The notes: generated by a model from the letters alone, not told the origin. Shown: positions 1 through 64,000, counted from the first letter of the stretch. The stretch: DNA of 64,000 nt from Tubulanus polymorphus (GCF_964204645.1 NC_134025.1:4712001-4776000); one strand, 5' to 3'. Program-made: numbers and translations.

Positions 1-48
1 AGTCATGATTTCTTAGTTGAAATAACTTTGTGTCCTTTTATCCACCAG

Positions 49-3000
49 GTGGCGATGACAGACGTGTATTATTATGGAACGTAGAGGATGCCGTCTCGTC
101 TAAAGTACCGACTCCCGTCGATATGAAAGGTCAACATCACAGTAATATATTTACACTCGCTTTTGACCATGAAAACAGAAGGATATTCTCTGGAGGTAAG
201 CTATGCATATCCATCTATATACAACTGAATATTTTCTGCTCATGTAATAGATTTTTTATTAAAAGTTCTGTTATTTTAGGAAACGATGAACAAGTTGTGG
301 TGCATGATATGTCCACGTAAGTAGAGATGATCTCACTGAATATATGATACCAACTCATAGTTAAGTGATATAAAACAGTTACTCTTGTAGAGCTGATACT
401 ATTTGCTCAGTTCAGCTTTTCCACTCTGTCATTGACAGTGGCTTTTTATAATGTCAGAAATTGGAATGAATAGTTTGCACCATTCTATTATTCTCCTAAG
501 CAATAATTCAGCGAATGGATTTAGGAAAAAGGTCCCATATATTTTCTGTATTGTAGGCGAGAAACTGTGGATGTTTTCCTACATGAAGATGCAGTGTATG
601 GATTAAGTACTCATCCTACTAATAATGAACTGTTTGCCAGTGCTTGTGAAGATGGTCGAATTCTGATCTACGATCTTCGGCAATCGACATCAGGTAAGTG
701 GAGAAGTTCCTTAAATGTCCCTTTAGATAACTACGATTCACCCTCATTTCTGTTGATGCAGATTTTGGTGATATTTTTTCAACAATGTCTTTATAATTCT
801 ACTTTTAGATCCTTTTTGTTTGGCGAACTATGTATCTGCGATGCATTCGGTGATGTTCAATCCAGTCGAACCCAGACTTATCGTTACGGCTAATGCTAAA
901 GATGGTATCGGACTATGGGATATTCGTAAACCAAAAAGGTAAAATCATCATTCAAAGTCCTTCGAGACTAGTTGCAGTCAGTGTAGTGTGTAAAAGACAC
1001 TCACAATTCTATGATTTTACAAGATTTGAAAACGAAAATCAGTTACACTGAAGTTATGGGTAGAATTCGGTTACATTGTCAATATCGTTGGTCTTTTATA
1101 TACATATATATGTACGAACATCAGTCTACCTTATACTTACCGGTATAATTGTATTTCATTCAACTGTTCATAACAAACTTGTTTATGCCTATTCCGTAGT
1201 TGCGTGCTTCGTTATGGAGGTGGTTTCACGCAGCAGAGCGCGATGAGCGTTCGATTCAACCGACTCGGGGACCGTATCATCAGTTTGAGGCGTCGTCTGC
1301 CGCCCGTATTGTATAGTATTCAATCTGCCGATGCTGTGTATCAGTTCGACCACACTGGATACTATAATTCCTGTACGATGAAGAGCTGCTGTTTTGCGGG
1401 AGATAAAGACCAGGTTAGTGTTCGTTCAACGGTTATCGAGCTGATTTTTAGCCTACGGTTTAAGGGTATCAAGAATACGTTTTTCATGCTCGTGGGTATT
1501 GTATGTATTTGTAGTATTTGTTGTCTGGATCGGATGATTTCAATCTCTACATGTGGCGTATCCCAGAAACCAGGGATGATGACAAATCAGAAGGTAAGTC
1601 ACATATAAGAAACCATCACCTACGACTTCAAAGGTGACTTCAAAGGTGCTTCTTAATTTGAAAAAATGTCCAAAAATCCTTGACTTGAGAATTAGGCATT
1701 TGGAAATTTTTGTCTAGTTTGTAGTTGTCTGGGTAAATTACCCCTATATCAATACAGTTGGGACCTGGATTTCTTACCCTATTAGACAGTTTCCAAATTA
1801 GAGACCAAGTTGAGGTTGTGTAAAGGATAAGAATTTGCTTACAAAACCATTGAATTAATGGTTTACTGATATAAACAGTACTGATATAGGAGGAGGCTGC
1901 AGTAATGGGATATGAAAGTAATGCAGACACTCCTCAAAATTTGAGATTCCTTAACGTTTTCTTTGTTTCAGTGAAATTGATCGAAAGCGCTCATTTAGTG
2001 CTTAAAGGACACAGATCTATCGTAAATCAAGTTCGCTTCAATCCAGCTAATCATCTCATCATCTCATCTGGTGTCGAGAAAGTGATCAAGGTAGAAAACT
2101 AAGTTCATCCAACTCAATAACGATAGAGTAACTAGGCTCTTAAAATAGGGTAAAGGTATTGAAATTTGATATTTGTGATTGCTTTTTTAGGCGTGGAGCC
2201 CATTTCCTATGAATATGAGTTGCGGTGGAATAAATGACGATGATGAGGAACGAGAACGACCCGTATATTCACACGAGGAATATCTGAATTTAGTGATCGC
2301 GAACGGTCACGTTATGGAACACGATTACAGTCAGCAGTCGATTGAAGAAGATCCGAGAATGATGGCGTTCTTCGATTCGTTGGTGCAGCGCGAGTTAGAA
2401 GAGTGGGATACCGACAGTTTGAGCACGAATTCTGACGATTTTTACACGAATTACGTCGAAATGATTTCCGACGGCGAAAATTTAAGCGGATCGGAAGCCG
2501 AAATGCTTCAAGTCGGTCGTTTTCCGATACCGCTGCCGCGAACGCAGCTTTCAGAACTGATCGTGACGCGGTCTGAACCGCGGACCGGCGACCCGGAATT
2601 AGCGAGCGAACCGGTGGAACTAGTGCAAGCTGAAACAGATGATCCGCAACCAGCGGCATCGAATTCAGCATCTCCTGATAATGATGTAGATAGTCTGGCA
2701 GTGAACAATAATGAGCTAACTGAATCGGATAGCAATTCGGGCCAGCGTACAATTTCTAGTCTCATCGAAAAAAAGAGAAAGGTTTACGTCGCTCGGATGA
2801 AAAAACCGTCTCCGGCCAAAAGCATGAGCAAAAAGAAAAAACGTAAGTTGATCTTGTTGAAACGTAAAATCAGTAATCCCTCGGACTTCTCGTCGAGTGA
2901 TTCGGACAGTAACGGCGAAGCGAATTCTGATTCGACTGATAATTCGAAAAGATGCGCGAAAAAAACTAGTCTCCCGCCTCTTCTGCAGACAGGACAGTCG

Positions 3001-3396
3001 GGTATGTCGACAAATTTATCTCGTTTGAAAATATTGCGTTCACGTGTCACGCGCGGTGAGAATGATCACGAACCTCAAGCAGGAACGAGTCGACAGTCGA
3101 CGGAAACAGCCGACGAACAGCGTAAACCGGTTGCGCCCGGTAAAGCTTTCGAGACCGTTACCGTCAGACGACAGTCTAACGAAACAGACGCTACCGGTGG
3201 TGCGCCCCCTAGCGGTGAATCAAACGCCGGCGAAGACAATCGTTCGAACGATTCCGGCGTACCGGGTCAAAACGGCGAAATAACCTGGACCGAATTCAAA
3301 CGTTTTAAGAATAAACTGGAGCGAGCGCGGAGAAAATATCGGCGTCAAAGTCAACAGGATCAGTCGAGCGGTGATGACGCGACCGAACCAGTTTAA
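49..3396 (+). CDS. DCAF5: DDB1- and CUL4-associated factor 5 (WD40 repeat protein), 5' end outside window. Exons 49-195, 280-316, 557-693, 809-938, 1200-1413, 1515-1593, 1972-2090, 2191-3396
   Basis: GT-AG exons join in frame to give GGDDRRVLLW, HHSNIFTLAFD, GNDEQVVVHD, HEDAVYGLS, GYYNSCTMKSCCFAGDKDQYLLSGSDDFNLYMW, LKGHRSIVNQVRFNP, SSGVEKVIK and EEDPRMMAFFDSLV, all characteristic of DCAF5/WDR22. Long acidic, Ser-rich C-terminal tail. Confidence 0.93.
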
Positions 3397-4632
3397 ATCT
3401 CTGTTTTACTCGAACTTTTCCGAGTTTTTCGAACCAATAATTTTTGTCTTGAAATTAGATGCAGTAGTGCCTGCCTAAAAACTGTGCATGTATTCGCTTA
3501 TTAGTGTATTATACTAAATTCTAAATACATGTATGTATAATTATGACTATGTGACCTGTGTTGAAAATAAATCATTTAGATCTAAAATCATGAACTATGA
3601 AGTTAATTCAACCTGTTCTCTCTGCTCTAAGACATTTGAAGATGTGCTAACCTTGTTGACTTTTTCACTTGCTTCAAGTATGCTCAAATAAAATACATGG
3701 CATGCACTGGTTAACTTAGTGTATGTTTTCCTGATTTACTACAGTTGATTGTTGAATTATATGAACTATTATTAAGCAATAATCAAAGTCAAAATTCTTA
3801 TACATAATTGTTTCGTACAATTTTGGGTTCAAAATTTGCGGATTAACTTTTGTTGTACAATGAAAACAATCTGCATGTTGTCGCAAAAGAAGCTTTCGTC
3901 TGAAATATAAGTATTTGATGTATATCATTTTCCATTTCGTCATTGTTTGAGGTGTAAGTCGAAATCCATTTCTTGTGTAGTGAATTCCCGATCAACAGTG
4001 GGAGTCTCATGAATTGTAATGATGGCGTGTTGATGGTGCCAACAATTTATTCTACGGTTTACACATCCATTTCATCGGCTTAAAATGAATAGATATTTCC
4101 CGATTCCATTAATTCCGAGCTTTTTTAGCTCTGGGGTGTTGTCATACATGTAATATATATGAAGGAATGAGACGTACATAGCGGAGGTATATCAAACGAC
4201 TTGTTGCATGTTAAGCTTTTTCATTAACACACTACTTTATCCCTGAAAACAGCTCACGAGAAGAACAAAACAAAACCGACACAACTGAATGAAAAATCGG
4301 TAGAAATTATTTTTAATAAAAGTACTTTATTACTCATGCTGTGACGAGCAATTACAGGAGTGTATTGACACTGTGTAACAGTTACAGTGATATATGCATA
4401 AATGCATAGATTCATTTGTTCTCGTGCTCATGTTAATGATTAATCATTCTCGGTCAAAAACGATTACAAATATTTCATGGTTGATGGGACAAGTTGATAA
4501 TGAAACATTTTCCCTAGTTGCTTCCTAGATTGAAATTTTCCTCTGCACACGAATGATATTGCCACAATGAACCGTTGGCTCGGCTGTTGTTGTCTCGGAG
4601 TGATCCGCAAATTGAATCTCACCAAGCGAGTT

Positions 4633-6493
4633 TCATCGACCGCCCTTATTGTAATGACGATTATGAAATGTCATCGTCGTGTTTACGAATTTTAATTTTA
4701 CTCGTACAATCGTGTATAGCTTTTTCCTGACGACACCTTCAAGGTCGTATTTCAATGAAGTCAATCCGTCGTTTTTGTAACGACGAAAACTTTGAGTCAT
4801 TAGCAGAAACCTAAAATCAGAACAATGAGTCTACATTCGTAACGTTACAATGTTCTTTGTTGATTCGGAATGTCAAAATGGCAGAATTTAATAGAATTCG
4901 CGTTCTGAGAACTGGATCGGGTACATGATATCAATGTTCATAACAATAATCATACAAAGGACCAGACCCGGTTCAATTGACCAGGTATCGAGTAAACTTT
5001 AGGGGTGACAACCACCATAAGAAACCATCATGGTAACAACTGACAGATTTAAAAATGTACCGGGGGATTATTTTGCCACCAAATCTATGAGACTCAGTCC
5101 AGGACTGTTTTATCAATAATAAACATTTTATTTACCGATTAGGATTTCTTCGCGCCGATGGGTGCTTTAGCATCGTATATCTGGATATCGACGACTTGTA
5201 ACGAATCACTCGAATCGATTTGATGAGCATCCTAAAGAAGCATAGAAAGGGAGAAACGAACGATCAATTAACGCGAAAAACAACATTGTTCTTATATCAC
5301 TGTTAAACCGTTAGAGTATTCCAATATTAGAATAGATTTATAACTTATTAGCGTGAAACCTGGTATGCATTTCGTCGTCCTCTCCGCCCCAGCCCCAGAA
5401 AAGGTTACTAAATCCGTTAACCCGCTGGAAATCAATTCGTCTCATCACTAGGGCTCCACCGACCAGTTGAGAATACGGCAACCTACACGTAAATCAAAAG
5501 GCATCTACATACTTTATAAACCCTTGTGAATTTGTGACAAAATTAATGAATACCCGTAAATAAATATTCACGTATAATTGAATGTGTCGATGGCTACGGT
5601 TAAGTGACGGGCACGTCGGATCGGTGGACACAGATATAAGTTTCGTAGATCCTCCGGCAATAGATCAACGTCGTGAAATATGAAACAATCGTAAACTGCT
5701 TGTTTCTGGGCTTCGATGAAACCACTATTTAGTAACGCGGCTCTGTTGAACGGGAATTCGTCAACCTTAATTAAAGGAAAAGATAAAATAACTTACAATA
5801 GTTCGGTACTGAATCACAGTAAATCTAGATGTCTATAAATGTTTGTTTACGTACCTGTTCTATCACAAAAATCGTGTAATCTATGCTTTGTAATTGAAGA
5901 AAACTGTGCATATGACGTAAAAATATTCGCAGATGATCCTCTCGATGTCTATAGGGCACAATCAACGCTACTTTGTCTTTCGATCGGCAATTAGAGGGTT
6001 TCCACTGACCGCCCCACATAACGTCCCTGAATTTGAAACCTGAGTCGTCATTTGGCACTGTAGTGTTTATACCAACTTTGATTTGCATGTTTCGCGCCAT
6101 GGTATGGATGCAGTTGATTACATGTTCGGAGCTTTTATTAGCTGAACTCATAGCGGTTTTCGTTTTCCTGGTTGTATTTTCTGCTCCCTTATTTTCTTGA
6201 AATGTTTTTAACGAATGCACAGGTAACGATGTCTCGTTTATTTCATTCATAAGCCTCTTTCCATTTACAATATGTTTGGAAAGTGTAATATTACTCCTAT
6301 TTCCTTGCGAATTACGAAGCTTGAAATGCAATCGTCGGTTGTTTAATGTCCTACGTTTTGAGATGTCAGTGTTCATAAATCGAAAAATCTGTTGACTCAG
6401 CGACAGGCTATTGTACACCAATACCAGACAGCTTATCCAAATAGCGATAGATACATTTTTCCATTTATAACGTATCATTTCCAAGTACCGCAT
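4633..6493 (-). CDS. Glycosyltransferase family 7 (beta-1,4-galactosyl/N-acetylgalactosaminyltransferase, B4GALT/bre-4-like), type II membrane protein. Exons 6493-5855, 5765-5572, 5482-5360, 5231-5136, 4810-4633
   Basis: Spliced translation has an N-terminal TM segment, GGQWKPSNC, KVALIVPYRHREDHL, FNRAALLN, DCFIFHDVDLLP (DxD motif), VNGFSNLFWGWGGEDDE and DGLTSLKY. TGA stop at 4635-4633. Confidence 0.93.
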
Positions 6494-7603
6494 AAGACCG
6501 TAATCAGCTAAATGGAATTATCGGCAGCATTACCGTTTGGAGTAGCATGATAGAAAATCCTTAAAAATCACAGCTTTTATAAAGCGTTGGCCAAATTTAC
6601 AGATGTTACGTATCCAGATGCCAAATAAATTATTATCGAACGAAAGATATTTTGACGTCACATTTCGTACAACGGCGAATGGCTCCATGGTCACAAACAT
6701 CTGCGCAAATCATTTATCATCTGGTTCTTTTTCTTCATCTCGACGAACATGATTTCTACTCACACCCTTCCACGCAGACGTGTCAAAATGCCTTTTATCC
6801 AAATATGTTCAATAGATCTAGAAGAACTTATACTATATACGCGTTTGAACGAAAAAAAATCACGTTTCTTGTCTATGATTTATAGTAACATATGTACACA
6901 TATGGAAATAATGACATTTCTTCAATTCGTCATTGCTGTCCGTTCATAAATCTGTTACTCTGGTGAGAAATATACACTTAAAACATACATTTACTATTTC
7001 TGCAAGTAGAGCTTCTAAGGCATATATAACCGACACATGAATTTGATATGATAAACAAATGAAGAAGCATTTTTATTTTCCAAAAGGTATCGAGTATTGA
7101 TAGAGTACTTCGTGACCGCAGGTTTATATGTTTTTATTCTAGGATATTTTGTTATCAATTCACTGACCAATTAATAATCAAAATTAATCGTAAGAGCATT
7201 AATAAGATTATGAGGACAGAAAGTAGAAGAAATGGTGAGATTCTACCATATGGTGGAGTAACCGTAATATCCATCTAACGCATACTTGACATTTCTTATC
7301 GCTGAAACTGATAAACCTTGTAAAATGTGCGATAAACCAGCAACGGTAACCGTGAAATTAACATTATTAACCTGTCAAACGCGTTCTATCAAGCGTTTTG
7401 ATACGTAATGACACACGCCTGTTCAGCTGTATGATTTTAAATCGACTATAAGACCGATTTTAACAACAAAAAAAAAAACCACAACAACATGGAAGTGACC
7501 GTTATTCTCCAGACATTGAGAGACCCGTGTATTTGGTAAAACGTGTATTCGCATTCTACTAAAAAATTCATCGAAGACCGTCTCTACAAAACGACAGCAA
7601 AAC

Positions 7604-9145
7604 ATGCACGAATCTGTAGAAAAACCAGAAACGATGACATCTAATGGCACTTATGTCATGTCAGAAGTTGTTAATGAAATGGAAAGGATTGTTGGACGTA
7701 TCAATGAAAAACAACGACAGTTATTCTTACCGAGTATGGTCTATTTGCTGATAGTGATGGTATTAGGAACTGTGGGTAACTTACTAGTTTTGTACGTATT
7801 TATCGTAAAACGAAAATCAAAATCGATTCCGTCTTATTTCATAAAATGTCTGTCAACCGTCGACCTGACTGTCTGCGCGGTGATGGTGCCTATACAGATT
7901 TATTTATGTATGGATTATTATTCTATGAGAGTAGAAATAAAGACAGTATGCAGCGTTACAAGATGGTTGATGTACGGTTCTGTTTCGGCTTCGTGTTTAG
8001 TTTTGACGTACGTGGCCTACGACAGATACATAGCTATTTGCCGCCCGCTCCAGTGGTACACGAAAAACAAATGGCGAACAAAAGTGCTGGCATCTTTGGC
8101 CGTTTTCGTCGGTTTCGCATCGCAGTTGTCGCAGTTTGCAGTACCCGAGATGAACAACATAAGTTTCAATAAAGTGACCTCGGTAGATGCCTATAAAATG
8201 AAACTAAATTTCAGCGAACACGTAACGAACAAAACTGAAATATTCGTGTGTGAACATTTGTACGAATACGAGAACTATGGTTATATGACGTTTATTCTGG
8301 TTGCTTTGGTTATTTTCCTCCTAGTTTCTTTATTCATGACAATATCGTACTGTCTAATATGGCGCCAGGTGCGACATCGGCGGCTTGCTTGGAAGGAAAA
8401 ACAATTGAGCGTATCGGGCACATCATTATCTACTCGAAAAACATCAACTACATCTTTTGATTCTTGCGATTTGCGCAGGTCGAGTCTCACTAGTCGACAA
8501 GGTGTCTACAATATCAATGAGTCTCCTCAACAGAGACGTTCGGGTCTCTTCACCGTCCAGTTAAAACATCAGGAAGTTATATGTCACTTGATGAGACAAT
8601 CGCGGCAATCATTTGACGACAGTGACATCCCTGCACAACCTAAAAACCACGATACTCGTAGAGTTAGTATCTCAGATAATATAGATGTTTTAAACCAGAC
8701 GTGTGAAATTGAACTCAATGAACAAGAAGGAATTCGACAAACAACATCGTCGCCTGATATTCCACTCGATCGCAAACGTTCTTCGATTGAATCGCTGAAG
8801 ATTTCTGACCTTCGAGATTCTTCGACTCGGCGAAATTCAGAATCGGCTCGGAAATCGTCGATCGTATCTTTTCAACAAAATATCAAAATGGTTCGCATAT
8901 TTATGTGCGTAACTATCATACTGGTGTTGACCTGGACTCCGTTCTGGATTTTGAAACTGTGCTCGATCATCATCGACGATTTTATCGTGTACCAAACTGA
9001 GACGATGTCTATGATGATGTACTTGCTAAATTACTTATTCTATATGAACAGCGCTATAAACCCAATCGTGTACATCATTTTACAGAAACAATTTCGGGAT
9101 GATTGCATCGATATCTTCTGTTGTGCTTTTAAATTGCGACGTTGA
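7604..9145 (+). CDS. Orphan rhodopsin-like (class A) GPCR, single coding exon, long third intracellular loop
   Basis: 513-aa ORF with 7 hydrophobic segments, TM1 GN, TM2 LSTVD, DRY, TM6 WTP, TM7 NPIVY and a C-terminal CC. Ligand class cannot be assigned. Confidence 0.92.
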   Translation: MHESVEKPETMTSNGTYVMSEVVNEMERIVGRINEKQRQLFLPSMVYLLIVMVLGTVGNLLVLYVFIVKRKSKSIPSYFIKCLSTVDLTVCAVMVPIQIYLCMDYYSMRVEIKTVCSVTRWLMYGSVSASCLVLTYVAYDRYIAICRPLQWYTKNKWRTKVLASLAVFVGFASQLSQFAVPEMNNISFNKVTSVDAYKMKLNFSEHVTNKTEIFVCEHLYEYENYGYMTFILVALVIFLLVSLFMTISYCLIWRQVRHRRLAWKEKQLSVSGTSLSTRKTSTTSFDSCDLRRSSLTSRQGVYNINESPQQRRSGLFTVQLKHQEVICHLMRQSRQSFDDSDIPAQPKNHDTRRVSISDNIDVLNQTCEIELNEQEGIRQTTSSPDIPLDRKRSSIESLKISDLRDSSTRRNSESARKSSIVSFQQNIKMVRIFMCVTIILVLTWTPFWILKLCSIIIDDFIVYQTETMSMMMYLLNYLFYMNSAINPIVYIILQKQFRDDCIDIFCCAFKLRR

Positions 9146-10120
9146 ATCTGATACTCGGTTTAACTTGAAACTATGTAAACGTGAACTTATCGGTGTTTAC
9201 TCGGTTTTATCTAAAAAAAAGAAACATCGAATAAAGAACAATGTCAACAGATCACCCACCACGCATTCCATACAAATGGTCATATTTCAAGAAACTTGTT
9301 CTACACACGGAATACTTTCCTTATCCAGATTGTGTTCGAAAACATTCTGTGTATACACGTCGCTGTATTAACAAATTTGAGATTTTTGCTCGGCTAGGCC
9401 AGGGACACTGCGACAGGTGCTAGAAAGCGTAAAAGGGGAAATTAAGCTGATATACATCATTCTGTCCAATGATTGAATCTATTTTGATTTCGTATAATAG
9501 CGTATTGTGTATTTACGTTTCGCTTGGTGTAAGTAACAGTTTAATTATAAGTCCTAGCCGCATACTAGTCACGACCGCTCCATAACACATTGTCTCAATG
9601 AAGACTATAGCATTGATTGACATGGGTCATTATTTGCGAATGGTCGCTATAGCTGTCGTTCCACGCCAGTTCAGTTATAGTATTTGAAAACATACATTTA
9701 CATATTTACCTTCCACCTGCACGTTTGTTTTTGGCAGTGATATCCTAATCGTTAGTTACTAAGGGAGACTTTGAAACAGTTCTAGAACAGATCACCTGTA
9801 ACCGTCGGGGACGAAAGGTAGGAACATATTTCTAAGCACGAAAATATACAGTAGATACCGATTTTTGAACGATGCAATATCTAGTTTAGGCTATTATTTC
9901 AAAAGTTGAAATAAAACGTATTTATGGATAATTCTTATTTAAAAAAAAAACATGATTTAACCGCTGCGTTCTAACAAACAGCCGTGTGAAGATAACATCT
10001 TTTCAATAATGTAACCGATAAGTCACGCAGATAGGCGGTGTGAAATAGGTACGCATATATCTGTATCAGTGTGTAGGACTTTTGATTGATGTTTTCAATA
10101 TTTGCTTTTTAGGAAAAATC

Positions 10121-10841
10121 ATGGCAGCACCTCAGGTAATATTGCTGAATTAATAATCTGGATCAGTTTTGAGATGAAAACAAATATAGAACACTATTCC
10201 ATTACCAATAAACTACATCTGGGCCAACTTTTTGTTGTTGCCATCTACACATACATAATTTACCATTTCTACTTCAGATTAAGGATGAACCGGGTAGACT
10301 ACTAGCGCCACCTACGGGTAATACCCGCCGAGCATCGATAGCATCAACGGGTTCGCAGGGATCGCAACAGAGGCTTCTTTCAGTGCGTCGAAAATCAACA
10401 CTGCGCAGCGTTGCGCATTCGTTAGCATTCATGCGCAGAATGACCAAACCGACCATCGAAGTAGAACAAAAATCGAAAGTGAAATACGAAAATACGTACA
10501 AAACCGTTCCCGACCCTGGTACAACTTTCAGCAAACCTAAGGTGGAAGAAATCGTAAATCACGTTTTTAGCACGTATCTCGATGACTTAAAGTACAATGC
10601 CAAAGAATGTAGCGGCCTAGCAATGGATTTATCTCAAATTATACAAAATCGGATTAAAGACCTCAAATTCAAACGTTACAAAGTGGTTGTGAACGTTGTT
10701 CTCGGGGAGAAACGAGACCAAGGTATAGAGGCTGCTAGTCGATGTATATGGGAGTCAAGTACGGACAGTTTTGCGTGCGTTCATTATGGAAACGCGACGT
10801 TGTTTGCTGTCGCTACAATTCACGGAATTTACTACGAATGA
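10121..10841 (+). CDS. Tctex1-domain dynein light chain (TCTEX1D1/DYNLT5-like). Exons 10121-10135, 10278-10841
   Basis: Micro-exon MAAPQ|GT joins the in-frame acceptor at 10277. Motifs YENTYK..P, IKDLKFKRYKVVVNVVLGE, SRCIWESSTDSFA and FAVATIHGIYYE-stop are typical of the Tctex1 family. Confidence 0.9.
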
Positions 10842-12806
10842 TCTCCAACAAAAGAAACGACAGTAAGACAATGTAGTATAATACTGGGCATTGCAGTTTG
10901 ACAGTTATGACATGAAAGTCCAACGATTTGCGTAGGATTAATGCTAAGCCGAATGGTATTAGATTAATATTAGATTGTATTTAGAATGGGTAGCTCTAAA
11001 GAAACATATCAATGAAGGAAGGAGGTACAATCGCGTGCGGAACAGAAGAAGCAGTAGTGAGACATTGTCGAAATATACCTCCAAGCAATATTTGCCGCTT
11101 GCGTCGATAACTATTATGAATTATAAAAATTACGTCGCGAATACAAACGCCATTTTCTAAGCAAAAAGAAAATATGAAGATTGAGTATCCGATATTTGTA
11201 TATAATATTTGATATATTCAATATATATCTGTACATACTCTATGTATGTCTTATCACCATATCTTGTGGTATTACACTGATACATGAAATAAATCAAATT
11301 GAAATACAAATGTTTGTCAATAATTTCTTAGCCGATAGCAACGGTGGTGATATCGGTTTCTTTCGTGGAAACGGTCGATATAAAAGAACGGTCTAAAAGC
11401 GGGATTCTTTTCAACCGCAAGAGATTAGGATTCGAACTGACTAGAAGAGACTAGTAGATTTCCCTTCGACCAGAGCGATTTTACCTGACCGCGCGCCATC
11501 AATCGATGTTATCAGTAACGAAAGGTCAGCTGCACTTTTATACACCACGATATAAATAGTTCGCGCTACGAGCTAAGGACAGAAGAACTCGTTTCTGCTC
11601 TCAAACATCGTACGATATTTGCCCGCGATCTAATACAAGCACGACACGCCAGCCAAAGTCCACGCCTCTCGATAATATAACGCGACCTGATAACATTGAA
11701 CGCGGCCATTTCATCTCGAGTCGTAAGTGGGATAGCATCCACCTGGCGCTGGGTTGATATATACTACAAAAACATCGAAAATAACCATATCATTAAAGGT
11801 AAGCTCGCTAAATACATTATTTCTATCAGGCGATAGTGCTTATAATAAAATATGGCAGGTATGACGTATTGGACTGGCATGGATTATTGGGAAAAAATAC
11901 ATGTTTTTAGGAATGGTTGTCCTAATCTCCGATAGATATTACTTGGGATGATACATGTCCCTTTATCTAGATGCTCACACGCTATTAAGAATAGCTGGTA
12001 GTTTATACGTCCATGGAATGGTAAGGATGAACGTTGTATCGATTCATTGGGATGCGGCTACATTCTCATTCCCTCCTCACTGTATATAATACAGCGTGTA
12101 TAGGGCCTGCTCAAACGGTGACTCAGTCGATTCCTTCAAACGACAATTTAATGGAAGTCGATCCCGTACAATGCATTATCCAGCATTAGTTGAATTTAAC
12201 CATTTAAAACCATCTGTGTCGATACAATGCGGATAAATACACATGCAATTCGCATACATTGCATGTGCATATACATCTTAATTCGATGTGATATCTACAA
12301 ATTGAATTTTTGTTTGGAAATGGTTTTACTATGGCGAATCGAATCGAATTCGTTTGAACACGACCGAACGCCTGTTCGAGATAAAGCCGGTCGTCAGCCG
12401 ATTGTGACCCGTTTTTTAGATATTCATGACGCGCAGACATGTTTGTTATTAGTTAGCACTTGGCGACGCAAACAGTCCTCTAAAAAACTGCGTTAAGCGG
12501 AATTCATTAGAGTCATTAGATCACACAATATTGTTCAACTAATGAGAAATTGACAGTATCCAAAAGGTACCTTTAACGTTTGTTGGAGTTTCTGTAGGAT
12601 GCTTGGTAGATTGTTGGTTACCATTAGTTTCCATTCGCATAAGCCGCCGTTTTCCCACCATTAGTGCAATACTCTATGTAATGTCAGGCTGATTGGGTTG
12701 TTTTGTCTTTTTTCTAGGGACTTCACATCGATTTATCTGTCAAGTGTTCCGTACCCAAAGCCTGCCCACTTGGTGAAGATCGACGACTCAAGATATAAAA
12801 ATTCCG

Positions 12807-13625
12807 ATGGAAAATCATCCAAAAACATCCGTGAACTACTCGGTAGTATTCGATTTCGAGAAGAAAATTGACAGCGATTCTTTTGCACAATGGATGACGG
12901 AGAATTGGACCCACAGTTTTGTATACTCTATAGTCTACCTGATAGTTATATTTAGCGGTAAAGTTTACATGCAGAAACGTCCCAGATACGAACTACGTAC
13001 GGCACTTGCTATATGGAGCGCCATTCTGGCCGTATTCAGCCTGATGGGCGCAATTCGTACCTGGCCTGAATTCTTGCATTCAATCCGCCACCATGGAATA
13101 GAATATTCTGTATGCGTGCCTAGTTATTACTATGACAAGGTATTCGGATTCTGGGCTATCTTATTCACGTTGTCGAAGGTGTACGAGTTAGGAGACACGA
13201 TGTTCATTATTCTACGCAAACAACAACTTATTTTCCTGCATTGGTACCACCATTTCGCCACCCTGATGTACGCCTGGTACAGTTACACCGAGTACCCAGC
13301 TCCAGCACGTTGGTTTATCGTCATGAATTACACCGTTCACGCGTTCATGTACACCTATTATGCCCTAAAAGCCATGAAATTCAACATTCCTCGCTGGGTG
13401 AATATCATCATCACGAGCATGCAGCTCACTCAAATGATCATCGCTTGCGCCATAAACATCTGGATCTACAATATCAAAAAGCGTGGAAAATTCTGCCATC
13501 AGTCCGACGGGAATATCAGAATCGCGCTTACGATGTATCTTAGCTATTTCATTTTGTTCGGACATTTCTTCTACACAACGTATATGGTTAAGAAACAATC
13601 TCGATCACCAAAGAAAATACAATAA
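12807..13625 (+). CDS. ELOVL6: Very-long-chain fatty acid elongase, ELOVL3/6 class; single coding exon
   Basis: LSKVYELGDTMFIILRKQQLIFLHWYHH (HxxHH box), MNYTVHAFMYTYY, ITSMQLTQM and a C-terminal KKxx ER-retrieval signal (KKIQ). Splice acceptor near 12717 upstream of the ATG. Confidence 0.93.
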   Translation: MENHPKTSVNYSVVFDFEKKIDSDSFAQWMTENWTHSFVYSIVYLIVIFSGKVYMQKRPRYELRTALAIWSAILAVFSLMGAIRTWPEFLHSIRHHGIEYSVCVPSYYYDKVFGFWAILFTLSKVYELGDTMFIILRKQQLIFLHWYHHFATLMYAWYSYTEYPAPARWFIVMNYTVHAFMYTYYALKAMKFNIPRWVNIIITSMQLTQMIIACAINIWIYNIKKRGKFCHQSDGNIRIALTMYLSYFILFGHFFYTTYMVKKQSRSPKKIQ

Positions 13626-14947
13626 TAAATGTATGTAGGTATCAACTTTGATAGATAATTTGCGAATAGCACCCTGTTCCTGCTGCTTGTAGAATTTCTG
13701 GCATCTGTGTGACGGAACTTTTTGTGATGAAGTCATACGGTGAACTTTCTATCTAAACAATCGATAAAAGTGGTGCTGAAAATGCGGTGCAAGGAAGATA
13801 AATGACATTTCTCTTTCGTGATATAGAACGGCCACCAGCGAGTATAATCATGCGCTCTTCTGGTGGTTATACTGCAAAACCGGTTTTATATGTGCTTAAA
13901 ATGAGGACAAATAAGTGAATTGAATAGAATAACGAAAGTAACTAAGTAACTAAGTAAGAAAAACAACAATTTAAGTTCATGTTTTGAAAACATGGCGTTT
14001 ATTCAAGAATTCCTTAACGCTTGAAAAATAATAAAAAATATTGAACATAAAATATTGGTTTGAATATTTTGTTAGTGGTTTGCCGGATTTCGATCTTTGG
14101 ACGTGGACATCTTTCTTCTCTTTATCTGATAATTTATCATGATCAACTCTCAAACCGAGTTCAAGATTTCACGACTGGTCACTTGAGAGTTCAGTAGGCT
14201 ATAAACAATGGGCCTCGACCGGAGTTATCTCTTCTAAACTTTAAACTTCATTTTCAAGCTAATTCTTGAGATTCTCTTGACCCTTTTAAGCAGCAGGTCA
14301 TTCATCGTTTAGTCAAGAAAATTCACCTCTGCTGAACTTCGCAATACACATCAATTCAGTGGAATCATGATAAAATTCGAGACTTGTGGCGAATTAGATA
14401 ACGAACGTCATTCAGTACAAGTGTATATACACAAACATGTATAGAAACAGTCTGGACTTAAAAATCAATTTGGAAATGAACAGCTATTTCTTTTGATTTT
14501 GAGTAATCATCTCTTCAAGATTATTCAGTAGAGGGTCTAGTCGTGTTTGACCCTCTTAGATTATACCAACCGATCCAAGAAATTCTAAGATGAAATGACA
14601 TTTACCAGAAATAAAAAATTCATAGTTGATATTAGATTTATTTTTCAACGGCAATCACGAAAAAAGCGACTGTAAGACCTCGGCTTTCGGTATCGCACGT
14701 TCATTTTGTACGTTATTTTGTGACCTGATGAGTGAAACGAAACTATCAGAGCGAAACCTTTTTTTGCAATTAATCTGTAGTCCAACAAAGAACGAGGTCA
14801 ACTACGAGATCGTACTTGTCCGTTATCGAAATTGTCAATCTGTCAGCCCACGTCAATTCGTTCGAGTGCGTAGGCATTAGTCTATATACCAGTACACTAA
14901 TTGTTTATTTCTATATAATTTAGGAAAGCTTTCGGTCGGTCGGGAGA

Positions 14948-15891
<944 letters not shown>

Positions 15892-17168
15892 AAAAAGGCT
15901 GTTATATATTTTACATACGGGTATATAGATGGTGATCACAGATTAAGACATTTATATGAACTAAAAGTAATTTTCTTCCAAGCTTTTCAAATTCTTTAGT
16001 CTGGTAAATTCCAGAAGCGATAAAACTGATAAATCCTGCCCTTTATTTGGAAGGGCAATTTCGGTTAGCAAATTCTGTTCTTAACGTTGATATACAGATA
16101 TCATTTAAAAACATCGAAATATTTTTGCTTGCTTTTACGAAGATATCAATTTTTGAATGTATAACGATATACACTAATTCGCACCAGGTGTATATAACCT
16201 ATATATAGCCTATTTGATGTGCAATATGGATCTACATGTAAAACATTTGTAGCTTTTAAAGGTGATTCAACTATCGAATAATGATAATTTGACTGAATAA
16301 ATTACTTCTATGTACACAAATCTTATAATTATATGTATTTATTTCTGATTTGGATAATGCATTTTCCGTTGGGGATGGAGGCATTAATTCTGTTTTTTTC
16401 CATAGAAATATTGTGCCAGATTCTTGGAGAATCAGTTGGAATGATTACTCCACGGGCTGATGAGAATAGCAACGATTATCTTTCATCATTACATCGTAGG
16501 TTATGTGACAAAAGTATCGGGAAGGAGCCTAGGAAATAGCTTGCCGTTTTCTTGGAACATACAAAACCCTCAAAGATTCCAAAAAATGTCGGTGAAATCT
16601 AGCTTTCTGTAATTTAGAAGGTATTTGCGACGGAATATCCCTCGCGGCTGAATCAAGATGCCGCAATTTCCTGCGCTTTAACACATGTCTATACGATGTA
16701 TTCAAGCCGTTTTCTTGCCTAACCGACGTTTTCAAAATCTAAATGCACTCAGTTGGTGTGTAGAAGAATTTCCCTTCAGGTACTGGCATCTACGTTATTA
16801 TGAAGTGCATTCTATAATGAATTTCGTCTATAAAATGAACCTTGCCTCAACGGTCTGGTAAAAAGTAAATGTCGACATTAATCAAGAAACGTGATAAATA
16901 AGACCCTTTTCAAAAATAAAGCCTGGCACGCCACCCACCAACTTTTCTATCGACTAATGGACGTATGATATCCGCGCATAGCCTCTGCCTTGTCACCGAT
17001 ATATTTAGGACGGGTTTCCCCTATAGAAGCTAATATATCATAGCTGAACGTAACTCAAACTGCGATGGACGTAACACCAAATACCACAATAACACAAATA
17101 CACGAACAGTAGATAGATTACAACTCACAACATGAAATTATAGGTTGTTGAGTCAGTCGTTGATCAAT

Positions 17169-17206
17169 CATGGACTCTATAAAACGAATTCATTTTAGAG
17201 CCCATG
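17169..17206. mobile_element. 38-bp imperfect palindrome with CATGG...CCATG ends; putative P-superfamily transposon remnant or excision footprint
   Basis: catggactctataaaacgaattcattttagagcccatg. Flanks gatcaat/aattgat match 4/7, and two mismatches are explicable by CpG decay of an ancestral ratcgat. Confidence 0.4.
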
Positions 17207-17249
17207 AATTGATTTAATGAACCACTGAAGAGACGGCCATGTCATTTTG

Positions 17250-17289
17250 GTGAGACCAGGGAAGTGTGATCACACTTCCCTGGTGAGAC
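17250..17289. mobile_element. 26-bp perfect palindrome (CAGGG...CCCTG) between perfect 7-bp direct repeats GTGAGAC; putative P-superfamily excision footprint
   Basis: gtgagac-cagggaagtgtgatcacacttccctg-gtgagac, read directly from the sequence. Confidence 0.62.
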
Positions 17290-18866
17290 AGAGTTTCACA
17301 TAGCAGGTCACCGCGTAAGCGCTCCGTGCGTCAGGCGGGAAGTTCTCTTCTCTTCTATCATTACACGAAAGAACGAACGATGGACATATTTATTAACCGA
17401 ATTATGAAGAACATTTTTTACTTTGTACGAATTCCACGAGATGATCACGAATAAGTCAAGTCACGCACGAAATAACAAAAAAGGAAGACACAACGTGAAC
17501 AAATGGAAAACACCCATTTTCTATCCAATATATATGTGCATATCTATATATTCTGTTCATTTTATTTCTTTATGAAGCAATGAATAGTCGCCGAAGTGTA
17601 TTTGCCGCTACAAGTTGCAGTAGGTAATTCAGTATCTAACAAATTGTATGAAGTCGGTATGATTTGATATAGTACACTCGTCAACTAGTGATTCAGAACC
17701 ATCTGGATTCACACAAATCAATGACGCCGAATAGTAATTTTTCAATTTCCACCTGTCCCCACCATAACACAACACGGGTTTTATTGCGATTGCTCGCGTA
17801 ACATCGGAAATCCGAGAACCTAGGCCACGAGTAACTGAAGTAACTGAGTCTTATGGGGGTGATTATAATCTGAACACATCGAATCGAAGAGAAAATCAGT
17901 TTTTTCAAAATAATGACATTTAAGCCATTATAAAGTAATCTATCATTGACATCTCGATTATATCATACGAATACACGTAGATATCCGTCTATGACCGGAA
18001 GTAACGTATTTACAAGGATAAGATTCCGGTACCGCCCATAACTCGTCAACTATCATACTGGCGTCCATTCACTGACGGAGTAACTGAAAACGTCACGCAC
18101 GGTATGTGTCGAGCTCTTGCGCACATGTCCCACGAGTTTTACACCACAAATCGTCGACCGAGGAATAATGTTTGTTGGTGGCAGTCGCTCCGAGGGCAGC
18201 TGATGTGATGCAACAATTACTTTCAGAGCAACCGAACTGTACGTGTTTGTGGATGACTATCTCAGTAGCCAGCGCGGATTCATTTCATTTCACTGAGATC
18301 ACAACATAGTGAAGACATTATTCGTAGAACTCGGCATCAAAATAAAACGACATTTTACAATTATTTAGCAAGAAAGTTCATTGACAATTCGTGTGAACAT
18401 TTTATAACAATCAACACCGCATGAAGTGCGTGCATCGAAATCCATTTTCCTACCCGTATTTCAGATGAGCCTGCGGCAAAGTCATTAGGACCGACGTCTA
18501 CTGCCACAGTTTGAATGCCACTGGTTTGAATGTAAGAACTCACATGTTAGTTGTAAGTAGCCTGTTTTACATTTTTCTGATCTAAGGGAATCTTTCACGA
18601 TCGAAACGTTTGCAGGGAGGATTTTGTTTTCAAATGTCAAAGTTTAATATCATCCATTTCGGTTCTATTCATCCATATGTAATTTTCACCAGGTAGATGA
18701 TGATAATTAGCCCGATAAGAGACTCGGTACATGTATTATGCGATAAAGGTCTAATTTGGATTTCTAGTCATTGTGACATATGGAGGTATTACATGTATGA
18801 ATACTTTCAGTTTTAGTAAATTTTTCTCCGTCACCGAATGCTTGTCCAATCAGCCGATACATTAGA

Positions 18867-18964
18867 GTCCGACGCGGGTTCGAGCCTACGATCTTTGAAT
18901 ACACTTTTAGCCAGGTTAAACTTTTATTCAAGCCATCTGAATAGGCTATTTGTCCAAGCGGGGC
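18867..18964 (-). mobile_element. tRNA-derived SINE head or tRNA pseudogene (degenerate)
   Basis: Minus strand reads AGATCGTAGGCTCGAACCCGCG, resembling a tRNA variable-loop/T-arm/B-box segment. The T-stem and acceptor stem pair poorly and the A-box is weak. Confidence 0.3.
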
Positions 18965-20517
18965 AGTTGATGCGGTAACGAATCTTCTCTCAATATATGC
19001 GAAATTTCTTTGACGATGTACTGAATGTATACGATAGCAAGCGGGCCCGCCTCCCTGAAATATGAAACAAACATGATATGAAAAATAACACTTTTCAGTA
19101 TCCATTTACATAGATTTAACACTGTTAACCGCTGTAAATCTAGCCATGTGTACATTATATAGAATAATAAGCACCAATCCTCTTTTTAAATAATGTAAAA
19201 TACCTGTAATTGTAGCAGTTGACTGAATTATAACTGGTATTATTTTCTGAAATGAACAAATTAGTATTACATGAAATATTCGGCCTGCTGCTATACGTAG
19301 ATTTTGTCTCGTAAGCCACGTTTGTGGAATAATAATATTCATAATGTTCTTTGATCAAAGAATATCTAAAAAATCATATTACAAAAGAATTCGTAGAGAG
19401 AATTGCAAATCTTATCTATTGACTGTTATATTATTTGCAAGTGAAATAAGTTGACAACGGACTGTTTCGTTATATCAGAAGCACGAAAAAAGAATGGAAA
19501 TGTAAAAAACGAACAAATCAAATGGTTTAAATACCGATGCAATGGTTTCACGGGTCTAGGTGGTAATGGAAGATCATTGATTAATACTAGTTTTTTTTTG
19601 AAATTTCTGATTAATCTAGCTCACTCACTAATATGCATACAATATGCGAGTCGATCCTTAATCTCACCAAATGTTACTATTATATCGAATCGCGTGATAA
19701 TCACCGCTCAGCGCATTAATTAATTTGATTACGACATCGTAATACATCATAGAATGGCCGTAACAAAAAATCATTGTTGCAACTTCGTAGTGTTATACGT
19801 TAAACGGGGCACAATTATAGGTCTATTCATTAACCAAATCATACGCTGTGCTGTTGCTTATGAGACGTAACTTCATAACGTGTGTCGGTCAGGTCATGAA
19901 AGATTCATTTCTAATAGACCATAAAAGATGATATTTTTGGTTTATGTTGGTCAAATAAGATAAACGGATGACACTTTTTACGCGATGCAAATGAGACTGT
20001 ATACATTTCTATTCTGTCCACGCAGGCTTCAATAATAAAAAACAGATTATCACCTTTTAGTTTAATGAAGTAAACGCAGCAATTATAACCAACCTTAAGA
20101 TATTTTATAGCCCCATGAATGTTCGGCCCTACAATTTATCAACTAGAAGTTACGTTGTAATAAGGTTTGAGACAACGAAGCAGTGACGAAACATTTCTTG
20201 CCAACAGCATTGAACCCTATTTGCAAGGAACATACAGATACCGAATGTGACGGTATTCTTGAACTGCCAGAACCAGGATCTGATGCAGAGATTTGTTGAA
20301 TCGTTTATATGTCGTTTCTTTGGGTTAAAATCAAATATGTGCATGGATTTTGTAAAGAATATTGGCCATCCTCTGGCTAGAACATGGAACTGATAAATAG
20401 TACGATAATCACACTCAAACGTGGTGAACAGGTAATAAGATAAAAACCCACTATGTACAAATTAAAAGAATTCTAAAATCGAGAATTTACTTATTGAAAC
20501 AATCTAAAATATAAGAG

Positions 20518-20557
20518 CACGACGTTTCGATCTCACCCTAGAGACCATCGTCAGGTG
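20518..20557 (-). ncRNA. Minimal type I hammerhead ribozyme motif (Penelope-like element/retrozyme type)
   Basis: Minus strand: cac-CUGACGA-u-ggucuc(uagggu)gagauc-GAAACGUC-gug. Intact core, 6-bp stem II, palindromic ACGU stem III, GUC cleavage triplet, 3-bp proximal stem I. Confidence 0.72.
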
Positions 20558-23500
20558 TGAGATATAGACTACAAACAGTCTGGTAAATGTTTATTTGCAC
20601 TCAGATTGCGACGATGAAGTTAGATTGAATAACAAGCAGCATTAAGACGCCATCAAGTATATGTAATCATACTATTGCCACAGTTGTGACATATGGAAAG
20701 CTGAATTGAGGTATAAGATTTCGTAGGTTCACACGAAACGAATCTTAAGTACACGGTTTCACTTAAGCTCAGATATACATATTCGCAGCTGTCCGTCGTC
20801 TATCTGTCTGTAAGTGAAAAAGTGTAAGGGAAAAACGTCGAAAATAAGTTTAAGAAATATTTTGATATGTCTCCCCATCCTCGTTTCTTAAGAGATCGTA
20901 AACCCCAAGAATATTCTGTTCCTTGATGACATTTTCAATATCTCTCAAAATCATCATTTGATAAATATTCAACTGCGACTTAACTGGATTCCCATACAAA
21001 CAGAATTCCATTTTACGTTTATCTCTTGCAGATATTTCAAGCCAAATTTCAGCTTGAAGAAAATTCTCGAAGATTGTTGTAAACTTAAGATTGTGTTATT
21101 TGTGTTAAGTAGCTGTTTTTACCGAATGTCGAAATAGCAAATTAAAACCAAAGTATGTGTAGGGCATGATTCCATCGACGTAATTATCTGATAGTTTTCT
21201 TCAATTTTCTCTAATCTAATAATCAACAGGGGAAGAAGAGCCCCGTAGCGCTTCGATGTCATTCGACAAATGTAATTCGATTCTTTATTCGGCATCTACT
21301 GCGGTTGATGGTACGTTGTGTACCTCTCCGATGTTTGATATCCAGTGATGAAGCACAATTGGTTTTAACCGAGTTTAACGCGAAAGTCAATACCACCTCC
21401 TATAAGCTTCATCAACTCGAACATACCACGAATGTTTTGTCCATCGGTCGCGTTACCGTTCTTGACATTCCAGAAATTCTACGTTTAGAAAACCGATCCT
21501 ATATTGGATCTTTATTGAATGGTGTAAACTTGTCTTCACCGAGCAATCAAATCAAGAAACAGACAAACGATAGATGTACCAGATTTATTTTGTATTTGTT
21601 TTAACACATAATGATCAATAGCTTATGTTGATTTAGTATAAGCGGGAACAAAACAACAGCTGCTAAGCGCAAAAAAACGTAGTCGCACATGGTTTGAAAA
21701 TGAGATTTTTGATTATTAGGAAAATATCTATAACTGGCACCTGGAAGCTGCTTCTAGGGTGACATTACAGATGTCAAATCTCTTGATAGATTTGTGTAAT
21801 CTCACGGCTGTTAGTTAAATCAAAGTCAAAGGTTTTCCAAAATTAGCCCTATATATCTGACGCTTAACTGTAAACCATCGTGGGATCTTCAGGATTTGCC
21901 GGTAAAAATTCTTGCCGATCCTTCCATAATTTGATAATGCACCAAAGGTATACTGTCTACGCGCCACAATTGTAAATAGCTTCAGTATGGCGAACATTAG
22001 CATCTGCACAAATTTTTCGTTTGATGGTCATCCATTATTTAACAATTTGTCATTTGCAAGATCGATCTGCAGAAAGTCAAGAGGGAATAATCCATGTATG
22101 CATGCTATGTTTGCCGAGGTGGAGAGGGCACTCGTTCCCAAACTCGCCACGGGCATGTTATGATACATATGTAATCTGACCATAGAACAATCTGTACAAT
22201 CTGAAATCATTATTAAGCTGGATCCAGCCAAAAGTGTCTATCACCATGAAGTGAAATTGCTGGGCATTGCTAACATTAGATAAGAATGGAAGTGATTAAA
22301 TTTTGAAACGAATCTATTTGCGATGTCTCAAAACCTTTAAACTTATAGATATGTATAAATACATGCGCAACTTACTACGAACTAATCAAATAAACATGTA
22401 CATTGAATACGTTTCGATCAATTGAATCGATAAAGTAAGAATTCACGACCAGATTGCGGTGATAAGCCGATACTTGTTTTAGTCTGTAACTCATGATTAT
22501 CTTCGTGTGAAATCGAGCACTGGTTTTAGACATCCATCAATTTAAGCGTACTTTTCCACATTGAACTATTGGAAATTGTTTCCTTAAATGCTTGTATCTG
22601 GATTAATTACGATTGCATTTATCGAACGTTTGATTAATCGTGATATTTTCCGATCATTATTTTTTGCGACGAATAATTATGGATCGTTTGCTTACAGCGG
22701 GGATTCCTCATAAGCGGGGATTTGTCGCGTTTATTCTTTCGCGCTGCGAATGTATCAACGAACTGACAATTATAATCACGTCATAAAAGCTGCGCCGGTG
22801 ATGAGAAATATGAGCATCGTTGTGTGATGAGGCAAAATAGGAAATTGAACGAACACGGTACTCAACAGAATAACAAGTGAAATGTGTTTATTGGACGCTT
22901 AAAACGGATATTAATCACTGATAATCCACGATAATTAATCCATTCAGATGACAATCTATCATATATTGCCTAATTTATAAGCGACTGTGTTGACATTCAT
23001 GGCTGTTTATTGCTGACGGAAAATTCATTGAATTTCATCGACGAAACTTACGATACCGCATTCAGCTCGATAGCTAATCATTGCTCAAAATGGAACAAGT
23101 GCGCTCAGATTTTGTAGTTCTGAAAAAAACTTTTGAAATTTACAGACGTGTATATCACGCTGAGCGGAGCTGACAAATTTGATTTTCGGTAGATTATGAA
23201 ACTTGCTGAAAAGCATATTACTTCACGCAGCATTTCGCCGAAATAGGATTTACTTATCAACTTTCGAAACTCCTCAAAAATTATCTTTATTAGCAGTTGC
23301 TAATGGTCGTTGCCACGCGTAAAATCCGCCTTAAATCATTGCATCGAAAATTTGTCTGATTTGATATTACACTGTAATGTAGTCGGGTGAATTTGGGAAA
23401 GAGGACAGAGGACCAATAATGAAATTTGATAGTTAAATGAAAATATTGGGAATTATAAAATGAATTTTTTTCTCTGTGCTCTTAGCAAATGTTTTTATTG

Positions 23501-25403
23501 CTGGGAAAACTAAAGTAAACTAAACTAAACTAAACTACAAAACCGGATGAATATTTTGAAAGATACTTCTCGACAAAAGACAAAAGACATCGTTTATTGG
23601 ATAATTGGTTAATTTCAGGGATCGAATTTGCTACAGTGACTTTCTATTCGAAACCTGTGACGAATTTTTTTTTGCTGATTTTTCTCCGCGCTACATCATC
23701 GCATGTTAACGTCATTTCTCATTTGGATATTAAACTGGATGAAACGACACATCATCGCTATCAGATTTATAAAAAATAGCCTGAAAAACGTTAATTGCTC
23801 CACCCGTAATTCTAAATTACTGCTGATTACGTCGAGTGGATTTCATCGAATTCTTCGACGCAGAACATAACGTAGATTTTTTTCAATAAGACAAATTTCA
23901 CGGCGAGTTCGTAGATCGTAATGTCGTTTCGACTATAAATTTGAATTTTAATACGAGACGTTCAGAACGTGTTTTATAAACGATGTATGCCTCATCAAAC
24001 ATGCAAATTGGTTTGTCGTAAAATATTAATACAAGAGTCTGATTAGCAGTATGGATCGGTGAATTATCCAACAGGGAAGCGATTTGTGTCCCTCACGGCA
24101 GCTACAGTCTGTGATAGCTTCGTTAAAGCTATAAAACTCGAAACGTGTGACGATAACAGTTTACAGTTTACAGTTTATTTGACGATAACACAGTATGTTA
24201 GTTTGTTGATATCGATCGACGCTGTCGGAGACAAGATAAAACCAAGACCTCGACTCAAACCGTACCGTTTGTCATGTCGAGTTTTTAACTTTCTCGCATA
24301 GGTATACATCGATAACTGCGATTATTTCCAAAATAATTGTGGCTAAGGGCCACAGAATAAGAATCGTCATATTCTGATTTTTTTTTTCACTGACGGAAAT
24401 ACTTAGCTTTTCTCGCCCGTCGGGAGTGAATTCTTTTCCGGCGTTGAATTCGTTTCTTTTTGCGGAAGCTTTCGGCGGCGCCGTTATTAACGCAATTTAC
24501 CCTGCGAATTCAAACTCTTCGTGAAATACATTTTTGATTTAAAACCGTGTGGAATATTCAGTTCTTGAAAACGAGTTCAGTTTTATGTGGCTAAAATGAG
24601 AAAGAGCGGTAAATGGAAATACGTATAAACTGATAAAGTGATTACGTCAGTAATACTAATTTTCACAACCGAATCCGGTGCTAATTTCAACATCCGTTTG
24701 CGCCACTAAATCAACCCACGTAGACTGCTAGTGTATAGGCGATATCTTGCTTATTGACATACTCGATGAATCGATGCTGCTGAATCATTTTTCCGTTTGC
24801 ATTTTATAATGAGATCAGCGATATATAGCATCTTTGTAATAGAGAAAAACACATCTTTCATCGCCTGTATATACGAGTAATCGATGAAAGCAGGAGTCGG
24901 GGTCGCAGATAGAGAACGGCCTTATGAATGGTCATCTTTTTATTCCTTTAGGCTATTTAGCATCCGTGAGCGAGCTTGTTTTTTATCTGATTTCGTGAGG
25001 TGAAACGACGCGACTTGATTTGTTTGCCTATAATCGGTGAACCTATCTGTGGAAACAATTTATCTCTTTGACATGGCAATCTTTATTCGATCGTTAATGA
25101 TCTTATAACCAACTCTTTCGACCTCGAACGGTTCACACACGACCGGAATAACGAACGCCGAAGTGTCGCACTATTAACAGCCTTCCTTCATCAAAAATCT
25201 TGACGAACGATTGGTTTATGACTAGCGCTGCCATAGCTGAATGGATTTTTCAGGATTATTTCGCGCTGTTTACAGACGACGGTCGAAGGATGATTAACGA
25301 GAAACGATTGGTCAAGATATACGCACCGTTCCAAAACCACATCACGCGAATATGAATCTCGCAAAATCCTTTCCTAGGAGGCATATTGCAGATTGCTTTT
25401 ATC

Positions 25404-25736
25404 TAAGGGCGAATATAGGATTTCTTGTGGACCTGACAATTTGATCGGGCACTTAATCTAAAAATGGTGGCTATGCGAGCTCCGCAGGCGCGAAACATTG
25501 GTGAGGGGTCAGAGGAGAAAGAATTATTTTGGAATTTAGTACATAAAGGGATTTGCTGGTCTATTTCAGTGCCCTTTGGCCTTAATACAGCATTTTCATG
25601 AGATGTCTAAGTGCCCTCTATCTAGCTTTGGGCCAACCCTTTGAACCTTTTTTACACGCAGCTTTTGAAGTCACATTAGAATTTTGCAGAGGATGTACCG
25701 GACTATCTGCTCCACTCCCTGCTAATTCCGCCCTTG
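25404..25736. mobile_element. Degenerate ~330-bp MITE (non-autonomous DNA transposon)
   Basis: Imperfect terminal inverted repeats taagggcgaatatag ... ctaattccgcccttg with flanks tttatc/tttata. The 12-mer gggcggaattag recurs at ~59522 in a MAM-gene intron. Confidence 0.42.
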
Positions 25737-28700
25737 TTTATATAGACATTGAAATGACGACTGACCGCAAAGAGCTTGATTAGAAAATAAGTCTTCCTTA
25801 TAATGGGATTAATGATAGATCGAATCGTAAGGCACAAGATGGCTTTGTAAGTGCGACTAACTGCGAAAAGCGAATAGAAACACCATCAAAGTACAGGAAA
25901 ACGACAAAGTATTTGCGTTGGTCTACTACTCAGTAATAGTGCCATGACAATCGAGGTCAACAATTGTCTTGTCTTGTTTGTTATGTGGTAAGCCTCTTCA
26001 CCGAGAGTGGCTGAGTGGTGATACGCGCATTGGCTTTTATTAGTTGAAGTGAGAGGGACATCCATTTGTCTGTCATCAGTAATAGAATCAGTAACAACAG
26101 TATGGAAATGGGCATTAAGTGATCCATATGTTACAGGACCTGGGATCCAGCGATGGCCAATCATGTGTACAGCCCTATCAGTATACATGGAACGTCTAAC
26201 TGACGTTAGCCCGGGGATTTTAGCTGTTTGCTCGACGTCGTAAACGTAAATCGCTATCAATGACATATTCTAGACTTACATGCTTACAACGCTGAAGCCA
26301 TTACGAATTGATAGCTTTTTGGTGAGCAAAATCGCACATTGTTTATTAGATGAATTTTTCTTTAAAATGTGCGCATAGAATACTGATAGTTTTTGTTCTA
26401 TTGAATTTGAGTTCATCAAAAATGTTCCTGCAGACTTGTCAATTTTTTAGATACCTTATTCTGAGATCTCGTGCTCGGATAGCTGAGCGTGCTAGTAATA
26501 TTTGCGATTGTTATTTGATTTATTAATAATGACAACACTCTACTCCTCTGGGTCGTTGTAAATCTACGATTGAATTTCGATCAATCTATGAGTTATGTTA
26601 CTTTAGAAAAAAGTGCCTGACGTGAGCGTAGAACCCGATCATCGACATATTCATTCAGAAATGAAAGTTTTACATCAAGTTCTGATATTTTGATTCTTCA
26701 AAAACATTAACAAATTAATCAGAGTTATCAAGTTAGATATTTGCGATGTATAAATGGCAATAATATACTATCGTATTATTTACGATAGAATTTGAAATGT
26801 TTCAAACTTCCAAGGTTGAAAGCAGGTCCGACCGCTGCGGATGAATAGAAATAAAGTAAATTCGTATATTGAAAAATGATTTCTGGAAATTACATGCCAC
26901 TGGTTATTACGTTCCGGCGACAATTGCCGACATTACTCGGTAAGGTTTGAACGATGTATGAGGACGATATCATCCACCGTGTGACCACCGATAACAGTTC
27001 ACAGTTCTCACTCGAGCAATATGACGACTCATAACGCGACAATATAAAAAAGCAATTTATGAACTGGTCGGATAAGCCAGCATAAACGGTGGCTTAGCGA
27101 CATTGATGGGGTGTTATCAGATGCTCCGCACATCCATCGTTTACAGATGGCCAGGTTTGCCATTAGCATAATAACGAGTTTTACCATGGGACATTGCACA
27201 TTCGTTTTCAAAGAATGGAACCCATTCTGTTGCCGTTATTCGAGTTCGGGTTAAAGCTTATGTCATCTTTTTTTCACTCTGTTCACAGAAAGCTTTGCCC
27301 AGTTTTCAATCACGAAATCCCCGCGGTGGCAAGAAAAATAATACTTAACGTACAACATCGGCTAATCGCACTATTGTTTCCGTCATGGTAAACGCAGCAG
27401 ACTTTCATTCGCGTCATTTGCTGGCTCCCGATAGACCGGTAATCGTTCAAAATCAGTTTTCTACGTTTCGGGTTTTACTATCGGAGAAATGAGACATTAT
27501 TAGAAAAATGATACGAAATAATTTTGATGTCGACAAGACAAATTTGCCCATTTGGCAACATAAAATCACTCAGTTTCAAAATTTCTACAAGCTTACAGCA
27601 TCGTTTATTTCTATAAACTGATCGCGGTGGTCGCTTCAGGCAGCTGTGATCTCGGTACCTTCTGATCGAAGCACATGCGTGGGCCTTCGTGCCGGGTATA
27701 TACCAAACTAAGACGTGTTAACCTTTTGTTTGAGAATTTCATCCCCCCTACTCTCGAAAACATAATTCTTTGAAAACAGCGACATCGTTTCTTCGAAATG
27801 AACTACGGATGCTATGCTTTACAACCTTCCCACGTGACGAACAGAGCGAGCTTGTGTAGACAGGGCAAAAAGTACATGAAGAATTAACTTAAGATTTTCA
27901 TCCCGGTGGGGCCCGCGTTAGCCTAAAGAGCATTAACGAGAATTATTTGGTAGGAAATGGTCTTGTGTATTAAACCTGACACATCCCAGTTGGTTTGTAA
28001 CATCACCGTTACATTCAAACTGTCGACAAGAAATAACATCGTTCGTGCGCAAAATATTCTCAGCGACCCGAACAAGAATCACGAGTCGCGCGATGCCATT
28101 AACGTCTCACTGATTTAATAGAAACCTTTTTTGAGAGGCATAACAAATATTCTAAATTAGATTGCCGCTCAAGGGATGTTCACGGGGAATTTAAACTCCT
28201 AGAGTTTGAAAGCTCCTCGATTATTACGAGTGATATTAATGTAAGTATATTTTGCGACGGCGCGGAAATCTTTTAAAATGTATAGCGCCAACGGATCCTA
28301 CGAAGTGATAGGATTAGAATTTCTAGGATCAGACAGAAGTAGATGCCTTGCGCAAAAGATCTTGGTTGTCGTTTGTTTCCGGCTGAAATGTAAACGCGAT
28401 GATTGGAGCCATCTTTTATTCAGCTCTTACTCCTGAACTTTGTTGCTTTTTTAGTAACCATGTTGTTTTGAACTTTGACACTAGACACATATATTTGTAC
28501 AGTTCGACTCATTGTCGTAAGTCATGTCGTAAGTTAACCAACTAAGTCGACGAGAAAAAGATCATTTTCGCTGTGGAAGACTATTCGCATCATTCACTAA
28601 CTTGATTGAAAGATCAATGTTAACCTCGCGAGACTGAGCATAATGTATTTTTATTCGGAAGCGAAGCCTATTTTACGGATCTCATAACTCTCTAAAACAT

Positions 28701-31700
28701 GGCTAATATTTGCTTTATCGTTCCGAACGCAGACGTTTGATGACAAATGTACACGGAAGAAGGACATAGGAGAAACAATGATCATATAAAACATGTCTGT
28801 GTTATCAAATAAAACGGCTATACGTCAGGAACTGAAAAATAACCTGAAATATGGTGTCACGTCTAGTGCTTTCTAACAGTGATTGTGAATGCGAATGATC
28901 AATCCACGTAATTTTCAAAGCAATCATCACCAGACAATGTCGCATTTATTTAGTTGGAGCAGTTAGAATAGCACTGAGCTATTTCGTGAATGCGTGGCGC
29001 TCACATTTACACAAATCTTCCGATTCCGACAGCTGAATGCCACTGCTTTTTGACTCTGACCTAGTCCATCTTCAAGAAAATAGCAGTATCACCATTAATA
29101 TTAACGGTATGTATACGTGATTAATGAAATATTCAGTTAAAAAGCTAATTAGCAAATGTCTATGGAAAAACCGGAAAAGATTATTCATAAACAACAGTAT
29201 CATAGCGATTCGAAAAAATCGTCCCCCTTCCTTAAAGTCTATAAGGACATTAGACCCGAATGAGCGCACAGAAAGAAAACACTCCAACAGAAATTCAAAT
29301 TTCTATTCAAATTTAGTGCTATTGGGAACAATTAATGAAACTGCCGATTTGCCGTTGGGGCTCATTTTTCGGCGTGCGGAGACTTCTGTGAATATTATGC
29401 CCGGCTATCGGCAGCCATGCCATTACAGGCAGTGCGTCAATTACAGCAATGGCAATGATGAAAAATGATGAAATGAACAGACCGAAAAGTGCCTTAAATC
29501 AATGTGGTGACGCTATACAGAAATAAAAAGGATTATTATGATAAGTGTTTTGGACCTCGTTTCGTAGATTTAGTTTGCACTGGATTTAGTGTCCCGATAA
29601 CACAACGTCTAAAGTTTAGTCTTAGCTTTACTTTACTTAACTTGTTTTTCATTTCCGACCAAAAGAGCATCAAATATTTCATCATATATGATACGTAATC
29701 TACACCACGCAATATCATGTGTTATACTATATTTTAGTGCATGATCGTTGAATCCCCACCAGGTAAACCCAATAAAGTAAGTGGTATGTAATTGAATTGC
29801 CCTGCTTCAGTCAAAGTCTTCAGGCATTGCATGATTATCAACATAGAATTTTACGAAGAGTTTACAAACCATCACTTATAGACATTACATAGTGATTTCA
29901 ATTGATATTCGGTACTGCAGGCAAATCGAATGCCGATTCAGGTAAGAATATCACTATTAAATGAATTGAACAATTAAACGGCAAATACTTGATCGAAATA
30001 GAAAAAGACACCCTTTTTAACGAAGGAGTATAATCCAGAATTCTAGAATTGGGACGGCTTAAACGCAAGGTTCTTATCGCATGACATTTCGCTATAGCTG
30101 ATTCTTCTGTTGCGACAGCCTGCGAGATTTCACAGTTGATCCTGTTGTTTTTGTTACCCACGGATAAACCGGTAAATGTCTTATTCATAAACACATCTGA
30201 ATCCCAACAAATACGATTCTATATATGGTTTGTAAAGGCTGAATTTCTGTGCGCTTTCTTCATTTAGGGACCTTAGCAATGCGCTTCATTCAATCTAATC
30301 AGATTTCCTTGTAAACATCTTTAATCGACTCCCGAGAATTCGAGACATTCCGCAGCCCATGCCAGACTCAAAGTTCAAGTTATTCTGCCGTCTTAACGTC
30401 TCATTGTAAGATGTCTCCCCCAGCCGTTATAAGGGTTCGCTTAGCTGCACATGAACGTATTTACGACATGAAATTTAATGAATGGGTCGGTGTACATATG
30501 GCAGTGAAACTTCAAAAAAATCTGCTTTAAAAGATGTATCTGTTTCAGGTTCCTGAGAATCGAAACACTCGAAATAATGCGAAGATGCAAAAGAAACAAA
30601 AATGGCTCTCCGATAAATAAGCCGCTTTTGTGACCATTGGAATTATTGGTTTTGTAAATGACGTACTTCGGTATAGTAATCGCCGAAATTCTTCCATCCA
30701 AGAACGTCAATTTAGCTCACAACTCCTGCTGGCGCTGAGTAAATGGATTACTAGCGGCTTTTGATGCATGATTGGATTGGGCCTCGTTCGGACAACATGG
30801 TTTCCCTGTAAAAATGATCCAATTTGCAATCTATTGATAACGAACTACCTCGGGAAAATCGTAGCACATTTTCAATATCATTCCGCGCACCTACATCCTA
30901 GAAATTACCGATCATTCATACAGACCTTCCTGCGTAAAAAACACTAAGACTAAAAAAGAATCAATCTTCTTCGCTAAATAGGTACAAACATTAGAAAATT
31001 AGCATTAAATGAAACCGTAGATTCTAAAGCTTTAATCTCCATATAGACATTCAACTAAATTCTTTTTCAAGATCTTAAACTCGGAAATCGTATGTTGACC
31101 AGACGTCGTACTCCCAATCAAACACTGATATCTTATCTCCTCTCCGGTTGATAGTGATCTGATAACATTTCGGCGTGAAGATTTTTTACATACTCATTAT
31201 GGTCCAGGACGCATCGTATTATTCATAACAGTTTTGACGTTTTGTCGTTAACGCGCGCACAGCGTAACGCCATCGAATCTACCTGGCGATACATAATATC
31301 GCCAGTATATCGCCAGTAATAACATTAGATAGCTGCTAAACTAATCGCCAGAGCGCTGTATAATCACTTTTGTTCCAACCGGATGACCAGCATTATATTC
31401 TTTCCCAGTTGATTGTAGAATTAGCTTCTTCCGTATAGCGCAATAAGGTTCTCGTAATAACTTTTCACCAAAGGCTAGATTGGTTTTATCGCATCTTAAA
31501 ATCATTATTTACTGGCGAAGCTCTGTGGTACCCGAATAAAAAGACGATTTTTCAACCAATTGATGACAAAGACTAGATTGAACGGACAAGCTCACGGAGG
31601 CGTTTTTGTTTCATTGCATTGTTTTGGCCATCATCTCTTCCCGGAGCAACGTCATTCGCGACGGCTTTGAAGGCCTTGCTTAATTCGCTTTGATTTCGTG

Positions 31701-32290
31701 AAGAAATTGCGTTTTCTGCACCTCATTCCATCGGTGACTCTGTTAATCAGATTAACATCTGTCTGATAATAACATGTTAACTGGGAATCGATGAAAAAAT
31801 ATCAGTTCGGTTCCGTTGACATTACATGGAAACGCGTTGATATTTATGTGACATACGCAATCACGGTTATTCTTGTCGATGATGGTCAGTTTTTTGGTTA
31901 GCTAATCGAGCCGCAGACCATTTAATTTCCTGGTATTTCTGCCTCACTAGTCGGCTGTCTTCCATTTATCTAACTCGCATCCGCACCAGTGGCATTTCCT
32001 GGCCCATAAACTGTCTTATACTTTATACATGCGCGGAAGCGACGTAGCCGGATCCTATCAGGGAGAGTTTCATAAGGGAGTTTCGCCATCCAATCAGATT
32101 CACCTCATCTGTATTCTCTTTTCTTATTAATCGTAATTACGATCAGCATGGTCTCGTCTTGAGCCCGGCTTTCTTTCTAGTTGAACTGCAAGTAGCCAAA
32201 CGTCATTACGGTCTGCCATGCGGTGTCGATCAAAATTTCAGGTCGAATCACATATTCATATTAGTCCGCGCTACAGAGTATTATGCGCAA

Positions 32291-32570
32291 CTGACTGGTT
32301 GACTGAATGACTGGATGATTAGATGACTGGATGACTGGACGACTTGATGACTGGCCGACTAGGCGCCTGAATGACTGGACGACTGGATGACTGGTTCAAT
32401 GTGAGGTGAAGTGGTGATGGTGGAGATGGTGGAAAGGGTGATGATGTTGACAATGGCGGATGTGGTAATGGTGATGATGGAAGTCGGATGAAGACGGTGG
32501 CGATGATGGTGGATGATGGATTATAGGTATAAAATAAATCATTATTGTTATTTATAATTATCATTATTTT
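32291..32570. repeat. Compound simple repeat: degenerate (GATGACTG)n, then (GGT/GAT)n, then (ATT)n
   Basis: Visible 8-bp periodicity at 32291-32395, triplet periodicity at ~32410-32520 and an ATT-rich tail. Confidence 0.85.
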
Positions 32571-35500
32571 TATCAGTTAACACGATAAACACAGAGCTCA
32601 TTTGTGAATTGAGTGCGGGCCATTTTATGAAGTAGGAGACAGACTTGCATCGAGTACATTTCCATTTCAGAAAATCATATTTTCGCCATTAATTTGAATT
32701 AATTTGAATGGCCATTTCACAAGTATATTCTTATACTGTTGCTTTGAAATGGATCCACCAAATGTCATCGAGAAAATTATTTGCTGAACTACGTCGAGGA
32801 ATCTATTCTAATTGTTATCACACTGTTGCTTGGATGACAGGATCTCACGACGGGATTTACCAAGTTTCTCGTGACCTTATCGTGTGCTTTTGTTACAAAA
32901 ATTGCAATAATATCAACATGAATGCGGGAAGTAAGAGCCCCAAATGGTAAGCCATCACAGTTTGATAAGCCTCTCGTTTTCCGCTAGGTAATAAAATATA
33001 AACGCTTTGCCGCTGGCGGAAGACTGAAGTGATCTGGCTGGTAACACAACTCGTCAGATAAAATGGCTGCAACACCGCCATCATCATTACTGATACAGAG
33101 CAAAACAAACAGAGCAAATATTTTCTTATGTACACTTTATGGATGGCTTTACGAAAGCGCTCTGATCAAATCAGTAAATAAAAAATGGAAGATGAGATAA
33201 AAAGAAGTCCTTAAGTCGAAAATATGATTTTTGATTTTACCGTGCGTGTTTGAACATGATATTGTATGCAGTAATTGTTGAAATTGAAGTGAAATCATCG
33301 ATTGAAGCATCCGCTCTAAGCTGTTGATATTCTATAGCACCCACAGCTATATCCGTAATTTGTGGTTCATTCGATGTGTTTAATAACTTCATCGTCAACA
33401 TGGCGGAGAGGAAATCTATTATAAGAATTGAGTAGCAACATAAGTAATCTAATATAATAAATTCATTATTGTAATAGTTTACGAACCCCTACAAGGCGCG
33501 ATTCAATACATTCAGCTATCATATAATCATAACGCATTTGTGGTCCGTTATTCAAAATCAACGGTCATGTTCAATCTAGCGCGTAATTTTCTCCCTTTAA
33601 ACTTCACTGCCGATTCGTCGCAAAACTGTGTTTGGTGATTGAGCGATCGAAAAAGAAGTTTATTATCGTTGAGAAGTTACGGGTTAATGGGAAAACAGTG
33701 ATAAGAGGGTCTGCCATTTTGTTCAGGGCAATAAACTCGCTGGTTACAAGGCGGTAAATTGGCATGTGATTGGAACAGAACTAAATAGTTGATCCGCGCG
33801 TTAACGGCAATCGAATATTAGAAAGATCGATTGTGATGTATATGTGATCGGATAATTTATTTACAGTTACGATGATTGTCACCAGTCATTAGAGGTCCAT
33901 TCATCTGTAATGCGATAGTGTGTCTCGTCGATTTATCGATGACAAAAAGTGGTTTCGATTCCGATGTAGAAAAAACGCGCATCAACATTTCGTATCGCGA
34001 TGCATTGGATGCGAGTCTGTCGATCAAAATGAAAGGCAGTAGCTCGTGTCGTTATAATTATGTCAAACGTTAGAATTATCGCAAATTGCCAGAGTTGGTT
34101 TATAATAACTGATAGGTCGATAGAACTGATTAAAATGAAATGAATTTTTATTATATTGCATAGTTCATTATAGTAAATCTCTGTAGATGTACTCTGGAAA
34201 CTACGATGTTCAAAATCAGTCAAAAATCTCCAAAACATCGATTGGTTGTCTTGAAATTAGCGCCATTGTGGAACATATTTTTTCCGTCGCTTATCCGAGA
34301 ATATTTGCGGTTTTTCCCTATGGCGGTCGTATTTACATATTGGCTAGTGTAAATATTGTCATTTCTAAACGAGCGTTGTCGCCGCGCTTCTTGCAGTCAC
34401 GTTTATGGCGTGTTGCGGGACTCATCACTGGTAATATTATCTTTAATTTAATTCACGAGAATTCTCTATTTATGAACCCGAGCAAGTAATCATAGTTTTC
34501 GCGACGAAGCGCCTCGTATAATCAAATCAAAAGAAAGGTGGCGGGATTATTGTACCTGTTCCCGAAAGACGAACACAGTAATTATGTTTCTCAGGAAAGC
34601 GAAAAGCTCGTGGCAAAAAACGATGAACCCGATCAATCGCTGAGGTCAGATACCTATCCATATGCCTAGTAGCTGCTGAGGCACCAATGCTCCGAGTCAC
34701 CGTCGCGGAAATTGGGAAGCCGTGACAGAAAGAGTGATCTTTTTAAGTACCAGGAATGGTACGAAAAAATGCCAGACATGACGACTTCTTTCTCGGGCAA
34801 AGTGCTAATCATACTTATGATAAAAAAGGAGTTTGAACTGAAGAAAACATAATAATCTTAATCTTATTTCGATGATAAAAAGGTCAACGCAACCTTAATG
34901 ATAGGCCAATGCAACGTCTTATGAATAAGCAACAGTCAATTGCACTACCATCACTTCCTAAATAGTCATCAATCCTTCTATTGTGATGCCAGAATGCTGT
35001 ATAATCATCTTAACATTCGCTGACAAAGTCATTTAAAGACGACCAATGATGTTCCTTTTGGCGTAATTTTCGGTTTTCTTGATGTTGGCTGTCTGCCATA
35101 TTTGCTAGCCTGTTAAAGGGGGTTTTCTATAGATTTTGGTTGTCAATATTGGCAGAGCTGAAACTGTATAGACAGGACACTTATACCGAAAATACATCGA
35201 TTGTAAAACATTGTGATGATTTTGTCACAGGCAATTTGTGTGTGATATACAGAAAATATGATACATGATACTGTAACTGTGCGAATCTAATGGTTCGACG
35301 TGTAATATTCGACCATGTTTCCAGACAAAGAGAGAAAAACAACGATTTGTGCGGTGAATGGTTTTCGCAGGAATAGCTTCTACTGACGTCACTATATCTT
35401 GGGAACAAGCTTCATAACGTGCCGGAATTGAAAGCCCTATTCGCGCATGATAGACCTTACCATTAAAATGGCTTCTTCGAACGTTTTGATTATTGTGATG

Positions 35501-38500
35501 CCCGGATAACAGTTTTTTTCCGATAAATCACGCGTACATTTCAGATTCGTGATCTGAACTGAATAGTTTAACAATCGAACACGATTTTGGGTGCATTTTT
35601 TACTATCATTCACCGAAACTAAATAAACGTCTTGTAACACGCATAAAATACACGCAGTAACATTGTCCCAAATTGTTTAAGCGCAGAAGAATCGAGCGTC
35701 ACCATAAAAGCAACAGTTTGAACTGACCGATTGTTGACACTTGCCGTGTTCTGCCCATCGTGGATTGGAAAAGAGTAGCTTGGATCATGAGCACTAGTCC
35801 GTTAACTCCAGCAGGGGATGCGGCAGTCTTGCCATTATCCATCATTTACAGGTGTTTGGTTTGGCATTACAACGAATACTTATGCCCAAAATAAGACGTT
35901 GTAACCACTGGATACGGAATTACATTAAAGATGGCCGCCTTGATCAAGGAACATGCAAACGAAAACAAAATTTCGTTTTTTTCAACGTAAGAATGGGCCC
36001 AAGATGTATGTTACATTGTGAAAAGAAAAGAATTAGCCTTTTATTCGTACATCACTTAGTCAAGTCTCCGAAGTAGACACGTATTTCGGAAACGTGTCTG
36101 ACTAGTGCGTGATGTGGAATGTAAACCAGCATTTATATCCTTTTGTTCAAATGATATGGTTTTTAGCAAGTTCACTGTTAGGTCAGCGTGGCCTCCATTT
36201 CCTGTTTCAGGAAATTGTGTAGAATGAACGATTTATATATATACCGCGGTCAATCCGGACAATCGGGATATAGATACGTTCAACGGAACTAAGAGGCAGG
36301 ATATATATTGTGTTTTATCCACTGTGGGCCACTTTATAGATATATTGTATAATACTAATAATCATAATCACTCTTTTCTACAAATTCTCTCTTGTTCATA
36401 TGATTCACTGGCTGACTCAACTTCCGTAGAAATTGACGGCGTCGCTCCTTCCAATCAACGACGTTACAAAACTTCCCGACACGAGGAATTCCCAACTTCT
36501 GCAGTAGAAACATCGAAGTATTCCCTGTTCTTGGAACCAGCGAGGTCATTTGAATGGACAGCAGTTTAACGAAGCTATTAGACAGTTAGTGCTGAAACTG
36601 TGGTCAATTAACCATTACCACATGAATTTCTACTGGTATTCAATACTTGATCATAATCGACCACGCAGCTCAGCAGCATGTCCGGGCTCTTAAATGCGGC
36701 ACCGTGCGAGAGATTGGCGCCGGAAACAGCGCGCTCTTTCACTCGATGATTTCTCGGTAATAGAGGATGATATATCAGTTTTGCAGCCAATTTCTGCTCG
36801 AAACATGAATGATTCATAGAATGAAATCAATCCCAAAATATTTGTCAAAACTTAGCTCAATATATGTATGTATGTTTATATGTATAAATGTATATATACA
36901 GAAAGGGAATCTTGATCAGATTAAACTCAAATATGTATCGGTCAGTCGGGTTCCAAAATCATCTACATTTATGATGTTAACTGAGGAATGTAATATGGGG
37001 GTATTTTACTGAAAATATAGATTTCAGTCGCCTGATCTGACGTCGCAGTGTTGAAATAAACACCTAGGTTCAAATTAAAACTCGTATATATAAACTGTTC
37101 TCGCATTTTTCATATCGAAGATGCGCACGGGTTTAAATTGCTTAACTTACTTCTAAAAATCGGATGTTACATATAATAATCTTAGTCTCCTTTGTCGAAA
37201 TGATGTAAAAAAAAAATCAGAAAATGGAACGTCTTAAAATCTTGTTACGATGCGTTTCCCTGTACGAGTGAAGAATTGCCAACGATAAGCAGGTAATGAA
37301 TTATTTAAGAACACATGACGACGCCGACGAAAATTGCCAGTTGATCCCCGCGAAATTGAAAGAACAGAATGCTTCAAAATGAAATCAGCTAGGATATCAC
37401 AGCAGAGAGCCTTGAGACACCGTGTCGAGCAAATGTTTGATATTCATATCCCGAATTTTACATGTGCGTTAAGTCGGTCGCTAATGGTGCGGATTAGAAC
37501 GATCCATTTTAGCACCGGTAAAGCGTCGTTTTATCACACTCACAATCCTGATTTTGAGAAAAAGCGACGTTAATTGATGCGGCTTTTGTGTTCTCAAAGG
37601 TACGAAATAGCAGATCTATCGATTTATGTGTCCTGATTTTTCACATTGCAATCCTACGGCCATATTTCCTGCCATGTGACCACTAAAAACTGCAACAATG
37701 GATTATATCGTCAACAGTTTTGACAAAGCTTCTCTAATGATTTCGTATAATGCTTATATAAATGTGTTTCGAACTTTGGCAGGTTTTGAAAAAAATTATC
37801 TAGCGGAGTAGGCTTATCCCCGAAAGGATCAATTTAGGAATTTAGATTAGATAGCAGATTAGATGGAACATTTAATTTCTATGTTGCGGAAACATCATGA
37901 TGCCTTGTCATTTTTGATAAACCTTAAACTGCCAGGCGGAAGAATATTCGTTGCGTGGATTTGAATAATTGGCAATTTATTTAAAAATCGACGCGCGTTG
38001 AGAATTGAATAGCTATAGCCGAAATTTGATCCGGGACGTCAGCATGGACGTGGAATACCCATCCCAGCATTTTCGTAATATTGCAGGAATTTCGCGATGC
38101 ATTCTTATGATAGTTCTTCGAAGGGGAAATCTGAATAGGACTCTCAATAGTTCGAAGAACTTTGAGATTCTGAACTTCTGACCTTCCCTGTGCGTGAAAA
38201 TAATGACTACTTTGGAAGATCAGTACGGTACGAAAACACGTCCATCTTAACCCAGGAGATTCCTTATATTCACAACTTTCATTAGGGAATATATTACGGA
38301 AGATATTGGCGAACACTGACCGAACGTACGTATCAAAAGCATTCCCAGGATAGCGCATCAAAAACGAGTGATATATTCCGTTAAGACAGAAAAGTGGTCG
38401 GTACGAAATTATTCCCGACACTACATAATTGATGCGTTTTTCAATTGGATCCTGGTGCCTGTTTATGAGACCGTATTTCCTCCAGGGAATACTGTGAAAT

Positions 38501-41182
38501 TGATGAAACGTAAAATGCATAAGTTTCACTGATGAACAATATGATACGTCGCTACATTTTTCATACCGTTGTTAATCCGTTACAGGAAAAGGTAACGCTT
38601 GCAACAATTAATATACAATTGACGTTGACACTGACAGATGTCGTCAGATGCCAGTGTTGTTTTTGCATATAATGCATGAGTATTATTGCGTGATAAATAT
38701 TGTCTTTCGTCCACGGCCGACGGAATGAACATAATACAACATTTGTAAACATAAGGAAGATCAAGGGCCGCCGTCGTAATTGCAAAAAGCATATTTCTAG
38801 ATATTCTTACTCGGTTTTACAAAAAATCTTTCTTTGATAACGGTAACTTCAACTTCATATCAGCGAGGTAGCGTCACAGCAGTGGTGAAATCTAATAAAA
38901 CGCAGTTGATAGATATATCCATCCAGTAAACGAAATCGTAATGCGGTATTAATTGATTTAATTAGTGGTGTCTGTTGAAGACATTCGAAGTTTTCCATCT
39001 TGTTATACCATGTGGTGACGACGTTCGATTTTATCTGAGATCCCATCATGATTTCTTGTTCGTCTGCGGGAAAGGTCACCCGGGAAAGAGCGTCAATACG
39101 ACTAGCAACAAAATGCGATATTGCGAAGTATAAGTCGGCCATTTGGTTTCAATATCGATGGATGTCGCTTATATGAAAATCATCCATGGGCCAGGCGTAA
39201 AGAAGAACCCTGATACCAAACTCATGCAGGTTTCCCACGGAGAGTGCCGCGCTGATTATGCATGGTTGGTGGTTCCATGTTAAGACGAGAAGCAAAGGAT
39301 TCAAAGCTAAACAAACGTTGAAATAACAAGGCGTTTAACGCTGAGATGCATTCATCATGATGTCACTTACTTCCACTCTGTCTTGTTAACCAGACGTATA
39401 TCGAGATGATCTGAATTTGATAGATCTAGTAATGGAGCGATGGTTTAAACATTTTGTTCAATGCCTTAAGTGTTATTTCCGTAGTTTTAAGAAGTGACTT
39501 GCGGGCAATATACATGTACAAAGAAAGAAAAATACTGTCAGAAACAGAAAATTCCCTCCTAGTGCTAGAAATGTTGCTATAACCATGCAGAGAAGGTAAA
39601 TGCAGATGCGGCTCCACAAACACCTTGATACATAAAACCTACTAAAAACCATAAAATTCAAAACGAGCCAAGCCAGACACATTTGCAACCTCGAACAGAA
39701 CATTAATCAAAATTTCCAACCGTTGCCCCGTTGAGCAACATTGTGAAATTTCTCAAATTAAAACGTTTATGACGTTCGCTTTGTCTCGACGGAATTAACG
39801 CAGCGAATACAGAATTGCTTATTACAAGATCGTTATGTCGGAGTCATATATTCGCAGAGTGAAAAAACAACTACCTTTCATGCATAATTAGTGAACTGTT
39901 GGGGCTAATTAGTAAAATATGCTAGGTATTAGATTGACTAATCACTCTTTCTAATGAAATTAAAGTCCCTCGAGGGAACATTTCGTTATTAATACTTCAT
40001 GATACTGGGAGTAGTGATTGACGAATATGTCTGGTGTTGCCAACTGTTTTAGACACATCATCATTTCCACATGATTCAATTATTTGCAGATCACTGGAAA
40101 TGCGGTGTGTACCCGTATGTATTAAAGAGTAAAGAAAGAGTACTTTCTGTTAAACGAGTTTCATATCAAAATCATTCAAATTTATTCCAGTGTGGTTATA
40201 CCTATTTACATCTTAACATATGTTAGTTAATTTTGTTTCGAGTTATCGCTACTAACTGTAGTTGATCTGTAAGGGCACTTATGGATGACTCTTCCCTAAC
40301 TTGAATTGATTTGTGTATCGTTGTTGCAGGTGTAACATCGGTAGATTAATTGCTCAGGAGATAGTAAGACAGTAAATTCAGCCTTGCAGCCAGTGCATTT
40401 ACTCGTAAAAACATTATTCTCAATTCCGAAGGCTGTGACGTGCTTAAGTGAAATAGATGTTAACTTTGGAGTCGAAATATTGCATTTGGTGCCCGAGATG
40501 AAACGGTATTTGAATTATCAATCCAACTTGATTTCATCGGAAACGTCCAAAACAAGAACAGGACCTGTAGATAAAAGAAATGAGCATATGCGCGTAATAG
40601 CTCTATCGTAATAGCTCTAGCAGATATTGGCCAGAGGCCCACGATTTACCCTTCGATAATCAAATTAATGTCGCTATTATTCTGTTATATGTCCTTGCGG
40701 AAATTAAAAAAGCGTAAACATTGGGATGGAACTCGGTTCGCACGTAAATCGGTTCGTTAACCAAATACTGTCTCGTGAACATATTTCCATTTCGAATATA
40801 TCGGACTCCCGGGTGCACATATTATAATTAATCCTTTTACACGTCCTGCGGTTCTGGTTCTTCTCATTTTGTCAGCACTTTTCCGATAACAGTACCAGCT
40901 ACCATTACTTTTATCATCTCAAGTAACCGGGACTTAAAGCAAAATATATAAACGAGTGTAAATTCAACGACTTAATCAAATCTAAGATATGATCTATGTC
41001 ATATTTGGAAAGATTGAACAACTGAAAAGACGTTGTTTTATGGTGGGAATATAAAAACGTCGTGTTTGAAATATCTTTTTTCGAATAAAAAATCTCCATA
41101 CGACCGAATATTCAAAGTATGTTTGTTTTTTATATTTTACAGAATTTGAAACGTTGAAAGCCGTATAACTGAACGTGACAAG

Positions 41183-42301
41183 ATGCTCGCCGACAACACA
41201 ACTGGAATTTTAGAATCTAATACGACGAATTCCTCTTCAAATTCCAGCGTTGATATTTTCGAACTCAACGAAACACCAGAAGCTATCATAGCACCGATCG
41301 TATTCCTTATCATATTCGTTATAGGTGTCGCTGGAAATGGTACCTTAATTTTTACAGTAGTTCGTAATAAGTCAATGCGTAACGTGCCGAATATTTTCAT
41401 ACTGAGTCTTGCAGCTGGAGATCTCACTCTGATTCTAGTATCTGTACCCTGCACCTCTACTATCTATACATTTACGAACTGGCCGTACGGAGTGGTGATG
41501 TGCAAAATTAATGTTTTCCTCCAAACAATGTCGCTAGGCGTCTCTGTGTTTACGCTGGTGGCGCTCGCTGGTGACCGATTCACCGCCATCGTGAATCCCA
41601 TGAGAAAGCACATGGGAAACCCAGTCGCCCGGACTGTTGTGATGGCTACCTCGATTTGGGTCGTATCATTCTTACTAGCTATTCCCGATGCGGTCTCCGC
41701 TCATATCTTTCCAGCACGTGACAAATATGGAGTAATACGATTATATCTATGTAATGATTTCAGGCAGGAATGGGGTTCATTGTACCCAAAAGCGCACTCC
41801 ATCTTTCGTCTGCTGGTTTATTTCATCATACCTATTTTGGTAATTAGCGGGTTCTATGCTGCTATTGCTAATATATTGATGCGTAGTTCCTATCAGATAC
41901 CTGGCGAAGTATCGAGTCAAGCAAATCACGGCAAACAGATCGAGGCGCGAAAGAAAGTCGCGAAAGTTGTCCTGAGCTTGGTTGTAATTTTTGTTATTTG
42001 TTGGTTGCCACGCCACATTTTCGTAATGTGGTTCCATTTCGACCCGGGAGATTATAGCGATTTCTGGCATGCCTTCAAAGTTTTCGGGTTTGTGATGAGT
42101 TACATAAACTCATGCGTCAACCCCATAACATTGTACTTTCTCAGTAAGCAATTCAGAAAGTATTACAATCGATACCTGTTCTGTTGTTGCGCAAAGAGGC
42201 GGTCTCCAGTTGAAGGATCAACTTCAATGTACAACTTCAACAGCACAGTTCGTCGTACCAGTACCACCATGACAATGTTACCCCATTCTCAATCTGTATA
42301 G
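41183..42301 (+). CDS. Neuropeptide GPCR of the CCHamide / excitatory peptide (GGNG) / bombesin-endothelin receptor family; single coding exon
   Basis: 372 aa with an N-glycosylated N-terminus, NKSMRNVPNIFILSLAAGDL, SLGVSVFTLVALAGDRF, RKKVAKVVL, CWLPRH and NSCVNPITLYFLS, characteristic of GRPR/CCHa receptors. Acceptor AG at 41141-41142. Confidence 0.9.
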   Translation: MLADNTTGILESNTTNSSSNSSVDIFELNETPEAIIAPIVFLIIFVIGVAGNGTLIFTVVRNKSMRNVPNIFILSLAAGDLTLILVSVPCTSTIYTFTNWPYGVVMCKINVFLQTMSLGVSVFTLVALAGDRFTAIVNPMRKHMGNPVARTVVMATSIWVVSFLLAIPDAVSAHIFPARDKYGVIRLYLCNDFRQEWGSLYPKAHSIFRLLVYFIIPILVISGFYAAIANILMRSSYQIPGEVSSQANHGKQIEARKKVAKVVLSLVVIFVICWLPRHIFVMWFHFDPGDYSDFWHAFKVFGFVMSYINSCVNPITLYFLSKQFRKYYNRYLFCCCAKRRSPVEGSTSMYNFNSTVRRTSTTMTMLPHSQSV

Positions 42302-43217
42302 ACTTGTCCACGTAGGGAACTGCTCAAAGAGATTTTTGGTAACTGTTGCTTCGAACGATAACGGCAGTTAGGAGAGCTGCCTGATGGTATTCACAATACA
42401 TTCATGATGTAAATTCATTCAGTGTTCATTCCTGTAAATAAACATGATTAATCAAAAGAGATCCATCCTATGTCACTAGAGGCGCATTCGTAATCATTAC
42501 AGATAGCGTTGCAGTAAGTAGCGCTTTAGTATATAATATATGTTATTACCAAACTAATAAGGAACATTCTACGAAGGGAGGAAAAATAATGGAAATTAAT
42601 GTTCATTAGTGTGTATATTCATTTACATAACTTCTGTACATCTATGATACATTTCCGCGTTTGGATATTTGATCATATTGAATTACACTCGAAAAGTGTG
42701 CGCACAATATCAGCACTGGAGAGTCGTCTGAACTGTACCTCCCAATGATATTGTATAATTCCGGGGCAGTTTCATTAGTTTTTTGTACCCCTGTTTATTG
42801 AAATAATAAATCGTTCTTGGATATGAATCATTATACAGACAACATGCTCAAAATGCGGGAGAGAAAATGCGTGACACTGCACTATTGCGTACATTAATCT
42901 TGTGGAGGATCAGCGCCGTATAATAATTGTATTCATGCTAATGGCTATATCATATATATTGAAAGTGAAATCAACCCTCAAATCAACATCAGATTAGTGT
43001 TCAGGCTTTGATAACTTCGTGCGTTTTTTATTCCTACACATGCTACATAAGTTTACACGTTGCATGAAAATGATCACGATTCAAAATATGCTGTGTGAAA
43101 CGAAGATACTAAATCACGTCGTCTATTCTACGAAAAAGCATTCTCTGTTCCTCGGACTTAGAAAACTAATACACAAGCATTGTAATTCCGAAAGGTAAAC
43201 TTCATTTTCAAAACTCA

Positions 43218-43256
43218 ACTCCTGACGATGGCAGAATAAACGTCGAAATATTGAGT
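43218..43256 (+). ncRNA. Minimal type I hammerhead ribozyme motif (Penelope-like element/retrozyme type)
   Basis: acuc-CUGACGA-u-ggc(agaauaaac)guc-GAAAUAUU-gagu. Intact core, 4-bp stem I, palindromic AUAU stem III. Distal 9-bp pairing aacttcatt (43198-43206) / aatgaagtt (43263-43271). Confidence 0.65.
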
Positions 43257-46200
43257 CTTAATAATGAAGTTAACTCGCGTATTACTTGAAAATTATCTGT
43301 AGAAATAATGGACTCTGAAAACTAGTCTTGGAAATCATCCCACGACATCTTTCTAACTTGGAATGAAGGAATATCCAATATTGTTTGACATCGTTGAGAA
43401 CGTTTGACGATAATTATCTATAACCCTTATCAACAGTCTTTGAAAAGATTTTTGTACAGATGCTTCAGACATCAAATTTTAATATATACTGTTTATGACT
43501 TTGTGAAATTACCTGTTGTTCGATTCAGAATGCTAATATCAAACCCCTGTATGTTTATCTGAGGACTTTATGTTATAGATTATGGTATAATTGAAATCTG
43601 TTGAAAATGGTTGTCTAGTATTCAAACTTTCGTATGGAAAAAGTCCTAACTGTATCACTCGATTAGCATTGTACAATCCTTGTTAAATTTGTACGCATTA
43701 GATACATATAGATGTTGATTGCATAATCGCTGTTTCTATATTTACTGTTTTGAAACATTGATGAGTATTGTTGTCTTTTACTGTTGTGAAACGAAAATAA
43801 ACTCTGTCTCAATCAGATATGGTTGGATCGCATTCATGATCTCCATATTACTGCTGTGTTTATACAGGAAAAGTCGTGCTTTAGAACTAAACATTTGTAG
43901 ATGCACTTGAAATCTGGCGAAATTTTGCTGTTGGGGCAATTAGTTAATAGTTTTAGAATACAATTCCCAAACTGGTTTGATATGTGCTTCGATATTGACT
44001 CTTTTGAATGAAATGGCACTGCTTTGGGAAAAGATCTCATTCAAAAACAAAACAGAAAAAAGCTTATTGCTACTTAATGCACTTATATAAGCGCTGGTTC
44101 GAGTTGGAAAACATGTATCATATTTGGCGCAGTGAATATGAAGTCTTTGACGCCTAAGAATCCGAGTTAAACCCCGAAGTCTTATAAAATCCCCAGGTAA
44201 GAATAGATAACGATTTACGAATAACAGTGAACAAGATGGCCTGGCCGTACAGTCTTCTAAGCCGTTGGTCATTCCCGTTGAGATGCTAAACTGCCAGTGG
44301 TATTAATCTCTGCGCGGATAAAGGTGTTTCTTCCAACACACACCACATTGAGTACCACTCGTACCAGGAATGGTAAATCTTTTAGTAGTGCAGACACCTG
44401 AATTCACTGGATTCAAGATTATGTCCTTAAACGCAACCACAGCCGTGAAGAAATACATTTCTAAACCGATTCCAGCTTTTTGTTGCTGGATGCCAATTCG
44501 GAAATCTAATTCTATCTTAGTAACTAGTAGTAACAACGTATGCGACATAGTTGATGAGCAACTGTTCGGGATGTATGTAAAAACGTTATGGAACAGAAAT
44601 TGCGAATTGATTCGTAAATTCGGATTATGGCCCTAAAGGCGGGGTGAGCATTTAATGAGACCATGACCCAATCAGAAACGTCAAGATTGCGCAGCGTGAT
44701 GTATTTCGCCTTGTTCTCGATGTTATAACATTGCGGGGAACTATTTTAATGAGAGTCCACGCTTTGATGTGCGGTGGTGAGGAGATGTTGGTCCCAATAG
44801 AATGGAGATTTCACTTGGCGAATCATGAAAAATATATTTCCCAGTCTGCAACACAGCCGATTAACGTAGTTTGAATTTTCTGATTCTTTAATTTTTTATA
44901 AATTTCAAGCCACACAATACATGATAGTTACAGCTCTAGAAATCTGACTTATCTCCTCACTCGGAAAAAAGTTTGGTTCCATATTCAAAACCTTAACCGA
45001 GACGACATTTTTTCCATGCCCATTTAAAGCAGCAACATAACTTTTTATCCTCGCGATTTCTCTCAACATACCGAAAGAGCATTTTGTCACAGTGTTGATG
45101 GGCTGAATGTGAAATGTGCCTAACCATGAATAAGATAAAAAAAACCGCCTATTGAATGCTGCACATTAACTGATAACTGAATCCAGTCAGAGCTTCGGAG
45201 TTATTCTTGCTCTTTACGGATACATATTCTTGATGCGCTGAGTGGGAACACTAGTTAGGCGATTCGATCTCTGCATAGCTTGGTGGCATGGATAATAACA
45301 CACTGTTTCAGAACGATGATGGAATTATTTGATGGTCTTTTTAAAAAGCGTCAATATAACCAATCCGTAAAATGGAAATATCTACCTGTGGCTGGGGAAA
45401 TCACAGAATAGATTGATAAATATTTTCCCAAATAACTATTTGTTATTTGCTTTCGTCAAACGCGTGGACACCCATTTATTTACTATATTTTGGTTTCTAA
45501 TTCGCACTTCGATTAAGCACCCATCTGGCTCAAATATCGTGGAGAACTTCATTACAGTAATTCCTAAAGCGAATATGCCAAAAAATCATTTTAATTTAGA
45601 AACGTTTTGAAATTGTTATTTGCAATATCCTGTGAATTTATTTTCATGTCTTGATTCTACAGTAAAGCCCCAAAAAGAATGGTTTAAGAAGTAAAATCTT
45701 CATTTTAAAGGATCATTCGTCTCAAAATGAACTGGATGTACTTAGGATTCATAATGAATGTATGGAGCCATTAAACAAGGTATTAGAGTTTATATTACCC
45801 CATTAAATCAATTTTAATCATAAACCCCAGTAGCTACGGTGCATCAGTACAAGGGTGACATAAATAACCGATATGACTGGGTTTCAAACGAAAGAAGATT
45901 AACTGTCACAGTTTTATCGCATATTTTCCTTGCATGACGCCGTTATAGCGTCTGACTCAGTAACTACACCAGGTAGTTTTGCTATATTATGTCATTCATG
46001 AGTATGAAAGACTATTTGCCGAACCATATCAAATACATTTGTGTAACGGTCCACGTGCATGTATGGATCGACGTATTAATTAAGGCACTAACTAAACTAG
46101 TTAACTAGTAGCACATTTTTCCTGCTCTGGAACTCACGCAAAGATGATTGACTCAACATAATGTAAATGTCATTGATGGTAATTTCCTGGTCGATTGAAT

Positions 46201-47472
46201 GAATTAAATTTAGTGCGTAAAAGTGGTATTTTGGTAAAATAGATTTTTGCCGAGGGGTATAAACGAGGATTCACGTAAGATTTAATAATTAATGAACAAA
46301 AAACCTTCCCACTACAAGCCGCAAATATACGTCTAGTTGTCTGATGATGAATTCTCACAGATTTTCAAGTGATGTAAATGGTTGGACGCAAGTTTTCGCG
46401 AATATCTCGCAAGTCCTGACGAGATTTACGCTTCGAGACATCTTGAGAATGTCTGATGAATAATTGACTAAGTGTAATCATTGCGATGCGTCGATATTCT
46501 CTCCACGGTATAGAAGTTCTTTAATTCTCTAACTTATTCACCTCGAAATTAAAACCAATGCAATATGATTTGCAAAGTAATTTTCATCACGACACACGCT
46601 CTGTTTACCACCGAGGGCAGTCGGTTTTTCTCCATGGAAATCAAATGTTAATCATTTTGCTTTAAGAAATTTGAAAGTTTTAGAAAAAAAACGACATCGT
46701 TGTGGATTTTCGGAGTCATTGTGTAGAACATGTGTTTGGCATTTCTCCCGAGGCTGACAACTTCGATTTATCTTCTGTGTCGAGTTAATCGAAGCGCATT
46801 CGTCGAAAGCAATTGTTTTAGTCTGTACAATTAATCAAAGATAACACGATAACCAAGCGGATTAATTTAAATTACGACCGCCGTAAACAGTTGAGACACG
46901 TTGGAAGTATGCTGTGTATTCAAATTTGTTGGTAATGATCTATTGGTCCGGTGTGCTGGAAAGGCAACTCACGACAAAAACGGTCTTTTAAGCGGAAAAA
47001 TTTAATGAACAACGTAACATACAAAAGATAAAACAATTAAACAATAGTTGATTTTCTATTATCGAACAATATGATTTGTGACGAGCTGCAACATCTCGTA
47101 CTGAATAAGAAGTATACCGAATAACGACTTTGAGCATATACATGTATATTCATAAAGCACAACCTATTATTACTTATATATCAATCAAATACTATATCAA
47201 TCGATGAGACGTGAAATATTTCTGACCGATAAAAACTCATTTAGCATCTTACAGTAGCTTTCAGGCAACAACGTGTGAAATAACGAGAGAAACAGAAATA
47301 GCCGGTTTCACAACAGATCAACGATAGCGTTCTTCCATCATGAATCTGAAAAACGAATGAGACTATTACACGGACTTTTTGGTCTTGGCGCTAGATTTTC
47401 AATTCATTATTTTAAAATGATTGAGTTGCCGGGGCGGGCGTAGGAAAACCCTGTTAATACTAACCATGGTTA

Positions 47473-47518
47473 GGCTAACCATGGACGTATAATCTAGTTT
47501 ATACGTCCATCAGCTAAC
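47473..47518. mobile_element. 32-bp CATGG-terminated inverted repeat between 7-bp near-direct repeats; putative P-superfamily excision footprint
   Basis: ggctaac-catggacgtataa tctagt ttatacgtccatc-agctaac (12-bp perfect arms, flanks match 6/7). The right arm recurs as tagtttatacgtccatg at 11999-12015. Confidence 0.58.
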
Positions 47519-49938
47519 ATGGTTTTCCTGCGCCTGGCCCTGATTGGTACGAGAACATTTCTCTTACCTTCATACAAGTTATGTATTGTCCGTCTGCGCC
47601 CATATCTATAATCACTACGCTGTAAAACATGAATGCGAAAATTGAATATAAAGCTCTGGTGAAAAATGAAAAATACGAGAATAACAACAACATGTTCATC
47701 GCCCTCAGGATATCACTACGGAATTCGGAACATTCGGAATATTTGACTACACATGGGAAGTGTGTCGTACGACCGTTTCTTTCACGATCATCGCAGGCTG
47801 ACGTCGAGATTTTATCCATCTCGGAAAGGTAAAACATATGAAACTGCGCATTCATATCTATCGAAAGATATCCAAGATATATATACACACATCTACACGG
47901 ACACATTTAGACAGACCTTTTACGTATATGCAAGTCTTTTGTGTTGTTTTAAATATACATTTCGTCCGATGTCGTAGTTTTGTTGTGCGGTGCCAAAGAA
48001 GACAAAGAAAATTAACTAAAGCAATAAGCACAGCTCGGGATTTATCTTGCGAGGAACATTGAAATGTATGTAGACGTTATCTTAACACACTTACGAAATG
48101 GAAGCTACAATAATGTTGTTTATTGATAAGATAAATACATCTTAACATCTTAGACATTTTAGTTCCGTTTAGATTCGGTACAATTTATGCATCACCTTAG
48201 CCTATTTCTTGACTAAATTGCAAAGTCTTTAAGATATTTTTTCATTTGAACATAACAGTCAAGAACAAATGCATTACGAAACCGAGGATCTCTACGATTC
48301 ATCTATCATCATCTACGTACCCTTTCCTTTTCTCCGCGAAAATGACGTAAGATCTAAGAAAGCGGCGCAGAAACTAGATAGCTGGCTGGTTGGTACTGAT
48401 AACTATACGGAATATGTCACGGTCCATCTCCATCAATCTTGCATTCTTCTTTAAACTTGTTTTTATTTTTTAACTCATGTTCGCGCGTTACAACAGGAGC
48501 TGGTTTGTTTGCTCATTTCAGTTATTTTCAATGCAACTATACTGACGAAATCAATGTAGTACATGTATTTTGATTGCACGAGCTTATATATTATATAGAT
48601 CTGTCTATAACTGTAAATTATGGACGATGTTTATTCTATGTCCGCTCAATTCATTTCGAATACCAAATAAAATCAATATATCTTTGATGAATAACTTATC
48701 TCTCTAATCTATGTATTTAGATATATGACTAAATAAGTATGTTCATAGCAAGTTCAGAGTGTGTTTCTACTTCTACTTTCTGTTTCTTCTTGTAACAAAA
48801 TGGTGACTTTTTTCCGAGATACGAGCAGTGGGTTTCCATACTAGACATGCAAAGGATGTTAAGTAAAGCTTACATAGATATGATGTGCATACATGCAACT
48901 GTAGAAGTTAGTTTGCGAAAAAAAGTAAAACTAAACTGAAGAGCAGCTATGGAGGTGGCACAGCACAACAATCTAACGTACCTTACTTAACAAAACAAAA
49001 TAATATGTCCGCAATGTTCAGCTTCACAAGAGAATTCGACGAAAACTCGAATTTGTTATTTAGTTCATCAAATACAGGTTTATCATTTTAAGGAGGTTTA
49101 TTTTGATACCAAGCTAAAGCGTAGAGGTCTGGAATATCAAACGGTAATATGCTTATCGGTAAAAGGTACACAAGGCGAAAATCGTTGAATGCGTTTGAAA
49201 AAAATCAATTTTTATTTCTCCGCAGAAATTAACATGAAAACTAATCTAAATATATACATGTGTAGAAAATCTGTATTCTATTCGAAATATTTGGATTATT
49301 TGTCGTCTAGTTTGAGCATGATTCTAATATGTTGGTTAGATTTTAAGTGTTTCTTGCATTGTTCTTCGTAGATCAAACTATCATGAACCTAAACAAAAGG
49401 GGTACCGATTATGTGCATACATAATATTTAAATGAAGCTATAAATTGATGATACAAACATAAAAATTCGGTAAAATATTTGATTACATGAATCAAGCATA
49501 GAAACTGAAATGGTCAAAATTGTATAAAGTTACAAAGATAAATGTTTGGCTACAAATTGAGGTAATATAAAGTAATAATTTAACAAATTATATGATATAG
49601 ATGGATATACTAAAACGAATCGTAGATTAAGAAAGGGCTTCCTTTCACTATATTTCATCCGAATTAAAGAAAATAATCGAAATATTTCGGATTGGATGAC
49701 TAGATTCAAATGATCAAATATTATTTCATGTATCATCTTGTGAGATCTTATGAAAGGAAGTCCCGAGGAATCCAAAAACTGAGTGCGTGTACATAGAATA
49801 GCGAAAACCGAAAAGGATATACCACGGAAGCGGTTATACTTATTGTGTCAGGGCATCCACTAATACTTTATGAGCTGACGCTTAATGAAAACAATGAACC
49901 TAAGGTAGCCAGCTACCTATTATATGTATTATTCACAT

Positions 49939-52900
49939 TTAATCAATGAAGGCGCGTTCAGGCAAACTGTAGGATCTTGGAAGCGGGGGCCGAGGGGGAG
50001 GCACATCACTATCGTCAGATCCTATTGAACCTACTGAAGATGCTGGCTCTAAGGGTGCTGCTAGCGGTGCTGCCATTTCGGCAGACAATGCCGAAGAAGA
50101 TTTCGTAAATCGTTTGAATTGAAACAATGGCTTTGATATCTTCTTATACTTTGGTGGTTCTATTGCATTGAATTGCATCGGTGCTGAGGAGGGCAGAGAC
50201 TTGCTGTAATGATCTTTAAAATGTTTCATCTTCCGTTTATTATCTTTCATTTGCTCCTTTTCAAGCTCTTTTCGTAACTTCTTTTCTTTTTTCTGACGCT
50301 TCTTTAATTCCTTTTCATTCGGCTCCGATTCAACAGAGCTCCAAGATTTTACACTCACCGGCGTCGAGGGAGAATTTCCACATGGATCCATGAACGATGT
50401 GGATGATTCAGAGCTTAAACTTAACAGCGATGAGATATCAGGACGTTTCCTTCTTGCTAGATCCTTTGTTTGCTTCTTGGAAGGGTCTGCCTCAGCGGCA
50501 CTTTCCTTCTTCGATTTTCCAAGCCGACTTAGATAGCATTGAAGTCGTTTACCAACAGTCCTTGGGGGAGGTTTAGGTGGTTCAGCACATATATCAATAC
50601 TTGCTTCCCGAATGGGATCGAGACAATACAGATCAGAACTATACATCTCGGTACCAACGGAAACAGCCTTGTCAGCTGTTTCAATTGTCCTTTTAATCGA
50701 CCCGGTATCATCTCGGGAGTGGTATGCACTCCCAAGTGATGGCTTCGGCCCAAAGCCAATGACAATACCATAACCATGGCGTGCAGGAGCCCCATATCCA
50801 ATTGATCCAATGGAACCTTTCCTCAACGATTTTGATGATACGAGTGACATCGGCATGTTTACCATATTTATATCCGTCAGTGATGAACTATTCGATGTTT
50901 CTGGTTTTGAAGGCAATGAATAACGCCTACAAGGCGAAGCTAATAATATTTTGCGAGTGTCCGCACCAACATTCACACTTGTAAAAGCATTCAAATCTTC
51001 AGTTCCAACATGTTTATCCAATTTTACGATATTTTCAGTGACGAGTTTATAACTTTGATTCGAATGCGATCCATTTTTGGTCGTATTACATACTTCGTAT
51101 ACAGGATCACGACCATTCGAAATCAGTTTAACACCATCACGCTGTATATTCTCAGAATTTAGTGATTGTCCTTTCTGTGTCCAATCATCCACCATTATCG
51201 GTGTCTCCTGCACAGATGCATCTGACATATCAGGTCTTATTTCAATGCTGATATCCTCCGTAGCTGGTTTTTCGGATCGTTTACGCAGTTTGGTCATGGT
51301 TCCAACCTCCCTTATTCCATGACATCCAGTGGAAGTTGCAGCATCACAGATGTCAGGTTGGTCGGTTAGTGTTTCTTTGGTAGAAGTACGCGGTCTAACG
51401 TAAACCCCAAAGTTCTTTTGAATAATGTGCTCCGTCATCATTGAATTATCTACACTAAAAACCGAGCGACTGTCGTCTCCTGATCTACGATCAATCTTTT
51501 CAACGTAGTCGGTGTTTAGTTCGACATCTTGCAGTTCGACTGTTCTAGCATCACAACCAGCATCACTGGTATCGTGGACTAGTGCATCGCACGCTTTGTC
51601 ACTGGCAGTGCTAACCGAACCACTACATTCGACGGATTTCATCAGACCTAATGCGTATTGGTCGACAAACGTAATTTCATCCTGACACACAGGGAATACG
51701 CCAACTGCAACATTCACATAACTTTTCATATCGGATTGCGTTTCAGCATCACTTGTCAAAGCCATGAAACAATCGTCTCCTATTTCGGCATCAACCATAT
51801 TTACAGGTTCACTATTAGAAGCCTCGTCTTTCATCTCACGAACTTCTGCAGATCCCTCACCACAAGAACTATCGCACATCTGTACTATAGATCCCTCACC
51901 ACAAGAACTATCACACATCTGTACTATAGATCCCTCACCACAAGAACTATCACACATCTGTACTACCGATCCCTCACCACAAGAACTATCGCACATCTGT
52001 ACTATAGATCCCTCACCACAAGAACTATCACACATCTGTACTACCGATCCCTCACCACAAGAACTATCACACATCTGTACGATAGATCCATCACCACAAG
52101 AACTATCACACATCTGTTCTATAGATCCCTCACCACAAGAACTATCACACATCTGTACTATAGATCCCTCACCACAAGAACTATCACACATCAGTACTAC
52201 TGATCCCTCACCACAAGAACTATCGCACATCTGTACTACCGATCCTTCACCACAAGAACTATCGCACATCTGTACTATAGATCCCTCACCACAAGAACTA
52301 TCACACATCTGTACGATAGATCCCTCACCACAAGAACTATCACACATCTGTACTATAGATCCCTCACCACAAGAACTATCACACATCTGTACGATAGATC
52401 CCTCACCACAAGAACTATCACACATCTGTACGATAGATCCCTCACCACAAGAACTATCACACATCTGTACGATAGATCCCTCACCACAAGAATTATCACA
52501 CATCTGTACGATAGATCCCTCACCACAAGAACTATCACACATCTGTACTACCGATCCCTCACCACAAGAACTATCACACATCTGTACTATAGATCCCTCA
52601 CCACAAGAACTATCGCACATCTGTACTATAGATCCCTCACCACAAGAACTATCACACATCTGTACTATAGATCCCTCACCACAAGAACTATCACACATCT
52701 GTACGATAGATCCCTCACCACAAGAACTATCACACATCTGTACGATAGATCCCTCACCACAAGAACTATCACACATCTGAACGATAGATCCCTCACCACA
52801 AGAATTATCACACATCTGTACGATAGATCCCTCACCACAAGAACTATCACACATCTGTACTACCGATCCCTCACCACAAGAACTATCACACATCTGTACT

Positions 52901-55900
52901 ATAGATCCCTCACCACAAGAACTATCGCACATCTGTACGATAGATCCCTCACCACAAGAACTATCGCACATCTGTACTACCGATCCTTCACCACAAGAAC
53001 TATCACACACCTGTACTACCGATCCCTCACCACAAGAACTATCACACATCTGTACTACCGATCCCTCACCACAAGAACTATCACACAGCTGTACTACCGA
53101 TCCCTCACCACAAGAACTATCACACATCTGTACTATAGATCCTTCACCACAAGAACTATCGCACATCTGTACTACCGATCCCTCACCACAAGAACTATCA
53201 CACATCTGTACTATAGATCCTTCACCACAAGAACTATCACACACCTGTACTACCGATCCTTCACCACAAGAACTATCGCACATCTGTACTACCGATCCCT
53301 CACCACCACAAGAACTATCACACATCTGTTCTATAGATCCCTTACCACATGATGGATTTTCCGAAGAGAAGCACATAGCCATTGATTCCTCTTCGTCAGA
53401 ACTATCGATTCTATTTGAATCTCCCATATCGGCATCTGCTAGAATCAATCTTTCACCCTGTTTACCCAATGAACACGCATTACTACGCAGGTTGTCTATT
53501 TCAGAATGTTCATTGTTTTCACTTTTTCCATCAACGATATTTGTCGTATCCTTCATTTTAGCCACTGCCTCAGTTTCTACATCAGATACATCGTCACTTA
53601 TAATCTCCCCTCCACATTCCAGACAGCATGTGCTTATCTGAGGTATTGGGCAATTGCATTTATTAGTACTATCTATCTGTACAGGAGGGCCCAAACATTG
53701 AATCCCTATATCCTGGGTTAATATCGGGATACGTGATATGTTCAAATCCCTCATATCACACGAAAATGTAGCTTGAGATTCATTGTCAGAATCTTCGCAG
53801 AACTCTTTATCTTCACCGCCTCCAAGATGTCCTTCATCTGTGTCACTACTAAAAGATTCGGTACCAGATTCATCATCATCATCTAAGTCTCTCACAGATG
53901 ATGCATCGGAACTTTCCGAATAACTATAGTAGCTAACTCTTTTCAAGTAAGGTGATCTTAAGTAAGGGAATTCTTTAACTACTTCTGAAACAGTATTACA
54001 TATATCTTCCCCAGAGCCCTTTAAGGTTTCTATGCCTTCACACGTAGTTTTTGTTTCATTTTCAAAATGTTGGTTGTCGGTATCGTCTTTTGTAGAAGTA
54101 CTTAAAATCTCTTCAATTTCAATGGTGAAAGAGATTTCATTTTCCTCCTTAGTAACACTTTCATTATAGATTACGCTTTTATCGCTGTCACTGGGGTAAC
54201 TATCACTACATGTATCATCATTATCTGAACTAGTTTTTACATCATTTAGTGAAAATGTATTCGCTTCCGTGGATTTACTCAAAGAACACCAATCATTATC
54301 TATACCTACCGTGTAATCCCTTGAAGATTTTCGAATTTCATTTTGACTCTTGCGACGCCTGCTACTAGAGTGGAAAGTCTTTATATCTGGATCATCTAAT
54401 GAATAAGCGCGGGATTTCCGTTTTCGTATTTCGTTGAAGACATTTTCTTCATCTGAACTTTCAATGATATGTTCATCGAATTCAATCTTAGTATTCGTCC
54501 CTTTGTTTCTGAATCTAACAAAGTGCTCCGTACTTGTACCGACATTCTCATATTCGTTGTTCGTACACGTTCCTGTTGACATACACGAATTCAAGTCACT
54601 GGTACTAGTCGTTGTGCTGTATGTATCAATGCGTTCGACACTCGTTCCCAGTTCCCTTGTCGCTGCACACACGAGGACACTCTGATCCAATGTTGTTAGT
54701 GGAACTGTTTCAGAACTCGAATCAGCGCGTTCTACGATCAGTGTCATAGTTTGCTTATTCATTACTTCCTTATGAAACATTCTTGTACCGACATCTTTAA
54801 CGCGCATATCAGCGAATTCCATTTCGTTTCCACCGGCCCATTCTATAATTTCCGGAACCATTGTACTCTTCGTGGCTTTGGCTCCGTGTTGTTTAATCAC
54901 AGTTTCACGAGTCTGAGCATAAGCGCTCAATGATTCTAGGATAAAGTTCATCATTGGTGTTTTTCCCCGTAAAAATTTTCCCGGTTCCAGGTCGAGCTCT
55001 TCGATTGTTTCCGGTTTATTCTGATGCACATTCACAGCATTTTCAATGGGAACATATTGCTGGGGCCCCATACTGGAAAGTAGACCTTTGTAATAGTTCA
55101 ACAACTCCAGTTCTAATTCATGAGTCGAAGTCTCATCTTCATCGGTGAACGTAAGAAAATCAGAACCCGATGACGTGGTTGTCATGTCTGGTGAGACGGT
55201 ATTGCATCCGCTCTCGACAGAATACACTAACTCTGTATTCGATTCTCGATCTCGCGTTTCGAACTTCGTTGTCGTGTGTTTATGATGCACCACTTTGTCC
55301 TCGGTCAGCGTTTGTTTGTCGAAGTAAAGCCGATTTTCCGTATTGGTTTGTTTATTGTGTGGGATTGGTTCCATAGTGTTTGTAAACTTATCACTTGGCG
55401 TTGGTTTTTCCGTTTGAGTGCGGGTATGTACTCGTATCCTTTCCTCGGTATTCGTCTGCCTATTTCTCTGTGATGTTAGAACCGGGTCTGTTTCACACGA
55501 TACTTCCTTGGATTCATTTACTGTGATGGTTTCTTTATCGAATCCTATAGCTGGAATGCACGCCTGGATACAGTTATCGGTCCAAGATGATTTCATATTG
55601 CTGTCCATTGTGGTATATTCCTCGCGAATCTTACACATATCTGTTTGGGTTGCTGCAATACAGTTAGGTGATGCTTCCATTTCCGGAGAACTCGGCGACC
55701 GAAAACGACTGCTACCAAATCTTGGATGACTTGGTTTCGACCCACGATGCTCTTGCTTGCCGGAGTCCAGATATCCGAGGCACACTGAACCTTTGACGAA
55801 CTTGATATCTGGACTATTTTTTGTCTCTTTAATATCTGGAACTTTAATTTGAAGCAAAGACTCCATTCTTTCCCTAATATTCCGTTTTATTAGGAGTAAA

Positions 55901-56823
55901 TCAATTCCTTTGTTTTTCAACATCATCTCGGTCAAACTACATGTATGTTGAAGAGTTTGTAGTAATTGCTCCAGTTCATCTTTTCTCTCAACACCATTCA
56001 CAACATCCTTCCCGAAATGATCTTTCAGCTCTTTCACAATTTGCGTTTGCTTAGCTTTTATCGAATCAATCACCTGGGACGTAACGTCGTTTATTTGCTC
56101 TTCGATTTGTTTAATATCCGTAGCATGTTTTTCAATACACACCAATTGGTTTTTAACGTGGTCCATACGCGAACGACACGATGTGACCATTTCATTCAGA
56201 GAATCTGTATATTCGGTTATTCCTTCTTTTAACGAACAAACCTCGTGATTTCGGTGTTCTTGAAATGTGCAGACCACGCACACACACGATTCGCACGGTT
56301 TACAGTAGAATCTGATTGCTTCTTCTTCGTGAACTTTACACACTATGTCCTTCTGTGATTCAAGGTCGAAAACGTTGTGAGACTTTGTTACCTTGGTCAC
56401 TTTGTGAACCTCCGTGCAATCCTTACACATAGTTTTTGCGCATTCAATACATTTAGAACAGGCCGGCTTTGATGTTTCCAAAAACCTTATACAAATTTGA
56501 CAAATATCTTTCTCCTTCTTCGCTGGTTTGCTTTTGTTCACAACCTCAGTTAGATTTGACACGAGGAAATTGTCGGGTAGATTCTTTATTCCTCCAGAAG
56601 GGATGTCCGTTCGTTTTCGGCAGATCGGGCAAGATATACTTCGAGAAAAAATAACATAACGATAAGTGGTTCTTTCCATTTCAGAATCGTTGTGTTTCTC
56701 CAAGCACGCTGAACAAAACGTATGTAAGCATGCTAATGTTTTTGGTCGCTTGTACGTCTCGAAACATATTTTACACACGAGAAACTGGTCACTTATCTCC
56801 TGCATAAATTCCTGTTCTGCCAT
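49939..56823 (-). CDS. Giant TRIM/RBCC protein (TRIM56/TRIM45/TRIM2-3-like N-terminus) with ~1900-aa low-complexity tail; single 6.9-kb coding exon
   Basis: Uninterrupted 2294-aa ORF with C3HC4 RING (CKIC..CLHTFCSAC..CPIC), LPDNF, B-box1 (CQIC..CIEC..CKDC..H), B-box2 (CKVH..FYCKPC..CVVC..H..H) and a coiled coil. Splice acceptor at 56843-56842 just upstream of the ATG. No NHL, filamin or SPRY domain visible. Confidence 0.9.
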   Translation of the reverse strand: MAEQEFMQEISDQFLVCKICFETYKRPKTLACLHTFCSACLEKHNDSEMERTTYRYVIFSRSISCPICRKRTDIPSGGIKNLPDNFLVSNLTEVVNKSKPAKKEKDICQICIRFLETSKPACSKCIECAKTMCKDCTEVHKVTKVTKSHNVFDLESQKDIVCKVHEEEAIRFYCKPCESCVCVVCTFQEHRNHEVCSLKEGITEYTDSLNEMVTSCRSRMDHVKNQLVCIEKHATDIKQIEEQINDVTSQVIDSIKAKQTQIVKELKDHFGKDVVNGVERKDELEQLLQTLQHTCSLTEMMLKNKGIDLLLIKRNIRERMESLLQIKVPDIKETKNSPDIKFVKGSVCLGYLDSGKQEHRGSKPSHPRFGSSRFRSPSSPEMEASPNCIAATQTDMCKIREEYTTMDSNMKSSWTDNCIQACIPAIGFDKETITVNESKEVSCETDPVLTSQRNRQTNTEERIRVHTRTQTEKPTPSDKFTNTMEPIPHNKQTNTENRLYFDKQTLTEDKVVHHKHTTTKFETRDRESNTELVYSVESGCNTVSPDMTTTSSGSDFLTFTDEDETSTHELELELLNYYKGLLSSMGPQQYVPIENAVNVHQNKPETIEELDLEPGKFLRGKTPMMNFILESLSAYAQTRETVIKQHGAKATKSTMVPEIIEWAGGNEMEFADMRVKDVGTRMFHKEVMNKQTMTLIVERADSSSETVPLTTLDQSVLVCAATRELGTSVERIDTYSTTTSTSDLNSCMSTGTCTNNEYENVGTSTEHFVRFRNKGTNTKIEFDEHIIESSDEENVFNEIRKRKSRAYSLDDPDIKTFHSSSRRRKSQNEIRKSSRDYTVGIDNDWCSLSKSTEANTFSLNDVKTSSDNDDTCSDSYPSDSDKSVIYNESVTKEENEISFTIEIEEILSTSTKDDTDNQHFENETKTTCEGIETLKGSGEDICNTVSEVVKEFPYLRSPYLKRVSYYSYSESSDASSVRDLDDDDESGTESFSSDTDEGHLGGGEDKEFCEDSDNESQATFSCDMRDLNISRIPILTQDIGIQCLGPPVQIDSTNKCNCPIPQISTCCLECGGEIISDDVSDVETEAVAKMKDTTNIVDGKSENNEHSEIDNLRSNACSLGKQGERLILADADMGDSNRIDSSDEEESMAMCFSSENPSCGKGSIEQMCDSSCGGEGSVVQMCDSSCGEGSVVQVCDSSCGEGSIVQMCDSSCGEGSVVQMCDSSCGEGSIVQMCDSSCGEGSVVQLCDSSCGEGSVVQMCDSSCGEGSVVQVCDSSCGEGSVVQMCDSSCGEGSIVQMCDSSCGEGSIVQMCDSSCGEGSVVQMCDSSCGEGSIVQMCDNSCGEGSIVQMCDSSCGEGSIVQMCDSSCGEGSIVQMCDSSCGEGSIVQMCDSSCGEGSIVQMCDSSCGEGSIVQMCDSSCGEGSVVQMCDSSCGEGSIVQMCDNSCGEGSIVQMCDSSCGEGSIVQMCDSSCGEGSIVQMCDSSCGEGSIVQMCDSSCGEGSIVQMCDSSCGEGSIVQMCDSSCGEGSVVQMCDSSCGEGSVVLMCDSSCGEGSIVQMCDSSCGEGSIEQMCDSSCGDGSIVQMCDSSCGEGSVVQMCDSSCGEGSIVQMCDSSCGEGSVVQMCDSSCGEGSIVQMCDSSCGEGSIVQMCDSSCGEGSAEVREMKDEASNSEPVNMVDAEIGDDCFMALTSDAETQSDMKSYVNVAVGVFPVCQDEITFVDQYALGLMKSVECSGSVSTASDKACDALVHDTSDAGCDARTVELQDVELNTDYVEKIDRRSGDDSRSVFSVDNSMMTEHIIQKNFGVYVRPRTSTKETLTDQPDICDAATSTGCHGIREVGTMTKLRKRSEKPATEDISIEIRPDMSDASVQETPIMVDDWTQKGQSLNSENIQRDGVKLISNGRDPVYEVCNTTKNGSHSNQSYKLVTENIVKLDKHVGTEDLNAFTSVNVGADTRKILLASPCRRYSLPSKPETSNSSSLTDINMVNMPMSLVSSKSLRKGSIGSIGYGAPARHGYGIVIGFGPKPSLGSAYHSRDDTGSIKRTIETADKAVSVGTEMYSSDLYCLDPIREASIDICAEPPKPPPRTVGKRLQCYLSRLGKSKKESAAEADPSKKQTKDLARRKRPDISSLLSLSSESSTSFMDPCGNSPSTPVSVKSWSSVESEPNEKELKKRQKKEKKLRKELEKEQMKDNKRKMKHFKDHYSKSLPSSAPMQFNAIEPPKYKKISKPLFQFKRFTKSSSALSAEMAAPLAAPLEPASSVGSIGSDDSDVPPPRPPLPRSYSLPERAFID
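51850..53349 (-). repeat. Coding minisatellite: ~38 copies of a 39-bp unit encoding MCDSSCGEGS(I/V)VQ
   Basis: Plus-strand unit agatccctcaccacaagaactatcacacatctgtactat. About 1.5 kb, near-identical copies, one 3-bp insertion, reading frame preserved throughout. Confidence 0.97.
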
Positions 56824-59129
56824 CTTGAATTATGTTACGTTCTGAAATAGACAGCAACCAATATGATACCATGCAGTAAGAATGAACTATGTTCACGGTA
56901 GAATGAACCTACCCTTGCAGATGGTTTAGATCGCTTATCGGTTGGTGTGTATTGTATATCGGTTAGCTACTAGCCTCATCCGTTGTTACCTAGAATAATA
57001 ATTGACGAAATAATCTGAAATAAAAATGATGATTTATCCCGTATAACACTTCATCTTATATGAATGATGTTTTATACCGTTCAGGTAAAGGTTATCGGTG
57101 TATCACACAGGTGTTTTTCCGACGTCTATATGTATAACATATTTAGTAAGCAGTAGTTGTACTGTCTTCTCCCACCTGCATAAACTCTAATTTCTATTGC
57201 TCAATGGAACGAAAAGTAAGAATCTTGCATGAAGTTTAAGAGAAATGTATGAAAGAACTTCGCTAATGGTTTTTCTCGAGAAGCGCAAATTCTTAGGATG
57301 CATTCACTATTCGAAGAACGCAATAAAACTAACTTCGGTCCGTTTTGTTATATTGTTAACTAGCAAACATCAATTCTGTTCACTGTTCGTGTCTGTTAGA
57401 GAAGTAAATGAACTGAAATATTCCCTCTGCATGATAGAAACTACGTAGAGAGGAATTTCGCGTAAACAAACCTATTCCTAATAATGCTCGAAATATCTTT
57501 ACCTGCTTATTATTTCCGTAGGTGAATATATGCCGGGTTGGGATAAAATCGTACACGAAACCAAAAAGAAAACGCCATCTGAAATACAGGGAATAACGAC
57601 GTATTACTAACATAATCATTAGAAAACTTGATCGGGAGAAAATACCAGGCAGAATTTTCCGTCGATACGCCTACAGACTTATGTAATCTCTATGTTGCTA
57701 TCAAGAATGCCAGGGGTCCTACACTAACCCACGATAAACATTTCCTGGATTCTTGTAAACCACAGGTGATAAAAAAGCGACCTATTGTCAGAGAGATCTT
57801 TCATAACAAAGGTTGCCATTCGTGATTCGATCATTTTGTTTTCGCCGTTATTTTGTCAAATTGATATTACTGATCTGTGGGATAGCCCTGATTATACAAA
57901 ATCAAAAAGCCTTAAAGAAGATGGCGAATTTCGACTTGCAAATTTCGAAATGCGACTTGCAGATTTGTTGAAAGCTTTCCAAAAGATAACACGTACGCCT
58001 ACTATACTTCAAAAGTCGACGTTTAAATATTTAGTCTAACTCGCAGAGTTCTAAGAAAACACCAGAACGCTGGAAGCTATCCGAGTCCTTATTACCTACC
58101 AACTGTGAAAATACTACCGAATTCAGGTTGAGAAAATCATGTTTGGAATTATCGAGAGATAATTCATTTGCTACATTCGAGTACCAATTCCTCGATAGGT
58201 TTTAGTTCATCTTAAAGATTGCAATTTCATCGAAGTAAAGTAAAACACTCATAATTCAATGAAGAAAAGGGACCAAACACCTAAATATCTGGCTCCGGTC
58301 AAGAAAAGCTATTAAAACTGAATATCACCTGATTTGAATGAGGTCTAAAAGAAATACATGTACACCTACCGACATTACGACGTTTTCCATCATGCAGATT
58401 ATTCCAAAGCATTCAGCACAGCCATCCCTTCTTGCACTACCAAAGCGTTCGGCTGTTTGTAGTTATTTTCGTCACGTGGCATGCGCTTATTCTTATACCT
58501 GCGTATTTGTCGGTGAGAAAGAATTAAGTTTTCCACTTCCCAACCGATGCCGGGGATGCAGCTATTATTGGTACGCATTTCATAAATGTATACCTGTATG
58601 TTGGTGAAAACACCACACTCGATCGTGGTTGGAAAATAAACCATTTTGGCCTGTTTATGAACTTGTTAACAACAATACATACCTAATTAGTAAGGCATGA
58701 TTCACAAGGCTGATTCCTGATGATGCCTGAAAAAGACGATAAGGATGGCCAAGGTGCTACAGCGTTATAATAGGGCCAACTGTAATTATGGTAGACCTAC
58801 CATGATATCAGTTTAAGATTATTTTGAATTATTACATCAAATCATTATCAAGATTTTTGAAAATAGATTCGATTATGAAATGGTAACCGTGGGAAATATC
58901 ATGACTATTCAGACGCTGAACACGTTGTTATATAAAAGACGGATAACCTAGGTGCCGAACTTGTGAAAGACCCGTTAGATGATTTATGAAGCTTATAGAA
59001 TGCGTTATTGATAAGCCTTACCTGAAGAGAATATATTCAATGTAATTATCGACCTGTCTATTCGGTGATAAGTGAAATACATCATTCACACGAAATTCCA
59101 TCATTGCACTAAGACGAGGTCTCGACGAC

Positions 59130-60338
59130 ATGGGTTTATTTGGAGTAACATACGTATTTGTGACCCTCTTAACAGGTACAGTTTCCAGCTCAGGGTGCAC
59201 TCGAGAGGTATGTGCCTATCACTGCAGGATAATCAACGCAAATTGTTTTGGAATGATTGTAAATGCCGAGTCTGATGGTTTATGTTGTCGTCGCGTAACT
59301 TCTGAGTCGTCAGTAATCAATGGTGAATATACTTGAAAACATTATGATATATAAAATTATTATCATATCTATATGTCGTTACTAAAAAAGTACAATACAA
59401 AATACAGTCATCACTATTACATTTAAGAAAAGTTAAAGAAAGTACTTCTGTATTGTAAAGGGTGGAAAGAAAAGGACTAAAAAGGACCCCAAATGCGGGT
59501 ATGATTTTGATAAAAAGGCCCGGGCGGAATTAGAATTGGACGAGTTGGGTTGGGCGACTGAAGATCTGTCGGAAGGTATCTTAAGTCATCTTGACCAAAC
59601 CTAACTTCAAAATTCATTCATAATCGGTTTTGTGAAATACGGTGGTGATTCGGTAAAGAATAGATCAGTGCCGAGAGAATTGATTCATTTTTATCACAGA
59701 AACGGAAGATTTCGAAACAGGAATTGGTTTCTGGAAACCAAGTGAAAATCTTGGGAAGTGGACTCGATATAAGGGGATTACCCCGTCGCCCAATACGGGA
59801 CCAGATGGTGATCATACATCTGGTACAGGTAGGAACTCTCCCGTCCCCCAAAGAGATTCTATTTGTATATTGATGCTGAGAATTCCAGATAGACTTTCTA
59901 TCGCATAGGTTACTATATGTATCTGGAAGCATCCACCTCAATGAATAACGTTGCGACTTTGTGGAGAAAGATAACCACGGCGACATCAAGCAATTGTACA
60001 ATGCAGTTCTCGTATCACATGTATGGAAGTACAATCGGATCGCTTAGCGTCAAAATTCAATCGACAGAAGTTTGGAGTCGTTATGGAGATCAAGGAAATC
60101 AATGGTATTCTGACAGCTTGGCATTAGCTAGTGGTGTCACTGACATGGAAGTAAGGAAAATTTCAGTAAATGCATAACATTTCAAAGCGTTCTCTTGGTT
60201 TGCGGTTGTTTATCATTGTACATTCCTCCTTGGTTTTTATATGAAACTCTTATATTGTAGATCAGATTTGTTGGCTACAAGGGCTCAAGTTTTACGGGTG
60301 ATATTGCTCTTGATGATATCATATTCACGAATTGTTAA
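59130..60338 (+). CDS. Small, probably secreted single-MAM-domain protein (~164 aa). Exons 59130-59175 (tentative), 59700-59828, 59909-60150, 60261-60338
   Basis: Spliced translation gives [66 protein letters not shown] and GDIALDDIIFTNC-stop, all MAM hallmarks. The hydrophobic first exon with a phase-1 donor is the least certain part. Confidence 0.85.
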
Positions 60339-60713
60339 TGTGATTTGACAGCATTTGAAGTTTGCCTCTGCCTGAGTTCTGAGAACTCACAGCTGTCTTG
60401 GATTTTTCGTTGTTCGATGAACTTCTTCACGTGTTTTCTACTCCTGTATCCCACCCAACAGATATAAACATAACACAATAAATGGTTTCTCAATTTTGAG
60501 ATGATATTTTGATGTTAGAGCATTTTGTTTAAATAAGAGGTCATATGCATAGTATGCGTGGTCATATGCGTAGTATGCGTCATCCAATTTTACGAGGTCC
60601 AAATGTTCAGCAAGAATGTTTCTAATATAGTTTGAACATTTTGAAGATACATGTATTATCATTATACTTATTAATGTTTGTATCTGGAACTTCCTGTATT
60701 TCTTATCCACGTG

Positions 60714-61775
60714 CTAACGATGCTGGTGGCACATAGTTCGCAGTTGTTTTCGAAAGCGACGCCGCGAAGCGCAATATATAAAGAAATTATTTGATGCTAC
60801 AATCATCCTGAGTAATTTCTGAAAAGCATTCAAATATAGGGACGTGGAACCTAGACCAATAATACCGTTGCTACTATTAACTAGATTGCTTATGGCTGCT
60901 TTCAGTTGAAACGATTTTTTCAATAGAAAGAAACACGAAATGATAACTAATGTCAACGTTAAACTGCGGTCATGTTCGTTGGTATGATTTGAAGACATTG
61001 TTTTTCTAGCTGCATTAGCAGATTTCAAAGTTAAAATCAATCGCATTGTGGTCATAAATACTATTACAGTGGGAATGAATACAAATGTTGGCGCGCGAGC
61101 AAATGTCTCGTAGTATCGTATATAAATGTTTCTTCCAAATGATGTATATTTTTGTGTCCATCGCTCGTAGCCAGTGCATGGATTGCGCGAACGGCGAGTC
61201 GTATAAAAGAAGAAATTCTTTACACCGTCACTGGCAGATATCAAAACGAGTAAGGTGAAGAATATGTAACTTTTCTTAATTGTGATAACTTTTCTTGCCT
61301 TTAGAGGCCAACACACGGCGATATATCTGTCTGCAGCGATCAGGAATGTTACGAGATCACCAATATGTGCAAATATAAGTTGAAAGTTTTGTGTATAAGA
61401 AAACAGTCGTTTCATAGTATGATTTATTTCGGAGGTCATGTCCAACAGCAAAGTGCGACTGTAGAGCTGATAATGAAAATCAAATGTCACATACATTAAA
61501 CAAACAAGCAGATCAGCAATGGCCAAACATTTCAAATAAAATATGCTTGTGTTACTGGATCGTTCTTTAAACAGAATAATGAAAGACAAAATGTTTGCGC
61601 AGACACCGAAGATCGCAATACTGAAAATTGTATAATTCATAACTTGTAGAAACATGTTCACATGTAGTGGTTTGTAATCGGCATGATGAATATAATTACA
61701 CCGAGGATGGGGTTTAAACCCTCCTTCGGTCGTTGAACTGACAATTACATCTGATATATTGAAAAGCTGTCTCAT
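60714..61775 (-). CDS. Divergent class A GPCR, FMRFamide/sex-peptide-receptor-like (possibly chemosensory) subfamily; single exon
   Basis: 353 aa, 7 TM segments, YLKCLAIADL, DRYIAVCWPLKA, TM7 ASNNFFIYC (NFxxY instead of NPxxY) and helix 8 RRFRKQL. Confidence 0.86.
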   Translation of the reverse strand: MRQLFNISDVIVSSTTEGGFKPHPRCNYIHHADYKPLHVNMFLQVMNYTIFSIAIFGVCANILSFIILFKERSSNTSIFYLKCLAIADLLVCLMYVTFDFHYQLYSRTLLLDMTSEINHTMKRLFSYTQNFQLIFAHIGDLVTFLIAADRYIAVCWPLKARKVITIKKSYIFFTLLVLISASDGVKNFFFYTTRRSRNPCTGYERWTQKYTSFGRNIYIRYYETFARAPTFVFIPTVIVFMTTMRLILTLKSANAARKTMSSNHTNEHDRSLTLTLVIISCFFLLKKSFQLKAAISNLVNSSNGIIGLGSTSLYLNAFQKLLRMIVASNNFFIYCASRRRFRKQLRTMCHQHR

Positions 61776-62298
61776 GATAATACTCTCACTACAACTCGAT
61801 AACTGAGAAGATTGCTGGAACAGAGCTTCGCACCCAACACTTTACTAGACGATTAACGGCACGCCGATCAGCCCCAGACTGCCGGCGGCATCAATCGATA
61901 CGTATGAAGATTATTCATGTATTGATCGAAGATATTCGTAATTTGCGACTCAGTTAGAGGCTACTTTGTAGCCTTTGATTTGTCGCCTCGAATAACATGT
62001 AAGCTTGTTGTTTTTTGGAATAAACCATCGCTTAACCAAGCCGGACAATACCCTTGAAAATCCTGGCGTAAGGGCAAGACGAAATGGCGAACTTCAGCTG
62101 CTTTCTTAGCTAGTGAACTAGAGCTAATTAACCAGATGCACTATAGTTCGGTCGCCGTAACAATTATCGTCGGCTATCTTGGACATTTCGGCCGTATACA
62201 GCGACCCAGCGCGCTAAATTCTGTTGTCGACCAGGGCTAGTTCCGGCCCACAAAGAGAGTGGCCAGCGTGGTGGACCATTTTCGGACCATAATTTCGC

Positions 62299-62453
62299 CT
62301 AACTGACATTCGGTTTGTGGCTCTAAAGTCCAGGGTCAACTTCGGTGGAGTTAGTCGACTGTAGTCGAACTAAATGAAACCGAAAGTCAGTTAGTCGGAA
62401 CTATATTCTGGATATAATTCGTAAATTGAGCGCATTCGGTTATTAGTTCCGAC
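62299..62453. repeat. Two adjacent inverted repeats between the divergent GPCR and TRMT6 genes (possible MITE remnant)
   Basis: ctaactgacattcggttt (62299-62316) / aaaccgaaagtcagttag (62377-62394) match 17/18. gtcggaacta (62394-62403) / tagttccgac (62444-62453) match 10/10. Confidence 0.6.
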
Positions 62454-62675
62454 CACTAGTCGACTAGATACGAAAACCAAATTTGGCCCAGGCTGCCGGC
62501 CCGACGACCCACCGCTCGCGCGCAACAATCGAATGTCCTGTCCAGTATTCCGCTCTGGAACGCGGTTAGGGGAACACTGGCCAAGAATGGATTTTCAAGG
62601 TCGTTGGCCATGTAAATATTGAATGTAGCATTTCTGCTTGTTTACTCCTCCACGTTTTAATTGATACTGGTAATC

Positions 62676-64000
62676 ATGGCTACGATAAGTGAAAACGATT
62701 GGGTTATTGTAAAGAAAGACGATAATCTGAAAGTTTTGAAGATACGCTCAGAGCGGTAAGATCCGAACCACTTTTTCAGCGTACTATTTTCCCTTCCCGG
62801 CGGCGTGCGTCGTAGGCCTACCTCCGCTCCATTTCATGCGTGCTAGATTATGATATATTTCTGTTTATTTGTGATACATGCATGTTGAAGTGGTTCTTTA
62901 ATGAAATCTTTGCAGGCCGGTATGGATGGAGAAAATGAAATTTGTATTTGATGGTGCTGTCGGTCATTCATATGGTACAAAATTTGAAGTTGGTAATGGT
63001 GCATTGGTGAAATTTGTTCAACCTAACGATACACCTGAAAGTTGCCTTACAGATATGGAAGAAAGGAAAGGTAGGCTACAATTTACCAGTAAGCCTTGTC
63101 AGTTTGTGTTCCACAAGTTCCACAATTAGATATTAATCAAGCCAACGTTTAATCCCATCCAATCATAAAATCACAGCATATCCAAAGATAAGATCGCTTA
63201 CTGATTTATCAAATAGTTGACAACTCTCTTTAGTAGAGTGAATCAACAGATACAGTGAGAACATTACATTTCAAACAATTATCATTCCGTCATCATTACA
63301 ACTGTAACTCCTGGATTATCATGACAAATTCCATCTAACTGAATTCATAAGAAATTGTCTCATTCCTTAGTTGCTGACAACCGGAATCTGCACGATTGTG
63401 ACACAAATCAGAAACTTTCGAAGGAAGATATTGAAGCTATGCGAGCTGAAGGACTTCATGGAGAGGTAACATGTATTCAGTCGATGCTGCGCTGATGAAT
63501 TAGGCAAACCTAAATTCTATGTAGGATGATGTTTGATTTACATTTTTCTATTTTAAATTATGTACAGGCAATCATTGGGAAACTGATTCAAAATAGTGAA
63601 ACATTTGATAAGAAAACTGAATTTTCTAAAGAAAAATATATCAAGAAGAAGAAAAAGAAGTTTGTGAAATTTTTTACAATCTTTTTTGTGTTTTTGTGTT
63701 AGATGAGTTCTTGTCTGATGATTGCATTCCGTTTCAGGTTCACCAAGATAATAACCATTCTGAAGCCAACTTTAAGATTGTTGTGTGAGATGCATTTCAA
63801 TAAAAACAAGACAAAGATATGGTCAGTTTAGTACGGCATTGCTGTTGTTTAATTGGCTCGCTTCATAGCATATTGAATTACTTAACAGTTAAACTTAATT
63901 CTAAATTTCAGTGGCATGCGAATCGATTCACTCGGCCAGATATTATCCCATGCAAATGTAAGAGCTGGGTCGAATGTAATTGTCGTAGAATCATGTGGTG
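62676..64000 (+). CDS. TRMT6: tRNA (adenine-58 N1)-methyltransferase non-catalytic subunit TRM6/Gcd10, 3' end outside window. Exons 62676-62755, 62916-63070, 63371-63465, 63568-63659, 63738-63821, 63912->64000
   Basis: Spliced translation has GHSYGTKFEV, DNRNL..D..NQKLSKEDIEAMR..G..GE, LIQNSETFDKKTEFSKEKYIKKKKKK and MRIDSLGQIL..ANVRAG, matching TRM6 conserved blocks. Confidence 0.92.

Follow-up and report, generated by a model that had tools for sequence, protein, structure and literature searches.

A TRIM subfamily whose tail is likely zippered by LC8 into a rod

The window analysed here, a 64,000-nucleotide stretch of the Tubulanus polymorphus genome (GCF_964204645.1 NC_134025.1:4712001-4776000), holds on its minus strand an ORF (49939-56829, ATG at 56823) for a predicted protein of 2294 aa. 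This protein is of TRIM type and a likely ubiquitin ligase, and its sequence points to a TRIM subfamily whose tail is likely zippered by LC8 into a rod. As with the original prediction, which knew of no such TRIM subclass, none was found described in the literature searched. The combination is not a new category, since both of its parts, the TRIM RBCC module and the LC8 ladder, are already known.

Gene model and RBCC module

The features by which a TRIM/RBCC protein is recognized, namely a RING, two B-boxes and a coiled coil, are all present in the ORF, as had been predicted:

49939..56823, minus strand: uninterrupted ORF, 2294 aa, predicted read-through form (0 of 2000 shuffles stop-free for each non-repeat part past the splice donor)
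56620..56775, minus strand: RING finger, C3HC4, aa 17-68 (Pfam PF00097, E 4.9e-8, 33.2 bits, cut-off 21)
56377..56502, minus strand: B-box 1, about aa 108-149 (Cys/His columns invariant in 39 rows)
56230..56352, minus strand: B-box 2, aa 158-198 (Pfam PF00643, E 6.8e-9)
55849..56232, minus strand: coiled coil and fold-back helices, aa 198-325 (AlphaFold2 helices, block pLDDT 65-90)
56913..56985, minus strand: 5' untranslated exon (X5 joints 56841/56913 and 56985/57499, GT-AG)
57499..57578, minus strand: 5' untranslated exon (X5 joints 56985/57499 and 57578/58370)

Another exon reaches from 58370 upward (X5 joint). The metal ligands of the RING are invariant in 39 aligned rows, and the Arg following the last Cys is nearly so. 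The B-box 1 region matches the Midline-1 B-box structure 2jun (aa 104-200, E 1.2e-6) and the RBCC matches the TRIM28 structure over aa 13-294 (E 7.8e-22). The best solved-structure matches are the TRIM-NHL ligases TRIM3 (E 2.5e-28) and TRIM2 (E 2.1e-23), with which the RBCC is shared, and the TRIM56 RING structure is matched at E 2.7e-12. Unlike TRIM2 and TRIM3, the Tubulanus protein carries no NHL or filamin domain (Pfam, E 0.1), and the tail of its 857-aa spliced form is unstructured in the AlphaFold2 model. Only RING and B-box exceed the Pfam cut-off in the ORF, in agreement with the claim that a recognizable TRIM C-terminal domain is missing; a Pcf11-repeat match within the tandem repeat lies below cut-off. 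In a quick, midpoint-rooted tree of 103 rows (30 near-duplicate or multi-RING rows left out), the array-bearing and short-tailed rows stand on the opposite side of a 99% SH-aLRT branch from all 18 NHL-group rows. The names 'TRIM56-like', 'TRIM45-like' and 'TRIM2-like' are automatic labels. A Tctex-1-domain gene located 40 kb from the TRIM gene is regarded as a coincidence.

Layout of the tail

The family motif was learned blind from 26 orthologue tails, with the Tubulanus protein left out of training, and reached a log-likelihood of 3821 versus 226 on shuffled tails. It marks 72 sites in the 2294-aa ORF, which imperfect blocks and a 13-residue tandem repeat share equally (36 each):

55636..55662, minus strand: first canonical Gln-centred LC8-type site, anchor aa 393 (46 residues past the RBCC)
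55192..55551, minus strand: motif block 1, aa 425-544 (9 sites, spacings 11-14, one 24)
54484..54807, minus strand: motif block 2, aa 673-780 (9 sites, spacings 11-13)
53350..54483, minus strand: acidic Ser-rich spacer, aa 781-1158 (1 site)
51850..53349, minus strand: coding tandem repeat, 39-nt x 38.4 (spans 500 aa of the tail, 36 sites)
50989..51840, minus strand: motif block 3, aa 1662-1945 (15 sites, spacing mostly 11-14)
50083..50502, minus strand: basic C-terminal segment, aa 2108-2247 (shows homology to the Lineus orthologue's C-terminal part)

With this independently trained motif, 18 sites are found in aa 345-838 (2.5±1.5 after shuffling) and 15 in aa 1659-1960 (1.5±1.2), counts that 0 of 200 shuffles matched in either region. 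The RBCC module contains 0 sites, and at 4 bits there is no enrichment over aa 839-1158 (1 site) or aa 1961-2294 (2 sites). The original prediction had described an array of about 1900 aa; the motifs occur in blocks, interrupted by these unenriched stretches, and 500 aa of the tail are a 39-nt tandem repeat that it did not mention. All 15 of its example peptides were located in the ORF by eye, and its consensus, a pattern derived from the same sequence, matches the non-repeat tail 9 times versus 0.5 expected (0 of 1000 shuffles). The motifs lie in a region predicted to be disordered, with pLDDT below 50 over aa 367-854 (few residues excepted) and aa 1659-1900, in AlphaFold2 models that covered the long ORF apart from aa 858-1499 and aa 1901-2294.

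The coiled coil, which supplies a self-association domain near the sites as in LC8 clients of the KANK1 type, lies about 45-70 residues ahead of the first predicted site. Only two tail anchors in the Tubulanus protein form a fully canonical triplet. The strict ELM-type pattern LIG_Dynein_DLC8_1, a basic residue, any residue and then the canonical Gln-centred triplet, has 0 matches in this protein, a result that goes against the docking motifs as predicted, and 1-3 matches in 12 of 41 orthologues.

Motif preferences and conservation

Relatives of the gene occur in molluscs, brachiopods and annelids, and their rows share kinship and are not independent observations. Across 26 orthologues the number of sites ranges from 36 to 89, and their spacing is exactly 12 residues in 780 of 1405 cases and 11 in 135 of 1405; spacings of 11-13 account for 952 of 1405 versus 8 of 163 after shuffling. 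Orthologue sites carry Asp/Glu at position -4 (60%), Lys/Arg at -3 (40% versus a background of 12%), few bulky residues at -2 (7% versus 16%), Thr/Val/Ile at -1 (84%), Thr at +1 (67%) and Asp/Glu/Pro at +2 (40% versus 19%), and Pro does not exceed 0.5% at any position from -6 to 0. According to PMC6607443, LC8 prefers a hydrogen-bonding residue at -4, a basic one at -3, a small one at -2, branched residues at -1/+1 and Asp/Glu/Pro at +2, and excludes Pro before the anchor. The flanks of the family motif agree with these rules, the central Gln excepted: position 0 is occupied, commonest first, by Ser, Asn, Gly, Met, Glu and then Gln, which accounts for only 7% of sites. PMC12057147 lists Asn, Met, Ser and Gly among the LC8 anchors observed.

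The 13-residue repeat unit is Cys/Gly/Ser-rich, scores as family motif in 1 of its 13 registers and carries Glu at +1, and charged residues at -1/+1 are highly unfavourable for LC8 (PMC6607443). Binding of LC8 by the repeat itself appears rather doubtful.

Canonical Gln-centred sites occur within 150 aa past the RBCC in 33 of 37 rows of the long-array clade (81 observed, 23.6 expected) and in 15 of 19 sister rows, and the same interval of other TRIMs has them in 7 of 26 (8 observed, 11.1 expected). Among rows added later, 10 of 11 long proteins follow this pattern, as do 43 of 44 short ones, the 44 being what remains of 51 after removal of 7 with fewer than 60 tail residues or no BLAST hit. 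These short-tailed protostome paralogues (about 400-720 aa) belong to the same RBCC subfamily and carry about 1-4 canonical sites versus the ladder of dozens in the long form; the literature searched gave no description of them as LC8 clients. Examples are Tubulanus 'TRIM45-like' P0224, Priapulus P0055, Watersipora P0058, Macrostomum P0229 and Brachionus P0240.

The expectation that orthologues keep the motifs while spacers diverge is borne out by the sequences: motifs persist and spacers diverge, BLASTP searches of 53 orthologues with parts of the tail yielding no match better than E 0.002. The C-terminal segment aligns with Lineus at a local score of 137 versus 53±8 (0 of 300 shuffles); among 8 other orthologues, one is reached by 3 of 300 shuffles and the others by 14-130 of 300. 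In 25 of 26 orthologues the last motif runs straight into a conserved helix, and self-association helices follow the sites in LC8 clients (PMC12017986). This helix is degenerate in the Lineus orthologue and was not found in any of the six frames of the Tubulanus window; Tubulanus lacks this piece of the family architecture.

Splice forms

The RefSeq protein of Tubulanus polymorphus is identical to the ORF for 838 aa, after which a splice joins 54310 to an exon at 47619 and yields a form of 857 aa with 18 of the 72 sites. The X4 contig has the same junction:

47620..54309, minus strand: alternative GT-AG intron of the 857-aa form (holds aa 839-2294 of the long ORF)
47568..47619, minus strand: small coding exon of the 857-aa form (X4 joint 47345/47568)
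47106..47345, minus strand: last exon of the 857-aa form (stop 47340-47338; 47106 is merely the contig end)

At 47620 the loose end of X4 matches 54311-54340 at 30 of 30 positions. Runs X4 and X5 are regarded as RNA-like on their GT-AG joints alone. X5 does not cover the ORF below 54533, and X4 is present as short pieces from 47768 to 50749; X2 and X3 run unspliced across the donor at 54310 but are without splice joints and may be DNA, and X6 gave no alignment. The 6.9-kb exon of the original prediction is not the annotated form: RefSeq and X4 splice out of it, and the recorded transcript retains a quarter of the tail sites (18 of 72), which in part fulfils one of the outcomes that the original prediction named as refuting it. 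The read-through part is stop-free and homologous to the Lineus orthologue. The long form is quite probably made in Tubulanus polymorphus.

Proposed LC8 rod

The LC8 reading of the tail is strengthened by the conserved 12-residue spacing, the LC8 position preferences, canonical sites beside the coiled coil throughout the subfamily and a complex model that passes weakly; the few Gln anchors and the weak complex score speak against it. The model combined four LC8 chains, from another organism, with two copies of aa 484-523 (block 1, no Gln anchor). It scored 0.49 versus 0.24 for the best control, which lends weak support, with runs of 0.54, 0.21 and 0.49, one of the three falling under the best control; contacts agree in at least 88% and partner pLDDT is at least 39. 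In a benchmark that does not extend to peptides, 51 of 78 solved pairs and 2 of 108 mismatched ones reached the mark for a pass, and passes at scores of at most 0.60 comprise only 5 of the 78 solved pairs and all 4 passing mismatches of 180. The pass may reflect memory of solved LC8-peptide structures. Binding of LC8 to the tail is judged quite probable.

The closest precedent is the KANK1-LC8 rod, with 15 bound dimers, linkers of 3-4 residues and measured binding (PMC12803091); an 8-residue motif plus such a linker gives its spacing of 11-12. As in the KANK1 L2 linker described there, many weak non-canonical anchors lie at this spacing in a disordered region past a coiled coil, hinges separate the blocks and isolated peptides are expected to be weak. 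The likeness is one of working principle only. KANK1 is an adaptor with a folded ankyrin tip domain, while the Tubulanus product is a RING/B-box protein without a folded tip, and the 15 measured dimers of KANK1 compare with 18 (spliced) to 72 (read-through) predicted sites here and 36-89 in orthologues. ASCIZ/ATMIN and Nup159, the clients originally cited as analogues, share multiple LC8-type motifs in a disordered tail (PMC12803091 and PMC12017986), but their motifs are described there as mostly strong and canonical (7-11 in ASCIZ) with mixed occupancy, unlike the 7% Gln anchors and uniform spacing of the TRIM family. No TRIM with LC8 motifs was found in the mainly open-access literature searched; a passage of PMC9618055 met there concerns a viral protein.

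On balance, it is probable that the two tails of an inferred dimer are zippered by LC8 into a stiff beaded rod. RBCC modules would pair as an antiparallel dimer of about 17 nm, as in other TRIMs (TRIM5; PMC4936896), with fold-back linkers releasing both tails at the two-fold axis and thereby providing the parallel start needed by LC8. By analogy with KANK1, canonical sites by the coiled coil, the first at aa 393, would nucleate binding, after which the weak sites would fill cooperatively as blocks with motifs every 11-13 residues in the predicted disordered tail take up LC8 dimers. The motif blocks would probably form rods. Each LC8 dimer would add about 3.5 nm, which gives two rods of about 30 nm with a 140-residue hinge between them for the 857-aa form and a length of as much as about 250 nm for the read-through form. 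Such a ligase would be T-shaped, the rod replacing the usual C-terminal domain and keeping the RINGs a fixed distance away from a tip that anchors the protein or binds substrate, although this spacer role is put forward only tentatively.

Alternative readings

Of the roles originally offered for the tail, the rod-like spacer is favoured over the sensor because KANK1, not ASCIZ/Nup159, is the closest precedent, and nothing was found for a condensate scaffold. As an ASCIZ-like sensor or sink, the tail would bind LC8 with no structural spacer role, its occupancy tracking the LC8 level and tuning TRIM clustering, ligase activity or LC8 turnover. The wide range of site numbers among the 26 orthologues, the long linkers that break the blocks and the few canonical sites with which short paralogues manage are compatible with this, and TRIM RINGs require higher-order clustering (PMC4936896), which out-of-register LC8 bridging could supply. 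In PMC12803091, sensing goes with mixed linker lengths and strong sites, whereas short linkers of uniform length and weak sites go with rods; the TRIM family has the rod-type design, and the sensor is considered unlikely. Rather more weight, if still modest, is given to the possibility that Tubulanus makes only the 857-aa form, with aa 839-2294 a decaying former coding region inside an intron. About 18 sites would then remain, close to the 15 of KANK1, so that valency and not LC8 binding is at stake. The shared splice at 54310 in RefSeq and X4, the missing post-array helix and the residue-changing single-letter differences in the runs (6 of 8 after aa 838 versus 3 of 9 before, small numbers) fit this view. 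Against it, 956 non-repeat codons past the donor are open while other frames have 26-62 stops, X1 shows no stop or frameshift where aligned to the read-through part, and the C-terminal segment is homologous to Lineus. In addition, four of the five tandem-repeat variants found in at least five units are synonymous and the fifth is Ile/Val, RefSeq orthologue models are long (1586-2259 aa), no protein in the set compared shares the C-terminus of the spliced form (24 is the best local score) and five AATAAA signals lie past the long stop, weak evidence in AT-rich DNA.

Two readings dispense with LC8. Thr-x-Thr ladders every 12 residues occur in beetle antifreeze proteins, and the periodic tail might likewise fold on itself or polymerize as a beta-solenoid or cross-beta scaffold. 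In the best AlphaFold2 model the 13-residue repeat does take on a solenoid fold, mostly at block pLDDT 68-81, and its structural matches are generic beta-helices (Z 12.1 for the best, with an rmsd of 3.6 across 163 residues and 2% identity). However, the near-perfect repeat alone folds, the other four models average pLDDT 24.6-37.8, the imperfect blocks remain below 50, and confident but unrealistic solenoids are produced by AlphaFold2 on perfect repeats (PMC11795689). The canonical sites of the short paralogues and the block-breaking long linkers are also left unexplained, making this scaffold quite improbable. Least credible is a mucin-like or modification array of glycosylation or kinase sites: the tail is rich in Ser/Thr, several orthologues bear the database names 'mucin' or 'serine-rich adhesin', and an acidic residue at the third place ahead of Thr would suit casein kinase 1. 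Still, the protein has no hydrophobic stretch that could serve for secretion or membrane anchoring (hydropathy over 19 residues peaks at 1.14, and at 0.43 in the N-terminus), and modification sites need neither a 12-residue register nor a one-sided exclusion of Pro.

Implications

An LC8 rod built from weak sites has KANK1 as its single case, and its authors ask whether it is general (PMC12803091). The TRIM family provides a natural series, with four named phyla, site numbers between 36 and 89, a pair of splice forms and one version with a perfect repeat, that makes the rules of cooperativity, rod length and anchor tolerance directly testable. If the LC8-zippered rod is correct, TRIM ligases would gain a new C-terminal module, in which a recruited hub protein replaces a folded domain, and mollusc genes now labelled mucin or adhesin would be accounted for. 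More speculatively, a protostome TRIM subfamily might use LC8 as its missing C-terminal domain, having grown from a short ancestral paralogue with few strong sites into the longest ladders described, in spiralians (36-89 sites and up to about 300 nm, versus the 15 sites of KANK1). Species might then tune length by unit gain, including the recent 38-copy minisatellite expansion seen here, and an alternative splice donor might switch between an 18-bead and a 72-bead arm. Should this bolder and rather unlikely reading be true, it would describe a ubiquitin ligase on a molecular ruler.

Domain architecture and genomic neighbourhood

The gene lies on the minus strand as a single open frame of 2294 aa, with its ATG at 56823 and its stop at 49939. 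Its first 838 residues are identical to the RefSeq protein XP_074660546.1 (uncharacterized LOC141913002, Tubulanus polymorphus). As stated in the original prediction, it encodes a TRIM module without a recognisable C-terminal domain: Pfam returned RING and B-box only, and the first B-box was added from invariant Cys/His columns of an alignment of 39 rows. AlphaFold2, run on a 39-row alignment, folded aa 1-360 and placed aa 367-854 essentially below pLDDT 50; the closest solved structures are TRIM3, TRIM2 and TRIM28. No hydrophobic segment pointing to secretion was found in the protein. Neighbouring ORFs with Pfam matches (GPCR, elongase, glycosyltransferase, Tctex-1-domain) are exons of an animal genome.

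Features surrounding the TRIM gene in the window
2191-3396 (+) and 37981-38571 (-): two ORFs without Pfam match
5825-6517 (-): glycosyltransferase family 7 exon (Pfam)
7520-9145 (+), 41150-42301 (+) and 60714-61841 (-): three rhodopsin-family GPCR genes, each single-frame (Pfam)
10212-10841 (+): Tctex-1-domain gene (Pfam, E 2.8e-27)
12777-13625 (+): fatty-acid elongase (Pfam)
62278-62490: inverted repeat, adjoining a very high-copy short element (62429-62490)
62754-64000 (+): unannotated spliced gene, five GT-AG joints in sequencing run X5

The Tctex-1-domain gene, a member of the other dynein light chain family, is located 40 kb away from the TRIM gene.

A motif array arranged in blocks

All 15 peptides that had been put forward as examples of the tail motif were located in the ORF by eye, and the proposed consensus matched 9 times versus 0.5 expected, a figure qualified by the consensus having been drawn from the same sequence. 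For this reason, the motif was instead trained blind on 26 orthologue tails, with the Tubulanus protein left out. The best motif is a 12-column unit (log-likelihood 3821 versus 226 for shuffled tails). Its preferred residues are Asp (-4), Lys/Arg (-3), a small residue (-2), Thr (-1), Ser/Asn/Gly/Met/Glu/Gln (0), Thr (+1) and Asp/Pro/Glu (+2). Applying a threshold of at least 4 bits, 72 sites were detected in the 2294-aa ORF and none in the RBCC.

Distribution of motif sites along the tail
aa 345-838: 18 sites
aa 839-1158: 1 site
coding tandem repeat (51850-53349; 39 nt x 38.4, giving a 13-residue unit): 36 sites
aa 1659-1960: 15 sites
thereafter: 2 sites

Motif density exceeds that of shuffled sequence in the three rich regions, each of which beat 200/200 shuffles, and enrichment over the 200 shuffles is absent in the two poor regions (aa 839-1158 and after aa 1960). 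The proposed array of ~1900 aa is therefore real but organised in blocks, two regions of the tail being unenriched.

Family distribution and phylogeny

A search with aa 1-560 as query, limited to target proteins of 1261-4015 aa, yielded 41 proteins of 1484-2259 aa, whose named members belong to Nemertea, Brachiopoda, Mollusca and Annelida and are frequently annotated as mucin or serine-rich adhesin. Each of the 26 proteins used for training contains 36-89 sites, with a spacing of 12 in 780/1405 cases and of 11-13 in 952/1405 (shuffled: 8/163); 11 long proteins added later contain 23-59 sites each, and distant TRIMs just 0-5. A quick tree was built from 103 RBCC regions (midpoint root, no bootstrap); in it, all rows with at least 18 sites (32/32) fall inside one 38-row branch (SH-aLRT 99), and the Tubulanus protein forms a pair with Lineus (SH-aLRT 98). 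A 58-row branch (SH-aLRT 99) combines the array rows with short-tailed relatives, 18/18 NHL-group rows lying outside. Canonical, Gln-centred sites at most 150 residues from the RBCC are present in 33/37 clade rows and 15/19 sister rows; other TRIMs show them at chance level (7/26). Among rows unseen when the pattern was chosen, it recurs in 43/44 short and 10/11 long ones; since the rows are kin, these counts show conservation, not independent events. Named matches within the top 120 (out of 137) are all protostomes, in a word-limited search from which absence elsewhere does not follow. The short-tailed paralogue (rows P0202-P0253, including P0224, the Tubulanus 'TRIM45-like' protein) occurs in molluscs, flatworms, rotifers and others and carries about 1-4 textbook LC8-type sites beyond the coiled coil (43/44 rows), making it a simpler test object than the long protein.

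Immediately C-terminal to the last motif, a conserved helix is present in 25/26 orthologues; it is degenerate in Lineus and was not found in the window. The C-terminal parts of orthologues contain three conserved islands after the array (e.g. at aa 1188, 1474 and 1675 of the orthologue P0007), namely this helix, which is amphipathic (25/26 rows), and two short motifs mainly seen in mollusc rows, which are candidate partner-binding sites. In the Priapulus relative P0067, an NHL-like remnant was noted by eye at aa about 420-539, after LC8-type sites; it hints that the subfamily may derive from a TRIM-NHL gene, and NHL is not among the Pfam matches listed for P0067 (5 of 7).

Probable docking of LC8 and alternative readings of the tail

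The flank preferences of the family motif agree with those of validated LC8 motifs (PMC6607443), and its non-Gln anchors are among those recorded as observed in LC8 clients (PMC12057147). The adaptor KANK1 is described as binding 15 LC8 dimers via weak non-canonical sites with linkers of 3-4 residues, resulting in a rod with hinges, about 53 nm long, and as failing to bind LC8 through its peptides in isolation (PMC12803091). Counting against LC8 docking, 7% of sites have Gln at position 0, and no match to the strict canonical pattern was found in the protein. A complex model of four LC8 copies (sequence taken from contig L118, which matches solved LC8 at E 1.3e-58) and two copies of aa 484-523 scored 0.49 (runs 0.54, 0.21, 0.49) versus 0.24 for the best control, with contact agreement of at least 88% and partner pLDDT of at least 39. 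The mark applied is reached by 51/78 solved and 2/108 mismatched pairs, and at 0.60 or below by 5/78 solved pairs and all 4 passing mismatches of 180; this calibration does not cover peptides, and LC8-peptide complexes are already solved. The model weakly supports docking on aa 484-523.

The tandem repeat, which goes unmentioned in the original prediction, reaches 6.3 bits in a single register, the other twelve all lying below -6. Its 13-residue unit is an amplified copy of a Gly-anchored motif variant, which is found 16 times in the training orthologues and sits 11-13 residues off a neighbouring site in 14/16 cases. The Glu of the unit at +1 is unfavourable under LC8 rules (PMC6607443), and a Gly-Glu site resembling the unit is predicted by AlphaFold in KANK1 (PMC12803091); within the array, the repeat may act either as bead or as spacer. 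The best single-sequence AlphaFold2 model folds the repeat as a beta-solenoid; such models of perfect repeats are, however, a documented AlphaFold2 artefact (PMC11795689), and we regard a self-folded solenoid as very unlikely. A function of the tail as an LC8 sensor appears unlikely, and its use as a modification array highly improbable. At the DNA level, the tandem repeat is a coding minisatellite with 17 distinct units among 37 and a candidate length polymorphism that would alter the site count between individuals.

Protein forms

The RefSeq protein exits the frame past residue 838, where a GT-AG intron spans 54309-47620; its total length is 857 aa. This splice exists, as seen in a run X4 contig of 2447 nt, in which 47345 is joined to 47568 and the sequence past 47620 has 30/30 letters equal to 54311-54340. 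Run X5 (like X4, taken as RNA-like solely from GT-AG joints) covers 54533-56841 and contains three 5' introns in spliced form. Of the predicted 6.9-kb exon, the stop-free frame stands throughout its 2294 aa, but RefSeq and X4 splice out after aa 838. Production of the 857-aa form alone, which would bear on valency only, would fit the residue-changing differences (6/8 after aa 838 versus 3/9 before), but is unlikely, as the two non-repeat read-through parts are open (0/2000 shuffles stop-free for each) and aa 2108-2247 align with the C-terminal region of the Lineus protein (score 137 versus 53+-8; 0/300 shuffles). The frequent variants of the repeat unit are either silent or swap Ile and Val, and the read-through part looks like coding sequence. 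We read the gene as giving two forms, 857 aa and a long read-through, the latter being probably made. The final intron of the 857-aa form carries a small, MITE-like nested inverted repeat (47431-47540), the core of which (47475-47510) is high-copy in sequencing run X1.

A model for the assembled ligase

A literature search of incomplete coverage turned up no description of LC8 motifs in a TRIM; each part is known already, and their combination and scale appear new. TRIM coiled coils are described as antiparallel dimers of about 17 nm with linkers folding back to the two-fold axis (PMC4936896), and LC8 is reported to need parallel client chains (PMC12017986). If the Tubulanus protein dimerizes in the antiparallel manner of other TRIMs, the fold-back of the linkers would make both tails begin side by side and thereby meet this need. 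Strong sites beside the coiled coil could serve for nucleation, after which weak sites would fill in register. Scaled from KANK1, the 857-aa form would present two rods of about 30 nm each and a 140-residue hinge. The long form would extend to at most about 250 nm, and its counterparts in Lingula and Paralvinella to about 300 nm. The assembly would be a T-shaped ligase in which the RINGs are kept at a distance from the tip, which may be closed by the conserved helix in most orthologues.
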